Source: Escherichia phage phiWec187. Taken from it: a stretch of DNA of 64,000 nt. Position 1 is the first letter of the stretch. The number at the start of each line of letters is the position of its first letter. This document shows positions 1-64,000 of the stretch, in pieces. The stretch is taken from sequence record LC739536.1; one strand, written 5' to 3'. The notes under the pieces were generated by a model. The model had not been told where the DNA came from, did not search any database, and saw only the letters and a list, made by a program, of their open reading frames with translations. Made by a program: the position numbers and the translations under genes.

Positions 1-1
1 G

Positions 2-1837
2 ATGATCAATGAAGAAATTCGTTGTGTTATTACGACTAATCAATCGAATACAACCCCGCTAACTTGGCCTGTTGTGAAGTCTAGAATGTTTGATCCTAAG
101 TTTTGGACAATAGATTCTCAAGCAACAGAAAGTTGTTCTATTATCTCTAATGGTGATTCTTTCACAGCAAGAATGGTTAATAGGACAGTGGCTGGTCTTG
201 CTGGGATTATTTGGTCAACTTACGATAAATATGATCACAAAGGATTAGGCTACCAAGAACATTCTGATTTAAGTAAAGAAAAACTTTGGTTTAAAATGGA
301 ACTTAGTCAAGGTGTTCCTGGATTAAAAGAAGAAAAATTAATGCCATCCTTAACAGTGACACTGAAGGATGAAACAGTTCATTATATATCTCTAAACTTT
401 TATGCAGAAGAAGTTTCAGAGGACGGTAAAACAGCAATAATCAAATTAGATTTCTCAAATTTAAAATCTGGGCCAGAAAATGATATTGTTGTTGACACTA
501 CACAGATAGATAACATGTTCTTCTCCTTGATTTCCGCAAGGTATCAAGAAATTGAAGATGTTATACCAGTAGACAATATAGATCTTTCCTTTAAGTTTAC
601 CATACTAGAGCCTGATACTGGTTACAGTATGATGAATATGGGTAATTTAAATGTTCCGGCGCACACCATAAGAATGTGTACATCTTATGATGATATGTAT
701 AACCTAACCCCAGAGCGAGTTATTTCTAACACCTATAGATTAGGTTATAGAGATATGATTAACCATTATAATGGTATGTCACACTATTATCAATTTAGTT
801 GGGATGCTGGATCTAATAAATGGGCTTTGAACAGAACAGAATATTTAAACCCAGCAACAGAGGCCTGGTTTGATAATTTCCACGCTAATGCAAAAGCTAT
901 GGGCTACACAGTAATGAACTCCTTAAGTTTTGAAATTATGAGTACAGTGTGTCCTGTAGAATGGGTACAACATACTTGGAATGATGATCTGGCTGCTACA
1001 GGTTATGAGCCACCAAGTTATGTTTTATCTCCTTCAATTGATGAAGGGATGAATTATTTACAAGGTGTAATAAATAAGATAGCTTCTATATCCGCTGCTA
1101 ATGATCTTCCGGTTATTATTCAGGTTGGTGAACCGTGGTGGTGGTATAACACAGCTACCAATCTCCCGTGTATTTATGATTATGCAACCAAAGTTGCATT
1201 TAATAATGAAACTGGATTATATGCACAAGATGTTGGTACAGTTAAGAATTATAAAACTGGTACACCATATGATGAATATTATGCATTCTTATCTAAAACA
1301 TTAGGACTGCGTGTTGCTAAATTTGCAACAGATACTAGATTAGCATATCCTGGAGCAAAAGTTACATTGTTACCATTTGTACCATCCATCTTAGGTAACG
1401 GTATGATGGAATTTGTTAACTTCCCTAAAGATTATTATATCCCAGAAAACTTTGACTTTTATTGTTCAGAATGTTATGACTGGTTGTTGGAAGGTCAGAT
1501 GGAAAGATCTTTCGATGCTATCACAATACCTAATGAACAATTAGGTTTTAGTTATGATAAGATACATTATCTTGCAGGGTTTGTTCCAGATGCAACTCTA
1601 GCACCATTATATGGCTTTGATCCTGAATCAGACTACAGAACATATTTGTGGAAAATGATTATAGGTAATATTGTATTGAATGACCAGAGGTTTGTTGGTT
1701 TGTATCAATACATATGGGCTTATCCACAAATTATGGCAGATTCATTAACTGTTCTTAATTCAAAATCCCAAGTTTTTTATATGGGTAACGTACCTCTGAA
1801 TGTCTTTTTACAAGATACAGTATATGTTTCTTCTTAA
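2..1837 (+). CDS. virion structural protein, putative tail/baseplate component; may be 5'-truncated by the window edge
   Basis: 611-aa ORF heading a co-oriented block of tail-fibre and baseplate-like genes; no recognisable catalytic motif; ATG at 2 may be internal. Confidence 0.45.
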   Translation: MINEEIRCVITTNQSNTTPLTWPVVKSRMFDPKFWTIDSQATESCSIISNGDSFTARMVNRTVAGLAGIIWSTYDKYDHKGLGYQEHSDLSKEKLWFKMELSQGVPGLKEEKLMPSLTVTLKDETVHYISLNFYAEEVSEDGKTAIIKLDFSNLKSGPENDIVVDTTQIDNMFFSLISARYQEIEDVIPVDNIDLSFKFTILEPDTGYSMMNMGNLNVPAHTIRMCTSYDDMYNLTPERVISNTYRLGYRDMINHYNGMSHYYQFSWDAGSNKWALNRTEYLNPATEAWFDNFHANAKAMGYTVMNSLSFEIMSTVCPVEWVQHTWNDDLAATGYEPPSYVLSPSIDEGMNYLQGVINKIASISAANDLPVIIQVGEPWWWYNTATNLPCIYDYATKVAFNNETGLYAQDVGTVKNYKTGTPYDEYYAFLSKTLGLRVAKFATDTRLAYPGAKVTLLPFVPSILGNGMMEFVNFPKDYYIPENFDFYCSECYDWLLEGQMERSFDAITIPNEQLGFSYDKIHYLAGFVPDATLAPLYGFDPESDYRTYLWKMIIGNIVLNDQRFVGLYQYIWAYPQIMADSLTVLNSKSQVFYMGNVPLNVFLQDTVYVSS

Positions 1838-1848
1838 GGATCTCTAGT

Positions 1849-2094
1849 ATGAGAAAATTTTTAATAGGTATGTTTTGTACATATCCTGATAATAAAGTCA
1901 GTTCTACTAAAGTTTGGAATGCTATTGGTATGATTGTTATGTCCAGTATGTTTATTTATTTGGGAATTGATAAAGAAATTCCTGAATGGATGGGCTGGGC
2001 TTTTGTTTTTATGATCACACCATCCAGACTGATGAAGAATTTAATAGATTTACGTTGGGGCAGATCACCTGCCCCTGATAAGGAGGATAACTAA
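1849..2094 (+). CDS. small hydrophobic protein
   Basis: 81-aa ORF with a hydrophobic core (MIVMSSMFIYLGI, WMGWAFVFMI); stop overlaps the next start (TAATG). Confidence 0.35.
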   Translation: MRKFLIGMFCTYPDNKVSSTKVWNAIGMIVMSSMFIYLGIDKEIPEWMGWAFVFMITPSRLMKNLIDLRWGRSPAPDKEDN

Positions 2095-3581
2095 TGGCAG
2101 ATTATGGTTTAACAGATGCTGGTTTTGTCATTCCAACGTTTGATGATATTTTAAATAATTATATGACAGCATTGAAAAACACTTTCGGTGCAGATACAGC
2201 TACATCTGAAGATACTGTCTTTGGTCAACTGTTTCGTATTATTGCATATACAGATTACACCCTTTGGGAAGGTATGCAAGGTGTTTACAATACCCAAACC
2301 TTAGATGGTGCAGAAGGTATTTATCTTGATGAAATTTTCTCTAAAAGGGGTTTTTATCGTAAAGCTGCTTCTGCTGGTAGTGGTTATGCTTATGTTAAAT
2401 CTAACAATAAGGCAGCTTGGACTTATGAGCTAAGCACAGATGTTTATTTTAATGCCGATAACGATTTGACATATTATGTCAGTGCACCAACAATGTTGAA
2501 TGCTAAGATTGGAGCATATACCATTTCTAAAGCAAACGCAACAGCTTCTGGTGAAACTTCTATTACTTTCTACATTCAAAGTGCTATTGACGGTGGTCTT
2601 AACAGTAAAACACTAAGTCCTAGCAATACAAACTTTATTTTAGATCTCACGAATTTCATTAAAGCTAACGTATCAACAACAGATCGTGCTTTAGTATGGA
2701 ATGATGCTAGTAATGTTTACATGGGTTATAATCCAGAAGATAATGTTAACCCAATAGGTTTAGTAACACCAGTGAAATTTTACGCATCTATTGCAATAGG
2801 TACAAAATGGAGTGAAATTCCAGTTACGTGTTCAGACGTTGGTTATAATCCAGTAGGTACAGAAAGTATCACAGGTATTTCTTCAACGTTTACAGGCTTT
2901 TTAGATACAGGTAACTTCTATCCATTCTCTCCAGGTACAGATGTTGAAACAGATGCAGAATTCCGTTCTCGTTTCAATGATAATATGGATGAAGCTAATG
3001 CTGCTACTCGTGCTGCTATTGTTAAAGCTCTGCTACTGACAGATGGTGTGACAAAGGTTAAGATTTATGATAACCCTACATTACATGATCAGGAACATGC
3101 TCCAGCTATGACATTCCAGACTATTGTGTATGGTGGTACAGCAGAAGAAGTTGCACAGGTTATTTATAATACTAAACCTATTAACACCTTAACCTATGGT
3201 ACAACAGCAATTACTATCGTAACAGAAGATGGCGGTCAAGAAGTAATTCGTTTTTCTCCTGGTGACAATGCTGAATATTCACTTAAACTGATATATCAAA
3301 CTGGCAATGGTAGTGTGTTAAGTACAACAGAAAGAGAAAATATTGTTTCTGCTCTTTCAAACCTACAGGCTTATTTTGAGTTAGGGTCAACAGTAACTAA
3401 CGATCAGATAAAAGGTGTAATTTATTCTGCACTTGCGTTCGGACGCTTGACTTCTCTCCGTGTTTATGTTAAACTTAATACTGAGGATGACAGTAAATAT
3501 AATGAGGGAGATATCACTCCAGCGTACAATGTTGTACCATCCTTTGACCTTGATAATATTTCCTACGAGTACGGAGTCTAA
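2094..3581 (+). CDS. putative baseplate protein (gpJ/gp6-like position)
   Basis: 495-aa ORF directly upstream of the fibre genes, translationally coupled; assigned by position only. Confidence 0.4.
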   Translation: MADYGLTDAGFVIPTFDDILNNYMTALKNTFGADTATSEDTVFGQLFRIIAYTDYTLWEGMQGVYNTQTLDGAEGIYLDEIFSKRGFYRKAASAGSGYAYVKSNNKAAWTYELSTDVYFNADNDLTYYVSAPTMLNAKIGAYTISKANATASGETSITFYIQSAIDGGLNSKTLSPSNTNFILDLTNFIKANVSTTDRALVWNDASNVYMGYNPEDNVNPIGLVTPVKFYASIAIGTKWSEIPVTCSDVGYNPVGTESITGISSTFTGFLDTGNFYPFSPGTDVETDAEFRSRFNDNMDEANAATRAAIVKALLLTDGVTKVKIYDNPTLHDQEHAPAMTFQTIVYGGTAEEVAQVIYNTKPINTLTYGTTAITIVTEDGGQEVIRFSPGDNAEYSLKLIYQTGNGSVLSTTERENIVSALSNLQAYFELGSTVTNDQIKGVIYSALAFGRLTSLRVYVKLNTEDDSKYNEGDITPAYNVVPSFDLDNISYEYGV

Positions 3582-3583
3582 AA

Positions 3584-4213
3584 ATGGCAGTGAGTGTTGA
3601 CCATGTGACAACGTGGGATAGTATCAATGAAGATGTTAAAGACCTACTGATTGAAGATTTTAAATCTTCTCCGAACATTGTCAAACTACTCTATATCATT
3701 TCTAGCGAAAAACAAAAGATAGATCAGGCAATGATCTATCTTGCCAAACACCGCTTGATCTCTACTGCAACTGGTAAGTATTTAGATCTTATTGGTGAAG
3801 AGATGGGGATGGAAAGAAATGGTGCTACAGATGAAGAGTATCGTACAATATTAAAAATCAGGGCTTATCGTGTTGCGTCTTCTGGTACGCGAGATGATAT
3901 CATTGATATGTTCGCTCGTTTTACAGGAACAGAAAAAGAAACGATCAATACATACGTTGGATTAAATAAAACATTCGACGTATTCTTTTATAATTTGTGT
4001 CTACAATCCGATCAGGCAGTAGCACAGTTACTTAACGTTTTCCCGATCCTAAGTAGTTATCGCTTAGGTGCGAAAGCGGGTTCAGCCTTTGGTTTCACTT
4101 CCTATTATGCCACAACTCCACCTCATGGCATAGGTGGTTTAGGTTCTCTTTACACAGAGGCTGAAGGAGATGATACAGGGCGAATGACTATGCTGATAGC
4201 TCAAATAGAATAA
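3584..4213 (+). CDS. putative baseplate/tail protein
   Basis: 209-aa ORF 3 nt after the preceding stop; sits between baseplate-like and fibre genes. Confidence 0.4.
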   Translation: MAVSVDHVTTWDSINEDVKDLLIEDFKSSPNIVKLLYIISSEKQKIDQAMIYLAKHRLISTATGKYLDLIGEEMGMERNGATDEEYRTILKIRAYRVASSGTRDDIIDMFARFTGTEKETINTYVGLNKTFDVFFYNLCLQSDQAVAQLLNVFPILSSYRLGAKAGSAFGFTSYYATTPPHGIGGLGSLYTEAEGDDTGRMTMLIAQIE

Positions 4214-4226
4214 GGAGTTACCCTTA

Positions 4227-5207
4227 ATGGCAAAGCCACAATACTACCCTGACTGGGCGACACAAACAGTAACCCTCCCAGGAACGGGAAACACAAACAA
4301 GATTAGACCAAAAGAAACCATCCGTAATGTTGGTATGGACTTTGGTCAGATTATGACTTGTGAAGAAATGAACTGGATCTTAAACAATATTGGGTCTTGG
4401 ATTCGCTATATGCAAGATGAATTCTTCCCAACATTGCCTACTACATATCTTCCTATAGTCGGTACTAAAATTACAATGGCAGGTGATGCTACAGGTGAAG
4501 TTACATGGAATGGTAATGCTGCTGTAACATTATCTATTCAAGTAGTAGATAACAGTCATAATCACTTATCAGCTAACATTACAGACGCAACATCGAACCA
4601 AGTTGTAGGAAATGTCCTTGTTAAGCGTGATAATGGTGGTGCTATCTATGCAGGTGATATTTACACTTGTGGTACAGGTGCTACAGATCCTGCAACATTA
4701 TTTTTTAGAAACTATAATGGACAAACAGTAGGCAATATGTCTTCTGAACCAGGTGCAGGTGGTCAACTCTATATTTATAGAATAAATCCATCTACTGGAG
4801 GAACATCTTGTGGAGTCCGTTTGTATGATGCAGGTTATGTTTTAATAGACAATCCTCGTTCTAATTCTGGTCAAGATACTGGCAATGGTAATGCTCTTGT
4901 AAGATTAGATTATCTTAACTCAAGACTAAACTCATTGCAAAGTACACTGCAAAATAATATTAACAACGTTAATAGCAACTTGCAAGGCCAAATTAATAAC
5001 ATTAACAATAGAGTTTCTTCTGTTGTGTCTTCTATCCGTCTAGGTACACGTATTAAAGCTGGTGTATCTGAATCTCCTTTCTATGCTGGTCACGTGATCA
5101 CAGGTTGGGGTTTTGGTGATAAGAAAGAACTTCGTGGTGCTTGGTATTGGTCTGCTCCGCTACAATATTACATTAATGGTAGGTGGATAACAGTAACCAA
5201 CGTTTAG
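4227..5207 (+). CDS. tail fibre protein (short fibre)
   Basis: Gly/Thr/Asn-rich beta-type sequence with a C-terminal heptad-like segment (LNSRLNSLQSTLQNNINNVNSNLQGQINNINNRV); RBS AAGGAG upstream. Confidence 0.5.
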   Translation: MAKPQYYPDWATQTVTLPGTGNTNKIRPKETIRNVGMDFGQIMTCEEMNWILNNIGSWIRYMQDEFFPTLPTTYLPIVGTKITMAGDATGEVTWNGNAAVTLSIQVVDNSHNHLSANITDATSNQVVGNVLVKRDNGGAIYAGDIYTCGTGATDPATLFFRNYNGQTVGNMSSEPGAGGQLYIYRINPSTGGTSCGVRLYDAGYVLIDNPRSNSGQDTGNGNALVRLDYLNSRLNSLQSTLQNNINNVNSNLQGQINNINNRVSSVVSSIRLGTRIKAGVSESPFYAGHVITGWGFGDKKELRGAWYWSAPLQYYINGRWITVTNV

Positions 5208-5219
5208 TAAGGAGAACAC

Positions 5220-5771
5220 ATGAAAAAAGATGTTATTTACACTGGCTTTGAACTATATCAACCAGAATTGACAGAAGAAAATGTCATCTATCTTTCAATA
5301 GGTGCTGGTTTTCTTAAAGATAAAGATGGTAATGATTGGTACGAAATTCAGAAATATTTATCCAAAAATTACCCTGATGCCTATTTCTTAACTCTAGATC
5401 ACAACAATGTAGTTGTTGCAGCTACGAAAGATGTTTCTACATATTTTCCCGCTGGTCTTACTGTTCTTGTAACATACAATGTTCCAGATAAAATAGAAGA
5501 AGAAAGCAACCTAGGGTCGTGGAGATATGACAATGGTAAGTTTATTTCTCATAATGGGTTTGCAATAGAAGATGCCAACCTTAAAATGGAAAAAGAATTA
5601 ACTTGGGCCACAAATCAAATATCTGCAATTCAAGATTTAGAGGAATTACAAGGTTTATCTGAAGAACAAAAAGATTGGTTAGGAAAAGTTAAACTCTATC
5701 GTGCAACATTAATTCAAATTAACGTTGAAGATGCACCTAATATAACTTGGCCTACAAGACCTAAGAAATAG
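5220..5771 (+). CDS. tail fibre assembly chaperone (Tfa-like)
   Basis: C-terminal DWLGKVKLYRATLIQINVEDAPNITWPTRP matches the Tfa C-terminal signature (W..YR..L..V......WP..P); directly follows a fibre gene. Confidence 0.6.
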   Translation: MKKDVIYTGFELYQPELTEENVIYLSIGAGFLKDKDGNDWYEIQKYLSKNYPDAYFLTLDHNNVVVAATKDVSTYFPAGLTVLVTYNVPDKIEEESNLGSWRYDNGKFISHNGFAIEDANLKMEKELTWATNQISAIQDLEELQGLSEEQKDWLGKVKLYRATLIQINVEDAPNITWPTRPKK

Positions 5772-5780
5772 GGGCAATGT

Positions 5781-6122
5781 ATGGAGCTAACAGAAGTATG
5801 GGATATCGCTAAAGAGGCGATTATCCCTCTTATTGGCGTAATCTGGGTGGTCTTCAAACAGAAGATAGATGATATGGCAAGTGATTTGGATAAAATGGAA
5901 GACAAATACCGCGAACTAGAAAAGAAGTTGGTGTTTGTTGAATCCACTTATGCTACCAAAGCAGAACTTGCTCAAATGCTTAACCAGATCAACTCTACAT
6001 TAATGGCAAATAATACTGCCTTAGAACAGAAGATTGAAAAAATAATGGATTTAAAAAATGCTCCTGTTCAATTAATGCTAGAGGAGATTACAAAGCGCAC
6101 ACAAAGTAAGGACAAAAATTAA
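5781..6122 (+). CDS. hypothetical protein (N-terminal hydrophobic helix plus coiled coil)
   Basis: 113-aa ORF; IIPLIGVIWVVF hydrophobic stretch then charged helical region; stop overlaps next start. Confidence 0.4.
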   Translation: MELTEVWDIAKEAIIPLIGVIWVVFKQKIDDMASDLDKMEDKYRELEKKLVFVESTYATKAELAQMLNQINSTLMANNTALEQKIEKIMDLKNAPVQLMLEEITKRTQSKDKN

Positions 6123-8536
6123 TGGCGAATTTTCCAACATATCCTGCTACGACACTAGAACAAGGTGTTGATCTGGTTATATTCTCGTCTAACCAGATGC
6201 ATGATGTTATTAATGGGGATGCTACAGCAACTGTAGAAACCGAAACAGGTTTAATACCTACACTGCGTAAAGCACTTGTTGATAACTTCTTCTTTAAGAG
6301 TCCTGTTGCTTGGTCAGCAGGATCAACTGAAACTGTATTTAACCAGTTACGTTATTTTGAAAACGGTATCTTGAGTGGGTACTATTATGCCCCATCTGCC
6401 ACTACTGCGAACCCTGTACCTATGCAGGGCACACCTGTAGGGGACAGTAACTGGACTCTGTACGCTCTTAAAACTGAACAGTTAGCTTCAGATGTGTATC
6501 CTTGGTATTTTAAAGGTGCTACAGGATATGAAACAGAAATCAGTCCTCCTTATATCTTTGATAATGCTATTGTCACCATTAACGGTGTAATTCAGATTCA
6601 AGGTGAAGCATTTACTATCAAAGATAGTAAAATTATTCTGGCAGAACCATTAGGTTTAGATCCGTCTACTGGTCTACCTAACAAATTGTTTGCTTTTATT
6701 GGTAAAACAACAGCTTCTACTTCTTACGTAGAGAAAAACCTTTTGTCATCTACTACTGGTGCAGCAATGGTTGGTCTTCCATCTGGAGGCAACCTGTTAC
6801 AAGCTCAATACTTTGTAACGCCTGAGCAGTTTGGTGCAATTGGTGATGGAGTTACCGATGATACTCAAGCAATTTTAAAAACTATCACTTTCGCTAACAC
6901 GAATAACATTCAAGTACGTGCAGATAAGAATTATAGATTCACAAGCTCAATTGCTATGTCTGGTATTCGTTGGTATGGTGGTACATTCACTGGTAACGGT
7001 GGAACAATGATTTCTACTGTGTCCTGTTGGATGGAAAACGTTCGCTTTGAAAAATGTTATGTTAAGATGTTAGGTGGTGATTGCCGATTCTATCGTAATA
7101 TCTTCTCCAACGCAACATCTACAGCAGCATTCTTAATGCAAGCAATGACAAGTGAAGGTACGTTGGACTTCAGTTACAACGAAATGTATGGTTGTAAATA
7201 TGCGATCCTGCAACAAGGTACTGGAGAAGTAATGACCTACGGGCGTTACTCTAACAACTATATTCACGATATCAAAGGTGATGCTATTGAACTTAACGTA
7301 GTTCAAAAACACTACACTGAAGGTTTGATTATCGAGAATAACCACATTGCTAACGTAGATGCTTCTGGACAAGGTGCAAACTGGGGTATTGGTATTGGTG
7401 TAGCAGGTAGTGGCCCATATGGTGTTGATGTTCCTGATTCACAATATGTACGTAATTTCAGTATCGTTGGGAATAGGGTTTACAATTGCCGTCAATGTTT
7501 ACACGTTGAAATGGGTAAAAACTTCACAATACGTGATAATGAAGTTTATCCTAACACAGCAGTTTCAACAGGTACAGGTTTAACTACTTGTGGTGTTGCA
7601 TTATACGGATGCCAAGATTTTGAAGTTGATGGTTTAACTGGTTATCTGCTCAATGATCCGTCTGTTTCAACACGTATGGTCTTTATTGACTGGGGTGTTA
7701 ACAGTGGAAGATATGCGGGGCCACCAATTAACTTTACAATTAAGAATTTGGATATTCCAGAATCTTCAATTGAGATTGCAACATCTGGATCAGATGCCTG
7801 GGAAAACTCTACAATTGTTAGTAATATCAATTGTAATATTTTTAAATGGCGTGGGCTACCATCTAGCTCTACCTTTAATAATATTCGTTGCCGTAGTATT
7901 GACTTTATTGGTCAACACGGAAGCGGAGAAGGAAGTGGTGGCGGTTTCTATACTCGCAGCCAATTCACGTATATGAAGTGGGTAGGATGTACAGCACTTA
8001 GCGGAGATGAAACAACAGTTTCTTTTGCTAAAATCTACACTGATCGTTGCGATCAGGTTGGAAATAACTTTGGTGTTCCAACTGCTGTTGATGGTACAGG
8101 TCATCGTGGGCCAGTTTTAACTACTATTTCTGAACAATATTTTACAGCTTATGATGAATTCCCAGGTGGGCGTGAATTCCCTACTGGAACAGTTATTCAT
8201 TGTGCAAGCGGTAAAAAACATGTTGTTACAGTAGGTGGTGCTTTCTTTAGTGACAACGAGAAAATAAAAGCAACTGTTACAGGTCAAACCTATCTACAGT
8301 CTAATGCTTTAAACTGGGCTAGTAATGGCTACGCTAAAGCAGCAGGTACTAAGATTGTTATTCCAGGTGCAGGTGCAAATGGCGGCGATCTTGTGACAAC
8401 TATAGCACGTGCTACATATGTGACAAATAGTTTGTACACAATAGATATTGCAGATCCAATTGTAACACCTACAGCAGAGAATACACAAATTAAAGCTCTG
8501 AATCCTGTTACTTTTGTTACTGTCAATAATGCTTAA
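6122..8536 (+). CDS. tailspike with right-handed parallel beta-helix (putative polysaccharide depolymerase)
   Basis: 804 aa; repeated beta-helix-like turns (NNHIANVDASGQGANWGIGIGVAGSG, VGNRVYNCRQCLHVEMGKNFTIRDNEVY); terminator follows. Confidence 0.7.
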   Translation: MANFPTYPATTLEQGVDLVIFSSNQMHDVINGDATATVETETGLIPTLRKALVDNFFFKSPVAWSAGSTETVFNQLRYFENGILSGYYYAPSATTANPVPMQGTPVGDSNWTLYALKTEQLASDVYPWYFKGATGYETEISPPYIFDNAIVTINGVIQIQGEAFTIKDSKIILAEPLGLDPSTGLPNKLFAFIGKTTASTSYVEKNLLSSTTGAAMVGLPSGGNLLQAQYFVTPEQFGAIGDGVTDDTQAILKTITFANTNNIQVRADKNYRFTSSIAMSGIRWYGGTFTGNGGTMISTVSCWMENVRFEKCYVKMLGGDCRFYRNIFSNATSTAAFLMQAMTSEGTLDFSYNEMYGCKYAILQQGTGEVMTYGRYSNNYIHDIKGDAIELNVVQKHYTEGLIIENNHIANVDASGQGANWGIGIGVAGSGPYGVDVPDSQYVRNFSIVGNRVYNCRQCLHVEMGKNFTIRDNEVYPNTAVSTGTGLTTCGVALYGCQDFEVDGLTGYLLNDPSVSTRMVFIDWGVNSGRYAGPPINFTIKNLDIPESSIEIATSGSDAWENSTIVSNINCNIFKWRGLPSSSTFNNIRCRSIDFIGQHGSGEGSGGGFYTRSQFTYMKWVGCTALSGDETTVSFAKIYTDRCDQVGNNFGVPTAVDGTGHRGPVLTTISEQYFTAYDEFPGGREFPTGTVIHCASGKKHVVTVGGAFFSDNEKIKATVTGQTYLQSNALNWASNGYAKAAGTKIVIPGAGANGGDLVTTIARATYVTNSLYTIDIADPIVTPTAENTQIKALNPVTFVTVNNA

Positions 8537-8540
8537 TTAA

Positions 8541-8562
8541 AAAGGGGCGAAAGCCCCTTTAT
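8541..8562 (+). terminator. rho-independent terminator after the tailspike gene
   Basis: aggggc-gaaa-gcccct hairpin followed by TT/A-rich tract. Confidence 0.6.
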
Positions 8563-8577
8563 AAAAGGAGTAGTAAA

Positions 8578-10539
8578 GTGATTTTAACACGTCCAAATAG
8601 TGCCATTGCAGACATGGTAGAGTCTCGCTATAGAAAGCGTAGAAGTTTTGCAAGTGGTTTTACCTTAAGAGATGCTCGTGAAGCATTGCTCTTTGAAACT
8701 GACGGTAACTACTATCAGTGGAAAGGTTCTCTACCTAAAGTTGTACCTGCTAACTCTACTCCTACATCTACTGGAGGGATTTCAGATACAGCTTGGAAAA
8801 ATGTGGGTAATGCAGATGACATTGCTCAAATAGAATCAGAATTAGATGCTATTGAAGCTGAAATTGAAGATCTTAGAGAATCCATTCCAGAGGCTGGTAA
8901 ATCAGCTTACCAGATTGCCGTAGACAATGGTTTCCAAGGTACTGAGACAGAGTGGTTGGCTTCTTTAAAAGGTGATCCAGGTGCTCCATTAAAGCTACTA
9001 GGGACGCTATCTAATACCAACCAATTACCTACAACTGGAAACAATGCAGGGGATGCATGGATTGTAGGCGAGAATATGTATGCTTGGGATGGTACTGCTT
9101 GGAGAAAAGTAAACTCACAGGGGCCAGAAGGTAAATCTGCTTATGAAGTATGGCTTGCAGCAGGAAACGAAGGTACAGAACTAGATTATCTTGCCGCAAT
9201 TAAAGGTGATAAAGGGGAGCCTGGCCCAGAGGGGCCACAAGGTGTGCCAGGTAATAATGCTAATGGTTTTGATTACCAAGGCGCAGCTAATTCCGTTTCA
9301 GATCTTCCTTCTGCATCTCCTGGAAACACATCTCAAGCATGGAGTATTGGTACATATCTATACGTGTCAAACGGTGTAGAATGGATCAATATGGGCGCTA
9401 TAGTGGGGCCAAAAGGAGATAAAGGCGACAAAGGAGATAAGGGTAACACTGGTGATTCAGCTTATCAAGTCTGGTTAAATGCTGGTAACGTTGGTACTAT
9501 TGACGAATATATTGCCTCTCTGAAAGGAGAAAAAGGTGATAAGGGAGACAAGGGTGATCAAGGTGAACAGGGTATACAAGGCTTGACGGGGCCAACTGGT
9601 GCAGGGTTGACCATTATTGACATTCTGACTAGCACTTCTGAACTACCACAAACTGGAGAAGATGGCGATGGTTATCTGATCAATAATGAACTTTGGGTCT
9701 GGTTGCAAGGAGCCACAGAGTGGACAAATGTTGGTCGTTTAGCTGGTACTCCAATCACTGCAAAAGGACACGTTGCGTCTGCAAGTGCACTTCCTCCTAC
9801 AGCCAATTACGGTGATGCTTATCTGACGGAAGATACAGGTCATCTTTACATTTACACCTATGATGAACAAACTCAAACTGCTGAATATGTAGATATGGGT
9901 AGTTTGAAAGGTGATAAGGGTGAAAAAGGTGACGCTGGTACTAACGGTACAGACGGTGCAACTTGGATTGTTAAAACAACAGATCCAATCTCTAGTGATG
10001 GTAAACAAGGTGATTATGCCTTTAATATCTCCACTGGCGAGGTGTTCTTAAAAACATCTGCAACTATCTGGACTTCTCAAGGTACACTACCTAGTATCAC
10101 AGATGCACCTAGTGATGGTAAGACTTATGCTCGTAAAGATGGAGCATGGGAAGAACTCACTAATTCTGTAGATGGTCAAGATATAGTTCCAACAAAAGTA
10201 ACAACTAATTTTATAGAGGTTACAGCATATACTAACAATTCTGTTACAGGGGACTGGACACCTCCAGGAACACATAACATGAATGTGTTGAATCTTACTG
10301 GTAACTCTACTATAAAAGCATGGCCTGGTGTCGAAGATAGCACAAAACCTAAACCATTCTCTGCAATAGTTTATCTTATCCAAGATGCCACTGGAGGTCG
10401 TACTGTTACTTTAGATCCATCTTACAAAGTAATTGGTTCCAGTGATATTAATACAGATCCTAACGGAGTAACAATACTACAACTAACATATTGTGGTGTT
10501 GGCGATTACGTGGATGCTATTGTTGCTAAACGCACATAA
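8578..10539 (+). CDS. tail fibre with collagen-like G-X-Y repeats and phage fibre repeats
   Basis: GDKGEPGPEGPQGVPG, GPKGDKGDKGDKGNTGDS, GEKGDKGDKGDQGEQGIQGLTGPTG; three copies of the SAYQVWL..G..GT..EY.ASLKG unit; GTG start after AAAAGGAG. Confidence 0.75.
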   Translation: MILTRPNSAIADMVESRYRKRRSFASGFTLRDAREALLFETDGNYYQWKGSLPKVVPANSTPTSTGGISDTAWKNVGNADDIAQIESELDAIEAEIEDLRESIPEAGKSAYQIAVDNGFQGTETEWLASLKGDPGAPLKLLGTLSNTNQLPTTGNNAGDAWIVGENMYAWDGTAWRKVNSQGPEGKSAYEVWLAAGNEGTELDYLAAIKGDKGEPGPEGPQGVPGNNANGFDYQGAANSVSDLPSASPGNTSQAWSIGTYLYVSNGVEWINMGAIVGPKGDKGDKGDKGNTGDSAYQVWLNAGNVGTIDEYIASLKGEKGDKGDKGDQGEQGIQGLTGPTGAGLTIIDILTSTSELPQTGEDGDGYLINNELWVWLQGATEWTNVGRLAGTPITAKGHVASASALPPTANYGDAYLTEDTGHLYIYTYDEQTQTAEYVDMGSLKGDKGEKGDAGTNGTDGATWIVKTTDPISSDGKQGDYAFNISTGEVFLKTSATIWTSQGTLPSITDAPSDGKTYARKDGAWEELTNSVDGQDIVPTKVTTNFIEVTAYTNNSVTGDWTPPGTHNMNVLNLTGNSTIKAWPGVEDSTKPKPFSAIVYLIQDATGGRTVTLDPSYKVIGSSDINTDPNGVTILQLTYCGVGDYVDAIVAKRT

Positions 10540-10542
10540 TCA

Positions 10543-10567
10543 AAGCCCCTTCTGGGGCTTATTATTT
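10543..10567 (+). terminator. rho-independent terminator after the collagen-like fibre gene
   Basis: aagcccc-ttct-ggggctt followed by attattt. Confidence 0.6.
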
Positions 10568-10578
10568 AAGGAGATTAA

Positions 10579-13398
10579 ATGTATCCTATTCCTTTATTTA
10601 TGTCAACAACATCAGCTTCAGTAGTAACAGCTACATCTATAACTACTTCCTCTATTGGTATTGCAATAGTTGGTGGTAAAAAACAACTGACATACACAGT
10701 TACACCGGAAGATGGTGCATTATTTGATATAGCTTTTTCATCTTCAGATAATACCAAAATGGTTATAGATAATAGTGGTATGATGGAGTTTGTTGCCGAA
10801 GGTGGTTTTGATGCAATAATGACAGCTAAAAATAATTTAGGTGCTGTCTTAACTGATCAATCTGGTGGTTATGCTTCAGAATTAAGTGTGTACACTGAAA
10901 GTCTATCGGCTATGGATGTAGGCACTACTCAACAGTTGGTTGCTACAATCAGTCCAGAAGGTGCTAAAGACCTTCCAGATATGGTAATTACATACACCAC
11001 AACAGATCCAGAAGTAGCTACTGTAAGCCCTACAGGGTTAATAACTGCTCTTAAAGATGGCGGTTGCCGTATAGGTTGTACTGCAACGTATCAAGGAACA
11101 GTTGTGGCCTCTGATAGGTCTTATTTAGGTGTTAATGCTATTCCTGTTATTTCTAATGTAACAGCCGTGGCAAACAGTTATGGAGACGTTCGTGTTGCTT
11201 GGGATGTAACTGATCCGCTAGACGGTGATACTTATACTGTAGAAGTATTAGATTTAAGTAATAATAGTGTTCAGTGGACTACAACAACCACGAATACTTA
11301 CGCTTACTTTGATATCTCTGACTCTATTCCTCTTTATGGGTTTGCTCCAACATACCTTAAAATTAGCGTTAAGAGCACCAAAGCAGCAGCCGTTATCTTT
11401 AATAACTCAATAGCTACAGATGATTCGTTCATTAAAGAAGTTATTGTCTTTGCTGGACAAGATAACGTAAATGCACACTTTACAGAACTATCTGGTGCAA
11501 ATAAAGCAGCAATGAGTAGCACAACAGCCCGTAATGCATATGCCACGCAACGTGGTTTAGCAAATGCTGAAGTTCTTCCGTTAAATACAGCTTCTGGATC
11601 ATCAGCAGCAGATAAATATGCAGATGATAAAGCCGGAACAGGAACACCAGACAACTACTGGTATGATCTGGATAACACAGCAGATGGGCCATGCTTAACT
11701 AACTTTATCACTAAAGTCACACCTTATGCAAGTAAGGTTAAAGCCATTATTTGGGGACAAGGTGAAAATGATGCTGTATCAGCATCTTCGACTGTTGCAG
11801 GTAGGTACAGTAACACTACACGTTACCATGATGCTACGATAGCCATCTTTGATAAGATGCGTACAATAGTTCCTGCTTCTCAAGCAAAAATTGTTTGGCA
11901 GATCCTAGGACGTTCTTATTTATATGGTGTAGAAGTTAATGGTGTGGATTGGCAGAAGTACAGAAATGTACAAAGAACCATCTCTACAGCACGTGATGAT
12001 GTTATCATTGGTTCTTGGGTAGATGGTGCTGAACGTTACAGTGGTTATGTTTATGAAGAAGGTATTGATGGTCGTATCCATTATATTTCTTCTGTATACC
12101 AAACAGCAGCTACAAAACTTGCTAAATCAGCAGCAGACGGTACAGACTTAACATCAACGTCACCTGTTTGGGTTGATATGGCTGTTCCAACTGGAGCAAC
12201 AGCTACTTCCCAATCTAATCAAGATACAATTTTAGCATGGGATGCTCAAGGCTATAGTAAACACTACTTCCGTAATATTAACGTCTTAACCGCATCTGTA
12301 TTAACTGAACAAACGCTTAATACGAACAGTTATACGTTTACCTATGCAGATCAAGTAGCACAATATGGCTTTGCAGCAGGAACTACTATATTTGATGTTG
12401 CATATTATGACGAAGCAAATGATGTGTTATCTCCTTTAGTACGTTTTAATGTTAACGTTACAGCAGGAACCGTAGAAGATAAACCTGTAGTGATGGATTA
12501 TGATTTAACACAAGAAACTCTTCCATCAGATGTTAAGGTTAATGGTGGGAACTCTTTTGCTCGTACTTCTGGAGATACACTTGTAGCCACTAACACCTTG
12601 GTTGCTCCGTTGGAGTATATTGGTACTACCCCTGTAGGTAGACGTGTAACAGCTAACACAGCTACACAAATTTTTGTCAACAACGCCTTAACAAGTGCAA
12701 GCCCGTGGGTAAAGACCAACTTAACTGTTGCAGCTTCATCTGATAACTCTCCGGTTGGAACTACTGCTAATGTATTCAAATTAACTCCGACTACAACCTC
12801 TGGTAGTCATATCTTAACTGCAACATATACTAACGCGTACAACATATCTGCCGGACGTAACTGGTCTGCCTCTGTTTTCTTGAAAGCGAACGGGATTACT
12901 AAGGCCAAACTAAGATTAAAAGCAGGAACTGAAGTTAATGAGGGTACTTTTGATTTAGCAGCAGGTACATTCACAGGAAGTGAAGCTAATATTATATCTA
13001 TGGGCAACGGTTGGTATCGTGCTATTCTGCATAAAACAGGGATAGCCAAACAGTCCTCCATAAGTTTTGAAATAATTGCCTTGGATGCAACTGGTGCGGA
13101 GATTTTCGCTGGAGATGGTACTAGTAACCTTGCAGTTTGGTTGCCACAGCTTGAAGGTGCTTCTACAGGAGAAACATCAAAAGCTGGATCGCCTTATGTC
13201 TGCACATATCCTGGAAATTTAGGAGGAGTATCCTTCACTATACCAAGGAACGGACATACTGGTGTGGATGTTTACTATTCCAACGGAGACGTTGTTCGTG
13301 ACGTATTCTCTGGTACGGCATCTACTTGGACAATAAACTACTCCAGCTTGTACGATTGGGGATCAGTCTTTATTACAGGTTTGAAATATTACGACTAA
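10579..13398 (+). CDS. large tail fibre/receptor-binding protein with Ig-like (Big_2-type) domain and putative esterase-like domain
   Basis: 939 aa; Big_2-like segment (TQQLVATISPEGAKDLPDMVITYTTTDPEVATVSPTGLITALKDGGCRIGCTATY); IIWGQGENDA resembles SGNH/sialate-O-acetylesterase-type motifs (weak); terminator follows. Confidence 0.55.
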   Translation: MYPIPLFMSTTSASVVTATSITTSSIGIAIVGGKKQLTYTVTPEDGALFDIAFSSSDNTKMVIDNSGMMEFVAEGGFDAIMTAKNNLGAVLTDQSGGYASELSVYTESLSAMDVGTTQQLVATISPEGAKDLPDMVITYTTTDPEVATVSPTGLITALKDGGCRIGCTATYQGTVVASDRSYLGVNAIPVISNVTAVANSYGDVRVAWDVTDPLDGDTYTVEVLDLSNNSVQWTTTTTNTYAYFDISDSIPLYGFAPTYLKISVKSTKAAAVIFNNSIATDDSFIKEVIVFAGQDNVNAHFTELSGANKAAMSSTTARNAYATQRGLANAEVLPLNTASGSSAADKYADDKAGTGTPDNYWYDLDNTADGPCLTNFITKVTPYASKVKAIIWGQGENDAVSASSTVAGRYSNTTRYHDATIAIFDKMRTIVPASQAKIVWQILGRSYLYGVEVNGVDWQKYRNVQRTISTARDDVIIGSWVDGAERYSGYVYEEGIDGRIHYISSVYQTAATKLAKSAADGTDLTSTSPVWVDMAVPTGATATSQSNQDTILAWDAQGYSKHYFRNINVLTASVLTEQTLNTNSYTFTYADQVAQYGFAAGTTIFDVAYYDEANDVLSPLVRFNVNVTAGTVEDKPVVMDYDLTQETLPSDVKVNGGNSFARTSGDTLVATNTLVAPLEYIGTTPVGRRVTANTATQIFVNNALTSASPWVKTNLTVAASSDNSPVGTTANVFKLTPTTTSGSHILTATYTNAYNISAGRNWSASVFLKANGITKAKLRLKAGTEVNEGTFDLAAGTFTGSEANIISMGNGWYRAILHKTGIAKQSSISFEIIALDATGAEIFAGDGTSNLAVWLPQLEGASTGETSKAGSPYVCTYPGNLGGVSFTIPRNGHTGVDVYYSNGDVVRDVFSGTASTWTINYSSLYDWGSVFITGLKYYD

Positions 13399-13403
13399 TA
13401 AAA

Positions 13404-13430
13404 AAGGAGCCATTAGGCTCCTTTTCTTTT
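13404..13430. terminator. bidirectional terminator between convergent genes
   Basis: aaggagcc-atta-ggctcctt followed by ttctttt; lies between a plus-strand gene end (13398) and a minus-strand gene end (13434). Confidence 0.6.
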
Positions 13431-13433
13431 ATC

Positions 13434-13865
13434 TTAATCAGTGAAAATTACGCTCACATCTTCTTTAGAGAAGAGTTTATGATCTTCACCTTTTGTCTCA
13501 AGAGTTTCATACAGGTTAAGAAGTTCTGAAACATCTTTCTCTACCAGTTTCTTCAATGTTGCAATTTTCTGTTTGCGATTCTTAATACGTTCAGCTACAA
13601 CCTTACGTTGGTATCCGGCAGTACGATAACCTGAGAAAGTTACACCAGTAAGACTTGCAGTTACAGGATCGTAGTGACGTTCAATCTGAAATTTATTAAA
13701 AGGTACAGCGTCATCACGAATAATCTTACCGCCATTACTTACTTGACGAAGACCAGTAACTTGCTCAAGTCGTGCCATAGAAATCTTTGGAGACAGACCA
13801 GAATCCAGGTTCATACCGTTGTTAATCAGTGCTTTCAGGGTGATTTTGCTGTTCAGTGTACTCAT
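13434..13865 (-). CDS. hypothetical protein
   Basis: 143-aa ORF co-oriented with and just downstream of the methyltransferase; listed start overlaps the MTase 3' end, true start may be the internal Met at 13814. Confidence 0.4.
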   Translation of the reverse strand: MSTLNSKITLKALINNGMNLDSGLSPKISMARLEQVTGLRQVSNGGKIIRDDAVPFNKFQIERHYDPVTASLTGVTFSGYRTAGYQRKVVAERIKNRKQKIATLKKLVEKDVSELLNLYETLETKGEDHKLFSKEDVSVIFTD

Positions 13866-14553
13866 TTAGTCGTTCCTCCGCTTGCTTAAAAATATTTACA
13901 TCGGCTTCACAGCCTAAGTATTCTCTACCTGTTAAAAGTGCCGCAACTTGTGTTGTTGCACTTCCAGAGAAGAAGTCTAAGACTACATCTCCTTCGTTGG
14001 TGTGTATATTAATAAGGTCACAAAACAAAGTCAAGTGTTTTTGTGTTGGATGAAAACGATCTGCTCCTTGATAGATAGGATACTCGAACACACCCTTATG
14101 GTAGGAAGCATTGAAGGTTGGCTTCGAACCTTTAACACAAACAATAGCCATCTCTTTAGCGTTACTAAGGTAGTTAACACCACTGTTGATGGGTACAGGG
14201 TTTGTTTTAATCCATTCAATAGTACGGAACATACGAAAACCAAGCGGTTCAAGGATTTCACGTAGCTCCTGGATCTTCCAGATATCATACCAAACTATAC
14301 AAGTACCACCTTTTCTAAGCACCCTGTAGGCTTCTTTGAATACTTCTTTAAAGTAAGGAATATCTACAACATCCCAATCACCAAAGTTGTAAGATACACG
14401 GAATCTATCCGTATCTTTTCCAGTCGGCTCTCCAGATTGAAAATTTGTGTCACGAGAAATAGCATATGGTGGGTCAGTAAGAATCAAATCTACACTATTG
14501 CTTTCGAGGGTTTGCAGGTAGTTTAACGCGGTGTTGTTTACAAATTCGCTCAT
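13822..14553 (-). CDS. DNA methyltransferase (N6-adenine or N4-cytosine, beta class)
   Basis: DPPY motif (LILTDPPYAI) preceding an AdoMet-binding-like FFSGSATT segment, the order typical of beta-class amino-MTases. Confidence 0.8.
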   Translation of the reverse strand: MSEFVNNTALNYLQTLESNSVDLILTDPPYAISRDTNFQSGEPTGKDTDRFRVSYNFGDWDVVDIPYFKEVFKEAYRVLRKGGTCIVWYDIWKIQELREILEPLGFRMFRTIEWIKTNPVPINSGVNYLSNAKEMAIVCVKGSKPTFNASYHKGVFEYPIYQGADRFHPTQKHLTLFCDLINIHTNEGDVVLDFFSGSATTQVAALLTGREYLGCEADVNIFKQAEERLNEYTEQQNHPESTD

Positions 14554-14571
14554 TATATCTCCTTCAAAGAA

Positions 14572-14591
14572 AAGGAGCCGTTAGGCTCCTT
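14572..14591 (-). terminator. hairpin/terminator upstream of the MTase gene, near-identical to the one at 13404
   Basis: aaggagcc-gtta-ggctcctt; same stem as 13404-13423. Confidence 0.5.
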
Positions 14592-14613
14592 ATATTTACA
14601 CAATATTTAACTA

Positions 14614-15561
14614 TTAGAAACAGTGCAGGAAGTTTCGACCATACTGCAAACCAATAGGAGCAAATGGGATATCATCATCGAAATCTTGAACAACAGGTTC
14701 TGGCTCTTTCGGTGCTGGCTCTTTCTTCTCTACTTTTTTAGTTTCTTTCTTAACTTCTTGTACCGGGGTAGACATTCCACGGATAGCAGCAGCTACTTTA
14801 TCAGACAAAGCAAGAACTTCACGAGCAGCTTCAATAATCTCTTCTGCCGTTACAGTCTTACCTGTATGATCACGACAAGCGTTAAGAATTGCGTGTCCAA
14901 CTGAAGCACCAAGATCATAGTCAGTCACATCAACGCCACGATCTTTAGCAATTTCTGCTTTCAGAGTAACAGTTGCAGATTGTACCACACCAGCCAAGTC
15001 GAAAGCATCACCTTTCACACCAGCACGTAGAAGCTCCAGAGCGCCGTTCACAGCGTGTCCTGTTTCAATCCCCACGGTATCACGTTTTTTGTAGTTAGGC
15101 TTGTTACCGTCATTATTAGATGGCTTATTTCCACCTTTTGAAGAGGATTGCGCTTGCTGAACACCTTCTGTTGAAAGAATAGTGATTTTACCTTTAGAGG
15201 AATTGTAGTATGTTTTGCCATTCCATTCAGAAGGTTTAACATCCATAGTTAGTTCTACACCTTTTTCGATAGTAACCCACTTGTCACCATCTTTAACTTG
15301 CAGGTTTTCATGTTCTGGATGCAGTTTAACTTCACCTAGGCTAACCCAAACACCTTTATCATCAGCACTAGCACCTTTCTCTTTAATAAGCAGAGATGCT
15401 TTGTGAGTTGATTCAATTTTCTTATCTGGCTGACCTGCAACCTTAATATAAGAGACTTTCATTTCATCAAACTTATCCAGTTTGACATATTCAACGATAC
15501 CTTCAGCCCAGAATGCTTCTTTTTTAGTACGACGGTCGATTTCAGAATTAATTACTGGCAT
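14614..15561 (-). CDS. SSB-like protein carrying an E. coli SSB-type acidic tip motif
   Basis: 315 aa; DFDDDIPF (identical to the bacterial SSB C-terminal tip) lies 15 residues before the stop; Gly/Asn/Lys-rich linker upstream; OB-fold not verifiable by eye. Confidence 0.45.
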   Translation of the reverse strand: MPVINSEIDRRTKKEAFWAEGIVEYVKLDKFDEMKVSYIKVAGQPDKKIESTHKASLLIKEKGASADDKGVWVSLGEVKLHPEHENLQVKDGDKWVTIEKGVELTMDVKPSEWNGKTYYNSSKGKITILSTEGVQQAQSSSKGGNKPSNNDGNKPNYKKRDTVGIETGHAVNGALELLRAGVKGDAFDLAGVVQSATVTLKAEIAKDRGVDVTDYDLGASVGHAILNACRDHTGKTVTAEEIIEAAREVLALSDKVAAAIRGMSTPVQEVKKETKKVEKKEPAPKEPEPVVQDFDDDIPFAPIGLQYGRNFLHCF

Positions 15562-15577
15562 AAATTCTCCTCTATAA

Positions 15578-15976
15578 TTACATTACTTTAACACAAAACT
15601 CTCGTAAAAGAGTAGCGTCAGTTTCTTCCAACAGGTATTTACCAAGACCAATACCAAATCCTATTTCACCACTTTCGAAATGGAGGATTTGTATCTTTTC
15701 TCCACCAAGGTTAATTACTTTTGCTTTTCCAGGATTATCCAAAACATCTCGTATTGTATCCTGTAGTAGCATTAGTTCACGTTTTGTGATAGTGGTTTCA
15801 GATATCTCTTTGTTTTCTACTCTCACTGTTAAACGGTTGTATCCACCAAAGAGACATAGTATTTGAATAAAAAAGGTATTATCTTGAGGTTCAACATCTT
15901 TTTTAGTTAACTCAAGACGATTAGTTTCTCTACTATAGAACGTCTCGACTAAGATTTTAGAACGATTATCTGTCAT
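15578..15976 (-). CDS. hypothetical protein
   Basis: 132-aa ORF in the replication block. Confidence 0.4.
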   Translation of the reverse strand: MTDNRSKILVETFYSRETNRLELTKKDVEPQDNTFFIQILCLFGGYNRLTVRVENKEISETTITKRELMLLQDTIRDVLDNPGKAKVINLGGEKIQILHFESGEIGFGIGLGKYLLEETDATLLREFCVKVM

Positions 15977-16019
15977 TCAAGTCCTCATAATAACACATAA
16001 TTATAATGTTTGTCAACAC

Positions 16020-16613
16020 TTAAATTTTAAATTCTTCACTGTTAAATGAATCCAGTGTACGTACTTCTGGTTCTTTGGGAATGAAAACGTCTTTTACAAA
16101 GCGGAACATAGGGAAACGTTCTGCCATTTTACGGACGTGTGCTTCTTTACCTGTGTATCGGTGATTAATAGTACAAATATTAGTTTTCAGTGCAAATTCA
16201 AAATCTGGATGATATACATAATTTTGACCATCCCAGTAACACAAGCAAATAGCTACATCAAAGTTCCATACGATTTCACTGCGTACACCTTCTTCCATAA
16301 TCATAAAGTTAAACTTAAGATCTTTATAGTATGCTTCAAATACCCATTTCAAATGCGGTAGTTCGGCATAAGTGTGTTCTGTTTGCTTAGTAAGTTGTTT
16401 AACATTACGTGCACCAACACCCAACATCAAAAATTTCTCTACTAATACGATTGTATTGTGGTTAGGCATACGCAAGTAAATATCAATATCTTGCGCAGGT
16501 TTCTCTAATCGCCAATCACGTACAGCGCCGCCAGCTACAATTGCAAACGGATCTACCAGTTGGCACATACGTAATACTTCTAAAGCTCGTACTTTTTGAT
16601 CTTCAATATTCAT
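16020..16613 (-). CDS. minimal nucleotidyltransferase (CCA-adding/poly(A) polymerase head-domain-like)
   Basis: AGGAVRDWRL followed by DIDIY, matching the GGxVRD...DxD signature of the Pol-beta-type tRNA nucleotidyltransferase head domain; only 197 aa. Confidence 0.5.
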   Translation of the reverse strand: MNIEDQKVRALEVLRMCQLVDPFAIVAGGAVRDWRLEKPAQDIDIYLRMPNHNTIVLVEKFLMLGVGARNVKQLTKQTEHTYAELPHLKWVFEAYYKDLKFNFMIMEEGVRSEIVWNFDVAICLCYWDGQNYVYHPDFEFALKTNICTINHRYTGKEAHVRKMAERFPMFRFVKDVFIPKEPEVRTLDSFNSEEFKI

Positions 16614-16750
16614 ATTTTCTCCTATCTCTTATGGTCTTTGCGTTATTCTAGATGTTCAAACATCTAATTATGAAATGGTTTAAAAGTGCGGAACAACCTT
16701 GGCAATTACAGATTGTTCCACATAAAAACTCCTTTAAAATCAAAGATTTG

Positions 16751-19700
16751 TCAATGACAACTAGCCCATGAGTTACCAACATCGTAACCAGCAGTGAGAG
16801 GTACATTAAGATTGTAATACTCACCAGCTTTATTAACAGCGATAGATGCTAATTCTCCAGCACGACTGTAGGCTGTAAACCAACCACCTTTCGGAGATTC
16901 ATGTACGTTAGCCCAAATCTTGCCAGTACGTTTCTCTTCCTCTTCTTTCCAGGTATTAACTTTATCCAAACATTCTTTATCAATTTTCTTTTGTTCTTCT
17001 GGATCATCAACTTGAGTCCAACCTAAAGATTCTTTAGAGAACCATTTAAAATGCACCAGATCACGAGTTACTTCAAGCTGTGCTTCATCGTGATATGCAA
17101 TCATTTGTTGAACGAATGACTTATTTTTCCAGTCATCAACAAAAAAGTCAACAGCTAATCCTTCTTCTTCGATAAGATCGTCGTAGATAACCATTGCTCT
17201 TTTTGCACAAATAACACCACCACTCTGGAACAGAGAGTTAAGTATTGCGTGTGCAGATCGTGTAGGTACTTTTCTACCATCAATACCGAGAATGTATTTC
17301 TTACCTGTTTTAACCCAAAAATCATGCAGACGTTCTTTAAGAAGCGCAAGAGGTTTTGCAGCTTCCCAGAAAGCATCGTATACAAGCTGTCCTGTATACA
17401 TATCACTACCTATAGTTTTTGCTACTTTTGCAGCTTGAGCGCCGTACGTGCAGTTACCTGTCAACGTGATAAAACCATTCTGACGCATAACAAAAGATTC
17501 ATTCTTGGTTGAGATACAGAATACATCTGTTACTCGTGAAAAAGCTCTTGTCAACCTCTGTCCTGAAATAGTTTGTCCGTTATTGATTGCCAACGTTAAC
17601 ATGCCATCTTTTTGAACAGAACCATACGCAATATTACCTGTCATATTGATAGCCAAAGAAACAGCGTCGCTAATCTTACCTTTCTTTTGACGGATAACAA
17701 GACTGCCGTTTGGACGCTTATGACCATCTGCCATCCAGAATGCCTCTAAGAATGCTTCCAACACAGCTTGACCTTGATTAGCAATTAATGTAGACCAGTC
17801 CACTTCGTGCTTATTTTGACCCACTTCAACGCCACATTTAGTCAAAAATTCCCTAAACTGACTCTTATTAGGACGTAATGAATGCATCGTTCCAGATACA
17901 TACTCGTCAAATGTGAAGATATCTCCCACAGCCTCACGTGCTTCTTCTAAGAATTTTTTCTCATCTTGATCTACCGTGACTGTAATACCCATTACTTTAT
18001 TTCTGGCTTTGCCAGACCACTTATAGTAGCCATCCGAAAGAAGCCAGCCTAAGAAACGACCTTCTTCCACTGTTAGAGTAGACACCACACCAGATCGCCC
18101 TGCTGCAATTATGTTTGACTCCGAGTTTAAATCCTCTGTAGATCTACGCTCCACTTGCATATACTTAACATTGTTACCATCTGATCGCATAGTTTTTCTC
18201 TGTGCGTTAATCCACATATGATCGTTAGTAACTTCTACTTTGAACCACTTGTTACCGAGAGAGACAACTTCTGCATCGTTATAGTCCCACAGCTTAAGAA
18301 TAGGGGTATATTCGTAAAGAGCGGTGTGAGTATTATAAGATAAAACTTCATCCCCTACAAAAAGATCTTTACGTTTCTTCCAACCCGTTCTTGTTAACAC
18401 TTCCGTATTATCTACAGGTACACAACCGTATTTAACGCTCTTAGCAGGACCACGTTCAAACTTACGTCCAATAATATCAGTAATATGTTTTGCCATCATA
18501 GTATGCACATCGTTTGGTTTTTCTAACAGAAGTGCATTACAGTAAGCATGATCAGGATTATCATATCTCCACGTATAATGCGACTCAATCTTCGCCTCTA
18601 ATGAATCAAAGTCATAACCAATCTGGAAGTATTTAGGAACCTCTACACCAAATAAGTTACGCATTTCATATCCGTACAGAGATGTTACACGTGGGATATT
18701 TGCTACTAACCTATGTTTCATACGAGATGTAGCTGCATCACACGTTGCAGCAGGAGTTGGTATACGACCATCAGCCCTTACTGCTGCCAGATAACCTTTA
18801 TCGTAATCCTCTTCTTCTTCCCAATCAGCACCACCCCCTAGAATAGAGTTCCTACGGTGTTTATACGTAAGATACTGCACAACCTGCGTAGCATAAGGAA
18901 ACTTTTCACCTAGTGCTTCCAAGTTAGGACAAATATCTTTCTCTTGCCCTTTTGTAAAGGAAGGGTTAGTAAGCACTTTAACACCACGACCTTTAGCTTT
19001 AGCAATACGATCTCTTAGTTTCCATTCCAAAGTTTCTGGTGTGCACTCCAGATGATCACATCTGTCCTGGCAGAAATTAGATGCTAATGTTTGATCAACA
19101 TAGTCACGAATGGCTTTCTCCATTTGTGCTTCATCTTTCTTAATCTTAGTGCCAGATTTAAGAGTGATATCTTTATCTTTATATTCAGATGGACTCCAAC
19201 CTAAACCAACTAACCAATTTTTAATATGTGTTGTGTCGTCTAAAGTAGCAGGTACTGTAGGATCACAAATAGGTTCTTCTGCTGGAATAGGTAGTTTAAA
19301 CTCTTTACCTAATGCAAATAACCACCAACCATCTTCTTTTTGTACAAGTTCACCAGAATGTTTCTCTGCAAACTTTATCATGTTACTTGAAGGTTCACCA
19401 TTCTTTTTAAACTGTAGTTTAGGTGGAATGAATGATTTCAAATAACCTTTAGTAGCAGGTTTAGGAGGTAGCACAGGTTCTGCCTCTAAACGACATGCTT
19501 CCATTCGAGCATCCAGATCACGAATATTATCTTCTGCTTGTTTCATGTTGAAAGCAAAGCCACGGTGCTCTTGACGTGTAATAATATCAGCTACACGTTG
19601 TTCTAAGTTAAATGGTTCAGACCACTTATTATAATCACCCCACTCTTCCATCAAATAACGGAACACTGCGGTGTTAGCTTTGTTATCGTAAATACAGTAA

Positions 19701-20299
19701 TACAGCATATCTGCTGCAAATGTTCTAAATCTTTCAGTTTCAGGGATGTTTTTTCTGAAATCAATTTTAACATCCCCTCCAGCTTTCTTAGATAACTCTG
19801 CCAGACTATGACCACCGAAGCGATCAGGGTTTAGTGTCTTACTTAAGATCATAGTATCACAAATTTCAATGTTACTATTACCCCAAGTATTGTACTTAAT
19901 ACTGTAGTTGAGTTTAAAAAATAATTTAATTGCCAGTAAGTCGAAGTTAATGATGTTGTGTCCAACTACTTTGGTAATTTTATAGTTTGAATTACCTTTA
20001 AATTTACCTGTTCCGTTTACAAAATCAGGAAAATCTTTAAGAGGGAAATGGGTATATTCTAAATGCTCATATTCCTCCAGTCGGTATTCATACTTTCCGT
20101 CAGTCTCAACATACGGACGACCATCGAAAAGATATTTATCACCATCATGGAAAGCAATAATCTCTCCAGTATCATGACTTTCGCACACAATACAGTGCAT
20201 TGCAAAACTATCTTTTAAACGATATGGACTTGCCAAGTAATCTACACTTTCGTCATTAAGCAAGTTGTTACTTTCAATGTCGAAAGTAAAAGCTCCCAT
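16751..20299 (-). CDS. family A DNA polymerase with N-terminal 3'-5' exonuclease, interrupted by an intein
   Basis: Motif B region RGPAKSVKYG...CTYGAQAAK split by a 324-aa insert; motif C AYHDEAQLE; N-terminal exonuclease-like FDIESN. Confidence 0.85.
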   Translation of the reverse strand: MGAFTFDIESNNLLNDESVDYLASPYRLKDSFAMHCIVCESHDTGEIIAFHDGDKYLFDGRPYVETDGKYEYRLEEYEHLEYTHFPLKDFPDFVNGTGKFKGNSNYKITKVVGHNIINFDLLAIKLFFKLNYSIKYNTWGNSNIEICDTMILSKTLNPDRFGGHSLAELSKKAGGDVKIDFRKNIPETERFRTFAADMLYYCIYDNKANTAVFRYLMEEWGDYNKWSEPFNLEQRVADIITRQEHRGFAFNMKQAEDNIRDLDARMEACRLEAEPVLPPKPATKGYLKSFIPPKLQFKKNGEPSSNMIKFAEKHSGELVQKEDGWWLFALGKEFKLPIPAEEPICDPTVPATLDDTTHIKNWLVGLGWSPSEYKDKDITLKSGTKIKKDEAQMEKAIRDYVDQTLASNFCQDRCDHLECTPETLEWKLRDRIAKAKGRGVKVLTNPSFTKGQEKDICPNLEALGEKFPYATQVVQYLTYKHRRNSILGGGADWEEEEDYDKGYLAAVRADGRIPTPAATCDAATSRMKHRLVANIPRVTSLYGYEMRNLFGVEVPKYFQIGYDFDSLEAKIESHYTWRYDNPDHAYCNALLLEKPNDVHTMMAKHITDIIGRKFERGPAKSVKYGCVPVDNTEVLTRTGWKKRKDLFVGDEVLSYNTHTALYEYTPILKLWDYNDAEVVSLGNKWFKVEVTNDHMWINAQRKTMRSDGNNVKYMQVERRSTEDLNSESNIIAAGRSGVVSTLTVEEGRFLGWLLSDGYYKWSGKARNKVMGITVTVDQDEKKFLEEAREAVGDIFTFDEYVSGTMHSLRPNKSQFREFLTKCGVEVGQNKHEVDWSTLIANQGQAVLEAFLEAFWMADGHKRPNGSLVIRQKKGKISDAVSLAINMTGNIAYGSVQKDGMLTLAINNGQTISGQRLTRAFSRVTDVFCISTKNESFVMRQNGFITLTGNCTYGAQAAKVAKTIGSDMYTGQLVYDAFWEAAKPLALLKERLHDFWVKTGKKYILGIDGRKVPTRSAHAILNSLFQSGGVICAKRAMVIYDDLIEEEGLAVDFFVDDWKNKSFVQQMIAYHDEAQLEVTRDLVHFKWFSKESLGWTQVDDPEEQKKIDKECLDKVNTWKEEEEKRTGKIWANVHESPKGGWFTAYSRAGELASIAVNKAGEYYNLNVPLTAGYDVGNSWASCH
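17453..18424 (-). mobile_element. intein with LAGLIDADG-type homing endonuclease inside DNA polymerase motif B
   Basis: Begins CVPVDNTEVL (intein block A), ends ...LTGN with +1 Cys; internal GWLLSDGYY and LEAFWMADGH resemble the two LAGLIDADG helices; removal restores K-x3-YG-x2-YG. Confidence 0.75.
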
Positions 20300-20392
20300 T
20301 CTCCCTCCTTAAAATATTTCTAAAGTCTTAATTTGTTAATACTGTACCATAAATTAATTGTTTTGTAAAGGGGCTTTCGCCCCTTCTTGTTA

Positions 20393-20785
20393 TTAATTGT
20401 CAGCACTTAGTTGTACTTTAATAAGGCAATTAGGGACACCATTGGTATTTCTCAAGCCTACACGGTCAATTTTAACTGTCCCTGTTAAGCCACTAAAAGT
20501 GGAAACAATGTTATTAATGTTTTCATCCTTACTAGCGATATCAAGAACAACTTTATCACTAACATTTTTCAGCATACGATCTACAAGCTCTCCCACAAAA
20601 CCACCGGTAGTTTGAATGAGAAGGTATAGGCAACCATCCTCAAACCACAAATGTTCACCATAAGCATAACCGTATGGTTCTAACTCCGATCCATCTTGAA
20701 ATTTAAACTTAGCAACAGTTTTCGTATAATCATACCCTAACGCAGAAGGGGATACCCCATAGAGGATATTTTCGTTGTCTTTCAT
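20393..20785 (-). CDS. hypothetical protein
   Basis: Start set at the internal ATG (20785) preceded by AAGGAGA; the longer listed ORF would overlap the primase gene. Confidence 0.5.
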   Translation of the reverse strand: MKDNENILYGVSPSALGYDYTKTVAKFKFQDGSELEPYGYAYGEHLWFEDGCLYLLIQTTGGFVGELVDRMLKNVSDKVVLDIASKDENINNIVSTFSGLTGTVKIDRVGLRNTNGVPNCLIKVQLSADN

Positions 20786-20795
20786 ATTTCTCTCC

Positions 20796-22568
20796 TTAAT
20801 AAAAACCATCAGGAATATTCTCTGGGTTACTTGTGTATTGATCGTAATCGTGAAGTGTAGCTGTTTTAATCTCATAGAAGAAACTACCTGCTGCACCAGT
20901 CTCTGAGAACTCACGGTTCTTTAGAATGTAGCAATATGTGCGGTTACGTTCCATAGGATCTTCAGCTTGTTTATCACGCTCCAGCGCAATTGTGATACCA
21001 GCACCTTTAGCAAGGAAGCTACTACCCATTGCATCATCTTCTACAATATGTTCATTACTATTGTTAGAAGACTTTTTAACGTGTGAAATTACAACAATGG
21101 TAATTGCGTACTCTTTCATAATGCGTTTGAGCCACGTCGCAAGTTCCTCTTGTTGTGACACGTCCATACCAGAAAGCAAGTCAGAATAAGGGTCGATAAC
21201 AAGAATGGTTACTCCGAAATAAATAATCATTTCCAGAACCTTCTCTTTAATCACATCTACGTTAGCCCCACGATCATCACAAACATAGAAACGTGGTGTT
21301 CCATCTTCTCGTTCGTAAAAATCACGAATCTTTTCTTCATTATCTTTTAAAATCTTTTCCTTCTCTTCTTTTGTTTTACGGTGAAGAGGGATGTGCAAGA
21401 ATGAAGACAGTAAGTTACGAGAATACTTCTTATACGTTGCCTCCAAAGATAAAATACCAAGAGTATGTTCTGGGTGTGCAAGAATAATGTGCTTCGTAAT
21501 CTCGTTAACCAACAGTGTTTTACCGATACTTGTTTTTGCAAGTATAACAGTAATTTCTTCTTCTACCAAGCCTCCACCTAACATATTAGAAGCAACACGC
21601 ATGAATGGAGGAAGGGTGATCATTTTAGCTTCCAGGCATTCCAAGGCTGCTTCATACAGTACGTTAGAAGCATAAACACCAGCAGGTGTGTACAGTTTAG
21701 CTTTGAAAAAGCGATCAAGAAAGTGATCAATTTTTCCTTCTACTAGTGCCTGGTTAGGATCTTTAACATCCGTTAGTTCCATCACGTAAACTTTATTACG
21801 TGGTAAGATTTTAACACATTTCTCAACTGCTGCACGTCCAGCTTCATCATTATCCATACACAGAACAATCTTTTTAAATTGATCTAAGAATTTATAACGA
21901 TGTTGAAGCTGCTTATGCAGAGATGTTTCGCCACAAGTGCCAGATACTACAGCAGGAACAGGATATTTACCGCCCTTGTTATAATCTTTTAGCATCTGTG
22001 TTGCAGCCAGCATATCGTGTTCACCACCAACGATTAGAATAGTACCGCTGTGGTTACGATATTTAAACTCACCAAAAAGATCACAATCCTTTCCTGTTTC
22101 ACCGATAGGATGCGAAAAATCTTTTGGATCAATACGTTGTTTATACCCAGCAATATTGTAATCTTTAGTTGTAGGGTATAGTGTTGAAATTACTTCGCCA
22201 GTAGCTTCATCGTACATATAGCGTACACCGAAAGGTTTAGAGATATCTTCACGAATACCGCGATAACCTTTTGGATTAGTTCCAGTGCTGGCTTTTAGTT
22301 TATCATGTACTTCTGGATTAAACTCACTACCCAAGATATCCTCCTCTTCAATTTCTTCGCCGTGTGCATTTAACCATTTTTGATCAGGGATAGTAAAGCC
22401 ACAAGAAAAACAATGTGCTCCTCGATGGTCTTCATCGGCATCTAAGCCATATACCATCAAATTGTTTTGTGATCGATCACGCCCTCCTTTCATACAACGA
22501 GGACACCCAGTATGTCCTTCTTGACTTAAATCAATGTTATACCCATATTTATTTACAACATAAGACAC
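20796..22568 (-). CDS. bifunctional DNA primase-helicase (T7 gp4-like)
   Basis: N-terminal Cys4 zinc ribbon (CPRCMKGG...HCFSCGF), central TOPRIM-like region, C-terminal Walker A (AKTSIGKT) helicase domain. Confidence 0.8.
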   Translation of the reverse strand: MSYVVNKYGYNIDLSQEGHTGCPRCMKGGRDRSQNNLMVYGLDADEDHRGAHCFSCGFTIPDQKWLNAHGEEIEEEDILGSEFNPEVHDKLKASTGTNPKGYRGIREDISKPFGVRYMYDEATGEVISTLYPTTKDYNIAGYKQRIDPKDFSHPIGETGKDCDLFGEFKYRNHSGTILIVGGEHDMLAATQMLKDYNKGGKYPVPAVVSGTCGETSLHKQLQHRYKFLDQFKKIVLCMDNDEAGRAAVEKCVKILPRNKVYVMELTDVKDPNQALVEGKIDHFLDRFFKAKLYTPAGVYASNVLYEAALECLEAKMITLPPFMRVASNMLGGGLVEEEITVILAKTSIGKTLLVNEITKHIILAHPEHTLGILSLEATYKKYSRNLLSSFLHIPLHRKTKEEKEKILKDNEEKIRDFYEREDGTPRFYVCDDRGANVDVIKEKVLEMIIYFGVTILVIDPYSDLLSGMDVSQQEELATWLKRIMKEYAITIVVISHVKKSSNNSNEHIVEDDAMGSSFLAKGAGITIALERDKQAEDPMERNRTYCYILKNREFSETGAAGSFFYEIKTATLHDYDQYTSNPENIPDGFY

Positions 22569-22580
22569 ATGATTCTCCTA

Positions 22581-22850
22581 CTAAAATGATTCGTTTGTCT
22601 CCATAATATATTGCATTTCCAAATCTTCCATATGTTTCTTAAATTGGTAAACAATTTCCGATGGGGAAATATCTATATCAAAAAGTTCTTTTGTACCAGA
22701 ATAAAACCTAATACCGTCAACAATAAGGCCACCATAATAATCCCAATCACTTTCTCGTGAGAAAGGATTAGGTTCTTCATAATAGTAATCTACTTCAACA
22801 ATAATAGGTTCTTTATTATCTTGTTTATACTCAAAATCAAAAGTGTTCAT
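22581..22850 (-). CDS. hypothetical protein
   Basis: 89-aa acidic ORF. Confidence 0.35.
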   Translation of the reverse strand: MNTFDFEYKQDNKEPIIVEVDYYYEEPNPFSRESDWDYYGGLIVDGIRFYSGTKELFDIDISPSEIVYQFKKHMEDLEMQYIMETNESF

Positions 22851-23794
22851 TATAAATCCTCGATAAGCAGTCTGCGGGTTTCATTTAAATCATCAATATT
22901 GTAGTTATCTCTTACATACTTAGCAAGAGCCAATCCTTTCTCAATACAAACATCAGGAGATTCGATTAAGTATTCTACAATATCTTTCCACTCTTTAACT
23001 GAATCAGCAAAGAAGATTAGATCTTTAAATTCTTCAGTATAATAGTTCTCTCGTGGTGAACAAACGAGTGGCAAACCTTTAGCACCAGCTTCAAGAATTT
23101 TTAAATTACTTTTGGCATTATTAAAATGATTATTTACTAACGGAGCTATGGAGATTTGATGACCATCGTATGCTTCCATATAACACTCATAAGGACGAAT
23201 ACCTTCATAAACACAATCTGGTTGAATATCTTCTTTAATTTGCAACCATTGAGCACTACTTAACTCTTCGTGATCTCTACGAAATCCACATAAAGTTAAA
23301 TCTTTACCAAAAGCAGGAAGAATTGCTAAATCATGTTTATGGGTTTCACTTCCCGCCCAAACCAGTGGGCTTTTAGAATAACGATCTTTAGTAAGAACAA
23401 ACTGCCCTTCATCAAAAGGTAGTCCGTTAGGCACAATATGTACATTATCATTGTATTGGCTTAATTCGACCTTTAATGCTGGAGTTGTTGTAGTTACAAG
23501 ATCGCTTCTTTCAAGGAACCATTTTAGGTCATCTCGGATTTGATTTTCAAATAATCCTTCCAGCATATGCCCTTCAGGAATAATTAAAGAATCATCCAGA
23601 TCCATTACCAATTTAAACCCAAGTTGTTTAAGAGCCAGGAAACCTGGCTTTCCACGTGTTGGTACTCCATTGAACACAAAAATATTATGCTTAGGATTAA
23701 TGGTCAGTTTGCGTTTATATGGCAAAATGATTCTATGAAAATCACATACACTATACTTTTCATTTCCGCGTGTGTCAAGAATAATATTAGGCAT
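22850..23794 (-). CDS. glycosyltransferase (GT-B/GT1-like), paralog A
   Basis: C-terminal KSNLKILEAGAKGLPLVCSP resembles the GT1/GT4 sugar-donor binding region; paralogous to the adjacent gene. Confidence 0.5.
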   Translation of the reverse strand: MPNIILDTRGNEKYSVCDFHRIILPYKRKLTINPKHNIFVFNGVPTRGKPGFLALKQLGFKLVMDLDDSLIIPEGHMLEGLFENQIRDDLKWFLERSDLVTTTTPALKVELSQYNDNVHIVPNGLPFDEGQFVLTKDRYSKSPLVWAGSETHKHDLAILPAFGKDLTLCGFRRDHEELSSAQWLQIKEDIQPDCVYEGIRPYECYMEAYDGHQISIAPLVNNHFNNAKSNLKILEAGAKGLPLVCSPRENYYTEEFKDLIFFADSVKEWKDIVEYLIESPDVCIEKGLALAKYVRDNYNIDDLNETRRLLIEDL

Positions 23795-23805
23795 ATAACT
23801 CCTTG

Positions 23806-24780
23806 TTAAAGACTTTCAATAACTTGACGACGCAGTTCATTGGCATCTGCAAGATTATAATTAAGACGAACGTGTTCTGCAAGCATCATACCACGATCTT
23901 CTGTGTATCTAGGGTTCCTCATTAGCTTGACAACTTCATAATGCCAAGATGCTTTAGAGTCTGCATAGATAACAGCCTTTGCATCTACCGGATTGAAGTA
24001 CGGCAGCACAGGAGAACAGATAATAGGAAGACCCTTTGCACCTGCTTCCAAAATCTTCAAATTGCTTTTACAGTTGTTGAAGTCATTATCTACCAGAGGA
24101 GCAATTGCAATACTGTGACCGTCATACACAGACATATACTCACCTAAATTTTTAATAGCTGGTTTATACTGTGCATTTGGAATTTTACGTTTTACTTTAA
24201 CCCACTCCGCAGTAGTTAGATACTGACTATTATTTCCAACAGGTGCAGAAGGATACACTTCATACCCTGCAATTGTCAATAGCGTATCATCAAATGTATT
24301 AGCTACAAGAGATAAATCAGGTTCATGGCTTGCTCCTCCCGCCCAAATAATAGGCGTGTCAGAATAACGGTCTTTTGTCAAAGTAAATTGACCTTCGTCG
24401 TAAGGTAGTGCGTTTCTAATAACGACAACATTACGATTTAAATGACGAATTTTGTAAGCTAGGTATTCTGTTGTTACAGTAACCACATCTGCTAACTTAA
24501 TCATCTCTACAATAGTCTTTGAGTGATTAGTAAATACGCCAGCCATATAATGTTCAGGATTAAGCGAATAAAAATCATCTAAATCAACAATAATCTTAAC
24601 ACCTTGTGCCTTCAGGCGTTTAACCTCGTCTGATCCACGAGAATACACTCTATTAAAAACTAAAACGTCTTTCTTAGGTTTAAACGTATTTCCAGCAAAT
24701 GGCATTACAATACGATGGTAATCACAACCACTGCCTAACTTATTATCACACTTAAGTACAGGAGTATTAGGATTTACCAT
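23806..24780 (-). CDS. glycosyltransferase (GT-B/GT1-like), paralog B
   Basis: KSNLKILEAGAKGLPIICSP and shared DLDD/IAPLV blocks with paralog A; start set at ATG 24780 after AGGAGG. Confidence 0.5.
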   Translation of the reverse strand: MVNPNTPVLKCDNKLGSGCDYHRIVMPFAGNTFKPKKDVLVFNRVYSRGSDEVKRLKAQGVKIIVDLDDFYSLNPEHYMAGVFTNHSKTIVEMIKLADVVTVTTEYLAYKIRHLNRNVVVIRNALPYDEGQFTLTKDRYSDTPIIWAGGASHEPDLSLVANTFDDTLLTIAGYEVYPSAPVGNNSQYLTTAEWVKVKRKIPNAQYKPAIKNLGEYMSVYDGHSIAIAPLVDNDFNNCKSNLKILEAGAKGLPIICSPVLPYFNPVDAKAVIYADSKASWHYEVVKLMRNPRYTEDRGMMLAEHVRLNYNLADANELRRQVIESL

Positions 24781-25453
24781 ATTTTTGAGCCTCCTCATAA
24801 GAGATAAAAGTTTTACCATTGCGAAGATCCTCCAGTGATTGTTTATATTGTTCCCAGTTTACACCAATCCCCTGTTCTTTCTCTTCTTTTGACAGATTTG
24901 CAAAAGGTAAAGGATTGTCTCCAAACACATCGTCAGGATGGATAAACGCCATAATTCGAATAGGACATGGTACGCCGTGAATACCTCGGTTCAAACCTGC
25001 AAGTGGAACGCGCTGAATCCACTCTGCATCTTCATATCCATAACCGTGGGTGTATGAGCGGAAATAGCCAGCTTTCTCAATAACTGCACGGGAATACATA
25101 CCAAACTGGCACATGCCTAGCTCCCAAATAACTACTTCTCCTTCAATACCTTTTACTTTATCTTTAAAGTATTCAGGCATACCAAAGAAATCCCAACCAT
25201 TTTCCTTCGCCTGTTTTACAAAATATGTTTCCCAACCTGGAACAACAGGATAACAATCATCATCAAAAATAAACCAGTAGTCATACCCTTCATCATAAAA
25301 CTTTTTCATCAGTTCATTACGGGCATATGCAACACCTTTTCGTTCACGATCATACTGTACAACAAAAGTAGCATTAGGATCAGTTACAAGATAATCTTTA
25401 AGAGGACGCTTACCTACAGTAATAACACCAACACCAATTTTTGTATTTTCCAA
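24767..25453 (-). CDS. glycosyltransferase (GT-A/GT2-like)
   Basis: WFIFDDD (DxD-type) and GYGYEDAEW motifs typical of GT-A fold transferases. Confidence 0.55.
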   Translation of the reverse strand: MENTKIGVGVITVGKRPLKDYLVTDPNATFVVQYDRERKGVAYARNELMKKFYDEGYDYWFIFDDDCYPVVPGWETYFVKQAKENGWDFFGMPEYFKDKVKGIEGEVVIWELGMCQFGMYSRAVIEKAGYFRSYTHGYGYEDAEWIQRVPLAGLNRGIHGVPCPIRIMAFIHPDDVFGDNPLPFANLSKEEKEQGIGVNWEQYKQSLEDLRNGKTFISYEEAQKYGKS

Positions 25454-25462
25454 AATAACTCC

Positions 25463-26026
25463 TTAAATAATTTTATTCATGTCTTGACAATGTAAAAGGT
25501 GTGAAACAGCTTTTCTAGGATCATCATTACCTAAACGGTATGTGTGAAATAAATATAACCCACGTAGTAAACCTAGCCTTTTATTGTTAGCGTGCAATGC
25601 TTTAGAGAAAATTATATCAAACTGTATTGATCTTTCCTCAAAAGGAATTTCATTCCACAGACTCTTACGAAAGAGAAGAAAGAATCCTGCTAAGATAGCA
25701 TCTGTAGGTACTTCCTCTATTGAGTTTCCCCATTCTAGATGTGCTCTTTTTGCAATCTCAATGTGGTGTAATATATTCGGATCTTCACTTCTTTCATTAT
25801 TAAATAATTGATATGTTGATCCCAATCTGTTACAAGATGCACCAAGAACATCAAAATCAGGATTTGAACGGACAATTGATTCCAGCCAAGCAGGTTGTTC
25901 TGGAAGAAGAAACATTGTATCAATGTCTCTTAGGCAAATCCAACTATCTTCTGGTAAGACACTTATTGTGTCATTGATACCTTTTCCAATATCTCCAGAA
26001 AGATAGGGAGTTATGTGAAATATCAT
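25463..26026 (-). CDS. hypothetical protein, possible GT-A-like transferase
   Basis: 187 aa; CLRDIDTMFL could be a DxD-type motif; weak. Confidence 0.3.
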   Translation of the reverse strand: MIFHITPYLSGDIGKGINDTISVLPEDSWICLRDIDTMFLLPEQPAWLESIVRSNPDFDVLGASCNRLGSTYQLFNNERSEDPNILHHIEIAKRAHLEWGNSIEEVPTDAILAGFFLLFRKSLWNEIPFEERSIQFDIIFSKALHANNKRLGLLRGLYLFHTYRLGNDDPRKAVSHLLHCQDMNKII

Positions 26027-26083
26027 ACTCCCTCCGTATTATTACTTTAGCATTTTTAGACTAAAAAGTCCAAATGGTTTTAC

Positions 26084-26278
26084 CTATTGATTACGTTTTG
26101 CGAGTTCCATTTGGATAGCTAAACTGTGATCTCGTGCTTCCATATACTCTTTATATGTTTCATTAAGATGATCACGACAAACATCACGCAGTTTAATCAG
26201 TTTATCTGTAGGGATACCACTAAGATCATCCCAAGATTTTACAACTTCACCAGTATCATTGATCCCAATGGTTTTCAT
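26084..26278 (-). CDS. hypothetical small protein
   Basis: 64-aa ORF. Confidence 0.3.
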   Translation of the reverse strand: MKTIGINDTGEVVKSWDDLSGIPTDKLIKLRDVCRDHLNETYKEYMEARDHSLAIQMELAKRNQ

Positions 26279-26486
26279 CTACAACCTCCTTAATTGCTAC
26301 AGCACAGTTTTTGCAGATACACTGCCCTTTACCTTTAGAAATCTGGATGTAAGGTTCATTTTCATTTTCGCCCTTACGTGAGTCATATATTACAGAATTG
26401 AAGCACACAACGCAAATATTTTTTAAGATTGTATACTTATCAACTTTCTTTTTTGTTTTAAAGTTAACTTCAATAACATCAGCCAT
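26256..26486 (-). CDS. hypothetical small Cys-containing protein
   Basis: CVVCFN...CICKNC pattern; start moved to the internal Met to avoid overlap. Confidence 0.3.
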   Translation of the reverse strand: MADVIEVNFKTKKKVDKYTILKNICVVCFNSVIYDSRKGENENEPYIQISKGKGQCICKNCAVAIKEVVDENHWDQ

Positions 26487-26764
26487 CAGTGTAACACTCC
26501 CAGTATGTTGCTTTGTGACATAACCATAGAACATTCAACATTATCGTGACTACGTGAAAAACGTTCCCAAACATCTTCATCGACTCGTAAAGCTATACAA
26601 GGATAGACGTTATCATTGATCATTTCAATTGAATAAACATCCACATTGTCTTCGTCTTCGATGAACATCATTGCAAACTGTTCTAAATGTTTCCTAATGT
26701 AATGTACATCCTCTTCTGTAAGACCAATAACAAGATAACTTGCAACGATAACGCCATCTTTCAT
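26486..26764 (-). CDS. hypothetical protein
   Basis: 92-aa ORF. Confidence 0.35.
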   Translation of the reverse strand: MKDGVIVASYLVIGLTEEDVHYIRKHLEQFAMMFIEDEDNVDVYSIEMINDNVYPCIALRVDEDVWERFSRSHDNVECSMVMSQSNILGVLH

Positions 26765-26774
26765 CTATATCTCC

Positions 26775-27284
26775 TTAGCGATAGAATTGATGTTCTTTGT
26801 AGCGGTACACTAGAACCATATCTTTTTCCCAGTGTGCTCTTATTGTAGATTTTTTAAAGTATAATGCTCCTTTTGTAATATCTAATGCAATTCGTAATTC
26901 TGGAAAATGCGTATCGAGATAAAGTAGACGTTCTGCTATAGCCTTAGCTTCCTTCCACTTATCACGTTCCATAACGTTGAATGTCTTTGTGTAAGAGAAT
27001 TGTCCTTTTTGAAACAAAACTTCTTTTATAGTATCAGGGAAATATGAATCTCTAGCCCTATTCAATACTACATTACCAACAGCAGACATACCGCGCTTTC
27101 CTTGATTACGACTTTCTGCATAGATTGCACAAGCTAATAGATTTTCTTTACTATCACGCTTTGTACACTTGTGAACTACTTTAGCAGTTTTTACGTTTGC
27201 AGCTTCGGCTTGCGCCACAACAGGTGTAAATGTAAAAGCAGTTAAGGATAGTAACGCAATTGCGACAAAGGTTTTTATTGACAA
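26775..27284 (-). CDS. secreted cell-wall hydrolase (SleB/CwlJ-like)
   Basis: N-terminal signal peptide (MSIKTFVAIALLSLTAFTFTPVVAQA); AIYAESRNQGKRGMSAVGNVVLNRARDSYFPDTIKEVLFQKGQFS matches the SleB-type hydrolase core. Confidence 0.55.
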   Translation of the reverse strand: MSIKTFVAIALLSLTAFTFTPVVAQAEAANVKTAKVVHKCTKRDSKENLLACAIYAESRNQGKRGMSAVGNVVLNRARDSYFPDTIKEVLFQKGQFSYTKTFNVMERDKWKEAKAIAERLLYLDTHFPELRIALDITKGALYFKKSTIRAHWEKDMVLVYRYKEHQFYR

Positions 27285-27377
27285 ACTTGCCTCCTATTTT
27301 GTTAAACGAACTTTTATTGTAACACAGAAGAGGCTGTTTTGCAAGTGGAGGGGGGATTATCCCCCTCTTACACTCTG

Positions 27378-27980
27378 TTAGATATTGTAAACCTTCGTAT
27401 GAGTTACTACACCATCTTCTACAAAATCAATACGTTCTTGATCCGTAACTAGTGCAGACAACACTTTAAATTTAATTTTTACACGTTCAAAAGCTGGTTG
27501 ACCATCTTTAAGATAATTATGTTCGGTTGTCACTGTCTTGTTTACAAAATCAACTTTCGCTTTACCGTTTTCGCGTAGGTGGAATGTTTTTCCTGCTTTG
27601 TACACAATTTCAACATTACCTTCGAGAATAATTCCTTCAAAAAGTTCACCCTCTTCTTCATTTTCTTCACTTTTGAACAGACGACGAAACTCTTCCATAT
27701 CAAGATAAACAACATCTTCAGAATAACTATCAGTAAGGTATGTCTTACCATCCATTAACCCGAAATATTGCCAGATCGCAGAATAAACATCACTAGTTGA
27801 TCCAAGGGTTTCTCTGAGTTTAGTTCCACGGATTACTTCATAAACTTCAAAATTGAAACCAGACTGCAAAGCATCAAACAGTACATCACTAACTTCTACA
27901 GCATAATCTTGATTGTTGTCAACATCCACAAGAAAATTGCCGCTACGAATAAGTTTTTGACCTTCTAAAGTAATACCCAT
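27378..27980 (-). CDS. hypothetical protein
   Basis: 200-aa ORF adjacent to TerD. Confidence 0.4.
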   Translation of the reverse strand: MGITLEGQKLIRSGNFLVDVDNNQDYAVEVSDVLFDALQSGFNFEVYEVIRGTKLRETLGSTSDVYSAIWQYFGLMDGKTYLTDSYSEDVVYLDMEEFRRLFKSEENEEEGELFEGIILEGNVEIVYKAGKTFHLRENGKAKVDFVNKTVTTEHNYLKDGQPAFERVKIKFKVLSALVTDQERIDFVEDGVVTHTKVYNI

Positions 27981-27999
27981 TGTTTTCTCCTCTTTTATT

Positions 28000-28024
28000 T
28001 AAAATATGCGCCCCGAAGGGCGCT
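28000..28024 (-). terminator. rho-independent terminator after the TerD gene
   Basis: gcgccc-cgaa-gggcgc hairpin followed by a U-run on the minus strand. Confidence 0.55.
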
Positions 28025-28032
28025 ATGATTTA

Positions 28033-28629
28033 TTACTCGAACCAATCGTCGCCAGCGCCAAACGCTTTAACTACATCGTAAATGTCAAGCCCAGCTTTAC
28101 CCACACCATACGCTTTCAGTTTCCATTCGCTATCTTCTCGCACCAGGGAGGCAACGTGGCAAATGGTGTTACCTGCAAGTTCTGGAGCCAAGAAGTCAAA
28201 GTCCAGCAGTTCAACATTACGTTCATCATCGAAGATTTTAAGGAAACCTTCGGTAGCGTGACCAAGGCGTTTCTTACCCGTTTCGTCATCAATAGTAATT
28301 ACGAATGCAATTTCCTGTGCTTCAGCAGAGATATTATCCAGTGTAACATCAATCTGCTCCATCTGTCCTACACCATCACGAACATCTTCACCTGCAAAAG
28401 TAGAACGTTCAGGATCAAATTTCTGCGCGTAGCACACCAGGTGACGAGGAGACAACAGTTCCGGCAGACCAGATGCATTGTGTCGGCAAATCAGAGCACT
28501 AACATCCAGATCCAGTTTTTCGTTAGATTTCCAAGAGAATTCCAGACGAATGCGTTTCAGTGCTGGTGCAATCTTTTTCAGAGAAACTTTTTCGCTAGAA
28601 CCTTTTTTCAGGGAAATTTTCTGAGTCAT
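28033..28629 (-). CDS. terD: TerD-family protein
   Basis: Aligns by eye along its length to TerD: SLKKGSSEKVSLKK, LDLDVSALIC, IAFVITIDD, SEWKLKAYGVGKAG against SLSKGGNVSLSK, FDLDASAFLL, IIFVVTIHD, GEWKFRAVGQGYAG. Confidence 0.8.
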   Translation of the reverse strand: MTQKISLKKGSSEKVSLKKIAPALKRIRLEFSWKSNEKLDLDVSALICRHNASGLPELLSPRHLVCYAQKFDPERSTFAGEDVRDGVGQMEQIDVTLDNISAEAQEIAFVITIDDETGKKRLGHATEGFLKIFDDERNVELLDFDFLAPELAGNTICHVASLVREDSEWKLKAYGVGKAGLDIYDVVKAFGAGDDWFE

Positions 28630-28701
28630 AATTTATTATCTCCTTTGTTGTTAATTTACGTTGTCTATTTTACTAATCTTTTCTACAAAGTCAAGCGTTT
28701 T

Positions 28702-29496
28702 TTACGCTTTTGCTCCAAATTTTTTAACCCACTCACCAAACTCTTCGGATAGCAGTTTATCGTAAAGTTCTTCGTCAGACAAGGACAAATCTGCAATACC
28801 GATAAAATCAACATTATCGTATTCTTTTGCCAAGTCTTTCAGGAATTTAAAGTTTGCATTACCTACACCAACCATAAACCAGTAAACAGGCGTATTGCGG
28901 TGTTTGTTCAGTAAGCTACGTACTGCTGAAGTATCCATGTTCTCCCCGTCAGTTTGGAAGAAAATCATTGCAGGAGTACGATCAACTTGTGCATCAGTAT
29001 CTACAACCTGTTCTACAACAGTACGTGTTACTTCTACAAGTTCTTTTTTACCAGTTAGTTTAGCAAGGAAACCTTTAGCCGGAACTTCTTCATACTCAAC
29101 GACTTCGCGTGTAATATTTTTCATAGGTACACTACCGAAGTATGTATCATAGATCTCTTGCATTACTGGAGCATAAGCAGTACCACCGTTGATGCAAACA
29201 TTAGACATGCAAGAGCCGACATAATCATCATACACATCAGCCGTTGCAGGAGGCAGTTCAAAAGAAGAACTATTGAAAGCCCACATGTCAATCTGTGCAT
29301 TATCATCAAACTTCATACCAAACGGCAGTAGCTTACCTACAAAATCACTGACAGTGCCATCACGATATAGCTCACACATACTACCCGAAATATCTAAGGC
29401 GCTACCGACACGAAGAACAACATCGTTAATCTTTTTCTTACGCAGAGATACAGTAAGAGTCTCTTGACGTTTTTTAAGACTGATTTTATTGGACAT
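28702..29496 (-). CDS. vWA-domain protein (TerY-like)
   Basis: MIDAS motif DISGSM plus downstream FFQTDGENMD (TDG motif); N-terminal ISLKK..LTVSLRKK resembles the TerD N-terminus. Confidence 0.6.
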   Translation of the reverse strand: MSNKISLKKRQETLTVSLRKKKINDVVLRVGSALDISGSMCELYRDGTVSDFVGKLLPFGMKFDDNAQIDMWAFNSSSFELPPATADVYDDYVGSCMSNVCINGGTAYAPVMQEIYDTYFGSVPMKNITREVVEYEEVPAKGFLAKLTGKKELVEVTRTVVEQVVDTDAQVDRTPAMIFFQTDGENMDTSAVRSLLNKHRNTPVYWFMVGVGNANFKFLKDLAKEYDNVDFIGIADLSLSDEELYDKLLSEEFGEWVKKFGAKA

Positions 29497-29497
29497 A

Positions 29498-29767
29498 TTA
29501 TTTCTCCTTTTTGACTGTAATGTTAGTAACTTCTAAATCCACTTCTACCACTTCTATATCATATAAAATACAGTTAAGTTGACCTCTTTGTGAACCGTTC
29601 AGACACATTGCTTGGTTTGTATTAACCTTAATAAACACTAAGTTTCTGAACGTATCTAAACCAGCATCTTGATAGGCAAAATAATATACAAATGTATCAC
29701 CTGCGTCAAGTTCTCCAAAACATTTAGGTTCATATGATTCGTCGTCTTTGATATTAAATTTAAGCAC
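29498..29767 (-). CDS. hypothetical protein
   Basis: 89-aa ORF. Confidence 0.35.
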   Translation of the reverse strand: MLKFNIKDDESYEPKCFGELDAGDTFVYYFAYQDAGLDTFRNLVFIKVNTNQAMCLNGSQRGQLNCILYDIEVVEVDLEVTNITVKKEK

Positions 29768-30323
29768 TATCTTCTCCTTTACCTACTTTCAAGCCTAAAT
29801 AGAAAGCCTCTCTAGTGATTTTTTGCAACTCGTTTAAAGAGATAGTTACAACTAAATCATCTTCAATTTCTAGCTTTGAGTCTTCTTCTGTCTCAATGCA
29901 AGTATTATGCACTTTGTGGTAAGGATTGTCAACACGTTTAAATTTATTATTTTCAGTGCTGAAGAAGCAATCTGGATCTTCTTCCACATCACCCCAACCC
30001 TGGTTAGGATCTTCTTCAGATCTTTCTGTTGGGATCTCACCTGTAAAGTGCTCTTCTAATACCAGAGCAATCCCATCTCCAGGATCGGAAGAGAACATCA
30101 AATTACAAACTTCTTCCCAAGGCATAGACCACTTAAATCTTTTACGATTGCCATGTTTATCTTCTTCGTTAGAGAAAACACTACCATAGCTATCATAATT
30201 CCCATACATCTCTTCGACAACCTTACCACCTTTCAAAAGAAATAGGTAGCAAGGAGAGCCATCGAAAGAGGTAGAAAGAGCAGCATTACCAGACTCTTTG
30301 CACAAGAAACTAAAACACCCCAT
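29760..30323 (-). CDS. hypothetical acidic protein
   Basis: 187-aa ORF. Confidence 0.35.
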   Translation of the reverse strand: MGCFSFLCKESGNAALSTSFDGSPCYLFLLKGGKVVEEMYGNYDSYGSVFSNEEDKHGNRKRFKWSMPWEEVCNLMFSSDPGDGIALVLEEHFTGEIPTERSEEDPNQGWGDVEEDPDCFFSTENNKFKRVDNPYHKVHNTCIETEEDSKLEIEDDLVVTISLNELQKITREAFYLGLKVGKGEDSA

Positions 30324-30523
30324 TATACACCAGCCTTAAGATCAATTAAAGCCAAAGTTGTTTCAGAGTGTGTTTGCTCGTCTACAGGTGCAGTCATATG
30401 ATAATACAAAAAATCTTCGGCATCATACCAATCTGATTCTTGACCTTGTTTCCAACCATCAATGAAAGCATCTTCCATAATGGTTTGCAATTCTTCACGA
30501 GTTAAGTGAATATCTTTACTCAT
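30323..30523 (-). CDS. hypothetical small protein
   Basis: 66-aa ORF, translationally coupled. Confidence 0.3.
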   Translation of the reverse strand: MSKDIHLTREELQTIMEDAFIDGWKQGQESDWYDAEDFLYYHMTAPVDEQTHSETTLALIDLKAGV

Positions 30524-30756
30524 TACACATTCTCCTCTTTTACCAAGTCCATCGTTGAACTATCAAAACCATCTTTAGAAGAATAGGTATAGACAGAACG
30601 TAGTTCTCGCAGGACAGTGAATACATTAGGATCATCTAACCAAGCATCCTGGAGGAGAACATAACGATCTTCATTGTCATACTGAACAGCAATCATAGAA
30701 CCAGACAGTTTGTAAATTTTAATATTCATAATATATTTCTCCTTAAAGTAGACCAC
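30523..30756 (-). CDS. hypothetical small protein
   Basis: 77-aa ORF. Confidence 0.3.
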   Translation of the reverse strand: MVYFKEKYIMNIKIYKLSGSMIAVQYDNEDRYVLLQDAWLDDPNVFTVLRELRSVYTYSSKDGFDSSTMDLVKEENV

Positions 30757-31846
30757 GTTTAACAGTTTGAATCATACCATCTTCAAGAGATTGCACTTCT
30801 TGAATGTAATCAATACGCGCAGCACGGGCTTCAGTGTTGATTCGGTTAGTTTCTTCCAACATTTTAACTAAGTTTTCTTGATCGCGACGTAATGTTTCAA
30901 TATCCAATACTTGACGATTAGCAAGTTGTGTAGCTTCAATTTGGTTTTGTGCAGCCAGATCACTACCCATTGCAATAGCAGCATTAAATTCATTCAGCAC
31001 ATTGTTCTGTGTATCGGCTGCTTTCTTCTGGCGTAGACTTTCAATATACATAGAAAAGTTTGCAGAGTAAGCAGGGATAACATTATTCACAATATTACGG
31101 GCTGATCGCATCAAACTTGCAGATACTTTCTGCATACTTTGTACACGTGGCCCCATCTGAACACACAGTAAACGCAAGGCTTTCAGGTCTGCAATACGAA
31201 TTTCAAGCAGATCCATAGTATCACGAGTACGTTGACGCTCTTCTACTTCATTTTCAGGTAGTGTATTAAGGCGAACTTCTTCTTTTTCATAAGTAGCTGT
31301 TAGAAGCTCTATATCCCTGTTTAAGCTAAGAGCATATTTTGCAATAGCCTCTTCTAAACGTTGCAGATATCGTAAAGAATCTTCTTCTTTTTTCAAGTCT
31401 GTTTGTAGTGTCTTTACCAAACCTTCAATACGATTATTGATGGTGTCAAATTCACCAAACAAATCTTCTTTCATACCTAATACTTTCTTAACCAGTTTAC
31501 CTAAGCCTTTAGATTGTTTAATAGAGTTAGGATCAAGTTGCTTTGCTTGCTTAATAAGTGCAGTTAAACGTTCACTCATTTCATCCCCCTGAGATGAACG
31601 CTGGTGTTTAAGCACTTCAGCATTAAGGTTACGAAGAGTAAGTCCTGCATCAGCACCAACTTGTTCAATCTCTTCACGAGACATTGGAGGCAGCATTTGT
31701 ACAGGTCGTGCAACAGCAGGGGCATATACAGGGCTTGCATCCATAGCACTTGGAGCAAACAAAGACTTACTTTTTTCTGTTGTTGCCGTGAATACACTCA
31801 TTTCAGACGGTTTGCTTTTTACGGCACTGATAAAAGGACTGGACAT
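30743..31846 (-). CDS. coiled-coil protein, possibly TelA-like
   Basis: 367 aa, mostly helical/coiled-coil; size and neighbourhood (TerD, vWA, TerC) fit TelA but no motif was verified. Confidence 0.3.
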   Translation of the reverse strand: MSSPFISAVKSKPSEMSVFTATTEKSKSLFAPSAMDASPVYAPAVARPVQMLPPMSREEIEQVGADAGLTLRNLNAEVLKHQRSSQGDEMSERLTALIKQAKQLDPNSIKQSKGLGKLVKKVLGMKEDLFGEFDTINNRIEGLVKTLQTDLKKEEDSLRYLQRLEEAIAKYALSLNRDIELLTATYEKEEVRLNTLPENEVEERQRTRDTMDLLEIRIADLKALRLLCVQMGPRVQSMQKVSASLMRSARNIVNNVIPAYSANFSMYIESLRQKKAADTQNNVLNEFNAAIAMGSDLAAQNQIEATQLANRQVLDIETLRRDQENLVKMLEETNRINTEARAARIDYIQEVQSLEDGMIQTVKRGLL

Positions 31847-31914
31847 TCAATTTCCTCCGTATTCTTTAGTAGATGGTGATACCTCTGTACCACCATCATA
31901 ACACAAATTAAGTA

Positions 31915-32766
31915 TTAAACAAACATATCTAAATAATTTGTAGTAATAAATGCTCCATCTGCTTCCAGATTAACATAACCAGTAGCATTAGTGGTTAAGA
32001 AATCCAGATCGAAGGACTCTTTAACACCCCGTACCTCAACACGAGAGATATCGAATACAGGTAGTGTAACAGCCTCTTCGTGCAATACCGTACCTTTGTA
32101 GGTTGCCTTAATGATAAACTTGATATTACCCGTTCCAGCATCATACAAAACACTTTCAAACCCTTTGAGAGTATACTTATCACCAGAAGTGAAGTGCAAA
32201 GTTGCTTTGTTTACAGTACGTTTTTTACGAGGAGTTCCTTTCACACGTTTATGATCACTACGTTTTTTGTATTTAGGAATGAATACAAACGATACATTGT
32301 GAAGAAAGGTATCAACATCAAGGATTTTAATATCCTCTGTTGCAGCAAATTTTGAAGTTGTTGCATCAAAATGCTTTTCCCGGCGATCATACATAAAGAT
32401 ATCAAACCGATCTTCTAAATCAAACAAATTATGTATTTTAATTTCAGAATGCTTGCGCATTGCAGCAACCTTGAACTCTTCAAAACGTGGGTGTTCTACA
32501 AGTTCTTCAAGTTTTACACCAAAGACAGTATATTGCTTCGGAGTTTTTTCTGGTGTTGGCATTACAGAAGCATAATCACCGATTGCGCTCTTAAAGCAAA
32601 ATTGTTCTTGACCTGTATTTTTACCAACGAATTTACAGTATTCGTCATCGTGCATACTTTCCTGGGTAGTACCAACAAACTCAAAACCATCTTTATTCTT
32701 CTCAAGAATTTCTTGATTAAAGATCCAACCTTCCAGGCGATATACTTTACCAACTTCTAGTTTCAT
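31915..32766 (-). CDS. hypothetical protein
   Basis: 283-aa ORF. Confidence 0.4.
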   Translation of the reverse strand: MKLEVGKVYRLEGWIFNQEILEKNKDGFEFVGTTQESMHDDEYCKFVGKNTGQEQFCFKSAIGDYASVMPTPEKTPKQYTVFGVKLEELVEHPRFEEFKVAAMRKHSEIKIHNLFDLEDRFDIFMYDRREKHFDATTSKFAATEDIKILDVDTFLHNVSFVFIPKYKKRSDHKRVKGTPRKKRTVNKATLHFTSGDKYTLKGFESVLYDAGTGNIKFIIKATYKGTVLHEEAVTLPVFDISRVEVRGVKESFDLDFLTTNATGYVNLEADGAFITTNYLDMFV

Positions 32767-32801
32767 CTGTTTCTCCTTCTTATTTAATCTGTATTAAATT
32801 A

Positions 32802-33392
32802 TTAACGACGACGTGAGCTACTAAAACTACGTTTCGACGAAGAATAACTTTTCGAAGACTTACTATAAGAGCTAACAGGACTTGAGTAAGACTTACCAGC
32901 AGAGTAATCACTATTCACTTTTGTTGTTGATGGGCGTGAATACGTTTGTACACTTTGCTGCTTAATTGTGTTTTGTTTAGTGGTTGTATATGTATTTCCT
33001 TGTTTATCATAAAAACTATGCTTTTGTGTTGTATATGCTTTACTATTAGTTGTAGGAGCAGCGTTGTTATTGATAATTGTTGTATTGCTACCGCCATCTC
33101 TATAACCACCACCGCCACTATTACCACTCAACATATGACCAAGAAGCATACCTGTAGCGAACTCACCTACGCCAGAAGAACCACTGCCGCCTCCTTGAAC
33201 AACAACTGTTGAAGGTTGTGCAGGTGCTGCTTGAACAACTTGAGGTGCAGGCTGATTTACATATTGTTCATCTACCATCTGATTTGGTGTTTGTTGGTAA
33301 CGTTGGTTTTGTACATTTTCAGAATCATCACAACCTACCAGCAATGCACTACCTAATACAACTGCAACAATAAAAGATTTAATGTTTTTCAT
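32802..33392 (-). CDS. lipoprotein, low-complexity Ser/Gly/Thr-rich
   Basis: Start at MKNIKSF after GAGAGGG; signal peptide with lipobox LVGC; C-terminal Ser/Tyr/Lys-rich tail. Confidence 0.5.
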   Translation of the reverse strand: MKNIKSFIVAVVLGSALLVGCDDSENVQNQRYQQTPNQMVDEQYVNQPAPQVVQAAPAQPSTVVVQGGGSGSSGVGEFATGMLLGHMLSGNSGGGGYRDGGSNTTIINNNAAPTTNSKAYTTQKHSFYDKQGNTYTTTKQNTIKQQSVQTYSRPSTTKVNSDYSAGKSYSSPVSSYSKSSKSYSSSKRSFSSSRRR

Positions 33393-33585
33393 TTGTAACC
33401 CTCTCATTTAAAGTCTCAACACAATTTTTAAAATCTCTAGAGAAACAATACATCTGTTCTCCGTTCCTGTTGATAGTAATTGTATGGTTATCAATATATG
33501 TTGTCAAGATAAAAATCAAACAAAACAACCCTAGAGCAAAACAAATATTTTCAAACAGAATCCAAAGAACACGTAAAACCACCAT
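33379..33585 (-). CDS. small membrane protein
   Basis: 68 aa with hydrophobic stretch FALGLFCLIFILTTYI. Confidence 0.3.
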   Translation of the reverse strand: MVVLRVLWILFENICFALGLFCLIFILTTYIDNHTITINRNGEQMYCFSRDFKNCVETLNERVTNEKH

Positions 33586-33624
33586 CAGATCACCTCAATA
33601 AAGCCCCCGAAGGGGCTTAATGAA

Positions 33625-34602
33625 TTAAGCAACAGCCTGGTCTTCTTTTTCAGGGAAGATTAAACTTGCAATAACACCCAGCCCAAGAGTACCTAACACA
33701 ATATACATACTGATCGTCGGATCAATGTGTGCTGGTAGGAAACTCACTTTTGCGTGCAGAGTTTCTGCAAACGGATGATACATCAGTTTTACACCCACAA
33801 ATACCAGGACTACGATAACTGCTTTCTCCAGATGAACCAAATACTTCAGTGCAACACTAAGAACAAAGAACAGAGCACGTAAACCTAAGATAGCACAGAG
33901 CATCGAAGAGAACACCAGCAGAGGTTCTTGTGTCACTGCAATCACTGCTGGAACAGAGTCTACTGCAAAGATTACGTCAACCATTTCCATTACAAACACA
34001 CAAACCAGAGCCGGAGTTGCTACACGAACACCATTTTTGATTGTGAAGAACTTCTCACCATCCATCTGATCAGATACAGGGAACAGCTTACGAACAATGC
34101 GAGTAGCCCAGTGTTTAGAGTAATCAACTTCTGCATCATTATCTCCAGCGAATACCATTTTAGCCGCACAGAAAAGGATGACCGCACCGAAGAAGATATT
34201 AACATACCAGCCCAAACTCAACAAGTAAGTGCCTACTGCTACAAACACACCTCGGAAGACAATCGCACCTGCAATACCCCAAAGTAGAATCTTGTGCTGC
34301 AAGTGTGTGCTTTTAATACCAAAACTTGCGAATACTGCCACAAATACTACTAAGTTATCTACAGAAAGAGATTTCTCCAACACATACCCACTTAAGAACA
34401 AGCTCGCAAAATCAGCACCGTGTTGGAAGTATACAAAACCATAGTAGGCTAATGATACCCCAATCCAGAAAATTGACCAGCCAATTGCAGATTTAAATGA
34501 AATTTCTTTGTTTTCTCTGTGTCCAAAGAAATCAATACAAATCGACAAGACTAAAATACCCACTAAAACAACCACATCAATAATTGGGAAACCCAGTTGC
34601 AT
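33625..34602 (-). CDS. terC: TerC-family integral membrane protein
   Basis: Multiple TM helices plus the two TerC signature blocks LEKSLSVDNLVVFVAVF and VIFAVDSVPAVIAVTQEPLLVFSSMLCAILGLRAL. Confidence 0.8.
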   Translation of the reverse strand: MQLGFPIIDVVVLVGILVLSICIDFFGHRENKEISFKSAIGWSIFWIGVSLAYYGFVYFQHGADFASLFLSGYVLEKSLSVDNLVVFVAVFASFGIKSTHLQHKILLWGIAGAIVFRGVFVAVGTYLLSLGWYVNIFFGAVILFCAAKMVFAGDNDAEVDYSKHWATRIVRKLFPVSDQMDGEKFFTIKNGVRVATPALVCVFVMEMVDVIFAVDSVPAVIAVTQEPLLVFSSMLCAILGLRALFFVLSVALKYLVHLEKAVIVVLVFVGVKLMYHPFAETLHAKVSFLPAHIDPTISMYIVLGTLGLGVIASLIFPEKEDQAVA

Positions 34603-34679
34603 TCTTTTCTCCTCTTTAATGCGGAGGACAATCCTCCGCTCTATGTCTTATACTATAAACTGTTTTTAAAGAAAGTCAA

Positions 34680-34928
34680 CTAGTTCAGTTCTGTAATTTT
34701 AAGTTTATCTTCTTTGTTAATGATAGGGAAAGCTACAGCATCACCTACATCATCAATAAAGCAAATAGCAAGACCACCTTCCACTTTGCTAACCTGACCA
34801 TTAAAGGCATGATACGGGGCAGGAACTTCATCTCCATCTTCAATGAGAATAGCCTCGTAAACCTTGCCGATAGTACAATCACGGGTGTTTATAAATTTTT
34901 CAAGCACTTCAACATTTACTTTACGCAT
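34680..34928 (-). CDS. hypothetical protein
   Basis: 82-aa ORF. Confidence 0.35.
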   Translation of the reverse strand: MRKVNVEVLEKFINTRDCTIGKVYEAILIEDGDEVPAPYHAFNGQVSKVEGGLAICFIDDVGDAVAFPIINKEDKLKITELN

Positions 34929-34942
34929 ATAAAGATCCTCTC

Positions 34943-35149
34943 TTATTTGTTAGATTGAAAGATACCACGGAGTACCGCAAGAATGAACGTCACACAGACT
35001 ACACTCCAAAACGTTACAGGAACATGATGCCAGTCTAAGCCGATAATGTCAATCATATAATTGTATGCTAAAAGCAGTAGCCAACTAGGGATTAACACAA
35101 TCAAGAACACAACAATAAAACAACCTAATACTGCTAAAACACCTGCCAT
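34943..35149 (-). CDS. small membrane protein
   Basis: 68 aa, two predicted TM helices. Confidence 0.35.
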   Translation of the reverse strand: MAGVLAVLGCFIVVFLIVLIPSWLLLLAYNYMIDIIGLDWHHVPVTFWSVVCVTFILAVLRGIFQSNK

Positions 35150-35158
35150 ACTTTCTCC

Positions 35159-35875
35159 TTATTTCAGTTTGTAAACAATTACATTTAAACCTTTGTTTAC
35201 TAGAGTTTCTTCGATCATAAGTTTTACAATATTCCAAGAACCTCCAGCCAAACCACAACCAAGCATTGGTAAACCTACAATTTTACCGCCTGAAGATACA
35301 ACATCGTCTCCCATACTATCTAGCGCATTGTAGATAGCTTCATAATTCAGGTCACGCTTACCTTCCTCACGACGACTATAACCATATTGTCCATATAAAT
35401 TATAAATTGTCAAATTGTTTTCTGTATATTTGGTAAACGTACCTAATTTTTTATAATCACCACGTTTAGTGGCACAATCTGCTTTAAACGCACCAGGCCA
35501 CTTGCTTTTAATTTTTGGTGCAATACCACTACCCATAGTGCAAAAACAGTTACAGCAGTGTGCTATAGCGTCTATATCGCCTCTCTCGGCTGCTGCTAAA
35601 AGATCACCGTATACCTCAATGATACCTGCTGGATAACTTGTTACAATTTCATCTTCCCAGTACATTTTCTCTACACCACCGATCAGTGCAAAGTTTTGTG
35701 TAATGCGATCATCAATATAGTTAAGCCCTGAAACATACACAGCGTATTCATCCTGTGCTGTAATACCTTGCACACGAATTCTTAAGACACCATCTTTATC
35801 TGTTGCTACACGCCCAAAATCTTTTTCTGTAATATTGGTGATAGGATCTCCGAAAGTCATTACTTTATTAGACAT
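35159..35875 (-). CDS. macro-domain protein (ADP-ribose binding/processing)
   Basis: AIAHCCNCFCTMGSGIA and GLPMLGCGLAGG resemble the paired Gly-rich loops of macro domains; start at ATG 35875 after AAAGGGGA. Confidence 0.55.
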   Translation of the reverse strand: MSNKVMTFGDPITNITEKDFGRVATDKDGVLRIRVQGITAQDEYAVYVSGLNYIDDRITQNFALIGGVEKMYWEDEIVTSYPAGIIEVYGDLLAAAERGDIDAIAHCCNCFCTMGSGIAPKIKSKWPGAFKADCATKRGDYKKLGTFTKYTENNLTIYNLYGQYGYSRREEGKRDLNYEAIYNALDSMGDDVVSSGGKIVGLPMLGCGLAGGSWNIVKLMIEETLVNKGLNVIVYKLK

Positions 35876-36725
35876 AATAATCCCCTTTAACATTAGATTT
35901 GTTGATAATGTTGCTTTCAAAAAATTGACGTAGGAAATCAAAGTTCTCTTTGTATTTTTCAATGTTATTGTAACCTTCTGCAAGGCAACCAAAGAACAGT
36001 TGTTCTACATAATACAAAGGAAGTTGTGAAAGTGCAATTTTAAAATCAACTTCGCTTTGACTCATTAGATACTTAATAGGACGAACCAAACATTTAGCAT
36101 CAGTTTCTTGCTTAATCATTTTAATAAAAGCTGCCAGATTATTGATATAGTTGAAGTTAAGTGCAGCTTCGGTATTGGCTTCTGTACCTTCATACTTTGC
36201 AAAGTACAGGAAAAACGTATCGTTTTCAACACCTTCTTTGTCTAAAATTTCAATAAGTTTTTCTTCGTGTGTTCCTGTAATATTAACATCATCAATGAAA
36301 ATCAGAGTTTTATTACCCCAGAAATCACGATTGATAGAGAAAGTGTCACCATCGATCAAAGCCTTACGATCTTCTTTGCTAAGAAATCCATAATCATTGA
36401 TATAACTCACTTTACGATGAACGATATCCCACTCCACTGCTTTACCTCCTTTGATAGAGATTAGGTAGTTGAGGTGATCTACAAAATGCTCAGATAACAC
36501 TGTAGCTGCATTTTTCACATAATTATATGGAGATGGAATAACAACAAAACTTTCATTTACTAGTCGTTCTTCATATTTAGAAAAGAAACTTTCAGCTAGA
36601 ATGCGTCCCATTCTTTTTGCTGCCTGGTTACTGCCAAACTTTAGTTTGGAATAATCTGCAATGTTAAATTTTGCTTCCTTCAGGTTAGTAAAAGTATTAG
36701 CAAAATGTTGAATTTGATTACGCAT
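35868..36725 (-). CDS. phosphoribosyltransferase-like protein (type I PRTase fold)
   Basis: TLIFIDDVNITGTHEE matches the PRPP-binding motif (hydrophobic run, DD, xxTGxT). Confidence 0.5.
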   Translation of the reverse strand: MRNQIQHFANTFTNLKEAKFNIADYSKLKFGSNQAAKRMGRILAESFFSKYEERLVNESFVVIPSPYNYVKNAATVLSEHFVDHLNYLISIKGGKAVEWDIVHRKVSYINDYGFLSKEDRKALIDGDTFSINRDFWGNKTLIFIDDVNITGTHEEKLIEILDKEGVENDTFFLYFAKYEGTEANTEAALNFNYINNLAAFIKMIKQETDAKCLVRPIKYLMSQSEVDFKIALSQLPLYYVEQLFFGCLAEGYNNIEKYKENFDFLRQFFESNIINKSNVKGDYYV

Positions 36726-37392
36726 TAATAAGTTCCTCTTTTTTAAGTTTAGCCAACAAGTCTTCTGGATTAATAATATGACAGAACTTCATCCCTATGT
36801 CAACAGCTTTTCCATCATAAATCAAACTATCTCCAACGTGTAAAATCTCCTCTGGTGCGAGATCAAACGTTACCATTTCATCAAAAGAGAGTTTAAAAAA
36901 CCTAGGATCTGGTTTACACAAGCAAAACTCATCAGAAAAATGCATAAAGTCAAATGGTAATTTTGTTAAGCCAGAATATACAGCTAAGAAACTACCTGGT
37001 ACAAAATTAGTATTGCTCTTAATACTCAAAGAATAGGTTGAACTTAGCTCTTCCAACTTCTTGCAAAGTTCAGGGTTCAATATTGGAGGATGTTTTATAA
37101 ACATTGCTAAACAGTCTCTTTTTAACCCATCCACTTTATCAAGATCAATGTTCAAACGAGTAGAAAGTGTTTCCCAAGCATTCCTAGACGTTCCACAAAT
37201 GCCTTTTTCTGCTTTTAAATCCAGGAGAGTTTTTACCTCTTTATATACGGTAGCTGCTTCTGCCTCAGAACAAGAGGCATACTCGGCAATAACCTTGTTG
37301 CGTTCTTCTGCATACAAAGGATTAGCAGTAATAAGAGTATTCCATACATCAAAAGAAATATGCTTAACAGTCATTTTTAATCCTCCGTCCAA
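36718..37392 (-). CDS. HAD-like hydrolase
   Basis: N-terminal ISFDVWNTL (variant HAD motif I) and C-terminal ILHVGDSLIYDGKAV (GDxxxD motif). Confidence 0.4.
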   Translation of the reverse strand: MDGGLKMTVKHISFDVWNTLITANPLYAEERNKVIAEYASCSEAEAATVYKEVKTLLDLKAEKGICGTSRNAWETLSTRLNIDLDKVDGLKRDCLAMFIKHPPILNPELCKKLEELSSTYSLSIKSNTNFVPGSFLAVYSGLTKLPFDFMHFSDEFCLCKPDPRFFKLSFDEMVTFDLAPEEILHVGDSLIYDGKAVDIGMKFCHIINPEDLLAKLKKEELINA

Positions 37393-37543
37393 AAGAATAT
37401 CATCTGCTTAATTTTATTGATCTCTTGATGTAGTAACTTTCCAGCATGTGATTGATCTTTAATATTGACAGCAAGAATTTCAAGCTCCGTTAGTTTTTCC
37501 TGTATAGCTTTATATTCATCATCTGTAAGCATTTTCTTCCCCT

Positions 37544-37747
37544 TTAGAATGGTAATCTTTGTATGTCACTTATCCCCACACCAAGAAGTCTAGCAATATC
37601 CTTATCTAAAAGCAACTCTTTTTGTTCTAAAATGTTAATCAGATCCCCTAATACTTCTTTAATGTCACGATCATTTTTAACAACGTGACCACCTGCTGTA
37701 TCAACTTTATCTTTAAAAACAAAGTAATGATCCATAATACCCTCCAT
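37544..37747 (-). CDS. hypothetical small protein
   Basis: 67-aa ORF. Confidence 0.3.
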   Translation of the reverse strand: MEGIMDHYFVFKDKVDTAGGHVVKNDRDIKEVLGDLINILEQKELLLDKDIARLLGVGISDIQRLPF

Positions 37748-37777
37748 ATAAATAAAGGAGGCTTTCGCCTCCTTTTA
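37746..37777 (-). terminator. rho-independent terminator after the ATPase gene
   Basis: aaaggaggc-tttc-gcctccttt hairpin with U-run on the minus strand. Confidence 0.55.
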
Positions 37778-37781
37778 TCAC

Positions 37782-38942
37782 TTAGTAAGAACGACCACCA
37801 AACACATACTCTGTGTAGTTTTTACGTTCTTTGTTTTTAATAACAACTTCAATGTTGTTGCCTTTATCATCGGTGAACACAAAGTGATAACCGTCACCAC
37901 CCATTGTACGGATGTGTTTTTCATCATACGTCAGCAAGATACGGTCTACACCCCAGTAGTAGTCACCTTCTTCGTCTTTATCTTCTACGGTAACGACTCC
38001 TTCCATTTCAGGAAGATGCTCTTCTCCTGACTTATGATCTACAGCTACAACATAACGATTACCGCTAAACAAACCTTGTGCTGTCATACCGTCAATATCT
38101 GTATCTGACGAAACATCTCCTGTACGATCTACACCGTTAACTTTCAGAAGTTTAACTTCTTTTGCAGCATAGCGGTGTTCAGTAATACTGATACCCATTA
38201 ATGCAAGTGCATCAGAGAATTTGTCATTAGGGTAACGGTTAAGTTCTTCTACTAATGACTGAACAATATCAAAGTTCAAGTCCACGGAAAGATTATAAAG
38301 CGTTTCAAAATCTGGTAAAAAGGCTTTGTTCTCCAGATTTTTAGCCAGATAGTCATCCATAGTAGCTTTAGGTAGTTTCTTATAGCTAAAGCTGTAGAAA
38401 ATACGGCTAGGACGATTACGCAAAAATTCTGATACATAACCATCGTTTTTAGTCAATACAAACAGCTTGTCGTAGCCACCTACACCATCCAGCAGGGTAA
38501 GCAAGCCATCCTGTGCATCTTTTTCAGCATACAGTTTATCAAATTCATCGATCATAATCATCACAGGTTGTGTGATTTTAGACATAAAATTGATAAAGCC
38601 TTCGCCATTAAAAGCACTACCGATAGAAATAGTAGGAATACCCATTTCACGAAGAGCAGAAGACAGCATTTTAGCTTGCAAAGTTTTACCGCTACCCTTC
38701 GTACCCTCAAGGAGAACACCTGTGTTTTTACCTTTGCGGCTAAGGAACGTCTTGATAATACGTTCTGATTTATCATCAGTATCACCGTATGTTACTGAAG
38801 GGACTTCCATATCGTTTTTAGGATACAGGAAGAACTCACCACTTTGAGTAACACCTACACCAAAAGTTCCTGCTGGAATTTCTTCAATATCTGTACCAGA
38901 CTTCTGACGCAGGAAGATTTGATTGCCGAATACTGTAAACAT
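37782..38942 (-). CDS. P-loop ATPase, paralog 1
   Basis: Walker A GTKGSGKT, Walker B IMIDEFDK; clearly homologous along its length to the 54446-55573 ORF. Confidence 0.6.
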   Translation of the reverse strand: MFTVFGNQIFLRQKSGTDIEEIPAGTFGVGVTQSGEFFLYPKNDMEVPSVTYGDTDDKSERIIKTFLSRKGKNTGVLLEGTKGSGKTLQAKMLSSALREMGIPTISIGSAFNGEGFINFMSKITQPVMIMIDEFDKLYAEKDAQDGLLTLLDGVGGYDKLFVLTKNDGYVSEFLRNRPSRIFYSFSYKKLPKATMDDYLAKNLENKAFLPDFETLYNLSVDLNFDIVQSLVEELNRYPNDKFSDALALMGISITEHRYAAKEVKLLKVNGVDRTGDVSSDTDIDGMTAQGLFSGNRYVVAVDHKSGEEHLPEMEGVVTVEDKDEEGDYYWGVDRILLTYDEKHIRTMGGDGYHFVFTDDKGNNIEVVIKNKERKNYTEYVFGGRSY

Positions 38943-38962
38943 AGTTTTCTCCTCTATTTAAT

Positions 38963-39433
38963 TTAGTCAGATTCCCAAATGTTGTCTTTCTTAATCCACA
39001 TTCGTTGATTATCTGAACCTCTATAACGTTTCGTTGTTGGTTGATTCATATCATACTTACCATCTATCACTATGTCAACCAGTTTTTTAATTTTTTCTGG
39101 AATTTCCTCAAAAAGATATCCTGTATATAAGACAATATCTTTTTTGTTTCCAAAACAATCTCTTACCTTCTCAAGAACATACTCTACAGTGTCAATGTTC
39201 TCTTTGTCAAGAGGTTCACCACCTAAAACTGTTAATCCTTTAATGAAAGGTCGAGATAAATCTTTCAAGATAAGATCTAATGTTTCAGTAGTGAACTCTT
39301 GTCCGTGGTTATACGACCAGGCTTTCTGGTTAAAGCAGCCACGGCAACCGTGGCTACAACCGCTCACCCACAAAGAGCATCTTACACCGTCACCGTTGAG
39401 CATGTCAACAGGTTCATATCCGGCGTAATTCAA
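38963..39433 (-). CDS. nrdG: anaerobic ribonucleotide reductase activating protein (radical SAM)
   Basis: CSLWVSGCSHGCRGC Cys cluster near the N-terminus; 156 aa; immediately downstream of nrdD. Confidence 0.8.
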   Translation of the reverse strand: MNYAGYEPVDMLNGDGVRCSLWVSGCSHGCRGCFNQKAWSYNHGQEFTTETLDLILKDLSRPFIKGLTVLGGEPLDKENIDTVEYVLEKVRDCFGNKKDIVLYTGYLFEEIPEKIKKLVDIVIDGKYDMNQPTTKRYRGSDNQRMWIKKDNIWESD

Positions 39434-40371
39434 AAATGTTTCTCCCTTTCTAGTACCTCTTGCATTTTACCTTTATTATAGGGGCGAGAGTTAGGGGCAG
39501 AAAGGTATCCTGACACTCTTCTGATCACAGATATGGATTCTTCTTCATGATTGCCACAACTTGGACACTCGAAGCCTTTAGCCGTTGCTTTAAATTCACC
39601 ATGAAAACCACATTTGAAACACTGATCTACAGGTTGGTTCACACCAAAATAAGGAATTTTGTTGTAGGCATAATCTACAAGAGTTTCCAGTGCTTGCAAG
39701 TTATTTTTAAGGTTTGGTGTTTCTACATAACCTATGTTCCCACCATTACTGATTTGTGCAAAACCTTCCTCATAATCCCACTTTTGGAACGGGGTAGTGT
39801 GCATCCATACAGGTTGATGGAAAGAGTTTGTCAAGTAGTCACGATCAATAGAACCAGGATAGCGATCATTTAATGCTTTGGCAAATTTATAGCACAAGGA
39901 TTCTGCTGGTGTTCCATACAAACTAAAAGCTAAACCAGAACGTTCTTTAAATGTGCCACAGATATCCTTCATATATTGAAGGATGTTTTTACCCATTGCT
40001 TTTGTATTGGTGTTACCTGGGTATAAAATCTCCATAGCTTCTGCTAAACCTACATAACCGATACTAATAGAGGCATAACCACCTTCGAATAGTTTACCAA
40101 TCTCTTCATTAGCTTCTAGTCGAGCTAAAGCCCCTTCCATAAACAATGTAGGGTTTTGAGATGCTTTGGTATGTCTAATACGGTTAACACGTAGCATATG
40201 TGCCTTATACGCCATCTCCATATGTTGTTCCAACAGTTCAGTAAATAAGATGCCCTTTTCACGGGACTCTGCTGCAATGATAGGTAAGTTTAAAGAAACC
40301 ACGCCTAAGTTGAAACGACCATCATATTTTTCACCTTGCTCTGTTGCGTAGTATGACAAGAAACTTCTACA
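39430..40371 (-). CDS. nrdD: anaerobic ribonucleoside-triphosphate reductase, exon 2
   Basis: Begins CRSFL; contains C-terminal zinc ribbon (CFKCGFHGEF...CPSCGN) and glycyl-radical motif RRVSGYL. Confidence 0.8.
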   Translation of the reverse strand, partial: CRSFLSYYATEQGEKYDGRFNLGVVSLNLPIIAAESREKGILFTELLEQHMEMAYKAHMLRVNRIRHTKASQNPTLFMEGALARLEANEEIGKLFEGGYASISIGYVGLAEAMEILYPGNTNTKAMGKNILQYMKDICGTFKERSGLAFSLYGTPAESLCYKFAKALNDRYPGSIDRDYLTNSFHQPVWMHTTPFQKWDYEEGFAQISNGGNIGYVETPNLKNNLQALETLVDYAYNKIPYFGVNQPVDQCFKCGFHGEFKATAKGFECPSCGNHEEESISVIRRVSGYLSAPNSRPYNKGKMQEVLEREKHF

Positions 40372-41140
40372 CATTATGTTCAAAGTGGCTCGCAAGGCCA
40401 CTCCCGCACCATTACGTGCTGCTGCATGTCACCATGCAGATCAGACTATATCTTCATGCTTAAAGCATGTCTACCATTTGGGGTGTCATAGGCTTACACC
40501 CTACGCTGCTACATTCATCACAGCTAGTCGTTAGGCATTTCGTAACAGAACTCATAATCATAATTATTTGGTGCTCCTCGCTTTAAGATTGCAGATATTC
40601 TTTTTCTGTCCAACCCTAAAGCGTCAGCACAACATCTCAGACTTTTAAAGTAAAAAACTTCACCGGTAGCCTTATGAGTAGCTTTTACACTGTGACACCT
40701 TGTGTAGAAAGCATAACAGTTATTATCGTAACCCTCTTGCGTGTTGTCTGGACAAGATCCCCACTCAAGATTGTATACACTATTGTCTTTCCTATTGTCA
40801 CCTTTATGCTTCACATAAGGTAAATTGTCTGGATTGGGTAAAAACGCTTCAGCTACAAGTCTGTGCACCCGAAAGCAAACAGTTTTCTTGTTTTTACGTA
40901 TTCTGACAAGTTGGTATCCTGTGTTTATTTCTTCCCACGAGCGAAGGATTCTTTCATCCTTATACCTGGTACAATAAACATTTCCAAGCTCGTCAATTTC
41001 ATACCCTTCAAAATCACGAATTTGTTTTCTCATATCAGTACCCCCTTCTTCTGTGTTGGGAGTTCTGTTACGTTTAGCACGGGATTGTCTCGTTGAGAGT
41101 TCCCCCGTTTAGGCAGATTTTACATGAGCAGTTATAGTTT
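40372..41140 (-). mobile_element. group I intron (IA2-like) interrupting nrdD
   Basis: 769 nt; 5' exon ends CAUGGGU, which can pair with intron GCUCAUG (P1, U.G at the splice site); intron core AAACGGGGGAACUCUCAACGAGACAAUCCCGUGCUAAA closely resembles the T4 td intron core; intron ends in G; splicing rejoins ...TSMG|CRSFL... Confidence 0.8.
40524..41033 (-). CDS. intron-encoded HNH homing endonuclease
   Basis: 169-aa ORF inside the intron; VHRLVAEAF...HKGDNRKDNSVYNLEW is an HNH signature. Confidence 0.75.
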   Translation of the reverse strand: MRKQIRDFEGYEIDELGNVYCTRYKDERILRSWEEINTGYQLVRIRKNKKTVCFRVHRLVAEAFLPNPDNLPYVKHKGDNRKDNSVYNLEWGSCPDNTQEGYDNNCYAFYTRCHSVKATHKATGEVFYFKSLRCCADALGLDRKRISAILKRGAPNNYDYEFCYEMPND

Positions 41141-41998
41141 ACCCATGCTTGTGACGCGACCATCTGAAGATCCTGTAACTTCTTTGTTTAAAGGTACAGA
41201 GATAAAATCAGGATAAATGCGTTCAGCACAACACTCCATTGCCAGTTGCTTCAAATCATAGTTTGGATCGCCAGCTTTCATGTTAACACCATCTTCCAAG
41301 AAGAAGATAACTTTAGGAAACACAGGAGTTACCCTATCTTTTCCTAATCCTTGTTTGTGCACCATTAGGTAGTTTTTAGTGATCATTCTACCAAAAGCAG
41401 AGGTATCCAAGCCTAAACTAATTGTTATAAAAGGTGACTGACCATTTACACTCATTAGGGTGTTCACCTGGTAGATTAAAGTTTGCATTGCATCATAAAC
41501 CTGTTTATCTACCATACGCATAGCAATATCATAATCGCCAACATCGGCGTATATTTTATTAAAACTTGCTTTAACGTATTGACTAAGCCCAGTATCAATA
41601 TGTGCACAAGTTTGTCCACCATATTGGCTAGAAGCTACTGCTTGAATAATTTGAGTTAGGACAGTAGTTGCTACACCGATAGATTTTGGTTTTTCAATAT
41701 GTGCATTACCAATACGGAAACCGTTCTCAAGCATATCTTGGTAATTTACCAGGCAACAATTAGTTAGAGGTGAGAGTAAATAATCTAAATCGTGAATGTG
41801 ACCATACCCACTTTTATGCCATTCTGCCAGATCTTCCGGTAAAATATGGGTCATTGCCATGTGCTTGCTTAGGATACCTGCTAGTAAGTCTCGGTGAGTA
41901 TTAACAATCATTGCAGGTTTGTTTGCATTTTCACGAGTAAATTCTTCGGATGTTTGTTCGAGGAATCCGATTACATCCTCATATAGTTTTTGGGTCAT
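41141..41998 (-). CDS. nrdD: anaerobic ribonucleoside-triphosphate reductase, exon 1
   Basis: 286 codons ending ...GRVTSMG at the 5' splice site; the listed ORF reads 2 codons into the intron before a stop. Confidence 0.8.
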
Positions 41999-42009
41999 TA
42001 ATCCTCCGT

Positions 42010-42040
42010 GGAAAATAAAAGCCAGCTTAATGCTGGCTTT
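42010..42040 (-). terminator. rho-independent terminator
   Basis: aaagccagc-ttaa-tgctggcttt hairpin followed by U-run on the minus strand. Confidence 0.55.
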
Positions 42041-42087
42041 AGGGTGGATCTTTATTTTAAATCTTTTTCGTAAGATTGTCCTTGATC

Positions 42088-43038
42088 TTAGTCAAGGTTT
42101 TTGGTAATACGTGTACAACCGTCAGAAGTCAAACCGTCAACTTGAGTTTCCCAAGTACCATGAATATTTCGGAACAATGTTGTTACACCTTTTGGTTCAT
42201 TAATAATGATTGCCATAACAAGTTTAGGATCGATAACAGACATAATCTTTTCCTCAATACCCTCTGTAATAACATTATTGCGCACAATATTAATTGCATC
42301 TTCTTGTACAGTAAGAACACTTACGTTCTTAAGAGTATATACCTGCTGTGTAGTGTAAATAATACGAACATAACTTACAGAACGAGTAGGCACAGGTTTA
42401 CGCGGTCGGCGAAAACGTGGTTTTGGTGAAGATTCAGTCTTACTTTCATTTTTTGAATAATACTCCTCAAACAGTTTAGTAAATGTTTTTACATCAACTA
42501 CAAACCGATCTTTCCTATATGGAGAATTCTTATGTGCACCATTAATACCACTGTTTTCATCGAAGAAAGTAATGTTTTCTTCAGTTGAATACATTAGATA
42601 ATGCTCTGCATTTTTCCAATGTGGTTGTGGACAACGAGGATTACAAACGGAAAGCAAATAATTAATATTTTCTTCCGTGGCCTCAGTATCCAGGAAACAC
42701 GTATTATGCACAGTCAGTTGTACTTTTTCAGCCATATCCTTTTCTTTATCCTCATTGGTAAGATATTCAATACGAAGAATTTCCAGAAAATTTTCAGGTG
42801 TTACTTCCATAAATGTATATTCAGGATGAAGTTCCATATATTCAAATCCACAACCATCTAATTGCTGTAGAAAGTTAGGGTAGAAGAACAAATCATTAAC
42901 ACTGTGAATCAGATCATTGATTTCTGCTTCAGTTGTGTAACCAAAACTTTTGTGAATTGCCTCGTTAAGAATATGCAGGATACCCATCTCTTCTGCTGCT
43001 TTTTTAACTTCCAGTTTATTAGCGTAAAATGCAATCAT
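42088..43038 (-). CDS. hypothetical protein
   Basis: 316-aa ORF. Confidence 0.4.
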   Translation of the reverse strand: MIAFYANKLEVKKAAEEMGILHILNEAIHKSFGYTTEAEINDLIHSVNDLFFYPNFLQQLDGCGFEYMELHPEYTFMEVTPENFLEILRIEYLTNEDKEKDMAEKVQLTVHNTCFLDTEATEENINYLLSVCNPRCPQPHWKNAEHYLMYSTEENITFFDENSGINGAHKNSPYRKDRFVVDVKTFTKLFEEYYSKNESKTESSPKPRFRRPRKPVPTRSVSYVRIIYTTQQVYTLKNVSVLTVQEDAINIVRNNVITEGIEEKIMSVIDPKLVMAIIINEPKGVTTLFRNIHGTWETQVDGLTSDGCTRITKNLD

Positions 43039-43055
43039 TATGTTCTCCTTCTAAA

Positions 43056-43490
43056 TTAGTTTAAAATTTCTTTTGCAATGGTAGAAGCAAGTTTTCCATC
43101 ATATTGATTCGGATACTCTGCTTTAAGGTGTTTCATCATATCTGGCATTTTCTTGCCTGTCAAGGCAAATTCTTCGGCAATAGCTCGAAGATCATCTTCA
43201 GATAGCATTTCTGGTAAATATTTCTCCAGAGTGGTGATATCACGCATAGCTCTCTCACATTTGCTAAGGGAAGCATTAACTTTCTTAAGCGAGTCTAGTT
43301 CCTCTTTAGCGTGTGCAATACCAATCTTAACAATGTTAATCATAATATCGTCTTCTGATTTGTTTAGATTTGCCTTTTGAGTACGAGCAAGGTCAAACTC
43401 ACCAATAATATTAGTTAACAAAGCAAAAGCACCCTTATCGGTTGTACGTGCTAAGATACGATCTGCTTTCATTTGTGTCACAATAGACAT
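43056..43490 (-). CDS. GatB/YqeY-domain protein
   Basis: 144 aa; C-terminal LRAIAEEFALTGKKMPDMMKHLKAEYPNQYDGKLASTIAKEIL resembles the YqeY C-terminal domain. Confidence 0.45.
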   Translation of the reverse strand: MSIVTQMKADRILARTTDKGAFALLTNIIGEFDLARTQKANLNKSEDDIMINIVKIGIAHAKEELDSLKKVNASLSKCERAMRDITTLEKYLPEMLSEDDLRAIAEEFALTGKKMPDMMKHLKAEYPNQYDGKLASTIAKEILN

Positions 43491-43502
43491 TCTATTCTCC
43501 TC

Positions 43503-44075
43503 TTATTTGCTAATGCTTTGAGTCTTGTTTATAACACGGTTTATTGCCAGTGAAGCCCTAGGCTCCGCAATACCTGTTGCATAGATATAAGGATGACCTC
43601 TTGGAGACTCCCTCATACCGAATGAACCTAATTCTAAACCATATTCATCCTCTACGTCAACCCCAATATTAGTGGGTACTAAATATGTTTTAACTCCATA
43701 ATAAGTAGAGAAGAAACAGCGCATAGCGTTAGCATACTCTTCAATTGTAGCATCAGGGTAGAACTCAATCAACTCCAATTTCAAGAAAATATTAAAATGG
43801 GTATCATCTAAATTTTCTTCTGTACGGTAACATGGCGTTAGTGCCATATACGGATTACCTGCTGCAAATTCAAAACCATCCTTCTCCATTTGCAGGAAAG
43901 ATTGTTCTGCACTAGCTACATAGTATTTACCGTTAGGATGCCCTAATGGGCGATCCTCTTTATTTTCTGGTAGTGTGTACGCTAGTATATCAGCATCCAC
44001 GAGATATGGAACTTCTAACATTTGTGCAAATCGACCATAGTAATCAATAGCTTGAGCTATTACTGCAACATTCAT
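43503..44075 (-). CDS. class II aminoacyl-tRNA-synthetase-like catalytic core fragment
   Basis: ALTPCYRTEE...HFNIFLKLELIEFY resembles class II motif 2 (fRxE...EF..lE); only 190 aa. Confidence 0.35.
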   Translation of the reverse strand: MNVAVIAQAIDYYGRFAQMLEVPYLVDADILAYTLPENKEDRPLGHPNGKYYVASAEQSFLQMEKDGFEFAAGNPYMALTPCYRTEENLDDTHFNIFLKLELIEFYPDATIEEYANAMRCFFSTYYGVKTYLVPTNIGVDVEDEYGLELGSFGMRESPRGHPYIYATGIAEPRASLAINRVINKTQSISK

Positions 44076-44323
44076 GATCGACCTCCATTGCGGAATGCAC
44101 GTTTAGTAATGTTTGACATAGTGATCAAATCTTGAAGCGTCATATCAGGAAAATGCTGTTCAAGAACACCTTCAACAGCGCCTACAATATCTGATAACTC
44201 AATAAGTTGCATCAGCTTGCAGTCTTGATCAATAGCATCTTGAAGTTCATAAAGCTCTTCTTGAATCTTAGCAACAGAACCATATTCCTCTTTGCTAATC
44301 TCCTTCAAATGATACCCTGCCAC
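44072..44323 (-). CDS. MazG-like nucleotide pyrophosphohydrolase (small)
   Basis: IQEELYELQDAI...LIELSDIVGA fits the MazG EExxEL...ELxD pattern. Confidence 0.45.
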   Translation of the reverse strand: MAGYHLKEISKEEYGSVAKIQEELYELQDAIDQDCKLMQLIELSDIVGAVEGVLEQHFPDMTLQDLITMSNITKRAFRNGGRS

Positions 44324-44333
44324 TTTAACCCCC

Positions 44334-47108
44334 TTAGTTTACCAGTTTATTTATGTCTGGTAAAAGATTTATTTCACCTAAGAAATCACCTTCACCTTCC
44401 TCTAGCCAACTCTCATATGCTTGTGCATGATTATAGTTACCATCAAAAGAATCTGCAACAAATTTTTCTACAGTTTTTCGAGATGTGTCAGCGCCAAATA
44501 CACCAAGTTTAATACCATTGATAGGTAAAGTGGTGCTTGTGGGTACTTTCTCTGTTGCAACACGGTTGATATCTATAATCTCCTGTACGGTTGTGTTCCA
44601 TTGTAAGCATTTAACACAACGGGTGTGCGCTACATACAGTAGGTTTCGCTCTGCCTCTTCTAGTCCTACCCATTCACCAGTCTTTTTATCATAATTGGAA
44701 GGAAAATCATTAGCAACAATAACCTGATCCCACTCCAAACCTTTAGATTTGTGTGCTGTAGTCAATGTGACTTTTGCTGTAGGAGAATTTCTATGCGTTC
44801 TAAGTGTATGTGCTATAGTGTTTGCCTTACCAGAAACTACAATGTTTAACAAACGTTTAGCATCTGGATCAGCCTCTGCACACTCAACAAATTCATCCCA
44901 GTCTGCATAAGGTAATACAGTTTCATGTTTTACTTTCTCAATATCTCCTCTCCGAAGAGCATTAACACTATCTACCATAGAGATAAAATCCCTGGTATCT
45001 ACGTTAATAATAATTTCTTCCCCGTCTGCAATACGATCCATTGCCTCCATAAGCAAGGTTAAATTCTTGCGAAAGATGATAGTGTAAGGTTTTGTATAGT
45101 CTACAACATCTGATTTGTAGCTACCTACTACAGTATCAAAGCCTTTACCAACCAAAGGATGACGCAAAGGTTCTTTATCGCTTAAAATCATATTGGCAAT
45201 GTTTGCCACTTTGGGGCCAAAACGGAAGCAAGCAGTTAATGGAAGTTCTGCCCCATACTTAGCTGTTTCAATCATCATATTAGAGCTACCTCTAAATTGA
45301 TAAATGCAGTTGTGGCTAAGAATTTCATTGCCAAAGAAGTTAGCAGTATCCTCTACTTCAATATCATAATAGATACCCTCACTATCTACAATGTCCACAA
45401 TCTCTTCTGCCGTTACAGTATCACCATCTTTTACCAACACAGACATGCCTTTAAACAAACCCGCTGCCGGAATTAAGTTATATTTGGCACTGTTCACAGA
45501 GGACATGCATTCTTTTAAAGATGCAAACGGAACTATTTCAAGGATCTTTTGTGCAAAACTCAATGCTTCACGATAAGAATTGAAATATTTACGTACACGG
45601 TAACGACCTTCCAATTTAGCAGCACTTACGCTTACACCTGCTTTAATCAGTGAAGAATAGATCGGCATTTCACTTTCTGTCCACTCAAAACTAACTTGTG
45701 TTCCTTTACAACCTTGTGCTCGCAAAGTCACTGTTAGCATTTTTCTTTCATCTACTGCACAATTGATGCTGTGCCAGTGTGGATAAGCAAAATGATAATC
45801 TTTATCCTCTAAAAGTTTAAAACCATTTTGTCCGAATTGTTCAAAGATGTTATTGATCTTTTCTTGATTAATGCCGCGTGAACTTGCTTCAAATACACAA
45901 GTAGGCATGCCATATTGTAAACTGTAAGCCATTTCTTTTTCCATAGCAGCTTCACGGTTTTCAACAATATCCAACACCCATAATTTCTGTGCTTTTTCAG
46001 AACGTGTACGTTGCCCCAGTTTAGAAAAACCTTCTTTATCATCGAATTTGTTAGTGATCCCTACTCGGAAACCTAAATCTTTCCTCCACATTAGGTATAC
46101 CACCATCTGATCATCTTTCAGAACATAGGATGAAGCCCAAATACGATGGTTATGTGTCATATCTAAAGTTTTACCTGTGGCAGTAATAATATTCCTACCT
46201 TTTGTACGTGTAGATAAAGTCTTATTTGTTACTTTTCTAAATGTAATTTTACCATTAGAATAAGACTCTACCTTATCACCGATTTGTAGGTCTTTCATTG
46301 TAACCTGACCATTCTCGGTATTAAGTACCGTGTTTTCCGACACACATTGGAATTCATCGCCCACTACCACAATTTGTTTTGCAGATTTAGCATTTCGCAG
46401 AATAGACAAGAATGCAGGGTTAACATCCTGGAATTCATCACCAAAAATAATGTCATAACCAAGATCAGCACCTGATAATTCAAACAATTTTACATAGGTG
46501 TCATGCGTCATCAAAGTATCTGTGTTAGGATCGATGCGCTCTCGCCACAATTGTTTTGCATACTTAACCACTTCTGTAATTAGTTTATGTTCGTTAATAC
46601 CTTTTCTTTTAATATCTGCAAGATGTACACCAGGAAAATGTTTACGGCTGATAAAAGGATCATCCGAAAATTCAAACTTACCTACGGTTTGTTTGATCAT
46701 TAAACCAATCATAGCACGAGTTAACAGTGTTTTCCCTCGTTTATCAATAAGATTATTAATCTTAAATTTCTTTGCTATCTCGCTACCTGTACCTGCAACG
46801 TTAACATACTGTCCTTCTGGTCGTGACAGTTTTGCACGTAAACGATGATCCAGGAATTGATAGCAAATAGAATGCAATGTACGGCATTCTACATTTAGTG
46901 GCATCTTACGTCGTGCTTCTTCTGCCATGCTTTTATTGAAAGCTAAGTAAAGAATGCGATCTTCTGTACTGTTAGCCAGCAAATAAAGTGTTGACGTTTT
47001 GCCTGATCCAGATTTAGCTTGGATAGTTAAAAAGCGATGGTCTGGAAAAGCCTCCTTAATAGCTGTTTGCTCTTCTGTTGGAGTGAAGCTCAACTCTTTC
47101 TTAGCCAT
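44334..47108 (-). CDS. SF1 (UvrD/Dda-like) DNA helicase interrupted by an intein
   Basis: Walker A AKSGSGKT; motif II IIFGDEFQD; motif III VVVGDEFQ|CIYQFRGSS split by a 346-aa insert; start set at ATG 47108 (MAKKEL). Confidence 0.75.
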   Translation of the reverse strand: MAKKELSFTPTEEQTAIKEAFPDHRFLTIQAKSGSGKTSTLYLLANSTEDRILYLAFNKSMAEEARRKMPLNVECRTLHSICYQFLDHRLRAKLSRPEGQYVNVAGTGSEIAKKFKINNLIDKRGKTLLTRAMIGLMIKQTVGKFEFSDDPFISRKHFPGVHLADIKRKGINEHKLITEVVKYAKQLWRERIDPNTDTLMTHDTYVKLFELSGADLGYDIIFGDEFQDVNPAFLSILRNAKSAKQIVVVGDEFQCVSENTVLNTENGQVTMKDLQIGDKVESYSNGKITFRKVTNKTLSTRTKGRNIITATGKTLDMTHNHRIWASSYVLKDDQMVVYLMWRKDLGFRVGITNKFDDKEGFSKLGQRTRSEKAQKLWVLDIVENREAAMEKEMAYSLQYGMPTCVFEASSRGINQEKINNIFEQFGQNGFKLLEDKDYHFAYPHWHSINCAVDERKMLTVTLRAQGCKGTQVSFEWTESEMPIYSSLIKAGVSVSAAKLEGRYRVRKYFNSYREALSFAQKILEIVPFASLKECMSSVNSAKYNLIPAAGLFKGMSVLVKDGDTVTAEEIVDIVDSEGIYYDIEVEDTANFFGNEILSHNCIYQFRGSSNMMIETAKYGAELPLTACFRFGPKVANIANMILSDKEPLRHPLVGKGFDTVVGSYKSDVVDYTKPYTIIFRKNLTLLMEAMDRIADGEEIIINVDTRDFISMVDSVNALRRGDIEKVKHETVLPYADWDEFVECAEADPDAKRLLNIVVSGKANTIAHTLRTHRNSPTAKVTLTTAHKSKGLEWDQVIVANDFPSNYDKKTGEWVGLEEAERNLLYVAHTRCVKCLQWNTTVQEIIDINRVATEKVPTSTTLPINGIKLGVFGADTSRKTVEKFVADSFDGNYNHAQAYESWLEEGEGDFLGEINLLPDINKLVN
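45309..46346 (-). mobile_element. intein in helicase motif III
   Basis: Starts CVSENTVL (block A), ends ...EILSHN followed by Cys; 346 aa implies an embedded endonuclease of unclear type. Confidence 0.7.
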
Positions 47109-47109
47109 T

Positions 47110-47586
47110 TCAACCTCTCTTAATTTGTTTAACAAGCATAGGAACAAAATCTCGTTTTAAAATTTGTTCAATAATATGATCAGGTAGCTGTTGGAAATTA
47201 TAATTAAAAGCTACTGTCTCACCTTTAGGTGTTTCTACCCGCACATATAACATGTTACGAAGTTTATCCACTTGTGCTGTGTATTCTAAACCATGTAATT
47301 GATGTAATGCAAACATCAAATCATCAGTTTCAGTTTGGAATCTATCCCTTCCCTGCATCAAGGACAAGGAAAAAGGTAGATTTTCCCTAAGAGCCACCTT
47401 CTTAGGCACTAGTGAAGGGAAATACTCCCCAATAACTTCCTGTGTAAGCTGAATACACTCTTTTTCAAGCTGGTTTTGTTCCTTGAGTTCACAAACACTC
47501 TTTTGTAAAGTGTTAACCTCTTTTTGCAAAGCTGCTAGTTGAGCACTTAACTTTCTTTTTTGATTACGACCAAAACGTTTAGACAT
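47110..47586 (-). CDS. hypothetical protein
   Basis: 158-aa ORF; stop 1 nt before the helicase start. Confidence 0.4.
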   Translation of the reverse strand: MSKRFGRNQKRKLSAQLAALQKEVNTLQKSVCELKEQNQLEKECIQLTQEVIGEYFPSLVPKKVALRENLPFSLSLMQGRDRFQTETDDLMFALHQLHGLEYTAQVDKLRNMLYVRVETPKGETVAFNYNFQQLPDHIIEQILKRDFVPMLVKQIKRG

Positions 47587-47594
47587 ATTTCCCC

Positions 47595-48110
47595 CTAGTA
47601 AAACCCTTTAACAATCTGTATTAACTCGGCACAACGGTTGACCAACTTTTCCTCATACAATACACGTTGTGGCATATGTTGTATAATATACTCCATTTGC
47701 TCATGCCATGTCCACTTTTCTTTTTTGTCTGGGATAACATCACTAGCACGAGAATTATCTTTTAATGTTTGTATAATCCAATTGCTTGGAAAGTGCTCTC
47801 CACCTTTCTTAAATGGTTTATAGTGGCCTAGAGTGAATTGAGAATCCCCTGTTAGAGCACCCAATTTATTTAGATGGATAATCAAACTACGAAACACATA
47901 GTATTCATAGATGTTATCCACCGTATAGCAAGCATAATATTTCAAGATGCCCTTATCTCGCGGATACTTACCAACATCCAGATTGCACCAGTTGACATTT
48001 TCTGGATCATAGTGGTGTTCCTTAAGCCATATTTCTCTTTCATCAAAGTCTGGATATATTACCGCTCTGCTTACAGAGTCAACAAGTGGAGATTGAGCAT
48101 CAAAAAACAT
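47595..48110 (-). CDS. hypothetical protein
   Basis: 171-aa ORF. Confidence 0.4.
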   Translation of the reverse strand: MFFDAQSPLVDSVSRAVIYPDFDEREIWLKEHHYDPENVNWCNLDVGKYPRDKGILKYYACYTVDNIYEYYVFRSLIIHLNKLGALTGDSQFTLGHYKPFKKGGEHFPSNWIIQTLKDNSRASDVIPDKKEKWTWHEQMEYIIQHMPQRVLYEEKLVNRCAELIQIVKGFY

Positions 48111-48131
48111 TATATTTTCCTTATTGGTTTG

Positions 48132-48572
48132 TTAAACGTTTTCTAAATCTTTTAAGGCATTACCCAACGTTAGAACAATAACATCGTTTGCTGCCTCTTC
48201 CCCATTGATATTGGTGAAATTTGGTGTGACAAAAGTAACCATATAAAACTCGTCCACCTGGAAGATAGCAATAACACCATCCATCTTAACATCTTGACGA
48301 AAGGAAAAACCAATCATCTTCTCTTGCAAAGGCATATCCCCTTCCTTCATTACCGCTAGGGAGTTTTCAGGAATGTTATATTTATCTGCTCCGATGTAGA
48401 TGTACGTAATGTTATCTTTATCGTGATGATACAGGGTTGCTTTTTCCATATCTAAACCTGACAGATCAAATACGTTAATTTCTTGTGTAGTCTTCATAAA
48501 TATCCTCCCAAATCCAATAATCATCTGTGTAAGTAGGATGCCTTTTATCCCACTCTGTTCTAGCCCAAGCAA
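48132..48572 (-). CDS. hypothetical protein
   Basis: 146-aa ORF; 5' end overlaps the upstream gene so the true start is probably internal. Confidence 0.35.
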   Translation of the reverse strand: MLGLEQSGIKGILLTQMIIGFGRIFMKTTQEINVFDLSGLDMEKATLYHHDKDNITYIYIGADKYNIPENSLAVMKEGDMPLQEKMIGFSFRQDVKMDGVIAIFQVDEFYMVTFVTPNFTNINGEEAANDVIVLTLGNALKDLENV

Positions 48573-48810
48573 CCGCTGCTACCAACACATCACCATGACA
48601 AGGTTGAGGTGAGCAGAAGCAAACTAAGTCTTTCCCTTCTAATTCTAACAAATCCTCAAGAGTGATTTTACCACAATGAATTTGTTCCCACAACCACTCT
48701 TTATATCTTTGTATAGTTGATCCTCGTGGTTCATCATCCTTTAACTTAAAAGGATTTGCAAACTTTGAGGCTTTTAACCCCATATGAGGCATAGCTCTGC
48801 CAATGTACAC
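48475..48810 (-). CDS. hypothetical protein with conserved-looking Cys/His motif
   Basis: 111 aa; KDLVCFCSPQPCHGDVL. Confidence 0.4.
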   Translation of the reverse strand: MYIGRAMPHMGLKASKFANPFKLKDDEPRGSTIQRYKEWLWEQIHCGKITLEDLLELEGKDLVCFCSPQPCHGDVLVAAVAWARTEWDKRHPTYTDDYWIWEDIYEDYTRN

Positions 48811-48863
48811 TGCACCTTCAGGTATTACTTTACCTAAGTGGTAAAAAATTTAATACTTTCATA

Positions 48864-49214
48864 TTAACCCAAACACATTTGTGCAATCAAGCCCTGTATA
48901 AATTTATTAGCTTCTTTACTGTCGTAGTCAGTCTCTTCTGGATATCCATCTTCATCGTACACAACTGTACCTTCAATATACCCTGCCTCAATTAAGGCGC
49001 GGATCATATCAAATTGCCAGCATGAGTTACCAAATGGACGTTTACCATTAAAACACTCTTCTTCTCTCCATAACGTAGAGAGTAGTTGTCGGAAATATTC
49101 CCGTACAGTGACAGTACCAAGATCTGAATCCTCAAACATAACATCCAGGGCATCAGGATTGCTTTTCTCTACATAAGGGATATATTTAACACCATTAATA
49201 GTTACATCAAGCAT
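48864..49214 (-). CDS. hypothetical protein
   Basis: 116-aa ORF. Confidence 0.4.
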   Translation of the reverse strand: MLDVTINGVKYIPYVEKSNPDALDVMFEDSDLGTVTVREYFRQLLSTLWREEECFNGKRPFGNSCWQFDMIRALIEAGYIEGTVVYDEDGYPEETDYDSKEANKFIQGLIAQMCLG

Positions 49215-49577
49215 TTATTTCTCCTTATCATCATATTCTAAGAACATATCTGCACGATATGCTTTACGCTCTTCAAACTTAGCAGGATCTACAACAATAA
49301 GCAATACAAGGTTAACATCTAAATACTTCTTAACAAATAGAAATAAATCTTTTCCACAGTTAAAACCTACACCAGTATAGGCATCCCCATATTGATCTAC
49401 TGATTTAATCTTCTTACTAACCGTACACTCTATGCTATTCTTTTCTTCTTGGTATAAGGCTTTCCCACCCCAATATGTAAAGAATTTAGTACCGTCAGCA
49501 CCAAGTTTAAAACCTTCTGTTGCATGTCCCGCAAATGAAAGTAAACATAACCAAGTGATCATCAGGTACTTTAGCAT
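49215..49577 (-). CDS. secreted hypothetical protein
   Basis: Start at internal Met; signal-peptide-like MLKYLMITWLCLLSFAGHA. Confidence 0.4.
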   Translation of the reverse strand: MLKYLMITWLCLLSFAGHATEGFKLGADGTKFFTYWGGKALYQEEKNSIECTVSKKIKSVDQYGDAYTGVGFNCGKDLFLFVKKYLDVNLVLLIVVDPAKFEERKAYRADMFLEYDDKEK

Positions 49578-49578
49578 T

Positions 49579-50061
49579 TTAACCACCCAATTGCAAATGT
49601 TTAGAAAGAACAATATCCCACTGATCACCACAACCGTTATCTATGCGGAACATAATGTACGTATCATCTTCTTCTACGACATATAATACCTCATAGGAAT
49701 TACAACAGCCTTCCCAATTTTTAACAGCCTCTGGTGTATCATGTGTAAAAATTTCATTACCATCATATAACCAAAACAAAGGGGTAAGGTTTTCGAAGGT
49801 CAGTGAAGTAGGGTTTACTTCATCTTTAACTGCTTCCTCATATTCTTTATGCGTTTGTACTGCTTTAGTTAGTGTACTCATGTCTATCTCCTTTTCTCCT
49901 TCTTGACTATGGAGGATAGCAAACTCTCTAAACTCCACTTCACGCCATGTTTTCAGGTAGTGCTTTATAATTTTATCAACATCTGCCTGTTCAACATTAC
50001 TTTTCAAGCAATAGTAATCATGGTCTTCGCCCATTCTACCCCATATGCTATACATTGTCAT
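49579..50061 (-). CDS. hypothetical protein
   Basis: 160-aa ORF. Confidence 0.4.
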   Translation of the reverse strand: MTMYSIWGRMGEDHDYYCLKSNVEQADVDKIIKHYLKTWREVEFREFAILHSQEGEKEIDMSTLTKAVQTHKEYEEAVKDEVNPTSLTFENLTPLFWLYDGNEIFTHDTPEAVKNWEGCCNSYEVLYVVEEDDTYIMFRIDNGCGDQWDIVLSKHLQLGG

Positions 50062-50329
50062 CTGATTGATCCTTTACATTGTTCGTGGTATACACAGGAA
50101 TAACATCATTGTGATCTTTATTACTTTCATCTGTTAAAGCCCAAAACAACTTACCTGCTGGATGTTTAAAGATGTAAGCAATAGGTTCCTCTTCCTGGGC
50201 TTCTTTGCTACGGATACCATCCCGCCAGGCAAGCCAAGTGTAGATCATCACTTCTTGACGTTCTTCTTCGTTAGGCCACATATGTGGTGGAAAGTTTTTA
50301 TCAAACCATTGCTTAAATTCTTCAGTCAT
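50048..50329 (-). CDS. hypothetical protein
   Basis: 93-aa ORF. Confidence 0.35.
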   Translation of the reverse strand: MTEEFKQWFDKNFPPHMWPNEEERQEVMIYTWLAWRDGIRSKEAQEEEPIAYIFKHPAGKLFWALTDESNKDHNDVIPVYTTNNVKDQSDDNV

Positions 50330-50564
50330 AGTCTACTCCTTAGCGTACAAAGTTAACTTCTGCTTCTTTCAGCTTTGACACTTCTACATAACCACCATGA
50401 TCATCTTTAATCCATTCTTTTCCTTTACGGATGATAACAGGATATGTAGAGTGAGTAAGTTTAGGTACAGATCTTTTTGTTTTAGTGATAGAAATGTTTT
50501 GCATAGTAGTCTCCTTAGTAAATTTTACATAGAGTCTAGATTATTTAGTAGATAGAGTCAATAA

Positions 50565-50831
50565 CTAATTACTGTTAGATCTGTATTCTGTCTTCCATTC
50601 ACAATGGTAAACTTCAACAGGTTCTAACTTCCAATGTTCAGGAACTAATTCAGGGCAATATCTACAAAAGAGAAATAGATAGATAACTAAGACAGGTATT
50701 AAATAGTAAAATGGTATACGATCATAACCATACTTACGAGATAACATGTAGACATATAGATAGGGTATAACAATTAATCCTATAACTATAAGTAAGAAGA
50801 GAAGTATAAACCTTAGTGTAGTAACATCCAT
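50565..50831 (-). CDS. small membrane protein
   Basis: 88 aa; two hydrophobic helices. Confidence 0.35.
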   Translation of the reverse strand: MDVTTLRFILLFLLIVIGLIVIPYLYVYMLSRKYGYDRIPFYYLIPVLVIYLFLFCRYCPELVPEHWKLEPVEVYHCEWKTEYRSNSN

Positions 50832-50995
50832 AGTATTCTCCTATACAGTAATATACTCTGTTCCTGCCCCTCCATGAGTGACAGGAACAATATCTATAGA
50901 GAATACTAACTCGCTTCGCTCGTCACCTTTCAGGTTTAGGGTAGCATGTTTTTCTGAAAAAGTCAATACTCTCCACAAAACTTTACAAAATACTT

Positions 50996-51268
50996 TTACA
51001 TAGGTACAACAGAGTCTGTTTTGAAGTCGTACATATGATTTACACCTGTGATTTTTGACATAGAGATCGCACGTTTAGCACCTGCAATTACCTGGTCTGT
51101 CTTCTTAATCTCTTCACGGAACTTACGTACAGTTAAAGAGAAGAAACGATGATCCATCCATTGACGATTCACACGATCACGCTTGAAGTGACGGAAATCT
51201 TCAATCTGTTTATTACGCAATCGGCGCAGTACATGTAATAGTTTATAGTAAGGGTGTTTATTTTTCAT
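50996..51268 (-). CDS. hypothetical basic protein
   Basis: 90-aa ORF. Confidence 0.35.
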   Translation of the reverse strand: MKNKHPYYKLLHVLRRLRNKQIEDFRHFKRDRVNRQWMDHRFFSLTVRKFREEIKKTDQVIAGAKRAISMSKITGVNHMYDFKTDSVVPM

Positions 51269-51271
51269 AAT

Positions 51272-51700
51272 TTATTCTCCAAATCGAAAATCGTCAATAT
51301 CATCAAACCATACACAATGGCGAGTCCTTTCTTTTTCTGTTGCAGACATTGTTTCAACAGCTTTAGGACTAAGCACAACAGGAATGTAACGAACAGGTCG
51401 TTCATAATAGTAGCCATACTTTTCTGTATTAGCTGCCTCAAAGACTTTACGGCGTTCTTCAAGATCTTCTATGGTGAATCCTACCATATAACCATCATGT
51501 TTGCTACCCCATCCTTCCTCACTTTCAACAATTGGGATATAAAAGCCGTTACGCGTCCCTGACGCTGGTTCTTCTTGAGCCTGAAGGCAAGCCTCCCATC
51601 CTGCTTTAAAGACGTTATAGAGCGATTTACGCACGTTATGAGTGCCGCTTTCGCTTGCTGGATAGAGTTCATTAAATTTATCTTGGATTTGTTGTGTCAT
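51272..51700 (-). CDS. hypothetical protein
   Basis: 142-aa ORF. Confidence 0.4.
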   Translation of the reverse strand: MTQQIQDKFNELYPASESGTHNVRKSLYNVFKAGWEACLQAQEEPASGTRNGFYIPIVESEEGWGSKHDGYMVGFTIEDLEERRKVFEAANTEKYGYYYERPVRYIPVVLSPKAVETMSATEKERTRHCVWFDDIDDFRFGE

Positions 51701-51843
51701 ACTCGCCCCTTAGTGATTATTTGACCAGCTAAACAAATAGCTTGTAGTACAATAAAGAAGTAGCCTAATTTTACACTACCCAATACCCAGAATGCAATGT
51801 TTGCAAACAAACAAAAAGCAATATTAAGTCTAAAGAATAACAT

Positions 51844-52110
51844 TTAATCCCCTTCATATTTAGGTAAAGGCATATATGCCACAATAGGAGGGTAATCAAA
51901 GTGAAAATGATGGTTCACCACAATAATCTTACCAGACATACTTTTATGCACTTCACAATACCCTTTTTCACCATCTTCCATTACCACCACATACTCACCT
52001 AGTGGAATATCATATGGATCTTCTACTTTTACCCATTCTGTCATTTTGTAAACTCCTCGTAGTAAGGTAAAGCCTTGATCAGTTGTTCTGAAGTGCCATT
52101 TTGCACCCAC
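51844..52110 (-). CDS. hypothetical protein
   Basis: 88-aa ORF. Confidence 0.35.
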   Translation of the reverse strand: MGAKWHFRTTDQGFTLLRGVYKMTEWVKVEDPYDIPLGEYVVVMEDGEKGYCEVHKSMSGKIIVVNHHFHFDYPPIVAYMPLPKYEGD

Positions 52111-52208
52111 GTAACACCATTGTCAACAGAAACATACCCTTTTTTGTCAATAAATTTACGCAGACAACCAGTGAACTTATTTTTGTAGATAACCATCCTT
52201 ACTCCTTG

Positions 52209-52562
52209 TTACATCCACAGGTTATGAAAATACTTAGCAAACAAAATGCGACCTTCTAAACGATCTTGCCGCTGTTTTTCATTAACTTCTTCTGGTGGAG
52301 TTGAGTCCTTAAAAGAAGACTCCATTTTTTCAAGAATTTCTAACCAGTGTTCTGCTGCTCGTTCTTCCATATAAGGTAGATAGTCACCTTTAGCGTGTGG
52401 GTACATCCGACGAAGTAACCCACTAGGAATTTTAACATTGTTTGTGGCTATCACTTTTGCACGATACGCAGAAAGTGCATTGTAGATCAGTTTACTTAGT
52501 GTCACATCTAGATCAAGAAGATCACTCTCTTCAAATTGAATTTCATCGTGTACAATTTTCAT
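52209..52562 (-). CDS. hypothetical protein
   Basis: 117-aa ORF. Confidence 0.4.
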   Translation of the reverse strand: MKIVHDEIQFEESDLLDLDVTLSKLIYNALSAYRAKVIATNNVKIPSGLLRRMYPHAKGDYLPYMEERAAEHWLEILEKMESSFKDSTPPEEVNEKQRQDRLEGRILFAKYFHNLWM

Positions 52563-52573
52563 ATCACTCTCCT

Positions 52574-52864
52574 TTATAGTAAAACACGTTTTGCACTGCT
52601 TGGTGCATTGTCGAACATGTCTATCACTTTGTCAAGTTTGTGTATTAACTCGTTCGTAATGTTCCACTCTTTGTATGATCTCCATTGTTTCTTATTCTCA
52701 CCTACCTGGTGTAAAACTTTGATTGGTGCATTCAAACGTACATTGCGTTCTTTGTCCTCTTCAAAAGAGGCTAACCATTTTTCGTTATGCCCATGAACAG
52801 CAATAATAATGCCAAAACCATCAAAAGTTTCTGTAATATTCTTAGTTGCTAGTGTGATGTTCAT
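52574..52864 (-). CDS. hypothetical protein
   Basis: 96-aa ORF; first gene of the minus-strand block. Confidence 0.4.
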   Translation of the reverse strand: MNITLATKNITETFDGFGIIIAVHGHNEKWLASFEEDKERNVRLNAPIKVLHQVGENKKQWRSYKEWNITNELIHKLDKVIDMFDNAPSSAKRVLL

Positions 52865-52923
52865 ATCTAACCTCTTTTGTTACGATACACACAGAGTACC
52901 AGAAACTAATTTCAGATCAAGTA

Positions 52924-52951
52924 TTGACATACTGTTTTATTGTGCTAATCT
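52924..52951 (+). promoter_or_regulatory. sigma70-like promoter in the divergent region
   Basis: TTGACA at 52924, 16-nt spacer, TAATCT at 52946. Confidence 0.45.
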
Positions 52952-52983
52952 TAATGCATACACAAATGAGAGGAGATAAACGA

Positions 52984-53535
52984 ATGCAAAACACCGATCT
53001 GACTTGGGTAGAAGCCAAAGAAGCAATGTTAAAAGGTAAACGTGTTAAACATAAATACTTTTGCGAAGGGGAATGGTTTGAAATGCGTAACCGATCCATT
53101 GTAGATGAAAAAGGGAATGACATGCAACAATGGTTCAAAAATGAAATTTGGCAGGGAACAGGTTGGTCTGTAGTTGAAGAGCAGCCTAGCTCAAGCGCAC
53201 TGTTTAGCCCTATTATGTATCGCGTTATCGGTGCTTTAGTTGTTGATCACGGGATTGCAGTGGAAAAAGAATGCTGGGAAGAGGTATCTTTTTTCAACCT
53301 GGCTTCTTATGCAAAAAGCCATATGCACTTGTTTGAAGAAGGGGATGAATTTGTTCTTCGTATGCGATATGGCAAAGAATTCAGATTACCACTTGATAAT
53401 GATGTAGACACTGTTGTAAAATGGTTAGCAGAGCATTACGCTTACGATGCAATTTGTGGTCGCAGCTTCGGCAACGAACGCTGGGACATGATTTGTGAAA
53501 AATATGATTTTGAGCCGGAGTACGGAGTTTTATAA
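52984..53535 (+). CDS. hypothetical protein
   Basis: Start at ATG 52984 after GAGGAG. Confidence 0.4.
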   Translation: MQNTDLTWVEAKEAMLKGKRVKHKYFCEGEWFEMRNRSIVDEKGNDMQQWFKNEIWQGTGWSVVEEQPSSSALFSPIMYRVIGALVVDHGIAVEKECWEEVSFFNLASYAKSHMHLFEEGDEFVLRMRYGKEFRLPLDNDVDTVVKWLAEHYAYDAICGRSFGNERWDMICEKYDFEPEYGVL

Positions 53536-53786
53536 TGTTAAGTATCAAACCTAAAATGATAACAGCAGATGAAGCAGACTTTATTTTCAAATGTGGACGT
53601 GTATGGAGAGAATTCACAAAAGGGAATGAAGTGGTTGTTGTTGTCGAACACAAGATATCTATCCAGGATCTGTTTGGACAATATGTTGATGTTATTAAAT
53701 TAGGTATTGACAAGGGTTTAGTTGAGGTGTTAACATTAGATCAAGTTGAAGCAGAGCACCTCGATAAAGTGGTGGTTGAATTTTAA
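53535..53786 (+). CDS. hypothetical protein
   Basis: 83-aa ORF, start overlaps the previous stop. Confidence 0.35.
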   Translation: MLSIKPKMITADEADFIFKCGRVWREFTKGNEVVVVVEHKISIQDLFGQYVDVIKLGIDKGLVEVLTLDQVEAEHLDKVVVEF

Positions 53787-53994
53787 AATACAGACGGGAG
53801 AAAGGTATGAGTTTCTTTGTTACAGTATTTATGGCTATCTGGATTGTAGTCTCACTCGTTCTTTTCCTGGTGGGTTGTCTGGAAGAGATTAAGAAAGCGG
53901 TTATTTGCGGTTTCTTTGGCTTTATTATCTCTCCTGCCTGGATGTGGTTCTTCATTATGATTGGTTTCCTTAAAAGGTAAGTGAGGAATAAAGA

Positions 53995-54432
53995 ATGAGT
54001 AAAACAAACGCAATCGCAGATAAAGCAACGGATGTACTTCTGAACATGGTTAACGTCACTATTCAAACAATGAGTGATGTTGTGGAGTTTGGAAAACAAC
54101 AAATTCCAGAAGTAATCCATCAATTATTAGTGTGGAAAGCAGTATCCGCAGGTTTATGGCAACTTTTTAGTATTTGCTTTATGTTTATTACTTTTATTGC
54201 TGTGCGGAACCTCATAAAAGCAATTAAAGATAAAGAATGTCTGTGGTCACGAGATCGCTATGGTGAGGTATCTGCTTTGCCTATTGTTGGTCTTGTTGTC
54301 TGTGCTTTCTTTTTCTTTTTAGGATTTGTTATTTTCTTTTCGAATTTCGATTGGCTAAAAATTATTATTGCACCAAAAGTGTATCTGATTGAATTTGCTG
54401 CTGATTTAATTCGTTCATCTCAACAAAGATAA
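53995..54432 (+). CDS. membrane protein
   Basis: 145 aa with several hydrophobic helices. Confidence 0.4.
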   Translation: MSKTNAIADKATDVLLNMVNVTIQTMSDVVEFGKQQIPEVIHQLLVWKAVSAGLWQLFSICFMFITFIAVRNLIKAIKDKECLWSRDRYGEVSALPIVGLVVCAFFFFLGFVIFFSNFDWLKIIIAPKVYLIEFAADLIRSSQQR

Positions 54433-54445
54433 AAGGGGGTTTAAA

Positions 54446-55573
54446 ATGAAATACACGATTTATGGTGATATTGTAAGTGTAAATAAAGATATGGGCGTGG
54501 AATCTAACTATCTTCCACCTGGATTCTATACTGTTAGTCGTGATCCCCTTGGCAATTATTTTTTAAGCCGTGGTAATCTGACAGGTGTACCGGATGTTCT
54601 GTATGGTGAAACAGAAAAACGAGCAAATCACGTTATCCGTACATTCCATCGCCGGAGTGCACAAGGTAAAAACACAGGCTTGCTTCTGACAGGAACTAAG
54701 GGCAGTGGTAAAACTATGTTAGCCAAACTCATTAGTCGTGACCTTGTAGAAGAAGGTATTCCAACTATTATGGTTACTCAAGCCTACAGTGATGCTAATT
54801 TCATTGAACTTATTAGCAAGATCACCGACAAAGCAGTGATTATTTTTGACGAGTTTGATAAAGTGTATGAGAAGAAACAAGATCAAGAAGCACTTCTCAC
54901 TTTGTTAGATGGTACTGGCAGTGGTAATAAACTGTTTATTCTGACTAAAAACAGTGGTTTTATTTCTGAATTCTTTTTAAATCGTCCTAGTCGTGTGTTT
55001 TATAATTTTAATTATGATAAAATCTCACTAGAAACTATGATTGACTATTTAGATAAAAACCTAGATAACAAAGCACACTTTGATAATTTCCAAAGACTTT
55101 GGGATGTAAGTTTAGAGTTGTCCTTTGATGTGATCCAAGGTATAGTAGAAGAACTTAATTTCTACCCTGATTTATCCTTTAAAGAATGCATCTCTATGAT
55201 GGGCGTTTCTTTGGGTGGTGGTAATAAGTGGGATATCAGCAGCGTTGTTATTAATGGGAAACTTCAGAAAGTTAGCTGGGTATCTAGTTGGCATAACTTC
55301 ACACCTGCAATCTTTTTAGGTGGTTCGTGCACACTGGACGTGTACTTGTCATCTCCAAGTGATGCAGATTCTAAAGAAGCCCTTGCTAATAGCTCTTACG
55401 TGGTTTTTGATGATGAAGGCGATGCTCGAATTCCATTGAATGCGACAAAAATGAAAGCAGATCTTATTACAGGCGGTAAAATCGTTGTGTTTAGTGATGA
55501 TCCAGAAGATTCTTTCCGTATTGTTCTGGAACCAACTATCACCAATGGTGCAACTTTGGCAAGTGTGTTTTAA
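54446..55573 (+). CDS. P-loop ATPase, paralog 2
   Basis: Walker A GTKGSGKT, Walker B IIFDEFDK; homologous throughout to 37782-38942; terminator follows. Confidence 0.6.
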   Translation: MKYTIYGDIVSVNKDMGVESNYLPPGFYTVSRDPLGNYFLSRGNLTGVPDVLYGETEKRANHVIRTFHRRSAQGKNTGLLLTGTKGSGKTMLAKLISRDLVEEGIPTIMVTQAYSDANFIELISKITDKAVIIFDEFDKVYEKKQDQEALLTLLDGTGSGNKLFILTKNSGFISEFFLNRPSRVFYNFNYDKISLETMIDYLDKNLDNKAHFDNFQRLWDVSLELSFDVIQGIVEELNFYPDLSFKECISMMGVSLGGGNKWDISSVVINGKLQKVSWVSSWHNFTPAIFLGGSCTLDVYLSSPSDADSKEALANSSYVVFDDEGDARIPLNATKMKADLITGGKIVVFSDDPEDSFRIVLEPTITNGATLASVF

Positions 55574-55587
55574 GTAAGCCAGCAAAT

Positions 55588-55612
55588 AAAAACCCGCTCC
55601 GGCGGGTTTTCT
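55588..55612 (+). terminator. rho-independent terminator
   Basis: aacccgc-tccg-gcgggtt followed by tttc. Confidence 0.6.
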
Positions 55613-55647
55613 TGTATTGATGCCAGATTTAATAAAAGGAGTAGTAG

Positions 55648-56637
55648 ATGGCAGCACCAAAATCATGGGAACAATATAAAGAAGAGTGTATACCAATAGC
55701 AGAGAGTAAGCAAATCCAAATCTTAGGATGGACGGGACAATGGAAAGGGGTCCACACAAAACTTGATTTGTTGTGCCATTGTGGTTATAAATGGGATACT
55801 ACAAGTATTAACAGTTTTAAATGTGGTAGCGGTTGTCCACAATGTAGGAGGAAGAATATAAGGAAGTCACAAACAATGTCCGACGATCAACATATTGCAG
55901 ATTTCTTTTCTACAGGGAAATTTAAGGAAGGCACTATCTTCACTAACACAGGAACACGGGGTAAAGGATGTAGGAATATTATCTGGATGGTTGAATGTCC
56001 TGTTTGCTCTCATGATGAATATGTTCAAGCAGGTGTTTGTGATGGTAAATTTTACTCTGAAGGAGATAACCTTAAACGAGGGTATATTCCGTGTCGTTGT
56101 GGGAACTATCGGTATACAGAAGACCAGATCACCTATAGGGTAAAAAAGGAAGTAGAAGGGAAAGGGTATGTCTGGGTAGATTGGATTACCAAACCCTCTT
56201 CTATAGGTAAGTTTAAATATCTTTGTCTTGTGCATGGGGAGCAGATAGGGAGTGCTCATAATTTATTAAGCCTCGGTCGAGGTTGTCCTATGTGTGCTGG
56301 TCATAGTCAGCAGCAGTTATATATTAATATTGTTAAGGATGATAATATTATAGTTGCTCTTAAGTTTGGTATAGCTAAAGATAGTGATAGACGATTAAAA
56401 ATTCAAAATAGCCGTAATATGTTTCCTATGGAGCGTATTTGTTTATATGATTTTAGCACAGTAAAACAATGTAAGGCTGCTGAAAGAGCTATAAAGAAAA
56501 AATTAAAAACTGGTATTTTAACGGAAAGAGAGTTGAAAGACGGTTATACAGAAACAGTAAGTGTTTCTGATTTGGAAAATCTTCAAAAAATTATTACACA
56601 ATATGGTGGCAAATTAGTATACAGTAAGGAGATGTAA
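55648..56637 (+). CDS. zinc-ribbon-rich protein, possible nuclease
   Basis: Repeated CxxC pairs (CGSGCPQC, CPVCSH, CRCGNY, GRGCPMC); C-terminal YINIV...KFGIAKD is weakly GIY-YIG-like. Confidence 0.35.
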   Translation: MAAPKSWEQYKEECIPIAESKQIQILGWTGQWKGVHTKLDLLCHCGYKWDTTSINSFKCGSGCPQCRRKNIRKSQTMSDDQHIADFFSTGKFKEGTIFTNTGTRGKGCRNIIWMVECPVCSHDEYVQAGVCDGKFYSEGDNLKRGYIPCRCGNYRYTEDQITYRVKKEVEGKGYVWVDWITKPSSIGKFKYLCLVHGEQIGSAHNLLSLGRGCPMCAGHSQQQLYINIVKDDNIIVALKFGIAKDSDRRLKIQNSRNMFPMERICLYDFSTVKQCKAAERAIKKKLKTGILTERELKDGYTETVSVSDLENLQKIITQYGGKLVYSKEM

Positions 56638-57189
56638 ATGCGGATTACTGATAAGTATGTGTTCTTCTTTTCAGCAAAAGATGAATTTAGCAACTGGTAT
56701 CTATCATCTTTTATTGAACCTTTAGCACCCAAGTATAATAATTCTATTACAAGTTCTGTTGAATTTACTTGTGTGGAACAATATATGATGTGGAGAAAAG
56801 CATGTTTGTTTTATGATTACAGTATTGCATCTTCTATTTTAACCGGAGATCTAAGATATACAGGAGAAAAAGAACAAGCATATTATAAGCGACTAGGCAG
56901 ATTAGTTAAAGATTATGATGAAGATACCTGGACTTCTTTACGGGAGAAGATTGTCAAACGTGGTTTGTATCTTAAATACACACAAAATGAAGATCTCAAA
57001 AATAAACTTATAGCTTACGCAGATAAGGAGTTTGTAGAGGCAAGTCCTTATGATTCTATTTATGGTATCAAAATGGGGATGTGGGATCGGGACGTGGAAA
57101 ATAAGGATTGTTGGAAAGGACAAAATCTTTTAGGAAAATGGCATACAGACCTTGCTGTTTATCTAAAAGCCCACTCTGATATTTCCTGA
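56638..57189 (+). CDS. NADAR-domain protein (YbiA-like)
   Basis: FFFS...FSNW, EQYMMWRKA, EASPYDSIYGIKMG and GQNLLGK blocks match the NADAR/YbiA pattern. Confidence 0.6.
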   Translation: MRITDKYVFFFSAKDEFSNWYLSSFIEPLAPKYNNSITSSVEFTCVEQYMMWRKACLFYDYSIASSILTGDLRYTGEKEQAYYKRLGRLVKDYDEDTWTSLREKIVKRGLYLKYTQNEDLKNKLIAYADKEFVEASPYDSIYGIKMGMWDRDVENKDCWKGQNLLGKWHTDLAVYLKAHSDIS

Positions 57190-57405
57190 TATTTTGAAAA
57201 TTTTTATTTTTATAAAAAGGGGTGTGGGTTTCATGTACGGAAATTCACCCTCTGAATAATATATTCAGAGTAAATATTATTTTGTACTCTGTTAATAAAC
57301 TATTTAATTTGTTTGTTGGATTATGATATCTGGTTTTTAAAAGGCATACTATCTCTTAACTACTATTTATAACAGAACAGTAAAATCATTTTTATAAAAA
57401 GGACA

Positions 57406-57610
57406 AAATTATTTAAAGTTTTTACAGATTTTTGGATACAAATTTTGAAAATGAAAAGTTCAAGTTTGGTCAAAATTATTTAAAGTTTTTGTATGTATTT
57501 CTATCCAGATTTTGAAAATGAAAACTTCAATTTTTTAAAAATTCCCCAGTTTATTTAAAGTTTTTTTGCCTTTTTCCGTAGAAAAATCAAAAATGAAAAG
57601 TTCAATTTCG
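57406..57610. repeat. three tandem ~65-75-bp direct repeats
   Basis: Each unit carries tatttaaagttttt then, about 20 nt later, tttgaaaatgaaaagttcaa. Confidence 0.7.
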
Positions 57611-57629
57611 TGTTTTTATAGGTGTGCGT

Positions 57630-57745
57630 ATGATAATCATTCTCATTTGTAAATGAGAATGATTATCATTTAATTATGTAAGTGATAATCATTCTCACTA
57701 AGAGAATGAGAATCATTAGCAAATGAGAATTTTTCTCATTTATAG
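57630..57745. promoter_or_regulatory. cluster of Fur-box-like palindromes
   Basis: Perfect 19-bp inverted repeat atgataatcattctcattt / aaatgagaatgattatcat (57630-57669) containing AATGATAATCATT, an exact 13-nt match to the core of the E. coli Fur box GATAATGATAATCATTATC; two more partial copies to 57745. Confidence 0.5.
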
Positions 57746-58001
57746 AATAACGCGCAGGGGTGGTGTTTGTCTCGCGCTCCCGTGTCCCCTCGCCATACAA
57801 TAAGAATAGCATAACTAACAACAAAAGCAAGCAATTATTTTTATCTTTACATTTCTTTACAAATTTATTTTAGACGAGCTACCGGCGATCAACCTTCCAA
57901 CCAGTGCCCCCTGGTATGTTAGCCCCGCCTTTACGCCGTGGGGTGGCGTTTCCTCTTCTGTATGTAAAACAGTATAAGCCCGATCCCTGGGCTTGTCAAG
58001 A

Positions 58002-58268
58002 TTATTTTTTGTTTTCTTGCCAGGATAGGACACCTAACCAAAAATACATGTCGCCCCGCGCCCCTGGCGGGATCTTGCTTTCCCCGCCGCCACTGCAAGC
58101 CCATAGATAACCATTAGCGAACGGATCAAAGTGATCTATTTCTTCCACCTTATGATCGCCCAGGTTGAGAACGGTTTCAACCTTTAAGCCCGTTGCGCTT
58201 GCTACCTGGTGCGCCGTGCCGCCTTGCCAGCCTAATGAGTGCATGAGGTGTAGAGTAGTATTTGTCAT
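58002..58268 (-). CDS. hypothetical small protein encoded in a GC-rich island
   Basis: 88-aa ORF with its own promoter and 5' hairpin-RBS architecture (gcgcc-ctggtt-ggcgc, then caaagaaaggg...ATG); GC content far above the flanks. Confidence 0.45.
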   Translation of the reverse strand: MTNTTLHLMHSLGWQGGTAHQVASATGLKVETVLNLGDHKVEEIDHFDPFANGYLWACSGGGESKIPPGARGDMYFWLGVLSWQENKK

Positions 58269-58315
58269 GGTATCGCCCTTTCTTTGATGTGCGCCCTGGT
58301 TGGCGCGGTAGAAAG

Positions 58316-58344
58316 ATAATAGCCCTTTCCTTTATAGATAGCAA
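58316..58344 (-). promoter_or_regulatory. sigma70-like promoter for the 58268 gene
   Basis: Minus-strand TTGCTA, 17-nt spacer, TATTAT. Confidence 0.45.
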
Positions 58345-58380
58345 GCAAAAAAAAGAAATGAAAAAAGATTAAAAAAGGGG

Positions 58381-58409
58381 TTGACGTTCCTCACCTGGTA
58401 GCGTATTAT
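58381..58409 (+). promoter_or_regulatory. sigma70-like promoter (divergent partner)
   Basis: TTGACG, 17-nt spacer, TATTAT. Confidence 0.5.
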
Positions 58410-58536
58410 TCATCTTGTCGAGGGGGGCGAGGCACAACGACAATAAACAAAAGGAGGGCGCAATGTAGGACGGGCAAAGGTGAGGATCTCCATAATCCAC
58501 CGTCACAATAACATTACTTATAAAAGGTTGATAACG

Positions 58537-58632
58537 ATGATCAAGAAAGAAAACAGCTTGACGGTTGGAACGATTAACGCTATCATTCTTGCCGTTCCAT
58601 TTTGGATTGTAGTTGCGGTTATTATTTTTTAA
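58537..58632 (+). CDS. small hydrophobic peptide (31 aa)
   Basis: MIKKENSLTVGTINAIILAVPFWIVVAVIIF; below the ORF-track length cutoff; weak RBS. Confidence 0.3.
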   Translation: MIKKENSLTVGTINAIILAVPFWIVVAVIIF

Positions 58633-58640
58633 AAATATTC

Positions 58641-58668
58641 TTGACAACGTTTTTTAATCTGATAAGAT
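58641..58668 (+). promoter_or_regulatory. early promoter
   Basis: TTGACA, 16-nt spacer, TAAGAT; followed by the 58681-58696 hairpin. Confidence 0.6.
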
Positions 58669-58720
58669 GTATCACATAGGGCGGCAATAGTGCCGCTCAT
58701 AACAGAAGAGAGAAATAATC

Positions 58721-58993
58721 ATGGCATCATATAGCGCATCAATGATCGTAATGGGCATCACTGGTAAACCTATGCGCGGTGGCGGATCTTTCGCTAACAT
58801 CAATATTGATGGGCGTTTATCCCTGGATGCAGCGATCACCGTGGCACGGGAAACATTTAAAAAAGAATGCAATTTCAATAAACAAGATTATCTCGGTTTC
58901 GCTATTGAAAAAACCGCGCGCTTTGTGGATTATAAAAGCCCGAAAATGATCGACACTACACTAAAAGCGCAAGATGTAGCGTTTTTGCTTTAA
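58721..58993 (+). CDS. early protein, hypothetical
   Basis: 90-aa ORF with promoter, 5' stem-loop and RBS. Confidence 0.5.
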   Translation: MASYSASMIVMGITGKPMRGGGSFANINIDGRLSLDAAITVARETFKKECNFNKQDYLGFAIEKTARFVDYKSPKMIDTTLKAQDVAFLL

Positions 58994-58996
58994 GGC

Positions 58997-59024
58997 TTGA
59001 CACTGAAAAATAATTTAGTAATAT
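58997..59024 (+). promoter_or_regulatory. early promoter
   Basis: TTGACA, 16-nt spacer, TAATAT; hairpin ggcgggg...cccgcc at 59036-59057. Confidence 0.6.
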
Positions 59025-59079
59025 ATACCACGTAAGGCGGGGAAATGATTTCCCGCCAAATCAAAGAAAGGGTAATGCA

Positions 59080-59442
59080 ATGAGCAAGCAAATCAATACT
59101 ATCATGTTTAATCTGGTATCTTTCCGCGATGACGTGAAAAACCTTTCGCGTGATGCAGTGGATGCACGGATCGAAAGCTATCGCACACAGATCGCAACGT
59201 TACCGCTGAAACGTGATCAACATGCCGCTAATATGATGCTTGATGCTATGATTAAAAAGATGATTCAATGTGATCTTACCCTGGCTTATGAATATGCTGG
59301 CGATCTTTTTGTAACGTATAATAAGCCCGTTCCAGGTATGAGCACCACGGAAGAATTGCATGCCTTAAATCTGCGACAAGATGCATGGGATAACATGCGC
59401 CGTGTTATGGTATGGGTAGAAAGCGGTAAAATTTACGAATAA
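59080..59442 (+). CDS. early protein, hypothetical
   Basis: 120-aa ORF with promoter/hairpin/RBS. Confidence 0.5.
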   Translation: MSKQINTIMFNLVSFRDDVKNLSRDAVDARIESYRTQIATLPLKRDQHAANMMLDAMIKKMIQCDLTLAYEYAGDLFVTYNKPVPGMSTTEELHALNLRQDAWDNMRRVMVWVESGKIYE

Positions 59443-59448
59443 AAACGG

Positions 59449-59476
59449 TTGACATTGCACTAAAACCTGATAAGCT
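59449..59476 (+). promoter_or_regulatory. early promoter
   Basis: TTGACA, 16-nt spacer, TAAGCT; hairpin gcgggaa-ttg-ttcccgc at 59485-59501. Confidence 0.55.
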
Positions 59477-59520
59477 ATCTTAAAGCGGGAATTGTTCCCG
59501 CTTACATAGGATAAAACTTT

Positions 59521-59667
59521 ATGAAACAATATGTAATGAGTATTCACACCAAAAACGGCGCTACTGTTACGACTCCGGCACGGTTTGCACTTGTAAACCG
59601 CTGCAAGAGACTAAAACGAGAGCTAAAAAACAACCGTGCAACGGGCTTTAAACGCTGGGGAGGATAA
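59521..59667 (+). CDS. early small basic protein (48 aa)
   Basis: MKQYVMSIHTKNGATVTTPARFALVNRCKRLKRELKNNRATGFKRWGG; below the ORF-track cutoff. Confidence 0.4.
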   Translation: MKQYVMSIHTKNGATVTTPARFALVNRCKRLKRELKNNRATGFKRWGG

Positions 59668-59669
59668 TC

Positions 59670-59930
59670 TTGTTTTTTCTAAAAGTTTTTGATAATGTGA
59701 TCGCTTTTGAACATGCTACAACGTTCGACCTGGCGAGATACGCTATCAGGTTTAAAGATAATGTTTATCCCCGTGCTGGCGGCGGTTACACTATTTTTAA
59801 TCATCGTAACGCTCAATTAACGGATATAACTAATCCAGGCCCTGGAGTGTATCGCATAGGCTGGCTACCGTCAAAAGACGCGGCAAGCATGTTTAAGGTA
59901 TGTAAACTACTAACAGAAGAGGCGAACTAA
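59670..59930 (+). CDS. early protein, hypothetical (TTG start)
   Basis: 86-aa ORF starting at TTG 8 nt after GGGGAGG, translationally coupled to the preceding small ORF. Confidence 0.4.
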   Translation: MFFLKVFDNVIAFEHATTFDLARYAIRFKDNVYPRAGGGYTIFNHRNAQLTDITNPGPGVYRIGWLPSKDAASMFKVCKLLTEEAN

Positions 59931-59931
59931 C

Positions 59932-60486
59932 ATGGGGCGTGAATATGTGATCCAGTCCTGGGTAAAGCATGATGCTAATGATCCGCGCATAATACCAGAT
60001 GACATGATCGATCACATGGTAGGGTATAGCGGGGAGCAGATAGGAAATCGAGCGGCAAAGAGCAACGGCAACACAAAGGCGCGATCCGTTCGCCCTGGTT
60101 GGCTGGCAAATGGTAACGCTGACATTGCAAGCGCCGCAGATCCAAGCGATGACGCTAAAAATAATCCCTTATACAGCATTGATCCGGCTTTTAAGGTGTT
60201 AGAAGAATATCCCGCTAAATTAGCCGCACTAGATAAGGCATACGAAGAAAAGCGCATGGCATGGACTGTATACAACACCGCTAAAATGGTGCTAGATGCA
60301 AAATTGATTAAAGCCCAGGAGAAGATCAATAAACTTGTTGCAGTAGCGCAAGAGGAAGACCAGGACGACCAGGAGGAAGAGGAAGAAATCATGCCTACCC
60401 TGGAAGAGGAAGAGATCCAGCCATACACGCCGACAGAAGAGGAAAAAATACAAGCCTTAAAAAATTATAAAAATTGTATTGTGTAA
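59932..60486 (+). CDS. early protein with highly acidic C-terminus
   Basis: 184 aa; EEDQDDQEEEEEIMPTLEEEEIQ tail. Confidence 0.45.
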   Translation: MGREYVIQSWVKHDANDPRIIPDDMIDHMVGYSGEQIGNRAAKSNGNTKARSVRPGWLANGNADIASAADPSDDAKNNPLYSIDPAFKVLEEYPAKLAALDKAYEEKRMAWTVYNTAKMVLDAKLIKAQEKINKLVAVAQEEDQDDQEEEEEIMPTLEEEEIQPYTPTEEEKIQALKNYKNCIV

Positions 60487-60489
60487 GGC

Positions 60490-60518
60490 TTGACATATGC
60501 AAACAAGCCCCGTAATAT
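60490..60518 (+). promoter_or_regulatory. early promoter
   Basis: TTGACA, 17-nt spacer, TAATAT. Confidence 0.55.
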
Positions 60519-60567
60519 GTACCACATAGAGCGGGGCAACCCCCTCAAAGGTGAAATAAAAAATCAC

Positions 60568-60595
60568 TTGACAACTGAAATCAGTAAGCTATAAT
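60568..60595 (+). promoter_or_regulatory. early promoter with consensus elements
   Basis: TTGACA, 16-nt spacer, TATAAT (both hexamers perfect). Confidence 0.65.
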
Positions 60596-60632
60596 GCTTA
60601 TATAAATTAAAGCGTTACTAAGGAATAAAATC

Positions 60633-60998
60633 ATGGCTAAAAATATCAATGTTTCTGCTTATGCTACCCTGGCTAACACTGCTAAAATTGAACTATCCAG
60701 CATTGAAGCGGTACATATTAGCGCCCGTCGCTGGTTTCAAAAGTCTTATGGTAATACTTATTTCTCTTTGATGGTTGACGTTGAGATCGGCGGTAAACTG
60801 ATTGAAGTCGTTAACGTTCCGTTTCAATATGGTTATGGTGATCATTTTGATACCGTCGCCCTGGAAGAGTTTAGCAAGGTTATCAACCTGGAAGGTAAAG
60901 ACTTTTCAAATTATGCTTACCTTTCCCGTTTTTGCCGTGATAATGGGATCGCTGTATACAGTCATGCAAGCGATGTTAAACGTAAAAAAGATTTATAA
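60633..60998 (+). CDS. early protein, hypothetical
   Basis: 121-aa ORF downstream of tandem promoters. Confidence 0.5.
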   Translation: MAKNINVSAYATLANTAKIELSSIEAVHISARRWFQKSYGNTYFSLMVDVEIGGKLIEVVNVPFQYGYGDHFDTVALEEFSKVINLEGKDFSNYAYLSRFCRDNGIAVYSHASDVKRKKDL

Positions 60999-61004
60999 AA
61001 AGCA

Positions 61005-61032
61005 TTGACAGCACGAATAAAAAGCATATAAT
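61005..61032 (+). promoter_or_regulatory. early promoter
   Basis: TTGACA, 16-nt spacer, TATAAT; hairpin gcgggaa-tag-ttcccgc at 61046-61061. Confidence 0.65.
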
Positions 61033-61086
61033 ACTTATATCGAGAGCGGGAATAGTTCCCGCCTCACTGAAAAAGAGATTAACATC

Positions 61087-61326
61087 ATGGCTAAATCTAA
61101 AATGTTCTTAGGTCACAAAAACAAAACTCATTGGAATGTAAGCCTTTGGATCAACAACGATGAAGGTTTTTATAATCTTGCGCGTGAATTTATCGCAGCT
61201 AACACCAATAAGAATGACGCAGCGCGTGATATGATGTTATTTCTTGAAAGTATGGATCAAGATAAAACGCCAGACGGTTACAAGTTCAGTAAAACTGCAA
61301 TCCGTGCCGCTATGGTAGGAATGTAA
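61087..61326 (+). CDS. early protein, hypothetical
   Basis: 79-aa ORF with promoter/hairpin/RBS. Confidence 0.5.
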   Translation: MAKSKMFLGHKNKTHWNVSLWINNDEGFYNLAREFIAANTNKNDAARDMMLFLESMDQDKTPDGYKFSKTAIRAAMVGM

Positions 61327-61335
61327 TAAAAGCAG

Positions 61336-61363
61336 TTGACAACGTTTTTTAATCTGGTATAGT
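61336..61363 (+). promoter_or_regulatory. early promoter, near-duplicate of the one at 58641
   Basis: TTGACA, 16-nt spacer, TATAGT; first ~24 bp (ttgacaacgttttttaatctg) identical to 58641-58661; hairpin ggcgggaaa-tgg-tttcccgcc at 61375-61395. Confidence 0.6.
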
Positions 61364-61417
61364 TTATCACATAGGGCGGGAAATGGTTTCCCGCCAAATC
61401 AAAGAAAGGTTATCATT

Positions 61418-61645
61418 ATGGCTATCGTTATTGTTCGCGTATCCGGTACGGTTGGAAGCTCCCAGGTAGTAGCAGTTATCACCGAGAAGAAAGGGGATGA
61501 TCTTCACTCTTCCTTGAATAGCTGGGCGGTCGCTAACTTCGGGCAATGGTCGAGCGTTGAGTACATCGAATCCTACCAGGTGCCAACGATTAGCCTAACC
61601 GATCTGAATGTTGATCGCTTGTTGTGCCTGGATGGATTAAACTAA
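61418..61645 (+). CDS. early protein, hypothetical
   Basis: 75-aa ORF. Confidence 0.5.
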   Translation: MAIVIVRVSGTVGSSQVVAVITEKKGDDLHSSLNSWAVANFGQWSSVEYIESYQVPTISLTDLNVDRLLCLDGLN

Positions 61646-61653
61646 AAATAATA

Positions 61654-61681
61654 TTGACAAGATAACTAAAATCAGTAAAAT
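61654..61681 (+). promoter_or_regulatory. early promoter
   Basis: TTGACA, 16-nt spacer, TAAAAT; hairpin gggcggca-atag-tgccgccc at 61692-61712. Confidence 0.6.
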
Positions 61682-61732
61682 GTAATGCATAGGGCGGCAA
61701 TAGTGCCGCCCCTAGTGAGAGAGATTATCAAC

Positions 61733-61948
61733 ATGGCTAATATCCGCACCTTGTTAAAAAATGCAAAGCAAGTTTTATTTTCAGATGACGAATATTTTAA
61801 TAAAGATATTACAGGCGTGAAAAATTTAAAAGACGTGAAGGATGTTATCGGTATCCGTGGATCTTTACGTAAAGGTGACATATACGGTAACAAGGTGCAG
61901 TATAAACTGTCAAAAGATTATGATTTTACTTTGACAATTATTTCATAA
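61733..61948 (+). CDS. early protein, hypothetical
   Basis: Start at the internal ATG after the 5' hairpin; the listed longer ORF would begin inside the promoter/hairpin. Confidence 0.5.
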   Translation: MANIRTLLKNAKQVLFSDDEYFNKDITGVKNLKDVKDVIGIRGSLRKGDIYGNKVQYKLSKDYDFTLTIIS

Positions 61949-62038
61949 AACTACTTGCAAACCTGGTAAAATAAAGTAAACTATATTCATTAAGGCGGTG
62001 GAATAGCCCACCGCCTAACAAAGAGAAGAGGAAACATC

Positions 62039-62209
62039 ATGATCACTTTCGCTACCCGTGAAGCCGCTCGCAACGTTGCACGTAAAGTTAATGCCGCCAA
62101 CCTGGGCGCTACGCTTAAAGCCCCGGTAAAAGATGAATCAGGAAAATGGATCTTCCCTGGTCTGCGTCACGCTGATAAGCTGGGAACATTAACGTTAAAA
62201 AATAAATAA
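62039..62209 (+). CDS. early small protein (56 aa)
   Basis: MITFATREAARNVARKVNAANLGATLKAPVKDESGKWIFPGLRHADKLGTLTLKNK; preceded by hairpin ggcggtgg-aatagc-ccaccgcc (61994-62015) and RBS. Confidence 0.45.
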   Translation: MITFATREAARNVARKVNAANLGATLKAPVKDESGKWIFPGLRHADKLGTLTLKNK

Positions 62210-62216
62210 TATCCGC

Positions 62217-62245
62217 TTGACAGTAGCATGATTTATAAGTAAAGT
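62217..62245 (+). promoter_or_regulatory. early promoter
   Basis: TTGACA, 17-nt spacer, TAAAGT; hairpin ggcgggaaa-tgg-tttcccgcc at 62255-62275. Confidence 0.55.
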
Positions 62246-62295
62246 AACAACAACGGCGGGAAATGGTTTCCCGCCATCAATAAAGAGATAAGATT

Positions 62296-62655
62296 ATGAA
62301 ATCAGTAAAAGCAATTAAAACTTACATTGTGTCGGCTATTTCTTTTGAAGGTACTACAACAGAAAAAGAAAAGATCACCGAACTGATGCGCCGTTTTAAG
62401 TCTGAATACTGGTATACCGATAATCAAAAACGTTACAATCATAACATGACCAAGGCGATAGCCTCATGGTTACAAGGTTTACCGTCAGAAATCAATATTG
62501 CTTTTGATTATAACGAGATCGATCACTTGTTAATCGAATGGAAGTATATAAAAGAAACAAGCAAAGAAACAACCGTTACCCGTGAGCGGGAAAATTATTG
62601 GTTATATATTGCAAGCATGATCGTAACTTTGGCAAAATATCATAAAGTAGCGTAA
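62296..62655 (+). CDS. early protein, hypothetical
   Basis: 119-aa ORF. Confidence 0.5.
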   Translation: MKSVKAIKTYIVSAISFEGTTTEKEKITELMRRFKSEYWYTDNQKRYNHNMTKAIASWLQGLPSEINIAFDYNEIDHLLIEWKYIKETSKETTVTRERENYWLYIASMIVTLAKYHKVA

Positions 62656-62669
62656 TTAAGAGGAAAAAC

Positions 62670-62807
62670 ATGAACGCATCACAGCAGATCGAAAAATTCA
62701 ACCGCAACAAAGCGCGTAAAGATTGGAACGAAGAGATCACCAAGAAAGGCGACAAGCGGAACAAAACAAAGAGAGATCGCAGCACAAAAAGATACTGGAA
62801 CGAATAA
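62670..62807 (+). CDS. early small basic protein (45 aa)
   Basis: MNASQQIEKFNRNKARKDWNEEITKKGDKRNKTKRDRSTKRYWNE; RBS AAGAGGAAAAAC; terminator follows. Confidence 0.4.
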   Translation: MNASQQIEKFNRNKARKDWNEEITKKGDKRNKTKRDRSTKRYWNE

Positions 62808-62812
62808 CAAGA

Positions 62813-62840
62813 AAGGGCGCAATAAGCGCCCTTTTAGCTT
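62813..62840 (+). terminator. rho-independent terminator
   Basis: aagggcgc-aata-agcgccctt followed by ttagctt. Confidence 0.6.
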
Positions 62841-62925
62841 ATATAGAGGCTTGTTACCCATAGGCAATGGTAACGCCAGGATAAGCCTATAAACCACGTT
62901 AGACAGCTTTACAGGAGCTTTAAAA

Positions 62926-63108
62926 ATGAAATTAGACGAAATAAGCAAGGCACTAGCCCAGGGGCAAAGGTTATGCGCCCGATATCGTGATCAATATGGC
63001 TTCATAACTAGCGGCGTGATCCTGGGGATTGAAGGCAATAAGATTTTTATTGACACGTTGAAAAACGTTGTATATAGTGACAATATAATCTCAATAAAAC
63101 ATATATGA
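62926..63108 (+). CDS. hypothetical small protein
   Basis: 60-aa ORF; its 3' end contains a promoter-like TTGACA-N17-TATAGT. Confidence 0.3.
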   Translation: MKLDEISKALAQGQRLCARYRDQYGFITSGVILGIEGNKIFIDTLKNVVYSDNIISIKHI

Positions 63109-63116
63109 GGCAAGAA

Positions 63117-63518
63117 ATGAAAAAATTATTGATCGCTGGTTTACTCTCTTTTGGCATGGTTGGAACATCTAGCGCGGCGATATCCTCCACAGTAGCAGAA
63201 TTAAGCGCCGTTGATGCAATGGAAAACGTCATGCTTATTAATAATGCGATCCCCGATGAAATCATGGAGGATTTACACATGATCGCTTATGGTGCTGTTA
63301 CACAACTAACGGCAAAAATAGATAAATCTATTGTTAATGGCTTAAATGAAGATGTACCATGTGAAATTATTACCAGTGTGCTGACTACTCAAAATTTTAC
63401 GCCGTGGCTAAAAAGTATTCAAAAGGTGCATAGTGCAGCCGCAGATCGTAGCAATGAAAAACTAGTGTCAGCACTTGCAACGTATACCCTAGCAAAATGC
63501 ACCGAGATAAAAGATTGA
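63117..63518 (+). CDS. secreted/periplasmic hypothetical protein
   Basis: Start at MKKLLIAGLLSFGMVGTSSA (signal peptide). Confidence 0.45.
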   Translation: MKKLLIAGLLSFGMVGTSSAAISSTVAELSAVDAMENVMLINNAIPDEIMEDLHMIAYGAVTQLTAKIDKSIVNGLNEDVPCEIITSVLTTQNFTPWLKSIQKVHSAAADRSNEKLVSALATYTLAKCTEIKD

Positions 63519-63565
63519 CAACATAGAAAGCACGTTATAAGATACACACAACAAAGGAGAACTAC

Positions 63566-63868
63566 ATGAACGGCATAGCTAAAACGTTTTTTCTTTTTTC
63601 TGGTGTAAATGATCCATCAATAAAAGTCGATAGTGTAAAAGAAAACAATACTATCACCGCTAAATTGTTTCAAGATGAAACAAATAACGTGCTAATCATT
63701 AATCTTAAAGAAATAACGAAAGGTTATTATACTATTGCTTACCATGCAATTTATCATGCTGGTACTAGTGAGGAAGTGCAAACAAGCAACAACGAAAGCG
63801 CGGCGCTACCTGGTGATCTGGTGCTGGGCGTTATCAGTTTAATTGTCAATGATTTTTTTAAGGAGTAA
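63566..63868 (+). CDS. early protein, hypothetical
   Basis: 100-aa ORF after TTGACA-N15-TATAAG and RBS AAAGGAGA. Confidence 0.45.
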   Translation: MNGIAKTFFLFSGVNDPSIKVDSVKENNTITAKLFQDETNNVLIINLKEITKGYYTIAYHAIYHAGTSEEVQTSNNESAALPGDLVLGVISLIVNDFFKE

Positions 63869-64000
63869 AACCATGCCCTATTTACATTTATTTTTCGGTA
63901 TCTTATTGACAGGATCTTTTTTCTTCTGTATGCTTGTTTCTATTGTAAACCACGTTTTAAGACATTAAGGAAACAGCATGAAAATTATTCCCGTACAATA

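Follow-up and report, generated by a model that had tools for sequence, protein, structure and literature searches.

The question raised by this locus is whether a long in-frame insert in the DNA polymerase gene of Escherichia phage phiWec187 is a working intein, given that its last two residues are Gly-Asn. The analysed window is a 64,000-nucleotide stretch of the phage sequence (record LC739536.1). A sequence-only reading had described the insert as an intein with a LAGLIDADG-type endonuclease and had regarded the penultimate Gly as atypical. According to the present analysis, the 324-codon insert is very probably a functional and recently mobile intein. The ending that looks odd is what members of a large phage intein family, most of them unannotated, normally show, and the insert is therefore a real intein of a known kind. 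The gene is composed of the following parts:

16751..20299, minus strand: intein-containing family A DNA polymerase precursor gene (open reading frame, 1182 aa plus stop).
18425..20299, minus strand: N-extein coding part (625 aa) with the exonuclease domain and motif A; it breaks off after the first half of motif B, at ...RGPAKSVKYG (alignments).
17453..18424, minus strand: intein of 324 aa (Cys1 ... Thr322-Gly323-Asn324), delimited by the reading frame, alignments and predicted structure and missing in close relatives.
16751..17452, minus strand: C-extein coding part including the stop codon; its first residue is the Cys+1 nucleophile (CTYGAQAAK..., reading frame and alignments).

The precursor gene shows 99.4% full-length identity to four phage records and is 96–97% identical to intein-less Justusliebigvirus-type polymerase genes. 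The insert (CVPVD...LTGN) lies in frame between ...KSVKYG and CTYGAQ and forms a single unbroken reading frame running into both exteins. Exactly these 972 nt are missing in VivaForever and about 50 other close relatives (96–97% identical phages), so that the boundaries proposed earlier, 17453–18424, were confirmed to the nucleotide. After splicing in silico, the polymerase matches T7 DNA polymerase with an E value of 9e-22, and the score against Pfam DNA_pol_A (PF00476) rises from 28.4 bits for the unspliced protein to 48.2 bits, the cut-off being 34.3. Motif A (D..S.E) of the spliced protein aligns with T7 D475/E480 and motif B (R...K...[YF]G..YG) with T7 R518/K522/Y526/Y530, the latter without a gap across the junction (R518-K522-Y526-G527/F528-Y530). 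The insert splits motif B (O-helix) at the equivalents of T7 G527 and F528, which are neighbouring residues in T7. The comparison with intein-free family A polymerases that had been suggested as a check upheld the motif B location.

The predicted structure of the insert consists of a HINT splicing domain, built by its N- and C-terminal segments, and a double-LAGLIDADG nuclease domain, as in the TliVMA, PI-SceI and PI-PkoII inteins; residues 133–157, the loop after the first LAGLIDADG motif, were modelled with low confidence. This architecture agrees with the type of intein that had been proposed. Scans of the insert against Pfam, NCBIfam and PHROGs gave sub-threshold matches or none at curated thresholds, and these libraries therefore neither support nor refute the intein claim. 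Composition does not mark the insert as foreign (GC 0.38–0.42 for the intein versus 0.36–0.43 for the flanks); its foreign origin is visible only by informative-site analysis.

The residues expected to take part in splicing are located as follows:

18212..18229, minus strand: splicing block B, T66-N-D-H69-M70-W71 (B:7 Thr, B:10 His, B:12 Trp; family alignments).
17516..17518, minus strand: Cys303 at block F position 4 (V-F-C; family alignment), aligned with C124(A) of AceL NrdHF.
17450..17461, minus strand: C-terminal splice junction Thr322-Gly323-Asn324 followed by Cys+1 (sequence; T-G-N is family-wide).

A word-indexed protein search returned only 7 relatives of this intein, and an exhaustive search of representatives revealed a phage-borne, so far unnamed family of 1768 clusters at 50% identity. 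All 119 full-length relatives contain Cys1, TxxHxW, the block-F Cys and T-G-N (signature C-T-H-W-C-T-G-N), and 59 of 128 relatives are inserted at the motif-B site. The Cys start in a block A context, the terminal Asn and the following Cys, which had been pointed out earlier, are all present in the sequence. The N-terminal nucleophile (A:1) is Cys in 160/160 aligned relatives. Thr66 and His69 are invariant in alignment A2 and conserved in 162/166 family copies, the B:12 Trp in 160/166 aligned copies, and the block-F Cys in 10/10 aligned inteins and 162/166 family copies. The terminal Asn (G:7) is kept in 161 of 162 copies, and the +1 residue is Cys in 71, Ser in 48 and Thr in 42.

As for the penultimate Gly, the observation itself stands, but it can hardly be called atypical, as the Gly-Asn end is kept in 161/164 aligned family copies and has precedents in the gp51 and AceL inteins described below. 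Both the usual, non-obligatory His at G:6 and Asp at F:4 are absent, with Gly323 and Cys303 in their places; working inteins without a penultimate His or F:4 Asp are on record (PMC5050341, PMC7664689, PMC4031507, PMC3196547). The last 60 residues of the intein contain no His at all. Position B:11 is occupied by Met70, while most relatives have Arg or Lys there, so that the compensating Arg of AceL is also absent. The lack of the penultimate His, the C-terminal His and the B:11 Arg was counted against the main reading.

The closest experimentally studied relative is the intein of mycobacteriophage Bethlehem gp51 (RDF/metallophosphoesterase), whose construct boundaries were confirmed against the sequence. 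It belongs to the same family and aligns over the full length with 23% identity (E 3e-5). Both inteins have Cys1, the block B TxxH, an ...LTGN end, a nested LAGLIDADG nuclease and a block F Cys (V-W-C in gp51, V-F-C in the window intein), and they are similar in length (317 and 324 aa, respectively). The gp51 intein differs in host protein and insertion site, has Ser at +1 and Val instead of Trp at B:12, and carries a His four residues before its end (IHLTGN), which the window intein (ITLTGN) does not. It splices completely with its penultimate Gly, and the G316H substitution slows splicing (PMC5050341). The naturally split class 3 intein AceL NrdHF (PDB 6ZGQ) likewise ends in T-G-N, and its G145H variant is inactive (PMC7891396). 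This intein is proven class 3, begins with Ala1 and is devoid of an endonuclease, whereas the window intein begins with Cys1; AceL has Met at B:12, Ser at +1 and Arg69 (B:11), which aids the C-terminal step, compared with Trp71, Cys+1 and Met70 in the window. Similarity to the endonuclease-containing class 1 inteins TliVMA/PhoVMA (7QSU, 7QST), PI-SceI (1VDE), PI-PfuI (1DQ3) and PI-PkoII (2CW7) is limited to 9–16% identity. In these inteins, F:4 is Asp and the sequence ends in His-Asn; some have additional regions for DNA recognition, and they interrupt proteins of archaea or yeast (VMA, PolB, RNR).

We infer autocatalytic excision and extein ligation from the essential position in the O-helix, from the viability of the carriers of the motif-B intein, which were isolated as viable phages, and from the experimentally observed splicing of the gp51 and AceL relatives (PMC5050341, PMC7891396). 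Translation would yield a 1182-aa precursor with an interrupted O-helix (motif B), in which residues 1 to ~112 and ~286 to 324 would form the splicing domain. The class 1 route is the most likely chemistry, with the following presumed order of steps. Cys1, assisted by Thr66 and His69, would make the N-terminal thioester, the N-extein would be transferred to Cys+1, and cyclisation of Asn324 would free the intein, with an S-to-N shift producing the peptide bond. The C-terminal step would run without a penultimate or block-F His, as in the experimentally studied relatives. Excision would join ...KSVKYG to CTYGAQ... and give an 858-aa polymerase. The invariant residues Cys303 (block F), Trp71 and Thr322 would form a class-3-like active site, in which Cys303 may also carry the acyl group.

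There is some chance, though not a large one, that the intein splices by the class 3 route. In that case Cys303 (F:4) would attack the N-terminal junction first, a block-F branched thioester would be formed, the N-extein would then pass to Cys+1, and Cys1 would either not be needed or act as no more than one step of a relay. The intein has all three WCT residues where class 3 inteins have them (W71 at B:12, C303 at F:4, T322 at G:5), and the Cys303-to-Asn324 spacing of 21 is equal to that in the class 3 inteins MP-Be DnaB (C320-N341) and Mle DnaB (C124-N145) (PMC2807308, PMC5222942). Among solved splicing domains, the closest belongs to the class 3 intein AceL NrdHF, which has C-T-G-N in common with the window intein and similarly lacks the histidines (PMC7891396), and later papers state that N-terminal Cys/Ser/Thr is "not required" in class 3 inteins (PMC5222942). 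On the other hand, the strict conservation of Cys1 argues that this residue is used, while 34 of the 37 WCT inteins in the original class 3 set had no N-terminal nucleophile (PMC2807308). By the original definition, class 3 inteins lack such a nucleophile and usually have Ser or Thr at +1; the window intein has Cys1, and its Cys+1 is rare in class 3. In addition, the B:7 Thr typical of class 1 is invariant, and the family profile does not match canonical class 3 DnaB inteins at E<=1. Cys at F:4 also occurs in a polyphyletic set of class 1 inteins (PMC3196547), and the gp51 homologue was placed under class 1 by Kelley et al. (PMC5050341).

The canonical class 3 inteins (MP-Be DnaB, Msm/Mle/Mch DnaB-1, Dra Snf2) resemble the window intein in WCT at B:12, F:4 and G:5 and in the Cys-to-Asn spacing, but they have no nucleophile at the N terminus, retain the G:6 His, carry Ser/Thr at +1 in most cases and occupy helicase/ATPase P-loops. 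Tori and Perler are said to have tested, in 2011, WCT inteins possessing an N-terminal nucleophile. Asp300 was also considered as block F:4 and was ruled out by the AceL alignment and the spacing. A phage association has been proposed for class 3 inteins (PMC2807308, PMC3196547). The family invariably combines the class 1 Cys1 with the full class 3 signature and a Gly-Asn end; it is unlikely, in our estimate, that it bridges the two classes in evolution, with splicing through a thioester relay from Cys1 via Cys303 to Cys+1 or starting from either cysteine. Structural work has argued against the likelihood of such a bridge (PMC7664689).

The mobility of the intein was assessed from its endonuclease and from the flanking polymerase sequence. 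The elements of the endonuclease are the following:

17570..18088, minus strand: nested LAGLIDADG homing-endonuclease domain (~residues 113–285).
18023..18055, minus strand: LAGLIDADG motif 1, FLGWLLSDGYY, with the putative catalytic Asp131; aligned to PI-PkoII LLGYYVSEGYA.
17720..17752, minus strand: LAGLIDADG motif 2, FLEAFWMADGH, with the putative catalytic Asp233; aligned to PI-PkoII FLEGYFIGDGD.

The two LAGLIDADG helices (residues 124–134 and 225–235) have acidic ends, and the domain is predicted to adopt the pseudo-dimeric alpha-beta-beta-alpha-beta-beta-alpha fold. In the family, the acidic position is Asp in 125 and Glu in 9 copies for motif 1, and Asp in 111 and Glu in 51 for motif 2; A232-D233-G234 is invariant in alignment A1. 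The intein-less target of the VivaForever or inny type reads ...AAATCTGTTAAGTATGGT/ATTACTTATGGTGCTCAAGC... at the insertion site. The double-LAGLIDADG nuclease (Asp131, Asp233) would cut such intein-less polymerase alleles in co-infection, and repair would copy the intein together with flanking extein sequence, including the Cys+1 codon in place of the native Ile codon.

The polymerase gene is a mosaic, and two further features describe it:

17441..18641, minus strand: minimal foreign (co-converted) tract, comprising the intein with 217 nt or more of the N-extein and 12 nt or more of the C-extein (outer limits 17433 and 18652).
18572..18577, minus strand: empty second intein site (...IESHY/TWRY), identified by alignment with SD2, KP13-16 and TSP7_1.

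Base-by-base comparison with phage nepoznato showed an intein that differs at 1 of 972 nt and flanks that are 100% identical over 217–228 nt on the 5' side and 12–20 nt on the 3' side, while the remainder of its polymerase gene is ~75–80% identical and the two phages belong to two genera. All 61 informative sites in the tract are nepoznato-type, compared with 596 VivaForever-type and 12 nepoznato-type sites beyond it. The nepoznato-like tract is, as judged from these sites, a footprint of homing or co-conversion. Since intein-free alleles have Ile at position +1, the Cys+1 nucleophile was imported with the intein. Pakpunavirus JG004 has a native Cys at this position without an intein. Nepoznato was rejected as the original donor: the intein-free alleles of both genera share CWRYE.EPHEY...ERSPAKSVKYG/ITYG, which indicates that the flank was carried with the intein from a third polymerase lineage.

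The second site lies 50 codons upstream of the motif-B site (after ...IESHY, 12 residues past the motif A Asp). In phi92-type phages (phi92, SD2, ZCKP1, TSP7_1, KP13-16), it contains a homologous intein of the same family in the same host polymerase, with 32% identity to the window intein and the same CVP.D...ITGN/C ends, but with a length of 245 aa and without the first LAGLIDADG motif. The co-conversion tract overwrites this neighbouring site, where the downstream codon in the window encodes Thr and not Cys. The phi92-type and motif-B inteins never occur both in one record.

It is improbable that the intein splices while its endonuclease is now inactive, the intein persisting vertically and the mosaic having arisen by ordinary homologous recombination of co-infecting phages. 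Motif 1 is lost in many relatives (the phi92-type intein and P0006/P0007 are examples), which suggests that nuclease decay is common in the family, and the poorly modelled loop directly follows this motif. However, both motifs and both acidic residues are intact in the window intein, and phages of two genera, with polymerase genes that differ elsewhere by 20–25%, agree at 971/972 nt of the intein. Moreover, the exchanged tract hugs the intein (<=228 nt and <=20 nt), as expected of double-strand-break repair at the insertion site. Ordinary recombination could also produce a mosaic.

There is only a very remote possibility that the mature polymerase retains the insert, either as an accessory domain that does not splice or as a decayed intein. 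The sub-threshold library matches and the missing penultimate His would be consistent with it; against it, the insert separates O-helix residues that adjoin in T7 polymerase and is dispensable in 96–97% identical phages. The splice-junction residues are invariant in more than 100 diverged relatives across many hosts and sites, and free-standing derivatives, for which splicing is no longer necessary, have lost the whole set. A conserved non-splicing domain, which had been named as the finding that would overturn the intein assignment, is ruled out because the sequence missing from close relatives is exactly the insert. The alternative of a group I intron that contains an endonuclease ORF in frame, suggested by the 'join' of two pieces in the KIL1 polymerase CDS annotation and by the frequency of introns in phage polymerase genes, has a negligible probability and was rejected, as no Rfam intron family matched at E<=1 within 16700–20350, the insert reading frame is continuous with both exteins, and the insert ends coincide exactly with intein blocks A and G, with a splicing-domain fold on either side of the nuclease.

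With the C1/TxxHxW/C/TGN signature and the motif-B site as a simple criterion, hundreds of phage inteins that lack annotation would be picked up. Intein transfer from one phage genus to another has left a clean trace in the window; this trace, the import of Cys+1 and the overwritten neighbouring site make the locus a tractable model for homing and neighbouring-intein competition in therapeutic-type coliphages. Because both candidate initiating cysteines are invariant and C-terminal histidines are lacking, the family is a good test case for class 3 arising from class 1. If it splices as proposed, this compact E. coli phage intein without His at G:6 or F:13 could serve as a scaffold for protein engineering.

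According to the annotation strings, the gene is labelled 'DNA polymerase I' or 'putative DNA polymerase/3'-5' exonuclease domain' in nepoznato, nieznany and ukendt, and 'hypothetical protein' in AV126. The gene with the phi92-type intein in phage SD2 is annotated as 'intein-containing DNA polymerase precursor'.

The 1182-aa precursor of the family A DNA polymerase in the window contains a 324-aa insert. Translation confirmed exactly the coordinates, the two ends, both LAGLIDADG-like motifs and the Gly at the penultimate position, as claimed in a sequence-only reading. The genome is that of a phi92-like (Justusliebigvirus-type) coliphage, with 97.6–98.3% identity over its first 25 kb to the best-matching E. 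coli phage records (a dozen among the matches listed).

Host gene and insert (window positions)
16751-20299, minus strand: polymerase precursor ORF, 1182 aa (ORF listing of the window)
17453-18424, minus strand: intein, 324 aa, CVPVDNTEVL...GFITLTGN, uninterrupted (translation)

The translated flanks are ...ERGPAKSVKYG and CTYGAQAAK. After in silico removal of the insert, the 858-aa product was similar to T7 DNA polymerase (E 9e-22) and aligned without a break, ...ERGPAKSVKYG-CTYGAQ... standing opposite ...TRDNAKTFIYG-FLYGAG... By count in the 704-residue T7 chain, the junction corresponds to G527/F528, inside motif B (O-helix; Tyr526 to Tyr530). Pfam DNA_pol_A (cut-off 34.3) scored the insert-containing protein at 28.4 bits, under the threshold, and the insert-free one at 48.2 bits. 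An Rfam scan of the polymerase gene region gave no intron family match.

According to the alignment, the central part of the insert resembles the endonuclease domain of the PI-PkoII intein, with GWLLSDGYY and FLEAFWMADGH as its two LAGLIDADG motifs. The AlphaFold model of the intein, obtained from an input alignment of eight sequences (pLDDT 83.8, pTM 0.85), was poorly defined only at residues 133–157. The top Foldseek matches of this model were solved homing-endonuclease inteins, namely, TliVMA (2.6e-15), PhoVMA, PI-SceI, PI-PfuI and PI-PkoII; the match to I-DmoI was restricted to the nuclease part. Inteins with LAGLIDADG nucleases and homing with co-conversion are established. Inteins in replication proteins, bacterial DNA polymerase I included, are also established (PMC4760082). 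The window intein is predicted to splice and to cleave DNA.

When 1.84 billion cluster representatives were searched exhaustively, 1768 relatives reached E<=1e-3, and 614 of them E<=1e-10. Residues were counted in the 150 best of these 1768 and in seven earlier matches, aligned to the family profile.

Residues at intein block positions in the aligned copies
A:1: Cys 160/160
B:7: Thr 162/166
B:10: His 162/166
B:12: Trp 160/166
F:4: Cys 162/166
G:5: Thr 156/166
G:6: Gly 161/164
G:7: Asn 161/162
+1: Cys 71, Ser 48, Thr 42

The exact string C-T-H-W-C-T-G-N was present in 119 full-length copies from this set. Together with the G:6 count, this makes the Gly-Asn end the hallmark of the family; the Gly had been read correctly, but it is not atypical here. 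The last 60 residues of the translated intein contain no His, and phage inteins lacking the penultimate His are established (PMC5050341). Two relatives have been studied experimentally, among them the mycobacteriophage Bethlehem gp51 intein, which aligns with the window intein over the whole length and whose boundaries were confirmed; this intein undergoes complete splicing, which is slower in the G316H mutant (PMC5050341). At the window's own site, K-x3-[YFL]-x / [CST]-x-[YF]-[GN] of motif B (the slash marks the insertion point), 59 of the 128 full-length copies were located, with 13 one residue upstream and 10 at another, third site in a variant motif B. By these counts, polymerase motif B is the main home of the family.

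Cys303 (F:4), virtually invariant in the family, aligns with C124 of the class 3 intein AceL NrdHF and lies 21 residues from the terminal Asn, the same spacing as in MP-Be DnaB (C320/N341) and Mle DnaB (C124/N145) (PMC2807308, PMC5222942). Cys303, Trp71 and Thr322 make up the "WCT" triplet, whose co-variation with loss of the N-terminal nucleophile defines class 3 (PMC2807308). In contrast, Cys1 is never lost in the window family (160/160). The triplet would suit a class 3 start, or a relay from Cys1 through Cys303 to Cys+1, but the strict conservation of Cys1 and the B:7 Thr makes either rather unlikely. Since this conservation was taken as the stronger argument, class 1 initiation at Cys1 is favoured, in which Cys303 would serve as an active-site helper in place of the usual F:4 Asp. 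Class 1 inteins with an F:4 Cys are known (PMC3196547). At B:11 the window intein has Met70, whereas most relatives have Arg or Lys and AceL has an Arg that aids the C-terminal step.

Several other family members were noted. In the polymerase of Pseudomonas phages KIL1 (locus L005, 737-3844) to KIL5, a 331-aa member (CLPVD...ITGN/CNY) sits four residues earlier in motif B (K-T/C-N-Y), and the KIL1 CDS annotation joins two pieces, as for an intron. A 341-aa member (CADEATE...FTGN/S) resides in Mycobacterium phage Pinkcreek gp135 (L007, 2018-4396), an unannotated protein whose gene lies between those of baseplate J and a minor tail protein, i.e., a structural-gene host versus the usual replication proteins. 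Metagenomic proteins P0042, P0045, P0063, P0066, P0108, P0138 and P0148 each contain two full copies within a single polypeptide, and the search of cluster representatives matched four stretches of P0042. Free-standing homologues adjoin polymerase genes: Vibrio phage VnaP ORF VnaP_184 (L006, 2474-3544), P0004 (L004, 4001-5038), P0005, P0084 and P0119. They keep a splicing-domain-like region and the double-LAGLIDADG architecture, and the splicing residues are all gone together (no Cys1, no terminal Asn; B:7 Gly/Ser, B:10 Gln/Ser, F:4 Ser/Gly/Asp). These proteins look like intein-derived stand-alone homing endonucleases, comparable to yeast HO endonuclease.

In the phage collection, 121 records matched the polymerase gene. 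Four matched end to end at 99.4%, and about 50 matched in two pieces at 96–97%, covering 72–73% of the query, the gap being the 972 nt of the intein. The 859-aa polymerase of the close relative VivaForever reads ...KSVKYG/ITYGAQ... without an insert. Such intein-less relatives at 96–97% rule out a conserved non-splicing domain, and the identification as an intein thus withstood comparison with intein-free polymerases.

GenBank records of 8 phages contain the motif-B intein; those with annotation give only polymerase or hypothetical protein, and four have none. Four unannotated records, MG065639, MG065645, MG065656 and MG065689 ("Campylobacter phage", host C. jejuni), show 99.4% identity to the window polymerase gene, and three of them, among the matches listed, also 97.7% over 25 kb to its E. 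coli-phage-type genome. Either their host has probably been misassigned or they are contaminants. No paper on the motif-B intein was found. According to a 2024 paper, inteins had not been reported in coliphages (PMC11162368), although some were annotated in the BASEL study (PMC8594841).

In a sliding comparison the window polymerase gene was ~98–100% identical to VivaForever apart from the intein region, where it was 100% identical to Phapecoctavirus phage nepoznato, versus only ~55–90% elsewhere in the polymerase (60-nt windows). The two inteins differ at 1 of 972 nt.

Foreign tract and upstream site (window positions)
start 18641-18652, end 17441-17433, minus strand: foreign tract (base-by-base comparison)
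18572-18577, minus strand: empty second intein site (comparison with phi92-type polymerases)

All 61 informative sites inside the tract are nepoznato-type; outside it, 596 are VivaForever-type and 12 nepoznato-type. The tract reaches 217–228 nt upstream and 12–20 nt downstream of the intein. Short tracts of this kind, close around the insertion point, are the classic mark left by double-strand-break repair after cleavage by a homing endonuclease, and we infer such activity for the insert. The extein part of the tract (TWRYDNPDHAYC...ERGPAKSVKYG/C) is unlike the intein-free alleles of both genera, so the intein brought along a piece of a third polymerase of neither intein-free type; ESCO13, 3A1_SA_NWU, phiWec188 and VivaForever all have CWRYE.EPHEYC...ERSPAKSVKYG/I. 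Through the imported piece, the native Ile was replaced by the Cys+1 nucleophile. Related enzymes tolerate a Cys here: Pakpunavirus JG004 has KYG-CTYG without an intein. Two features are modestly more than routine: this clean inter-genus mosaic, which imports a nucleophile, and the Cys1 + WCT + Gly signature shared across the family.

A homologous 245-aa intein (CVPMD...ITGN/CWRY) with the second LAGLIDADG motif only is located 50 codons upstream in phi92, SD2, ZCKP1, TSP7_1 and KP13-16 (loci L003 3501-4235, L008 2501-3235 and L013); one record, that of phage SD2, already carries an intein annotation for it. Both inteins together were found in none of the 107 records (107 matches). The two may exclude each other, because the co-conversion tract of the window overwrites the upstream site, changing its Cys codon to Thr.

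Upstream of the polymerase gene, a 173-aa GTG-start ORF (20393-20914, minus strand) shares ~120 nt with the 3' end of the primase/helicase ORF (20796-22568, minus strand). This long GTG start is probably not the real one, since the VivaForever counterpart is a shorter annotated CDS of 396 nt.

Follow-up and report, generated by a model that had tools for sequence, protein, structure and literature searches.

A four-gene glycosyltransferase cluster beside the replication genes of Escherichia phage phiWec187 and its possible role in rhamnose-glycan assembly

Phages of the phi92-like and phAPEC8-like groups infect a very broad range of hosts and count as candidates for use in therapy cocktails; about eight of their genes are devoted to four transferases and a private dTDP-rhamnose pathway. 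The transferase cluster itself is not new, as it is already annotated in public genomes. Genes gp163-gp166 of phi92 and their orthologs in Justusliebigvirus and Phapecoctavirus (e.g., Eryne CDS0044-0047 and EmilieFrey bas61_0046-0049) are the very genes described here, recorded either as four glycosyltransferases or under the name ‘putative disaccharide synthase’. A proposal that they glycosylate DNA is also in print (Olsen et al. 2020). Our literature search found no experiment on this phage group that determined either the composition of its DNA or glycosylation of its virions.

The window analyzed here, a 64,000-nt stretch of Escherichia phage phiWec187 (LC739536.1), is ~99% identical to published phi92-like phages (Justusliebigvirus). 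Over the cluster, nucleotide identity is 98.5-99.4% in the best 20 matching records, with identical gene order and protein lengths, and the phi92-type clusters show no substantive difference from that of phiWec187. The DNA polymerase of the window has an intein, which is absent from the phi92-type relatives.

An ORF check yielded four intact glycosyltransferase genes on the minus strand (22850-26026). The initial annotation had named the enzymes correctly: a pair of GT-B paralogs, a GT-A enzyme with a DDD motif and a fourth transferase. The features of the region, in descending order of coordinates, are as follows.

28008..28023, minus strand: GC-rich terminator-like hairpin with a stem of six G-C pairs and, after it, a T-rich tail
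25463..26026, minus strand: GT187 (187 aa), a minimal glycosyltransferase of GT-A type, with which the transferase genes of the putative operon begin
24767..25453, minus strand: GT-A228, a GT-A glycosyltransferase (GT2/Glyco_transf_7C-like, probably inverting; 228 aa, TTG start)
23806..24819, minus strand: GT-B copy B, a GT4-like glycosyltransferase (337 aa as called, pI 8.9)
22850..23794, minus strand: GT-B copy A, a GT4-like glycosyltransferase and diverged duplicate (314 aa, pI 5.2)
22581..22850, minus strand: acidic conserved ORF (89 aa, pI 4.1), its start overlapping the stop of GT-B copy A (ATGA)
20796..22568, minus strand: T7 gp4-like primase-helicase, next gene of the transferase transcription unit, annotated in all relatives
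20368-20385: second terminator-like hairpin, beyond the primase-helicase region

With gaps of -53 to +12 nt inside the transferase cluster and the two hairpins flanking the region, the four transferases and the primase-helicase appear to form a single operon, with the hairpin at 28008-28023 probably marking its upstream boundary. The transferases had been placed just downstream of the primase-helicase, but in the order of transcription they lie upstream. The order GT-B, small ORF, primase-helicase and PolA is kept in two distant phage loci (L006 and L007). The 89-aa ORF matches no Pfam family; it was considered as a common partner of GT-B enzymes and rejected, being conserved only in relatives with the same gene order, and a 71-aa ORF at the matching position of another locus (L012) is unrelated to it.

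GT-B copies A and B are 41% identical (E 1e-82) and share KSNLKILEAGAKGLP. Both have two Rossmann-like domains, with GT4 enzymes as nearest structural matches, and an invariant E235 in LEAGAKGLP fits the second Glu of the E-x7-E/EAxAxGxP motif, the position of the first Glu not being conserved. For Glyco_trans_1_2 (cutoff 25 bits), copy A scores 26.9 bits and copy B 14.7 bits. The pair are probably retaining GT4-like enzymes. Copy B matches phrog_7162 (3.7e-149) and probably starts at Met14 (nt 24780), since a GAGGAGG ribosome-binding site lies upstream and the resulting 324 aa equal the length of its homologs. Identity to copy B reaches 66% in the single GT-B of a Klebsiella phage, 52% in that of L007, 43% in a Burkholderia homolog and 37% in that of L012, and all four are closer to copy B than to copy A; copy B is the ancestral copy and copy A its diverged duplicate. 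The Klebsiella phage has two transferases, GT187 being one of those retained, and the E. coli phages have four, through this duplication and an added GT-A.

The GT-A enzymes have a single Rossmann-like domain with a DxD metal/nucleotide-sugar binding motif. The DDD of GT-A228 is invariant, and D34-x-D36 of GT187 is kept in at least 95% of 46 homologs. GT187 has no Pfam match and falls into PHROG glycosyltransferase families (phrog_14179, 5.5e-113; phrog_26101, 9.6e-24); it is 74% identical to a 189-aa gene of Klebsiella phage phi1_175008, ~34% identical to small glycosyltransferases of two metagenomic loci (L014 and L015) and, by tblastn, 35% identical to the C-terminal part of gp41 of Cellulophaga phage phi18:1. 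Among Mycobacterium phages, 341 records contain a weak homolog of GT-A228 (~26% identity, best E 7e-8). None of the four transferases matches an NCBIfam family, and a PDB sequence search with GT187, GT-A228 and copy A returned nothing meaningful. None has a membrane-spanning segment: the highest 19-residue Kyte-Doolittle score is at most 1.21 (1.03 in GT187), as compared with 2.08 and 2.84 for two window proteins that served as controls. Three of the four proteins are acidic.

Rhamnose would be a donor sugar for the cluster. EmilieFrey encodes rmlB, rmlA, rmlC and rmlD, and Eryne encodes RmlB, RmlC and RmlD. Among phage records, RmlC was found in 167 and GT-B in 142 (Escherichia, 105 vs. 106; Klebsiella, 8 vs. 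10); the two taxon profiles are nearly equal, both including Justusliebigvirus and Phapecoctavirus, so that in the relatives the transferases are co-distributed with the dTDP-L-rhamnose pathway. In L007 an RmlB-like dehydratase is encoded within the transferase cluster. The rml genes of phiWec187 would lie outside the 64-kb window, and we infer their presence from the 99% identity to the relatives.

We tentatively favor self-supplied assembly of a rhamnose glycan on an acceptor other than DNA, most likely the structural (virion) proteins of the phage. Four soluble cytoplasmic Leloir glycosyltransferases, two of them GT4-like GT-B and two GT-A, would act stepwise and, with the phage-encoded dTDP-L-rhamnose pathway (elsewhere in the relatives' genomes), build a short glycan, of some four sugars at most; its acceptor would be one or more virion proteins, as in the glycosylation of mycobacteriophage and chlorovirus capsids. 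Folds, catalytic motifs, operon layout, co-distribution with rml genes and absence of membrane segments are direct observations. The rhamnose donor, the stepwise action of the enzymes and, most of all, the nature of the acceptor are inferred. The difference in transferase number between the Klebsiella and E. coli phages counts for modular glycan building, and a donor that a broad-host-range phage makes for itself would suit an acceptor that is constant across hosts.

A virion or protein acceptor is favored by the placement of transferase homologs, which lie within or next to modules for the head and for packaging, in many cases together with methyltransferases of the sugar type and enzymes of sugar-nucleotide metabolism. 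In L012 a GT-A and a GT-B directly precede small terminase, portal and capsid. In L013 the small terminase has an acetyltransferase and a GT2 just ahead of it, with a GT-B homolog ~4 kb farther upstream. In L014 a deacetylase and two Methyltransf_24 genes accompany the homologs, which lie between the terminase and the portal/capsid genes. Streptomyces phage KimJongPhill has UDP-glucose dehydrogenase, methyltransferase and glycosyltransferase genes ahead of its terminase, and in Cellulophaga phage phi18:1 Methyltransf_24 and glycosyltransferase genes are flanked by a MuF-like minor capsid gene on one side and by the protease and capsid genes on the other. Fruitloop, the single Mycobacterium phage record inspected, encodes gp99 (26% identity to GT-A228, E 2e-7, shared GT-A domain) at the genome end where the related Che8 has its glycosyltransferases, and the Che8 capsid is reported to bear glycans (PMC11256854). 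The two bacterial homologs that were examined adjoin an invasin and an autotransporter adhesin.

Several observations count against virion proteins as the acceptor. The cluster lies in a replication operon, not in the structural module; the rml genes sit amid nucleotide-metabolism genes; and adjacency to terminase genes fits modification of DNA before packaging equally well. Che8 gp108-110 have no BLAST or HMM match to the four transferases, and the capsid, decoration and tube proteins of a relative carry no Ser/Thr-rich, acceptor-like tails; only the sheath has an end that is weakly Ser/Asn-rich.

Sugar modification of phage DNA bases, the reading that the initial annotation preferred, would place rhamnose-containing sugars on a modified base and must be sparse or sequence-specific to fit the data; as one example, the transferases may act after the Dcm-like C5-methyltransferase of the phage and an oxidase that has escaped recognition. 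We consider it unlikely. In its favor, the cluster shares the operon of the primase-helicase near PolA, an arrangement kept in distant phages, and the placement of the rml genes among those of nucleotide metabolism is what prompted the DNA hypothesis. The T4 gene b-gt likewise adjoins gene 42, near the T4 polymerase, and oligosaccharide modifications of DNA are known. The relatives do carry a C5-cytosine methyltransferase (PF00145, 2.1e-43), but it lies ~60 kb from the cluster.

An enzyme to activate the base was not found. The initial annotation saw no hydroxymethylase in the window, in agreement with our results: the corresponding part of two relatives has no such annotation, and none occurs among the Pfam-scanned window ORFs. 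The window being 64 kb, the wider search suggested by the initial annotation, for hydroxymethylase or thymidylate-synthase homologs, drew on relatives whose cluster region is 98.6-99.4% identical to that of phiWec187. These genomes yielded neither a ThyA-type hydroxymethylase nor a hydroxylase, Tet_JBP matched none of their 29 unassigned or doubtfully annotated ORFs (a very divergent oxidase is possible), and the sole homolog was a ThyX-type protein (Pfam Thy1, 4.2e-9; TIGR02170, 35.5 bits against a cutoff of 87.9). We rejected this protein as a hidden hydroxymethylase linked to the cluster, because most of its 1034 phage records belong to groups without a GT-B match; they include Vequintavirus, ICP1, Pakpunavirus-type and N4-like phages, none of which is among the 142 records of the GT-B search.

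The behavior of the DNA points the same way. The phi92-like phages are reported as ‘exceptionally susceptible’ to restriction-modification systems in spite of their transferase machinery (Maffei et al. 2021, PMC8594841), and the window shows strong avoidance of 6-bp palindromes (mean log2 O/E -1.65; 18 of 58 testable palindromes absent), as in T7 (-1.62) and unlike in T4 (-0.16, none absent), a signature of restriction-exposed DNA. In favor of a DNA acceptor, the R...DDD...ED signature of GT-A228 resembles that of phage DNA GT-A enzymes, and the protein has a sub-threshold match to the PHROG ‘beta-glucosyl-HMC-alpha-glucosyltransferase’. Its match to Pfam TAGT (PF20691), at 23.3 bits, is also below the gathering threshold (27.5); TAGT matches are weak in 12 of the 18 members of its family (best E 6.8e-5) and 10 of 80 wider relatives (best E 1.6e-5). 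We rejected TAGT membership, as the wider family resolves to GT2 and Glyco_transf_7C. BLAST similarity to the T4 alpha- and beta-glucosyltransferases is unconvincing (best, a 14-residue stretch at E 0.013), and the acidity of three of the four proteins also counts against a DNA acceptor. With no activating enzyme, restriction-sensitive DNA, avoided palindromes and a sub-threshold TAGT match, the preference for DNA bases finds no support: bulk phage DNA is probably not the acceptor, and the evidence argues against blanket sugar-coating. A sparse or motif-specific rhamnose-containing oligosaccharide on phage DNA, installed by neither a ThyA-type hydroxymethylase nor a TET/JBP oxidase, is very unlikely; it would give no shield against the tested restriction systems and would leave palindrome avoidance unrelaxed, and its role would lie outside anti-restriction, for example in packaging, discrimination of phage from host DNA or evasion of another defense.

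The initial annotation also named the cell surface as an alternative. Working at the cytoplasmic face of the inner membrane, the enzymes would then remodel a conserved glycan of the host envelope (the LPS core, enterobacterial common antigen or some other lipid-linked intermediate), which could block superinfection or keep progeny off debris. This too is improbable. The top structural neighbors include PglH/PglJ-type enzymes, PimA, WbnH, WaaG and WaaB, which act on lipid-linked or LPS acceptors; since the phage transferases known to act on DNA are likewise similar to LPS and teichoic-acid enzymes, the fold does not discriminate among acceptors. The BASEL annotation of the GT-B pair as ‘putative disaccharide synthase’, a bacterial homolog that adjoins further GT4 and GT2 genes, the use of LPS core and surface glycans as receptors by these phages and the basic pI (8.9) of copy B, as for a peripheral membrane enzyme, all favor an envelope target. 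Serotype conversion by phages is known from temperate phages with membrane Gtr-type enzymes, but phiWec187 is strictly lytic, and the cluster has neither membrane segments nor a flippase or GT-C partner. Replacement of surface glycans would be slow within a single lytic cycle, and the homologs in small phages lie in head modules rather than at moron positions.

Some other acceptor, such as a host protein modified in takeover, RNA/tRNA, or a small-molecule or nucleotide metabolite (e.g., a product of the neighboring Ter, PRTase, HAD and macrodomain genes), is quite unlikely: the GT4 relatives of the cluster enzymes do include small-molecule transferases (BshA, MshA-like, sucrose-phosphate synthase, TreT) and the next transcription unit encodes TerD, vWA-TerF-like, TelA, TerC, PRTase_3, HAD and Macro proteins, but a terminator-like hairpin parts the two units, no co-occurrence of transferase and Ter genes was seen in the distant loci, and nothing positive was found for any one target.

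The published DNA-glycosylation proposal is weakened by three independent lines of evidence, and virion glycoproteomics therefore deserves at least the same priority as DNA nucleoside analysis. If virion proteins are the target, this would be the first phage of Gram-negative bacteria known to us with a documented glycan coat, and the glycan, as has been reported for mycobacteriophages, would have a bearing on immune recognition and on the stability of the particle. If DNA is the target, a new base-activation chemistry would be required.

Among known systems, T4 glucosylates HMC with a gene 42 dCMP hydroxymethylase and alpha- and beta-glucosyltransferases, whereas the phiWec187 cluster has no hydroxymethylase partner; many GT4 enzymes are structurally closer to its transferases than those of T4 are, and T4-type DNA resists restriction, while phi92-like DNA behaves as restriction-exposed. 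The Gtr-type systems of temperate phages comprise the GtrA flippase, the bactoprenol glucosyltransferase GtrB and the GT-C-type GtrC, and no such Pfam families occur in the cluster. Spore-surface glycosylation in Bacillus subtilis employs a CgeB-like glycosyltransferase, SpsA and the SpsI-L rhamnose genes; the analogy with the cluster is at the family level, with no close homology or common gene order. In the virion-glycosylation cassettes of Che8-type actinobacteriophages (Freeman et al. 2023, as presented in PMC11256854), gp108-110 of Che8 are not detectably homologous to the phiWec187 transferases. Compared with these cassettes and with the capsid glycosylation of chlorovirus PBCV-1 (A064R), the phiWec187 cluster differs in that it lies in a replication operon. 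The clusters with TAGT-type enzymes (Pyle et al. 2023 preprint) adjoin a C5-methyltransferase and a TET/JBP oxidase; in the relatives of phiWec187 the methyltransferase is ~60 kb away and the oxidase was not detected. The TAGT-type clusters likewise combine GT-A with GT-B enzymes that assemble mono- to trisaccharides, in some cases together with a sugar epimerase, and they share with the phiWec187 cluster the R...DDD...ED-type GT-A signature and TarP among the structural neighbors.

Region 22500-26300, which contains the glycosyltransferase (GT) cluster, is at least 95% identical to 55 phage records. The best matches are the Escherichia phages Eryne, Nernie and VivaForever (99.3-99.4%), with phi92 at 98.6%, which places the window in a phi92-like myophage (Justusliebigvirus, Stephanstirmvirinae). 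RefSeq labels each of the four phi92 genes (gp163-gp166) 'glycosyltransferase', while the manual BASEL annotation of EmilieFrey gives two 'putative disaccharide synthase' and two 'putative glycosyltransferase' genes. An earlier proposal was rhamnose glycosylation of hydroxymethylated nucleotides (Olsen et al. 2020). Since the genes, their annotation and the speculation on DNA glycosylation are all public, the finding as stated was already known; the real, and modestly interesting, question is the acceptor of the cluster. Three 'Campylobacter phage' records, A150, A110a and B15 (MG065639.1, MG065689.1, MG065650.1), encode GT-Bs 76-99.7% identical to those of the coliphages, have matching genome sizes and are probably mislabelled or contaminant isolates.

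The four transferase genes and the hairpins around their operon are as follows.

22850-23794, minus strand: GT-B copy A, 314 aa, intact ORF
23806-24819, minus strand: GT-B copy B, 337 aa, intact ORF
24767-25453, minus strand: GT-A enzyme, 228 aa, TTG start, intact ORF
25463-26026, minus strand: 187-aa transferase, intact ORF
28008-28023: terminator-like hairpin
20368-20385: terminator-like hairpin

The initial annotation described two paralogous GT-Bs with a shared block, a GT-A enzyme with a DDD motif and a possible fourth transferase, and each of these holds. The GT-Bs are 41% identical (E 1e-82) and both contain KSNLKILEAGAKGLP; the start of the 337-aa copy is probably Met14. D64-D65-D66 is invariant in the 228-aa protein, as are R16 and E141-D142, and its predicted structure is a GT-A fold (pLDDT 87.4) with GlfT2, GalNAc-T1, chondroitin polymerase, beta4GalT7, TarP, RmlT and SpsA as best structural matches. 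The 187-aa protein had no match in a Pfam scan; it falls in PHROG glycosyltransferase families, and at least 95% of 46 homologs share its D34-x-D36 motif. No transmembrane segment was detected in any of the four, and their identity as cytoplasmic Leloir transferases is well supported.

Gaps among the transferase genes and to the primase-helicase range from -53 to +12 nt, and 57 nt separate the transferase genes from a small ORF upstream. Based on this spacing and the hairpin positions, the transferases look co-transcribed with the primase-helicase. They do lie beside the replication genes as annotated, though upstream rather than downstream of the primase-helicase in transcription order. The apparent operon also includes a SleB-type cell-wall hydrolase (26775-27284, minus strand; Pfam Hydrolase_2, 6.5e-20) with a signal-peptide-like N-terminal segment; the annotation of relatives shows a second endolysin at another site. 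The family-A DNA polymerase (16751-20299, minus strand) has 1182 aa in the window vs. 859 aa in Eryne and EmilieFrey. The insertion (~17450-18424, residues 626-950) falls between KYG and CTYGAQ, starts with Cys, ends in TGN followed by Cys and contains LAGLIDADG-like segments; it looks like an intein without counterpart in close relatives.

The neighbouring transcription unit is a Ter-type cluster (28033-37392, minus strand), similar to the Ter-associated 'nucleoside-like metabolite' systems that have been predicted for bacteria.

28033-28629, minus strand: TerD
28702-29496, minus strand: vWA-TerF-like protein
30743-31846, minus strand: TelA
33625-34602, minus strand: TerC
35159-35992, minus strand: Macro domain protein
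35868-36725, minus strand: ComF-like PRTase_3
36718-37392, minus strand: HAD hydrolase

A 201-aa ORF (32802-33407, minus strand), for which no Pfam family was found, has a Ser/Lys-rich C-terminal tail (SSYSKSSKSYSSSKRSFSSS); in some systems Ser-rich tails receive glycans.

The transferases are tied, with good support, to a private dTDP-rhamnose supply. EmilieFrey encodes RmlB, RmlA, RmlC and RmlD, with rmlB and rmlA separate and complete (L009 10422-12289), while in Eryne, besides RmlC and RmlD, RmlB is fused with only the C-terminal half of RmlA. The in-frame fusion (L004 15716-17026) runs from rmlB into the 3' half of rmlA and encodes 436 aa, with the thymidylyltransferase missing its N-terminal portion; host RmlA or RffH may therefore be needed in some members of the genus. 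Across phage records, RmlC (167) and GT-B (142) have almost identical taxonomic distributions, and a distant phage (L007) carries in a single row a 187-aa-type GT, an RmlB-like dehydratase, a 228-aa-type GT, a GT-B, a small ORF and the primase-helicase. Together, these observations make a rhamnose-type donor likely. The single GT-Bs of a Klebsiella Stephanstirmvirinae phage (66% identity to the 337-aa copy), L007 (52%), a Burkholderia genome (43%) and a further distant locus, L012 (37%), are all closer to the 337-aa than to the 314-aa copy; the 337-aa copy is ancestral. The Klebsiella phage has only one 187-aa-type enzyme and one GT-B, and the cassette is modular, as expected if a glycan is built stepwise.

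The suggestion that the cluster adds sugars to phage DNA bases is weakened by the lack of a detectable base-activating enzyme, by the avoidance of restriction sites and by the exceptional susceptibility to restriction-modification that Maffei et al. 2021 report for phi92-like phages. In phages, hydroxymethyl- and hydroxy-pyrimidine nucleotides are known to come from ThyA homologs. The initial annotation saw no hydroxymethylase in the window; we extended the search to the complete annotation of Eryne and to EmilieFrey from 35.2 kb to its end, comparing candidates with Pfam and NCBIfam. No ThyA-type enzyme was found in Eryne or in this larger part of EmilieFrey, the sole thymidylate synthase homolog being a 323-aa ThyX-type protein (Pfam Thy1, 4.2e-9; TIGR02170, 35.5 bits, under the 87.9 cutoff). 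This protein was rejected as a partner of the cluster: 1034 phage records contain it, among them Vequintavirus, ICP1, Pakpunavirus-type, N4-like and phiCbK-like phages, whereas the GT-B search recovered 142 records, none from these groups. The relatives encode a Dcm-like C5-cytosine methyltransferase ~60 kb from the cluster; neither its surroundings nor 29 ORFs of unassigned or doubtful annotation yielded a TET/JBP-type oxidase.

Restriction-site avoidance was measured against expected counts from a maximal-order Markov model. In the 64-kb window, avoidance of 6-bp palindromes is extreme: their mean log2 observed/expected is -1.65, with 18 of 58 testable ones absent, vs. -0.04 for non-palindromes (Mann-Whitney p = 1.5e-15). 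Values for T7, which has unmodified DNA, are nearly the same (-1.62; 13 of 56; -0.03), while the first 50 kb of T4, with glucosyl-hmC DNA, gave -0.16, 0 of 53 and -0.04. The whole Eryne genome lacks AAGCTT (45 expected) and CTGCAG (32 expected). GATC is not avoided (652 observed vs. 645 expected), which fits a phage-encoded Dam-like methyltransferase; for CCWGG (187 occurrences) avoidance was judged only roughly, from composition. This lineage evolves as a phage with DNA exposed to type II restriction, which argues against blanket hypermodification, not against sparse modification. An acceptor other than bulk DNA is moderately supported, and sparse DNA glycosylation seems an unlikely function of the cluster.

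One lead toward DNA came from the 228-aa enzyme, whose R...DDD...ED signature is like one described in GT-A enzymes acting on phage DNA. Enzymes that do not act on DNA, in the beta4-galactosyltransferase and GalNAc-transferase families, have a comparable (W/Y)G-x-E-D motif. The enzyme scored 23.3 bits against Pfam TAGT (TET-associated glycosyltransferases; cutoff 27.5), a sub-threshold match repeated in 12 of 18 close homologs. Searching 1.84 billion representative proteins with a profile recovered 1475 relatives; among 80 sampled, Glycos_transf_2 was found in 40 (best 2.1e-17), Glyco_transf_7C in 37 and TAGT, weakly, in 10. TAGT membership was rejected on this basis; the enzyme is a GT2/GT7-like transferase, akin to TAGT at the superfamily level only.

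Cell-surface modification had also been considered, and remodelling of the host envelope is about as improbable as sparse DNA glycosylation. A phage structural protein is a weakly supported candidate acceptor: a broad-host-range phage that brings its own donor pathway would call for an acceptor invariant across hosts, and neighbourhoods of distant homologs tentatively point the same way. In L012, a GT-A and a GT-B directly precede the small terminase, portal, protease and capsid genes, and no base-activating enzyme is visible in the replication module. In L013 an acetyltransferase and a GT2 immediately precede the terminase, and the GT-B homolog is found ~4 kb upstream. The stretch from terminase to portal/capsid in L014 holds the small GT along with a GT2, two Methyltransf_24 genes and a polysaccharide deacetylase; a UDP-galactopyranose mutase is encoded close by. 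Besides a GT2 and a second GT-B, the L011 cluster includes an epimerase/dehydratase, a radical-SAM enzyme and an aminotransferase; among the ~10 glycan genes of L015 are those for GT-D, TOD1/MUCI70, DegT and Stealth-type proteins. In Streptomyces phage KimJongPhill the terminase is preceded by a UDP-glucose dehydrogenase, a methyltransferase and a GT, and in Cellulophaga phage phi18:1 a Methyltransf_24 gene and a two-domain GT lie between a MuF-like minor capsid gene and the protease/capsid genes, with no TET/JBP match. The only two bacterial GT-B homologs examined (L005 3025-8440, Burkholderia dolosa; L018 100-5501) neighbour an invasin/intimin-type protein and a pertactin-type autotransporter (adhesin). 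A tail fibre of phi92-like phages is likewise annotated with intimin-like domains, a possible pointer to protein acceptors of the adhesin type.

Counted against a virion acceptor are the location of the cluster in the replication operon, the absence of obvious acceptor tails on the capsid, decoration, sheath and tube proteins of a relative and the fact that the transferases are not homologous to the proven enzymes of Che8. The Che8 capsid is described as bearing glycans (PMC11256854, citing Freeman 2023), and its gp108-110 showed no homology to the window transferases. Mycobacterium phages encode weak homologs of the 228-aa enzyme (341 records; ~26% identity, E as low as 7e-8), and in the one record inspected the homolog, Fruitloop gp99, sits at the genome end where Che8 has its GTs. 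Glycosylation of a structural protein by the phiWec187 cluster would find its analogy in the capsid glycosylation of actinophages and chloroviruses.

Follow-up and report, generated by a model that had tools for sequence, protein, structure and literature searches.

Predicted export of a SleB-like hydrolase and of a lipoprotein encoded among the Ter genes of a phi92-like coliphage

Two genes lying among the Ter genes of a phi92-like coliphage encode proteins with predicted export signals, a cell-wall hydrolase and a lipoprotein, which raises the question of whether they serve lysis, the envelope of the infected cell or the Ter system itself. The window, that is, the whole stretch of 64,000 nucleotides of Escherichia phage phiWec187 (LC739536.1) that we analyzed, belongs to a Justusliebigvirus (phi92-like) coliphage and is 99% identical to phages Antha and muut. 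Genes are numbered after their phi92 homologues, and the features of the locus are as follows:

26775..27284 (-): Phi92_gp170 homologue, predicted Sec-exported SleB/CwlJ-family (Hydrolase_2) muralytic enzyme, 169 aa, TTG start
27316..27344 (-): intergenic sigma-70-like promoter, TTGCAA-17-TGnTACAAT, upstream of the hydrolase gene
27348..27367 (-): G+C-rich stem-loop (GAGGGGG-ATAAT-CCCCCCTC) after the gp171 stop, without T-run, kept in Paula and UP17
27378..27980 (-): gp171 homologue, 200 aa, PHROG 22473, no assigned function
28033..28629 (-): TerD-domain protein (gp172), PF02342, 5e-28
28702..29496 (-): vWA-TerF-like protein (gp173), PF10138, 1e-38
29498-29767, 29760-30323, 30323-30523 and 30523-30756 (-): gp174-gp177 homologues, four conserved small or medium ORFs
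30743..31846 (-): TelA-family protein (gp178), PF05816, 5e-34
31915..32766 (-): gp179 homologue, 283 aa, no assigned function
32802..33392 (-): Phi92_gp180 homologue, lipoprotein, 196 aa, start MKNIK, RBS GAGAGGG 6 nt upstream
33379..33585 (-): gp181 homologue, membrane protein of 68 aa with a single pass, C-terminal part with two Cys
33479..33507 (-): sigma-70-like promoter, TTGACA-17-TACAAT (11/12), within the gp181 CDS, ~90 nt upstream of the lipoprotein start
33625..34602 (-): integral membrane protein of the TerC family (gp182), with a stem-loop after it
35159..37392 (-): metabolite-synthesis arm of the Ter system, comprising a Macro-domain protein, PRTase_3 and a HAD hydrolase

The TerC, TelA, vWA-TerF-like and TerD genes all lie on the minus strand, which the hydrolase and lipoprotein genes share, as the first-pass annotation of this DNA had said of a Ter-like module. 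The window's Ter cluster is complete (HAD, PRTase, Macro, TerC, TelA, vWA-TerF-like and TerD) and of a kind already described in phages, reportedly also in 2012 by Anantharaman, Iyer and Aravind. Passages of two such descriptions report TerC, TelA, vWA-TerF-like and TerD together with PRTase and HAD in a virulent phage, and a role in countering superinfecting phages is proposed there (Iyer et al. 2021, PMC7824862; phiKp34, PMC8386662); these passages, found by term search, mention no associated exported hydrolase or lipoprotein. Within the locus, gp171 is missing from phAPEC8-like phages and its place is taken in L012 by Band_7 and a repeat protein, while the C-terminal half of gp179 is common to a 197-aa phAPEC8-like protein. 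Copies of the hydrolase and of the lipoprotein with at least 95% identity occur in 54 phage records each, so both are real conserved genes and not chance ORFs.

The hydrolase matches Pfam Hydrolase_2 (PF07486) with E=6.5e-20 and 72 bits (cut-off 27). Its E57, in the motif Y-A-E57, aligns with the catalytic Glu of SleB (YGE in PDB 4F55/4FET) and is invariant across 19 homologues; C40 and C52 are invariant as well. Residues 1-26 (27284-27207) form a predicted signal peptide: in the N-terminus, MSIKTFVAIALLSLTAFTFTPVVAQA followed by EA, a basic n-region precedes an h-region of 16 residues, with Pro at -6 and Ala at -3 and -1, and the predicted mature protein has 16.8 kDa and a pI of 9.7. The phi92 GenBank record carries no sig_peptide feature on gp170. 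An export signal is present in every lineage of homologues examined, even with unrelated sequence, as a cleavable peptide in the rV5-like, T5-like, Septuagintavirus and L012 homologues and as a membrane anchor in PAK_P1. The domain match, the aligned E57 and the classical A-x-A-type cleavable N-terminus thus uphold the first reading of a signal-peptide SleB/CwlJ-type hydrolase. The AF2 model is poor (pLDDT 61), with a weak Foldseek match to SleB (probability 0.82, TM 0.35).

Like the Bacillus SleB/CwlJ spore cortex-lytic enzymes, gp170 falls above the Pfam cut-off in the same catalytic domain family and keeps the catalytic Glu motif. In contrast to them, it lacks the N-terminal peptidoglycan-binding domain, scores 51.9 bits, far below the SleB equivalog cut-off of 236.5, carries a Sec signal peptide and comes from a phage of a Gram-negative host, where the substrate is devoid of muramic delta-lactam. 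As SleB requires muramic delta-lactam, activity of gp170 on ordinary peptidoglycan is an assumption, and the one observation in its favor is the unpublished toxicity of the homologue CB7_83 mentioned below.

With respect to timing, the non-ATG start of the hydrolase gene is kept (TTG in three lineages, GTG in rV5-like phages) and the promoter-like element is kept across genera, reading TTGCAA-17-TATACT in the phAPEC8-like UP17. From the TTG start and the gene's own sigma-70-type promoter we infer that gp170 is probably transcribed by the host RNA polymerase before the late genes, a temporal class based on consensus promoter matches; between 20 and 44 kb such sites number 21 on the coding strand versus 2 on the opposite one, but against this class, the region's total of 57 such matches does not stand above the 48.9 +/- 6.7 expected from shuffling. 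Hydrolase genes sit among replication or early genes in six lineages and never inside a lysis cassette, but early-type genes surround the GH24 lysozyme gene of this phage too, so location by itself cannot tell the two enzymes apart.

This signal-less T4 e-type (GH24) lysozyme, encoded elsewhere in the genome, is ~50% identical over its full length to the T4/T2 gene e lysozyme and has copies of at least 95% identity in 55 records, close to the 54 of the hydrolase and the 54 of the lipoprotein. Genes for an i-spanin and an overlapping o-spanin (Rz/Rz1-type; lipobox MTGC, then Ala) adjoin the terminase gene. Since the genus possesses both a lysozyme and a spanin pair elsewhere, gp170 is not the main endolysin, in line with the earlier claim that it is not a canonical one. 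The coexistence of an exported SleB-like enzyme and a separate endolysin recurs in phi92-, phAPEC8-, rV5-, Septuaginta-, Certre- and T5-like phages. An exported Hydrolase_2 protein alongside another endolysin is on record for rV5 (PMC3606486), Phapecoctavirus (PMC10793346), Certrevirus (PMC7344957) and Septuagintavirus (PMC11370258), and the T5-like AKFV33 has a homologue beside its own lysozyme and holin genes, all three in the early region (PMC3326045). The Vequintavirinae and T5-like hydrolases CB7_83, CR3_087, AKFV33 ORF81 and rV5-like nomo_28 (35-41% identity to gp170) resemble it in carrying a signal peptide, lying in the early region and coexisting with a separate endolysin, whereas their neighbours differ: rIIA/rIIB lie directly downstream of the gene in rV5-like phages, Certrevirus has a candidate holin, and the present phage has TerD. 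In Stephanstirmvirinae-like phages membrane-stress genes accompany the hydrolase (Ter; Band_7 in L012), but its linkage to Ter is not general across lineages.

Only one analogue has been studied experimentally: Kayvirus Tgl, a phage muralytic enzyme that is early and Sec-secreted, accompanies a major endolysin and serves as an additional one (PMC7150955). Tgl and Lys44 of Oenococcus phage fOg44 resemble gp170 in their A-x-A signal peptide and Sec export, and Tgl is transcribable by the host RNA polymerase like early genes and is additional to a late canonical endolysin. They differ in their unrelated fold (Slt/RPF-like or other) and Gram-positive hosts, and tgl is separated from lysK and the holin gene by a few genes, unlike gp170, which lies at a great distance from the GH24 and spanin genes. 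Because Tgl is the closest studied analogue, we consider an auxiliary lysis role the most likely one, and gp170 is probably a second, pre-positioned lysis enzyme. It would be synthesized at low level from host RNA polymerase transcripts, exported via Sec, cut after A-Q-A and oxidised at C40-C52, and would then reside in the periplasm as a basic lytic transglycosylase of the SleB type. It would have little effect while the membrane is energised, like Tgl or Lys44, and upon holin firing it would cut glycan strands, working together with the spanins and with the T4 e-type lysozyme that the holin releases.

The first-pass annotation had instead pointed to envelope remodelling or superinfection exclusion rather than to lysis. 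As a non-lytic periplasmic peptidoglycan remodeller, gp170 would add nothing to lysis but loosen or re-tailor the sacculus in the infected cell and might thereby, for example, alter susceptibility to the tail lysozymes of incoming phages, make room for envelope complexes or feed muropeptide recycling. The early-type position and promoter, the weak start codon, the endolysin always present alongside and the company of membrane-stress genes or of rIIA/rIIB would all suit such a role. To our knowledge, no phage provides an example of a purely remodelling secreted transglycosylase, which counts against it, as does the lack of a general linkage to Ter. Moreover, the words "rather than lysis" sit badly with the lytic function of Tgl and with the reported toxicity of the Certrevirus homologue CB7_83 upon expression in E. 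coli (unpublished result in PMC7344957), and we find this role doubtful. Quite improbable is the opposite extreme, in which gp170, as a signal-peptide or SAR-type enzyme that needs no holin, would be the principal endolysin and the GH24 protein secondary. Both PHROG 938 and RefSeq do label gp170 "endolysin", but the GH24 protein, present throughout the genus, is orthologous to T4 e over its full length, T5-like phages pair the homologue with their own lysozyme and holin genes, phi92-like phages have no adjacent membrane-protein gene (the three downstream ORFs are devoid of TM segments), the N-terminus has an A-x-A site and no Gly-rich SAR character, and a weak TTG start is a poor fit.

Turning to the lipoprotein, gp180 has a signal peptide (residues 1-20; the phi92 GenBank record annotates a 20-residue SignalP 3.0 peptide) and a lipobox, L-V-G-C21, followed by Asp22-Asp23. 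Among 29 homologues the lipobox Cys is invariant and Asp+2 nearly so, the phAPEC8-like homologue having Glu-Asp in place of Asp-Asp. There follow an acidic Gln/Pro linker, a Gly-zipper-like core (SGVGEFATGMLLGHMLSG), a TTIINNN motif and a basic Ser/Thr/Tyr/Lys tail ending in SSSRRR, which over residues 111-196 counts 23 Ser, 12 Thr, 10 Lys, 8 Tyr and 5 Arg (net charge +13, pI 10.3); the lipobox lipoprotein with a Ser/Tyr/Lys-rich tail that had been proposed is thus recovered. The AF2 model is disordered (pLDDT 44) and a KD scan found no hydrophobic segment outside the signal peptide. Asp at +2 is an inner-membrane retention signal under a rule specific to E. coli. Because Asp+2/Asp+3 follow the lipidated Cys21, gp180 is predicted to be retained in the inner membrane, which argues against outer-membrane receptor masking as by Llp or Cor.

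A profile search with gp180 retrieved 246 clusters of the same architecture, almost only from phages, 88% with a lipobox, 40% with Asp at +2 (60% have another residue) and 90% with a basic C-terminus; 185,579 species genomes contained five loci only. All contexts examined are early or moron positions of phages or prophages, for instance next to the tailspike and an HTH gene of a P22-like phage or immediately downstream of Rz/Rz1 in a prophage carried by a Rouxiella plasmid. The glycine-zipper lipoproteins (SlyB/PCP, OsmB, YfgH) and DUF1190 YgiB/YjfM are likewise small lipoproteins with a G-x3-G-x3-G-type hydrophobic motif, and YgiB has a similar layout (lipobox, Gln/Pro-rich linker, F..M.G[HY]MM.G motif, low-complexity tail). 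However, gp180 gave no HMM match to any Gly-zipper family, hhalign with YgiB/YjfM aligned only the lipobox (probability 6%), and its motif is too weakly hydrophobic for a membrane span (hand-calculated mean KD ~0.9 over 16 residues). The two do not form a functional pair: rV5- and T5-like phages have the hydrolase but no lipoprotein, and other phages have relatives of the lipoprotein but no hydrolase.

The exclusion proteins T5 Llp and phi80/N15 Cor (outer-membrane lipoproteins), T4 Imm/Sp and P22 SieA (inner membrane) and S. thermophilus Ltp are phage envelope proteins expressed early or from prophages, and gp180 relatives fill the same kinds of moron slots. Unlike them, gp180 is predicted to be disordered and retained in the inner membrane, with no sequence similarity to them and no receptor-blocking fold. 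A role in superinfection exclusion or envelope protection is our guess. Lipidated at Cys21 and kept in the outer leaflet of the inner membrane, gp180 would be an early or moron-type envelope protein whose ~175 disordered residues reach into the periplasm, acidic in the proximal half, then with a short hydrophobic motif of Gly-zipper-like character, and strongly basic in the distal tail; its likeliest role would be to shield the envelope or inner membrane of the infected cell, for example by stopping superinfecting phages at the inner-membrane step, and in this lineage it would work together with gp181. Alternatively, gp180 and gp181 could be a structural or regulatory part of the Ter membrane-stress system, tethering for instance TerC/TelA assemblies to the periplasmic face, and the order TerC, small TM protein, lipoprotein is indeed kept in phi92-like and phAPEC8-like phages and L014. 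We deem this rather unlikely: in L012 the lipoprotein gene lies ~9 kb downstream of TerC (gene start 10001 versus TerC end 933), past the hydrolase and behind a different upstream gene, Ter genes are absent within ~8 kb in five further phage or prophage contexts, and in four lineages a promoter-like element of its own precedes the gene (equivalent motifs in UP17, L014 and L012). A spanin-like or lysis-regulatory pair, suggested by the 14-nt overlap of the single-pass gp181 gene with the lipoprotein start, as in i-spanin/o-spanin, is highly improbable given the genuine spanins elsewhere, the inner-membrane prediction from Asp+2, a mature gp180 devoid of the Cys that o-spanins usually contain, the absence of a coiled coil in the 68 aa of gp181, and the restriction of gp181 to phi92/phAPEC8-like phages and L014.

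Both genes carried annotation before, and the novelty is modest and limited to the lipoprotein family: gp180 belongs to a large, uncurated and undescribed family of phage proteins. Drawing on the gene identities, motifs, conservation, genomic contexts and separate lysis genes established here, we give roughly even odds (about 0.5) to our best explanation as a whole, namely that gp170 is a pre-positioned auxiliary endolysin and gp180 an early or moron-type lipoprotein that protects the envelope. With the export, localisation, timing and function that we infer for both proteins, the region would be an envelope-directed accessory block, in which gp170 and gp180 are interleaved with a complete Ter system.

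Within the interval 26000-34700, which carries both envelope-directed genes singled out in the first-pass annotation, identity is 99.3% with the Escherichia phages Antha, VivaForever and muut and 98-99% with a further ~50 genomes of Justusliebigvirus (phi92-like, Stephanstirmvirinae). The equivalents of the phi92 genes were assigned gene by gene via the Paula and phi92 records, as follows:

Gene order around the hydrolase and lipoprotein genes
37782-38942 (-), gp190, AAA ATPase
36718-37392 (-), gp187, HAD hydrolase
35868-36725 (-), gp186, PRTase_3
35159-35875 (-), gp185, Macro domain
between gp185 and gp182 (-), gp184 and gp183, two small ORFs
33625-34602 (-), gp182, TerC
33379-33585 (-), gp181, 68-aa membrane protein
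32802-33392 (-), gp180, lipoprotein
31915-32766 (-), gp179, unknown
30743-31846 (-), gp178, TelA
between gp178 and gp173 (-), gp177 to gp174, four ORFs
28702-29496 (-), gp173, vWA-TerF-like
28033-28629 (-), gp172, TerD
27378-27980 (-), gp171, unknown
26775-27284 (-), gp170, hydrolase

The hydrolase, the lipoprotein and the Ter module thus share a strand, as previously noted, here the minus strand, and GC skew is negative over 14-52 kb, as expected for a single long leftward block. TerC, TelA, TerD and vWA (TerF/TerY-like) genes are co-located with PRTase and HAD genes and form a complete Ter stress-response system, with the identical gene set in the phAPEC8-like phage UP17 and in L012, the locus of a divergent metagenomic relative. 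Phage Ter clusters of this kind are already known, complete systems being described for bacteria and some phages (PMC7824862, PMC8386662). Scans of ten proteins from the block with PADLOC and of the entire window with Rfam gave no match.

Several side observations were made in and around this block. The product of the gp184 homologue (34943-35149 (-)), two genes upstream of TerC, resembles a class II holin in shape, its 68 aa comprising two hydrophobic segments and ending in a basic C-terminus. In the 153-kb relative (L012 6174-7457), the place of gp171, between TerD and the hydrolase, is taken by two additional membrane-scaffold proteins of the block: one is a Band_7 (SPFH) membrane protein, and the other, of 117 aa, carries bactofilin-like 'VSGDV' repeats. 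A glycosyltransferase run (23806-26026 (-)) lies immediately downstream of the hydrolase and includes a sub-threshold match to the TET-associated glycosyltransferase (24767-25453 (-); PF20691, E=6.8e-5); muut has dTDP-rhamnose synthesis genes elsewhere, so that DNA, the virion or a host glycan could each be the target. An HNH/NUMOD endonuclease ORF (40524-41033) splits nrdD, the gene of the anaerobic ribonucleotide reductase (39430-41998 (-)), at Pfam NRDD position 263; a spliced variant is given in the phi92 record as gp192A, and no Rfam intron family scored above threshold. Finally, records titled 'Campylobacter phage' with host C. jejuni (H8-H11 and H68, MG0656xx) match this coliphage at 98.5% identity over 8.7 kb and are probably contaminants or mislabelled.

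The first-pass reading of gp170 as a SleB/CwlJ-type hydrolase with a signal peptide was borne out. Its residues 61-168 match PF07486 (Hydrolase_2) with 72.1 bits against a gathering score of 27 (E=6.5e-20), and phmmer alignments to 4F55 and 4FET place the catalytic glutamate of the SleB Y-G-E motif (E151 in B. anthracis numbering) at E57. This residue, C40 and C52 are invariant among 19 homologues (61-98% identity), and the two cysteines beside the active site would fit a periplasmic disulfide. Only the catalytic part aligned with the SleB equivalog TIGR02869, at 51.9 bits, far under the cut-off of 236.5, and gp170 is therefore a member of the family and not a SleB orthologue; a PG_binding domain was absent from the Pfam scan. 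The AlphaFold2 model was poor (pLDDT 61) and added nothing over the Pfam match, the top three PDB matches in Foldseek being SleB but weak (E=0.01, TM 0.28-0.35).

The N-terminus of gp170 (MSIK, then FVAIALLSLTAFTFTP, then VVAQA, followed by E after the predicted cleavage point) combines a basic n-region, an h-region and small residues at -3 and -1; with these sequence features (KD15 = 2.07) it is predicted to be a textbook SPase I signal peptide, for which the phi92 record holds no sig_peptide feature. The small residues at -3 and -1 are retained in the 19 homologues, in a c-region that is just 54% pairwise identical. Typical but unrelated signal peptides are found in the distant homologues of rV5-like nomo, Septuagintavirus A7_1, T5-like IrmaTschudi and the metagenomic relative L012, and the PAK_P1 homologue bears a membrane anchor instead, which argues that export is a conserved property of the hydrolase. 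For the Certrevirus homologue CB7_83, a signal peptide and toxicity on expression have been reported (PMC7344957). A SAR endolysin was rejected, as the h-region lacks Gly and a clear A-x-A site with Pro at -6 is present. Between phi92-like and phAPEC8-like phages, the 39 nt encoding the h-region are identical, synonymous sites included (27207-27284 (-) vs 9001-9078 of the phAPEC8-like locus L005), in proteins ~75% identical overall (pairwise, 84% in the h-region vs 70% in the mature part). Recombination could be behind this, or else a constraint on the RNA close to the TTG start; the conservation was discarded as a SAR-like sign, being nucleotide-level and restricted to two genera, with an unrelated signal peptide in L012.

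The closest studied case to gp170 is Tgl of Kayvirus, a Sec-secreted lytic transglycosylase with an A-x-A signal peptide, which can be transcribed by the host polymerase, as early genes are, kills E. coli only with its signal peptide, requires dissipation of the pmf for lysis unless overproduced, and is read by its authors as an additional endolysin working with the late endolysin LysK (PMC7150955). By analogy, gp170 would be an auxiliary endolysin, pre-positioned before lysis. Exported SleB-like 'second lytic proteins' are in fact a known, annotated kind: in rV5, Gp89 is termed the 'obvious lysin' alongside an exported SleB-like hydrolase (PMC3606486), 'two lytic proteins' are listed for Phapecoctavirus (PMC10793346), and a SleB-like hydrolase plus a separate endolysin are described for Certrevirus (PMC7344957) and Septuagintavirus (PMC11370258). 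A term search of the 2026 phi92 structure paper found no passage on gp170, gp180, lysozyme, peptidoglycan or a hydrolase, of the cell wall or otherwise.

A live rival is that gp170 serves envelope remodelling rather than lysis, as the first-pass annotation had it. It is right insofar as gp170 is not the main endolysin. In muut, a relative with full annotation, there is a 166-aa Phage_lysozyme (GH24) protein with no hydrophobic N-terminus, ~50% identical over its full length to the T4 and T2 gene e lysozymes and found at ≥95% identity in 55 phage records, a set of the same size as those of gp170 and gp180. An i-spanin and an overlapping o-spanin (lipobox MTGC, then Ala) adjoin the terminase gene of muut (locus L003, 6968-7399 and 6733-7062). 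The exclusion of lysis itself fares less well, given that the analogue Tgl does act in lysis (PMC7150955), and we therefore keep to an auxiliary endolysin as the proposal for gp170. That gp170 is the principal endolysin is unlikely: it is an exported member of a muralytic family, but its neighbours are TerD, gp171 and, past gp170, three small soluble ORFs followed by the glycosyltransferase genes, with the GH24 protein and the spanins elsewhere, so that a canonical lysis-cassette endolysin was rejected.

The gene of the exported hydrolase is surrounded by replication or early genes in six lineages; in T5-like AKFV33, lysozyme, holin and SleB-like hydrolase are all within the early region (PMC3326045). 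In rV5-like phages, such as nomo (L006 7995-10474), the start of rIIA and the exported SleB-like gene overlap and rIIB comes next, a conserved association with membrane-associated genes of lysis timing. A backbone shared with rV5-like phages was rejected, the AAA protein of the window having no similarity to the MoxR ATPase upstream of their hydrolase. The start codon of the hydrolase is TTG after a strong AGGAGG in phi92-like phages, phAPEC8-like phages and L012, and GTG in rV5-like phages, and a stem-loop with a TTGCAA-17-TGnTACAAT element upstream of gp170 is kept between genera. Sigma-70-like sites (at least 10/12) are strongly biased to the coding strand, with 21 on the minus (coding) strand vs 2 on the plus strand in 20-44 kb and 9 plus vs 0 minus in 60-64 kb; no such bias of strong sites was seen in the tail-fibre region (1-14 kb). 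This suggests host-polymerase promoters across the non-structural blocks. Strand bias and conserved elements make early or middle transcription of gp170 by the host polymerase likely, but not shown, as the total of weaker matches does not exceed the shuffled expectation.

The description of gp180 as a lipobox lipoprotein with a low-complexity tail also stood. Its gene starts at 33392 with a proper ribosome-binding site, and the N-terminus (MKNIK, then SFIVAVVLGSALL, then L-V-G-C21) fits the lipobox [LVI][ASTVI][GAS]C, with Cys21 invariant in 29 sequences and the SignalP cleavage site of the phi92 depositors at residue 20; gp180 is accordingly predicted to be a bacterial lipoprotein (Lgt/LspA substrate). 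Asp at +2, reinforced by Asp, Glu, Asn or Gln at +3, is the established signal for Lol avoidance in E. coli. gp180 reads C21-D22-D23, and Asp+2 occurs in at least 90% of the 29 close homologues; an inner-membrane lipoprotein with a disordered chain reaching into the periplasm is thus predicted, which argues against outer-membrane receptor masking of the Llp or Cor type and would be compatible with exclusion or protection at the inner membrane. The close relatives (28 clusters, on phage-sized contigs of 140-155 kb or short ones, with Ter genes in those examined) share a Gln/Pro-rich linker, the core SG-VG[DE]FATGM[IL]LGHM[ML]SG, a TTIINNN motif and the Ser/Tyr/Lys/Arg tail ending in SSSRRR. Conservation is lowest in the signal peptide (42%) and highest in the last 36 residues (82%), with the core (78%) close behind. 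An acidic membrane-proximal half (pI 4.1) contrasts with a basic tail (pI 10.3). AlphaFold2, run on 29 sequences, gave a disordered chain (pLDDT 44) with no fold to search, and Pfam and NCBIfam gave no match at E≤10 save sub-threshold noise. In four lineages the lipoprotein gene is preceded, at a distance of 60-90 nt, by sigma-70-like elements.

Three assignments of gp180 were rejected: (i) an Rz1-like o-spanin, given Asp+2, a 68-aa gp181 lacking a coiled coil and the genuine pair in muut, (ii) membership of the Glycine-zipper lipoprotein family, to which there was no profile match, and (iii) homology to DUF1190 (YgiB/YjfM), whose layout resembles that of gp180 as a likeness only (hhalign probability 6%, lipobox alone aligned).

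In GenBank gp180 is already annotated, as hypothetical with a signal peptide; modestly new is its place in a sizeable, uncurated lipoprotein family that is almost phage-only. A profile search of 1.84 billion representatives retrieved 246 clusters of the same layout at E≤0.001, counted at 50% identity, and no Pfam, NCBIfam or PADLOC model covers the members. In this wider family (187 sequences), 88% have a lipobox, 90% carry two or more basic residues at the very C-terminus and 40% (66/165) have Asp+2. All contexts examined are phage-derived: amidoligase/GATase/ATP-grasp clusters characterise three phages of 48-52 kb, and in the one of them whose examined locus takes in the replication genes (L025) these are T7-like primase-helicase and DNA polymerase A genes; one is a P22-like podophage, where the gene adjoins the tailspike and an HTH gene; one is a prophage-like element of Burkholderia cenocepacia, again with both of these T7-like replication genes; and the 116-kb Rouxiella badensis plasmid pSP2 (CP114059.1) holds two copies (L016 and L017), of which that in L016 occupies the slot of lambda bor, with an embedded Rz/Rz1-like spanin pair ~1.3 kb upstream of it. 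The core motif occurred at only 5 loci in 185,579 species genomes, and tblastn of two distant relatives against isolate phages gave no match, probably through the low-complexity filter. A gp181-like partner was rejected as a universal companion, the upstream genes being unrelated outside phi92-like and phAPEC8-like phages and the locus L014.

Three Stephanstirmvirinae-like lineages have the hydrolase and lipoprotein genes close together, L012 in a shuffled order; rV5- and T5-like phages have the hydrolase without the lipoprotein, and the lipoprotein family occurs elsewhere without the hydrolase. Both are best seen as independent envelope-directed accessory genes sharing an accessory region with the Ter system. 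It is tempting to speculate further that gp180 is the first protein to be recognised from an undescribed, almost phage-only family of disordered lipoproteins, with a shared Gly-zipper-like motif and a protamine-like Ser/Arg C-terminus, whose enterobacterial phage members would be held in the inner membrane via Cys-Asp-Asp and block injection, e.g. by binding the incoming DNA or the ejection channel, and that exported SleB-like 'second endolysins' are widespread. To this joint reading, a new class of superinfection exclusion proteins acting at the inner-membrane face plus a 'second endolysin' class in Gram-negative virulent phages, we give a probability of only about 0.2.

Neither point changes current concepts, as both proteins are already annotated in GenBank and the phage Ter cluster is already described. 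Notwithstanding, the gp180 family is an unannotated, recurrent phage gene in moron positions, and knowing its role would complete the picture of phage envelope and exclusion factors at one missing point. Should enzymes of the gp170 type be pre-secreted auxiliary endolysins, many large coliphages, including the phi92-, phAPEC8-, rV5- and T5-like phages, all in therapy cocktails, would deploy two muralytic enzymes with different access routes. Both lysis timing and the search for antibacterial enzymes would be concerned, the latter because the enzyme reaches the sacculus unaided and is reported to be toxic.
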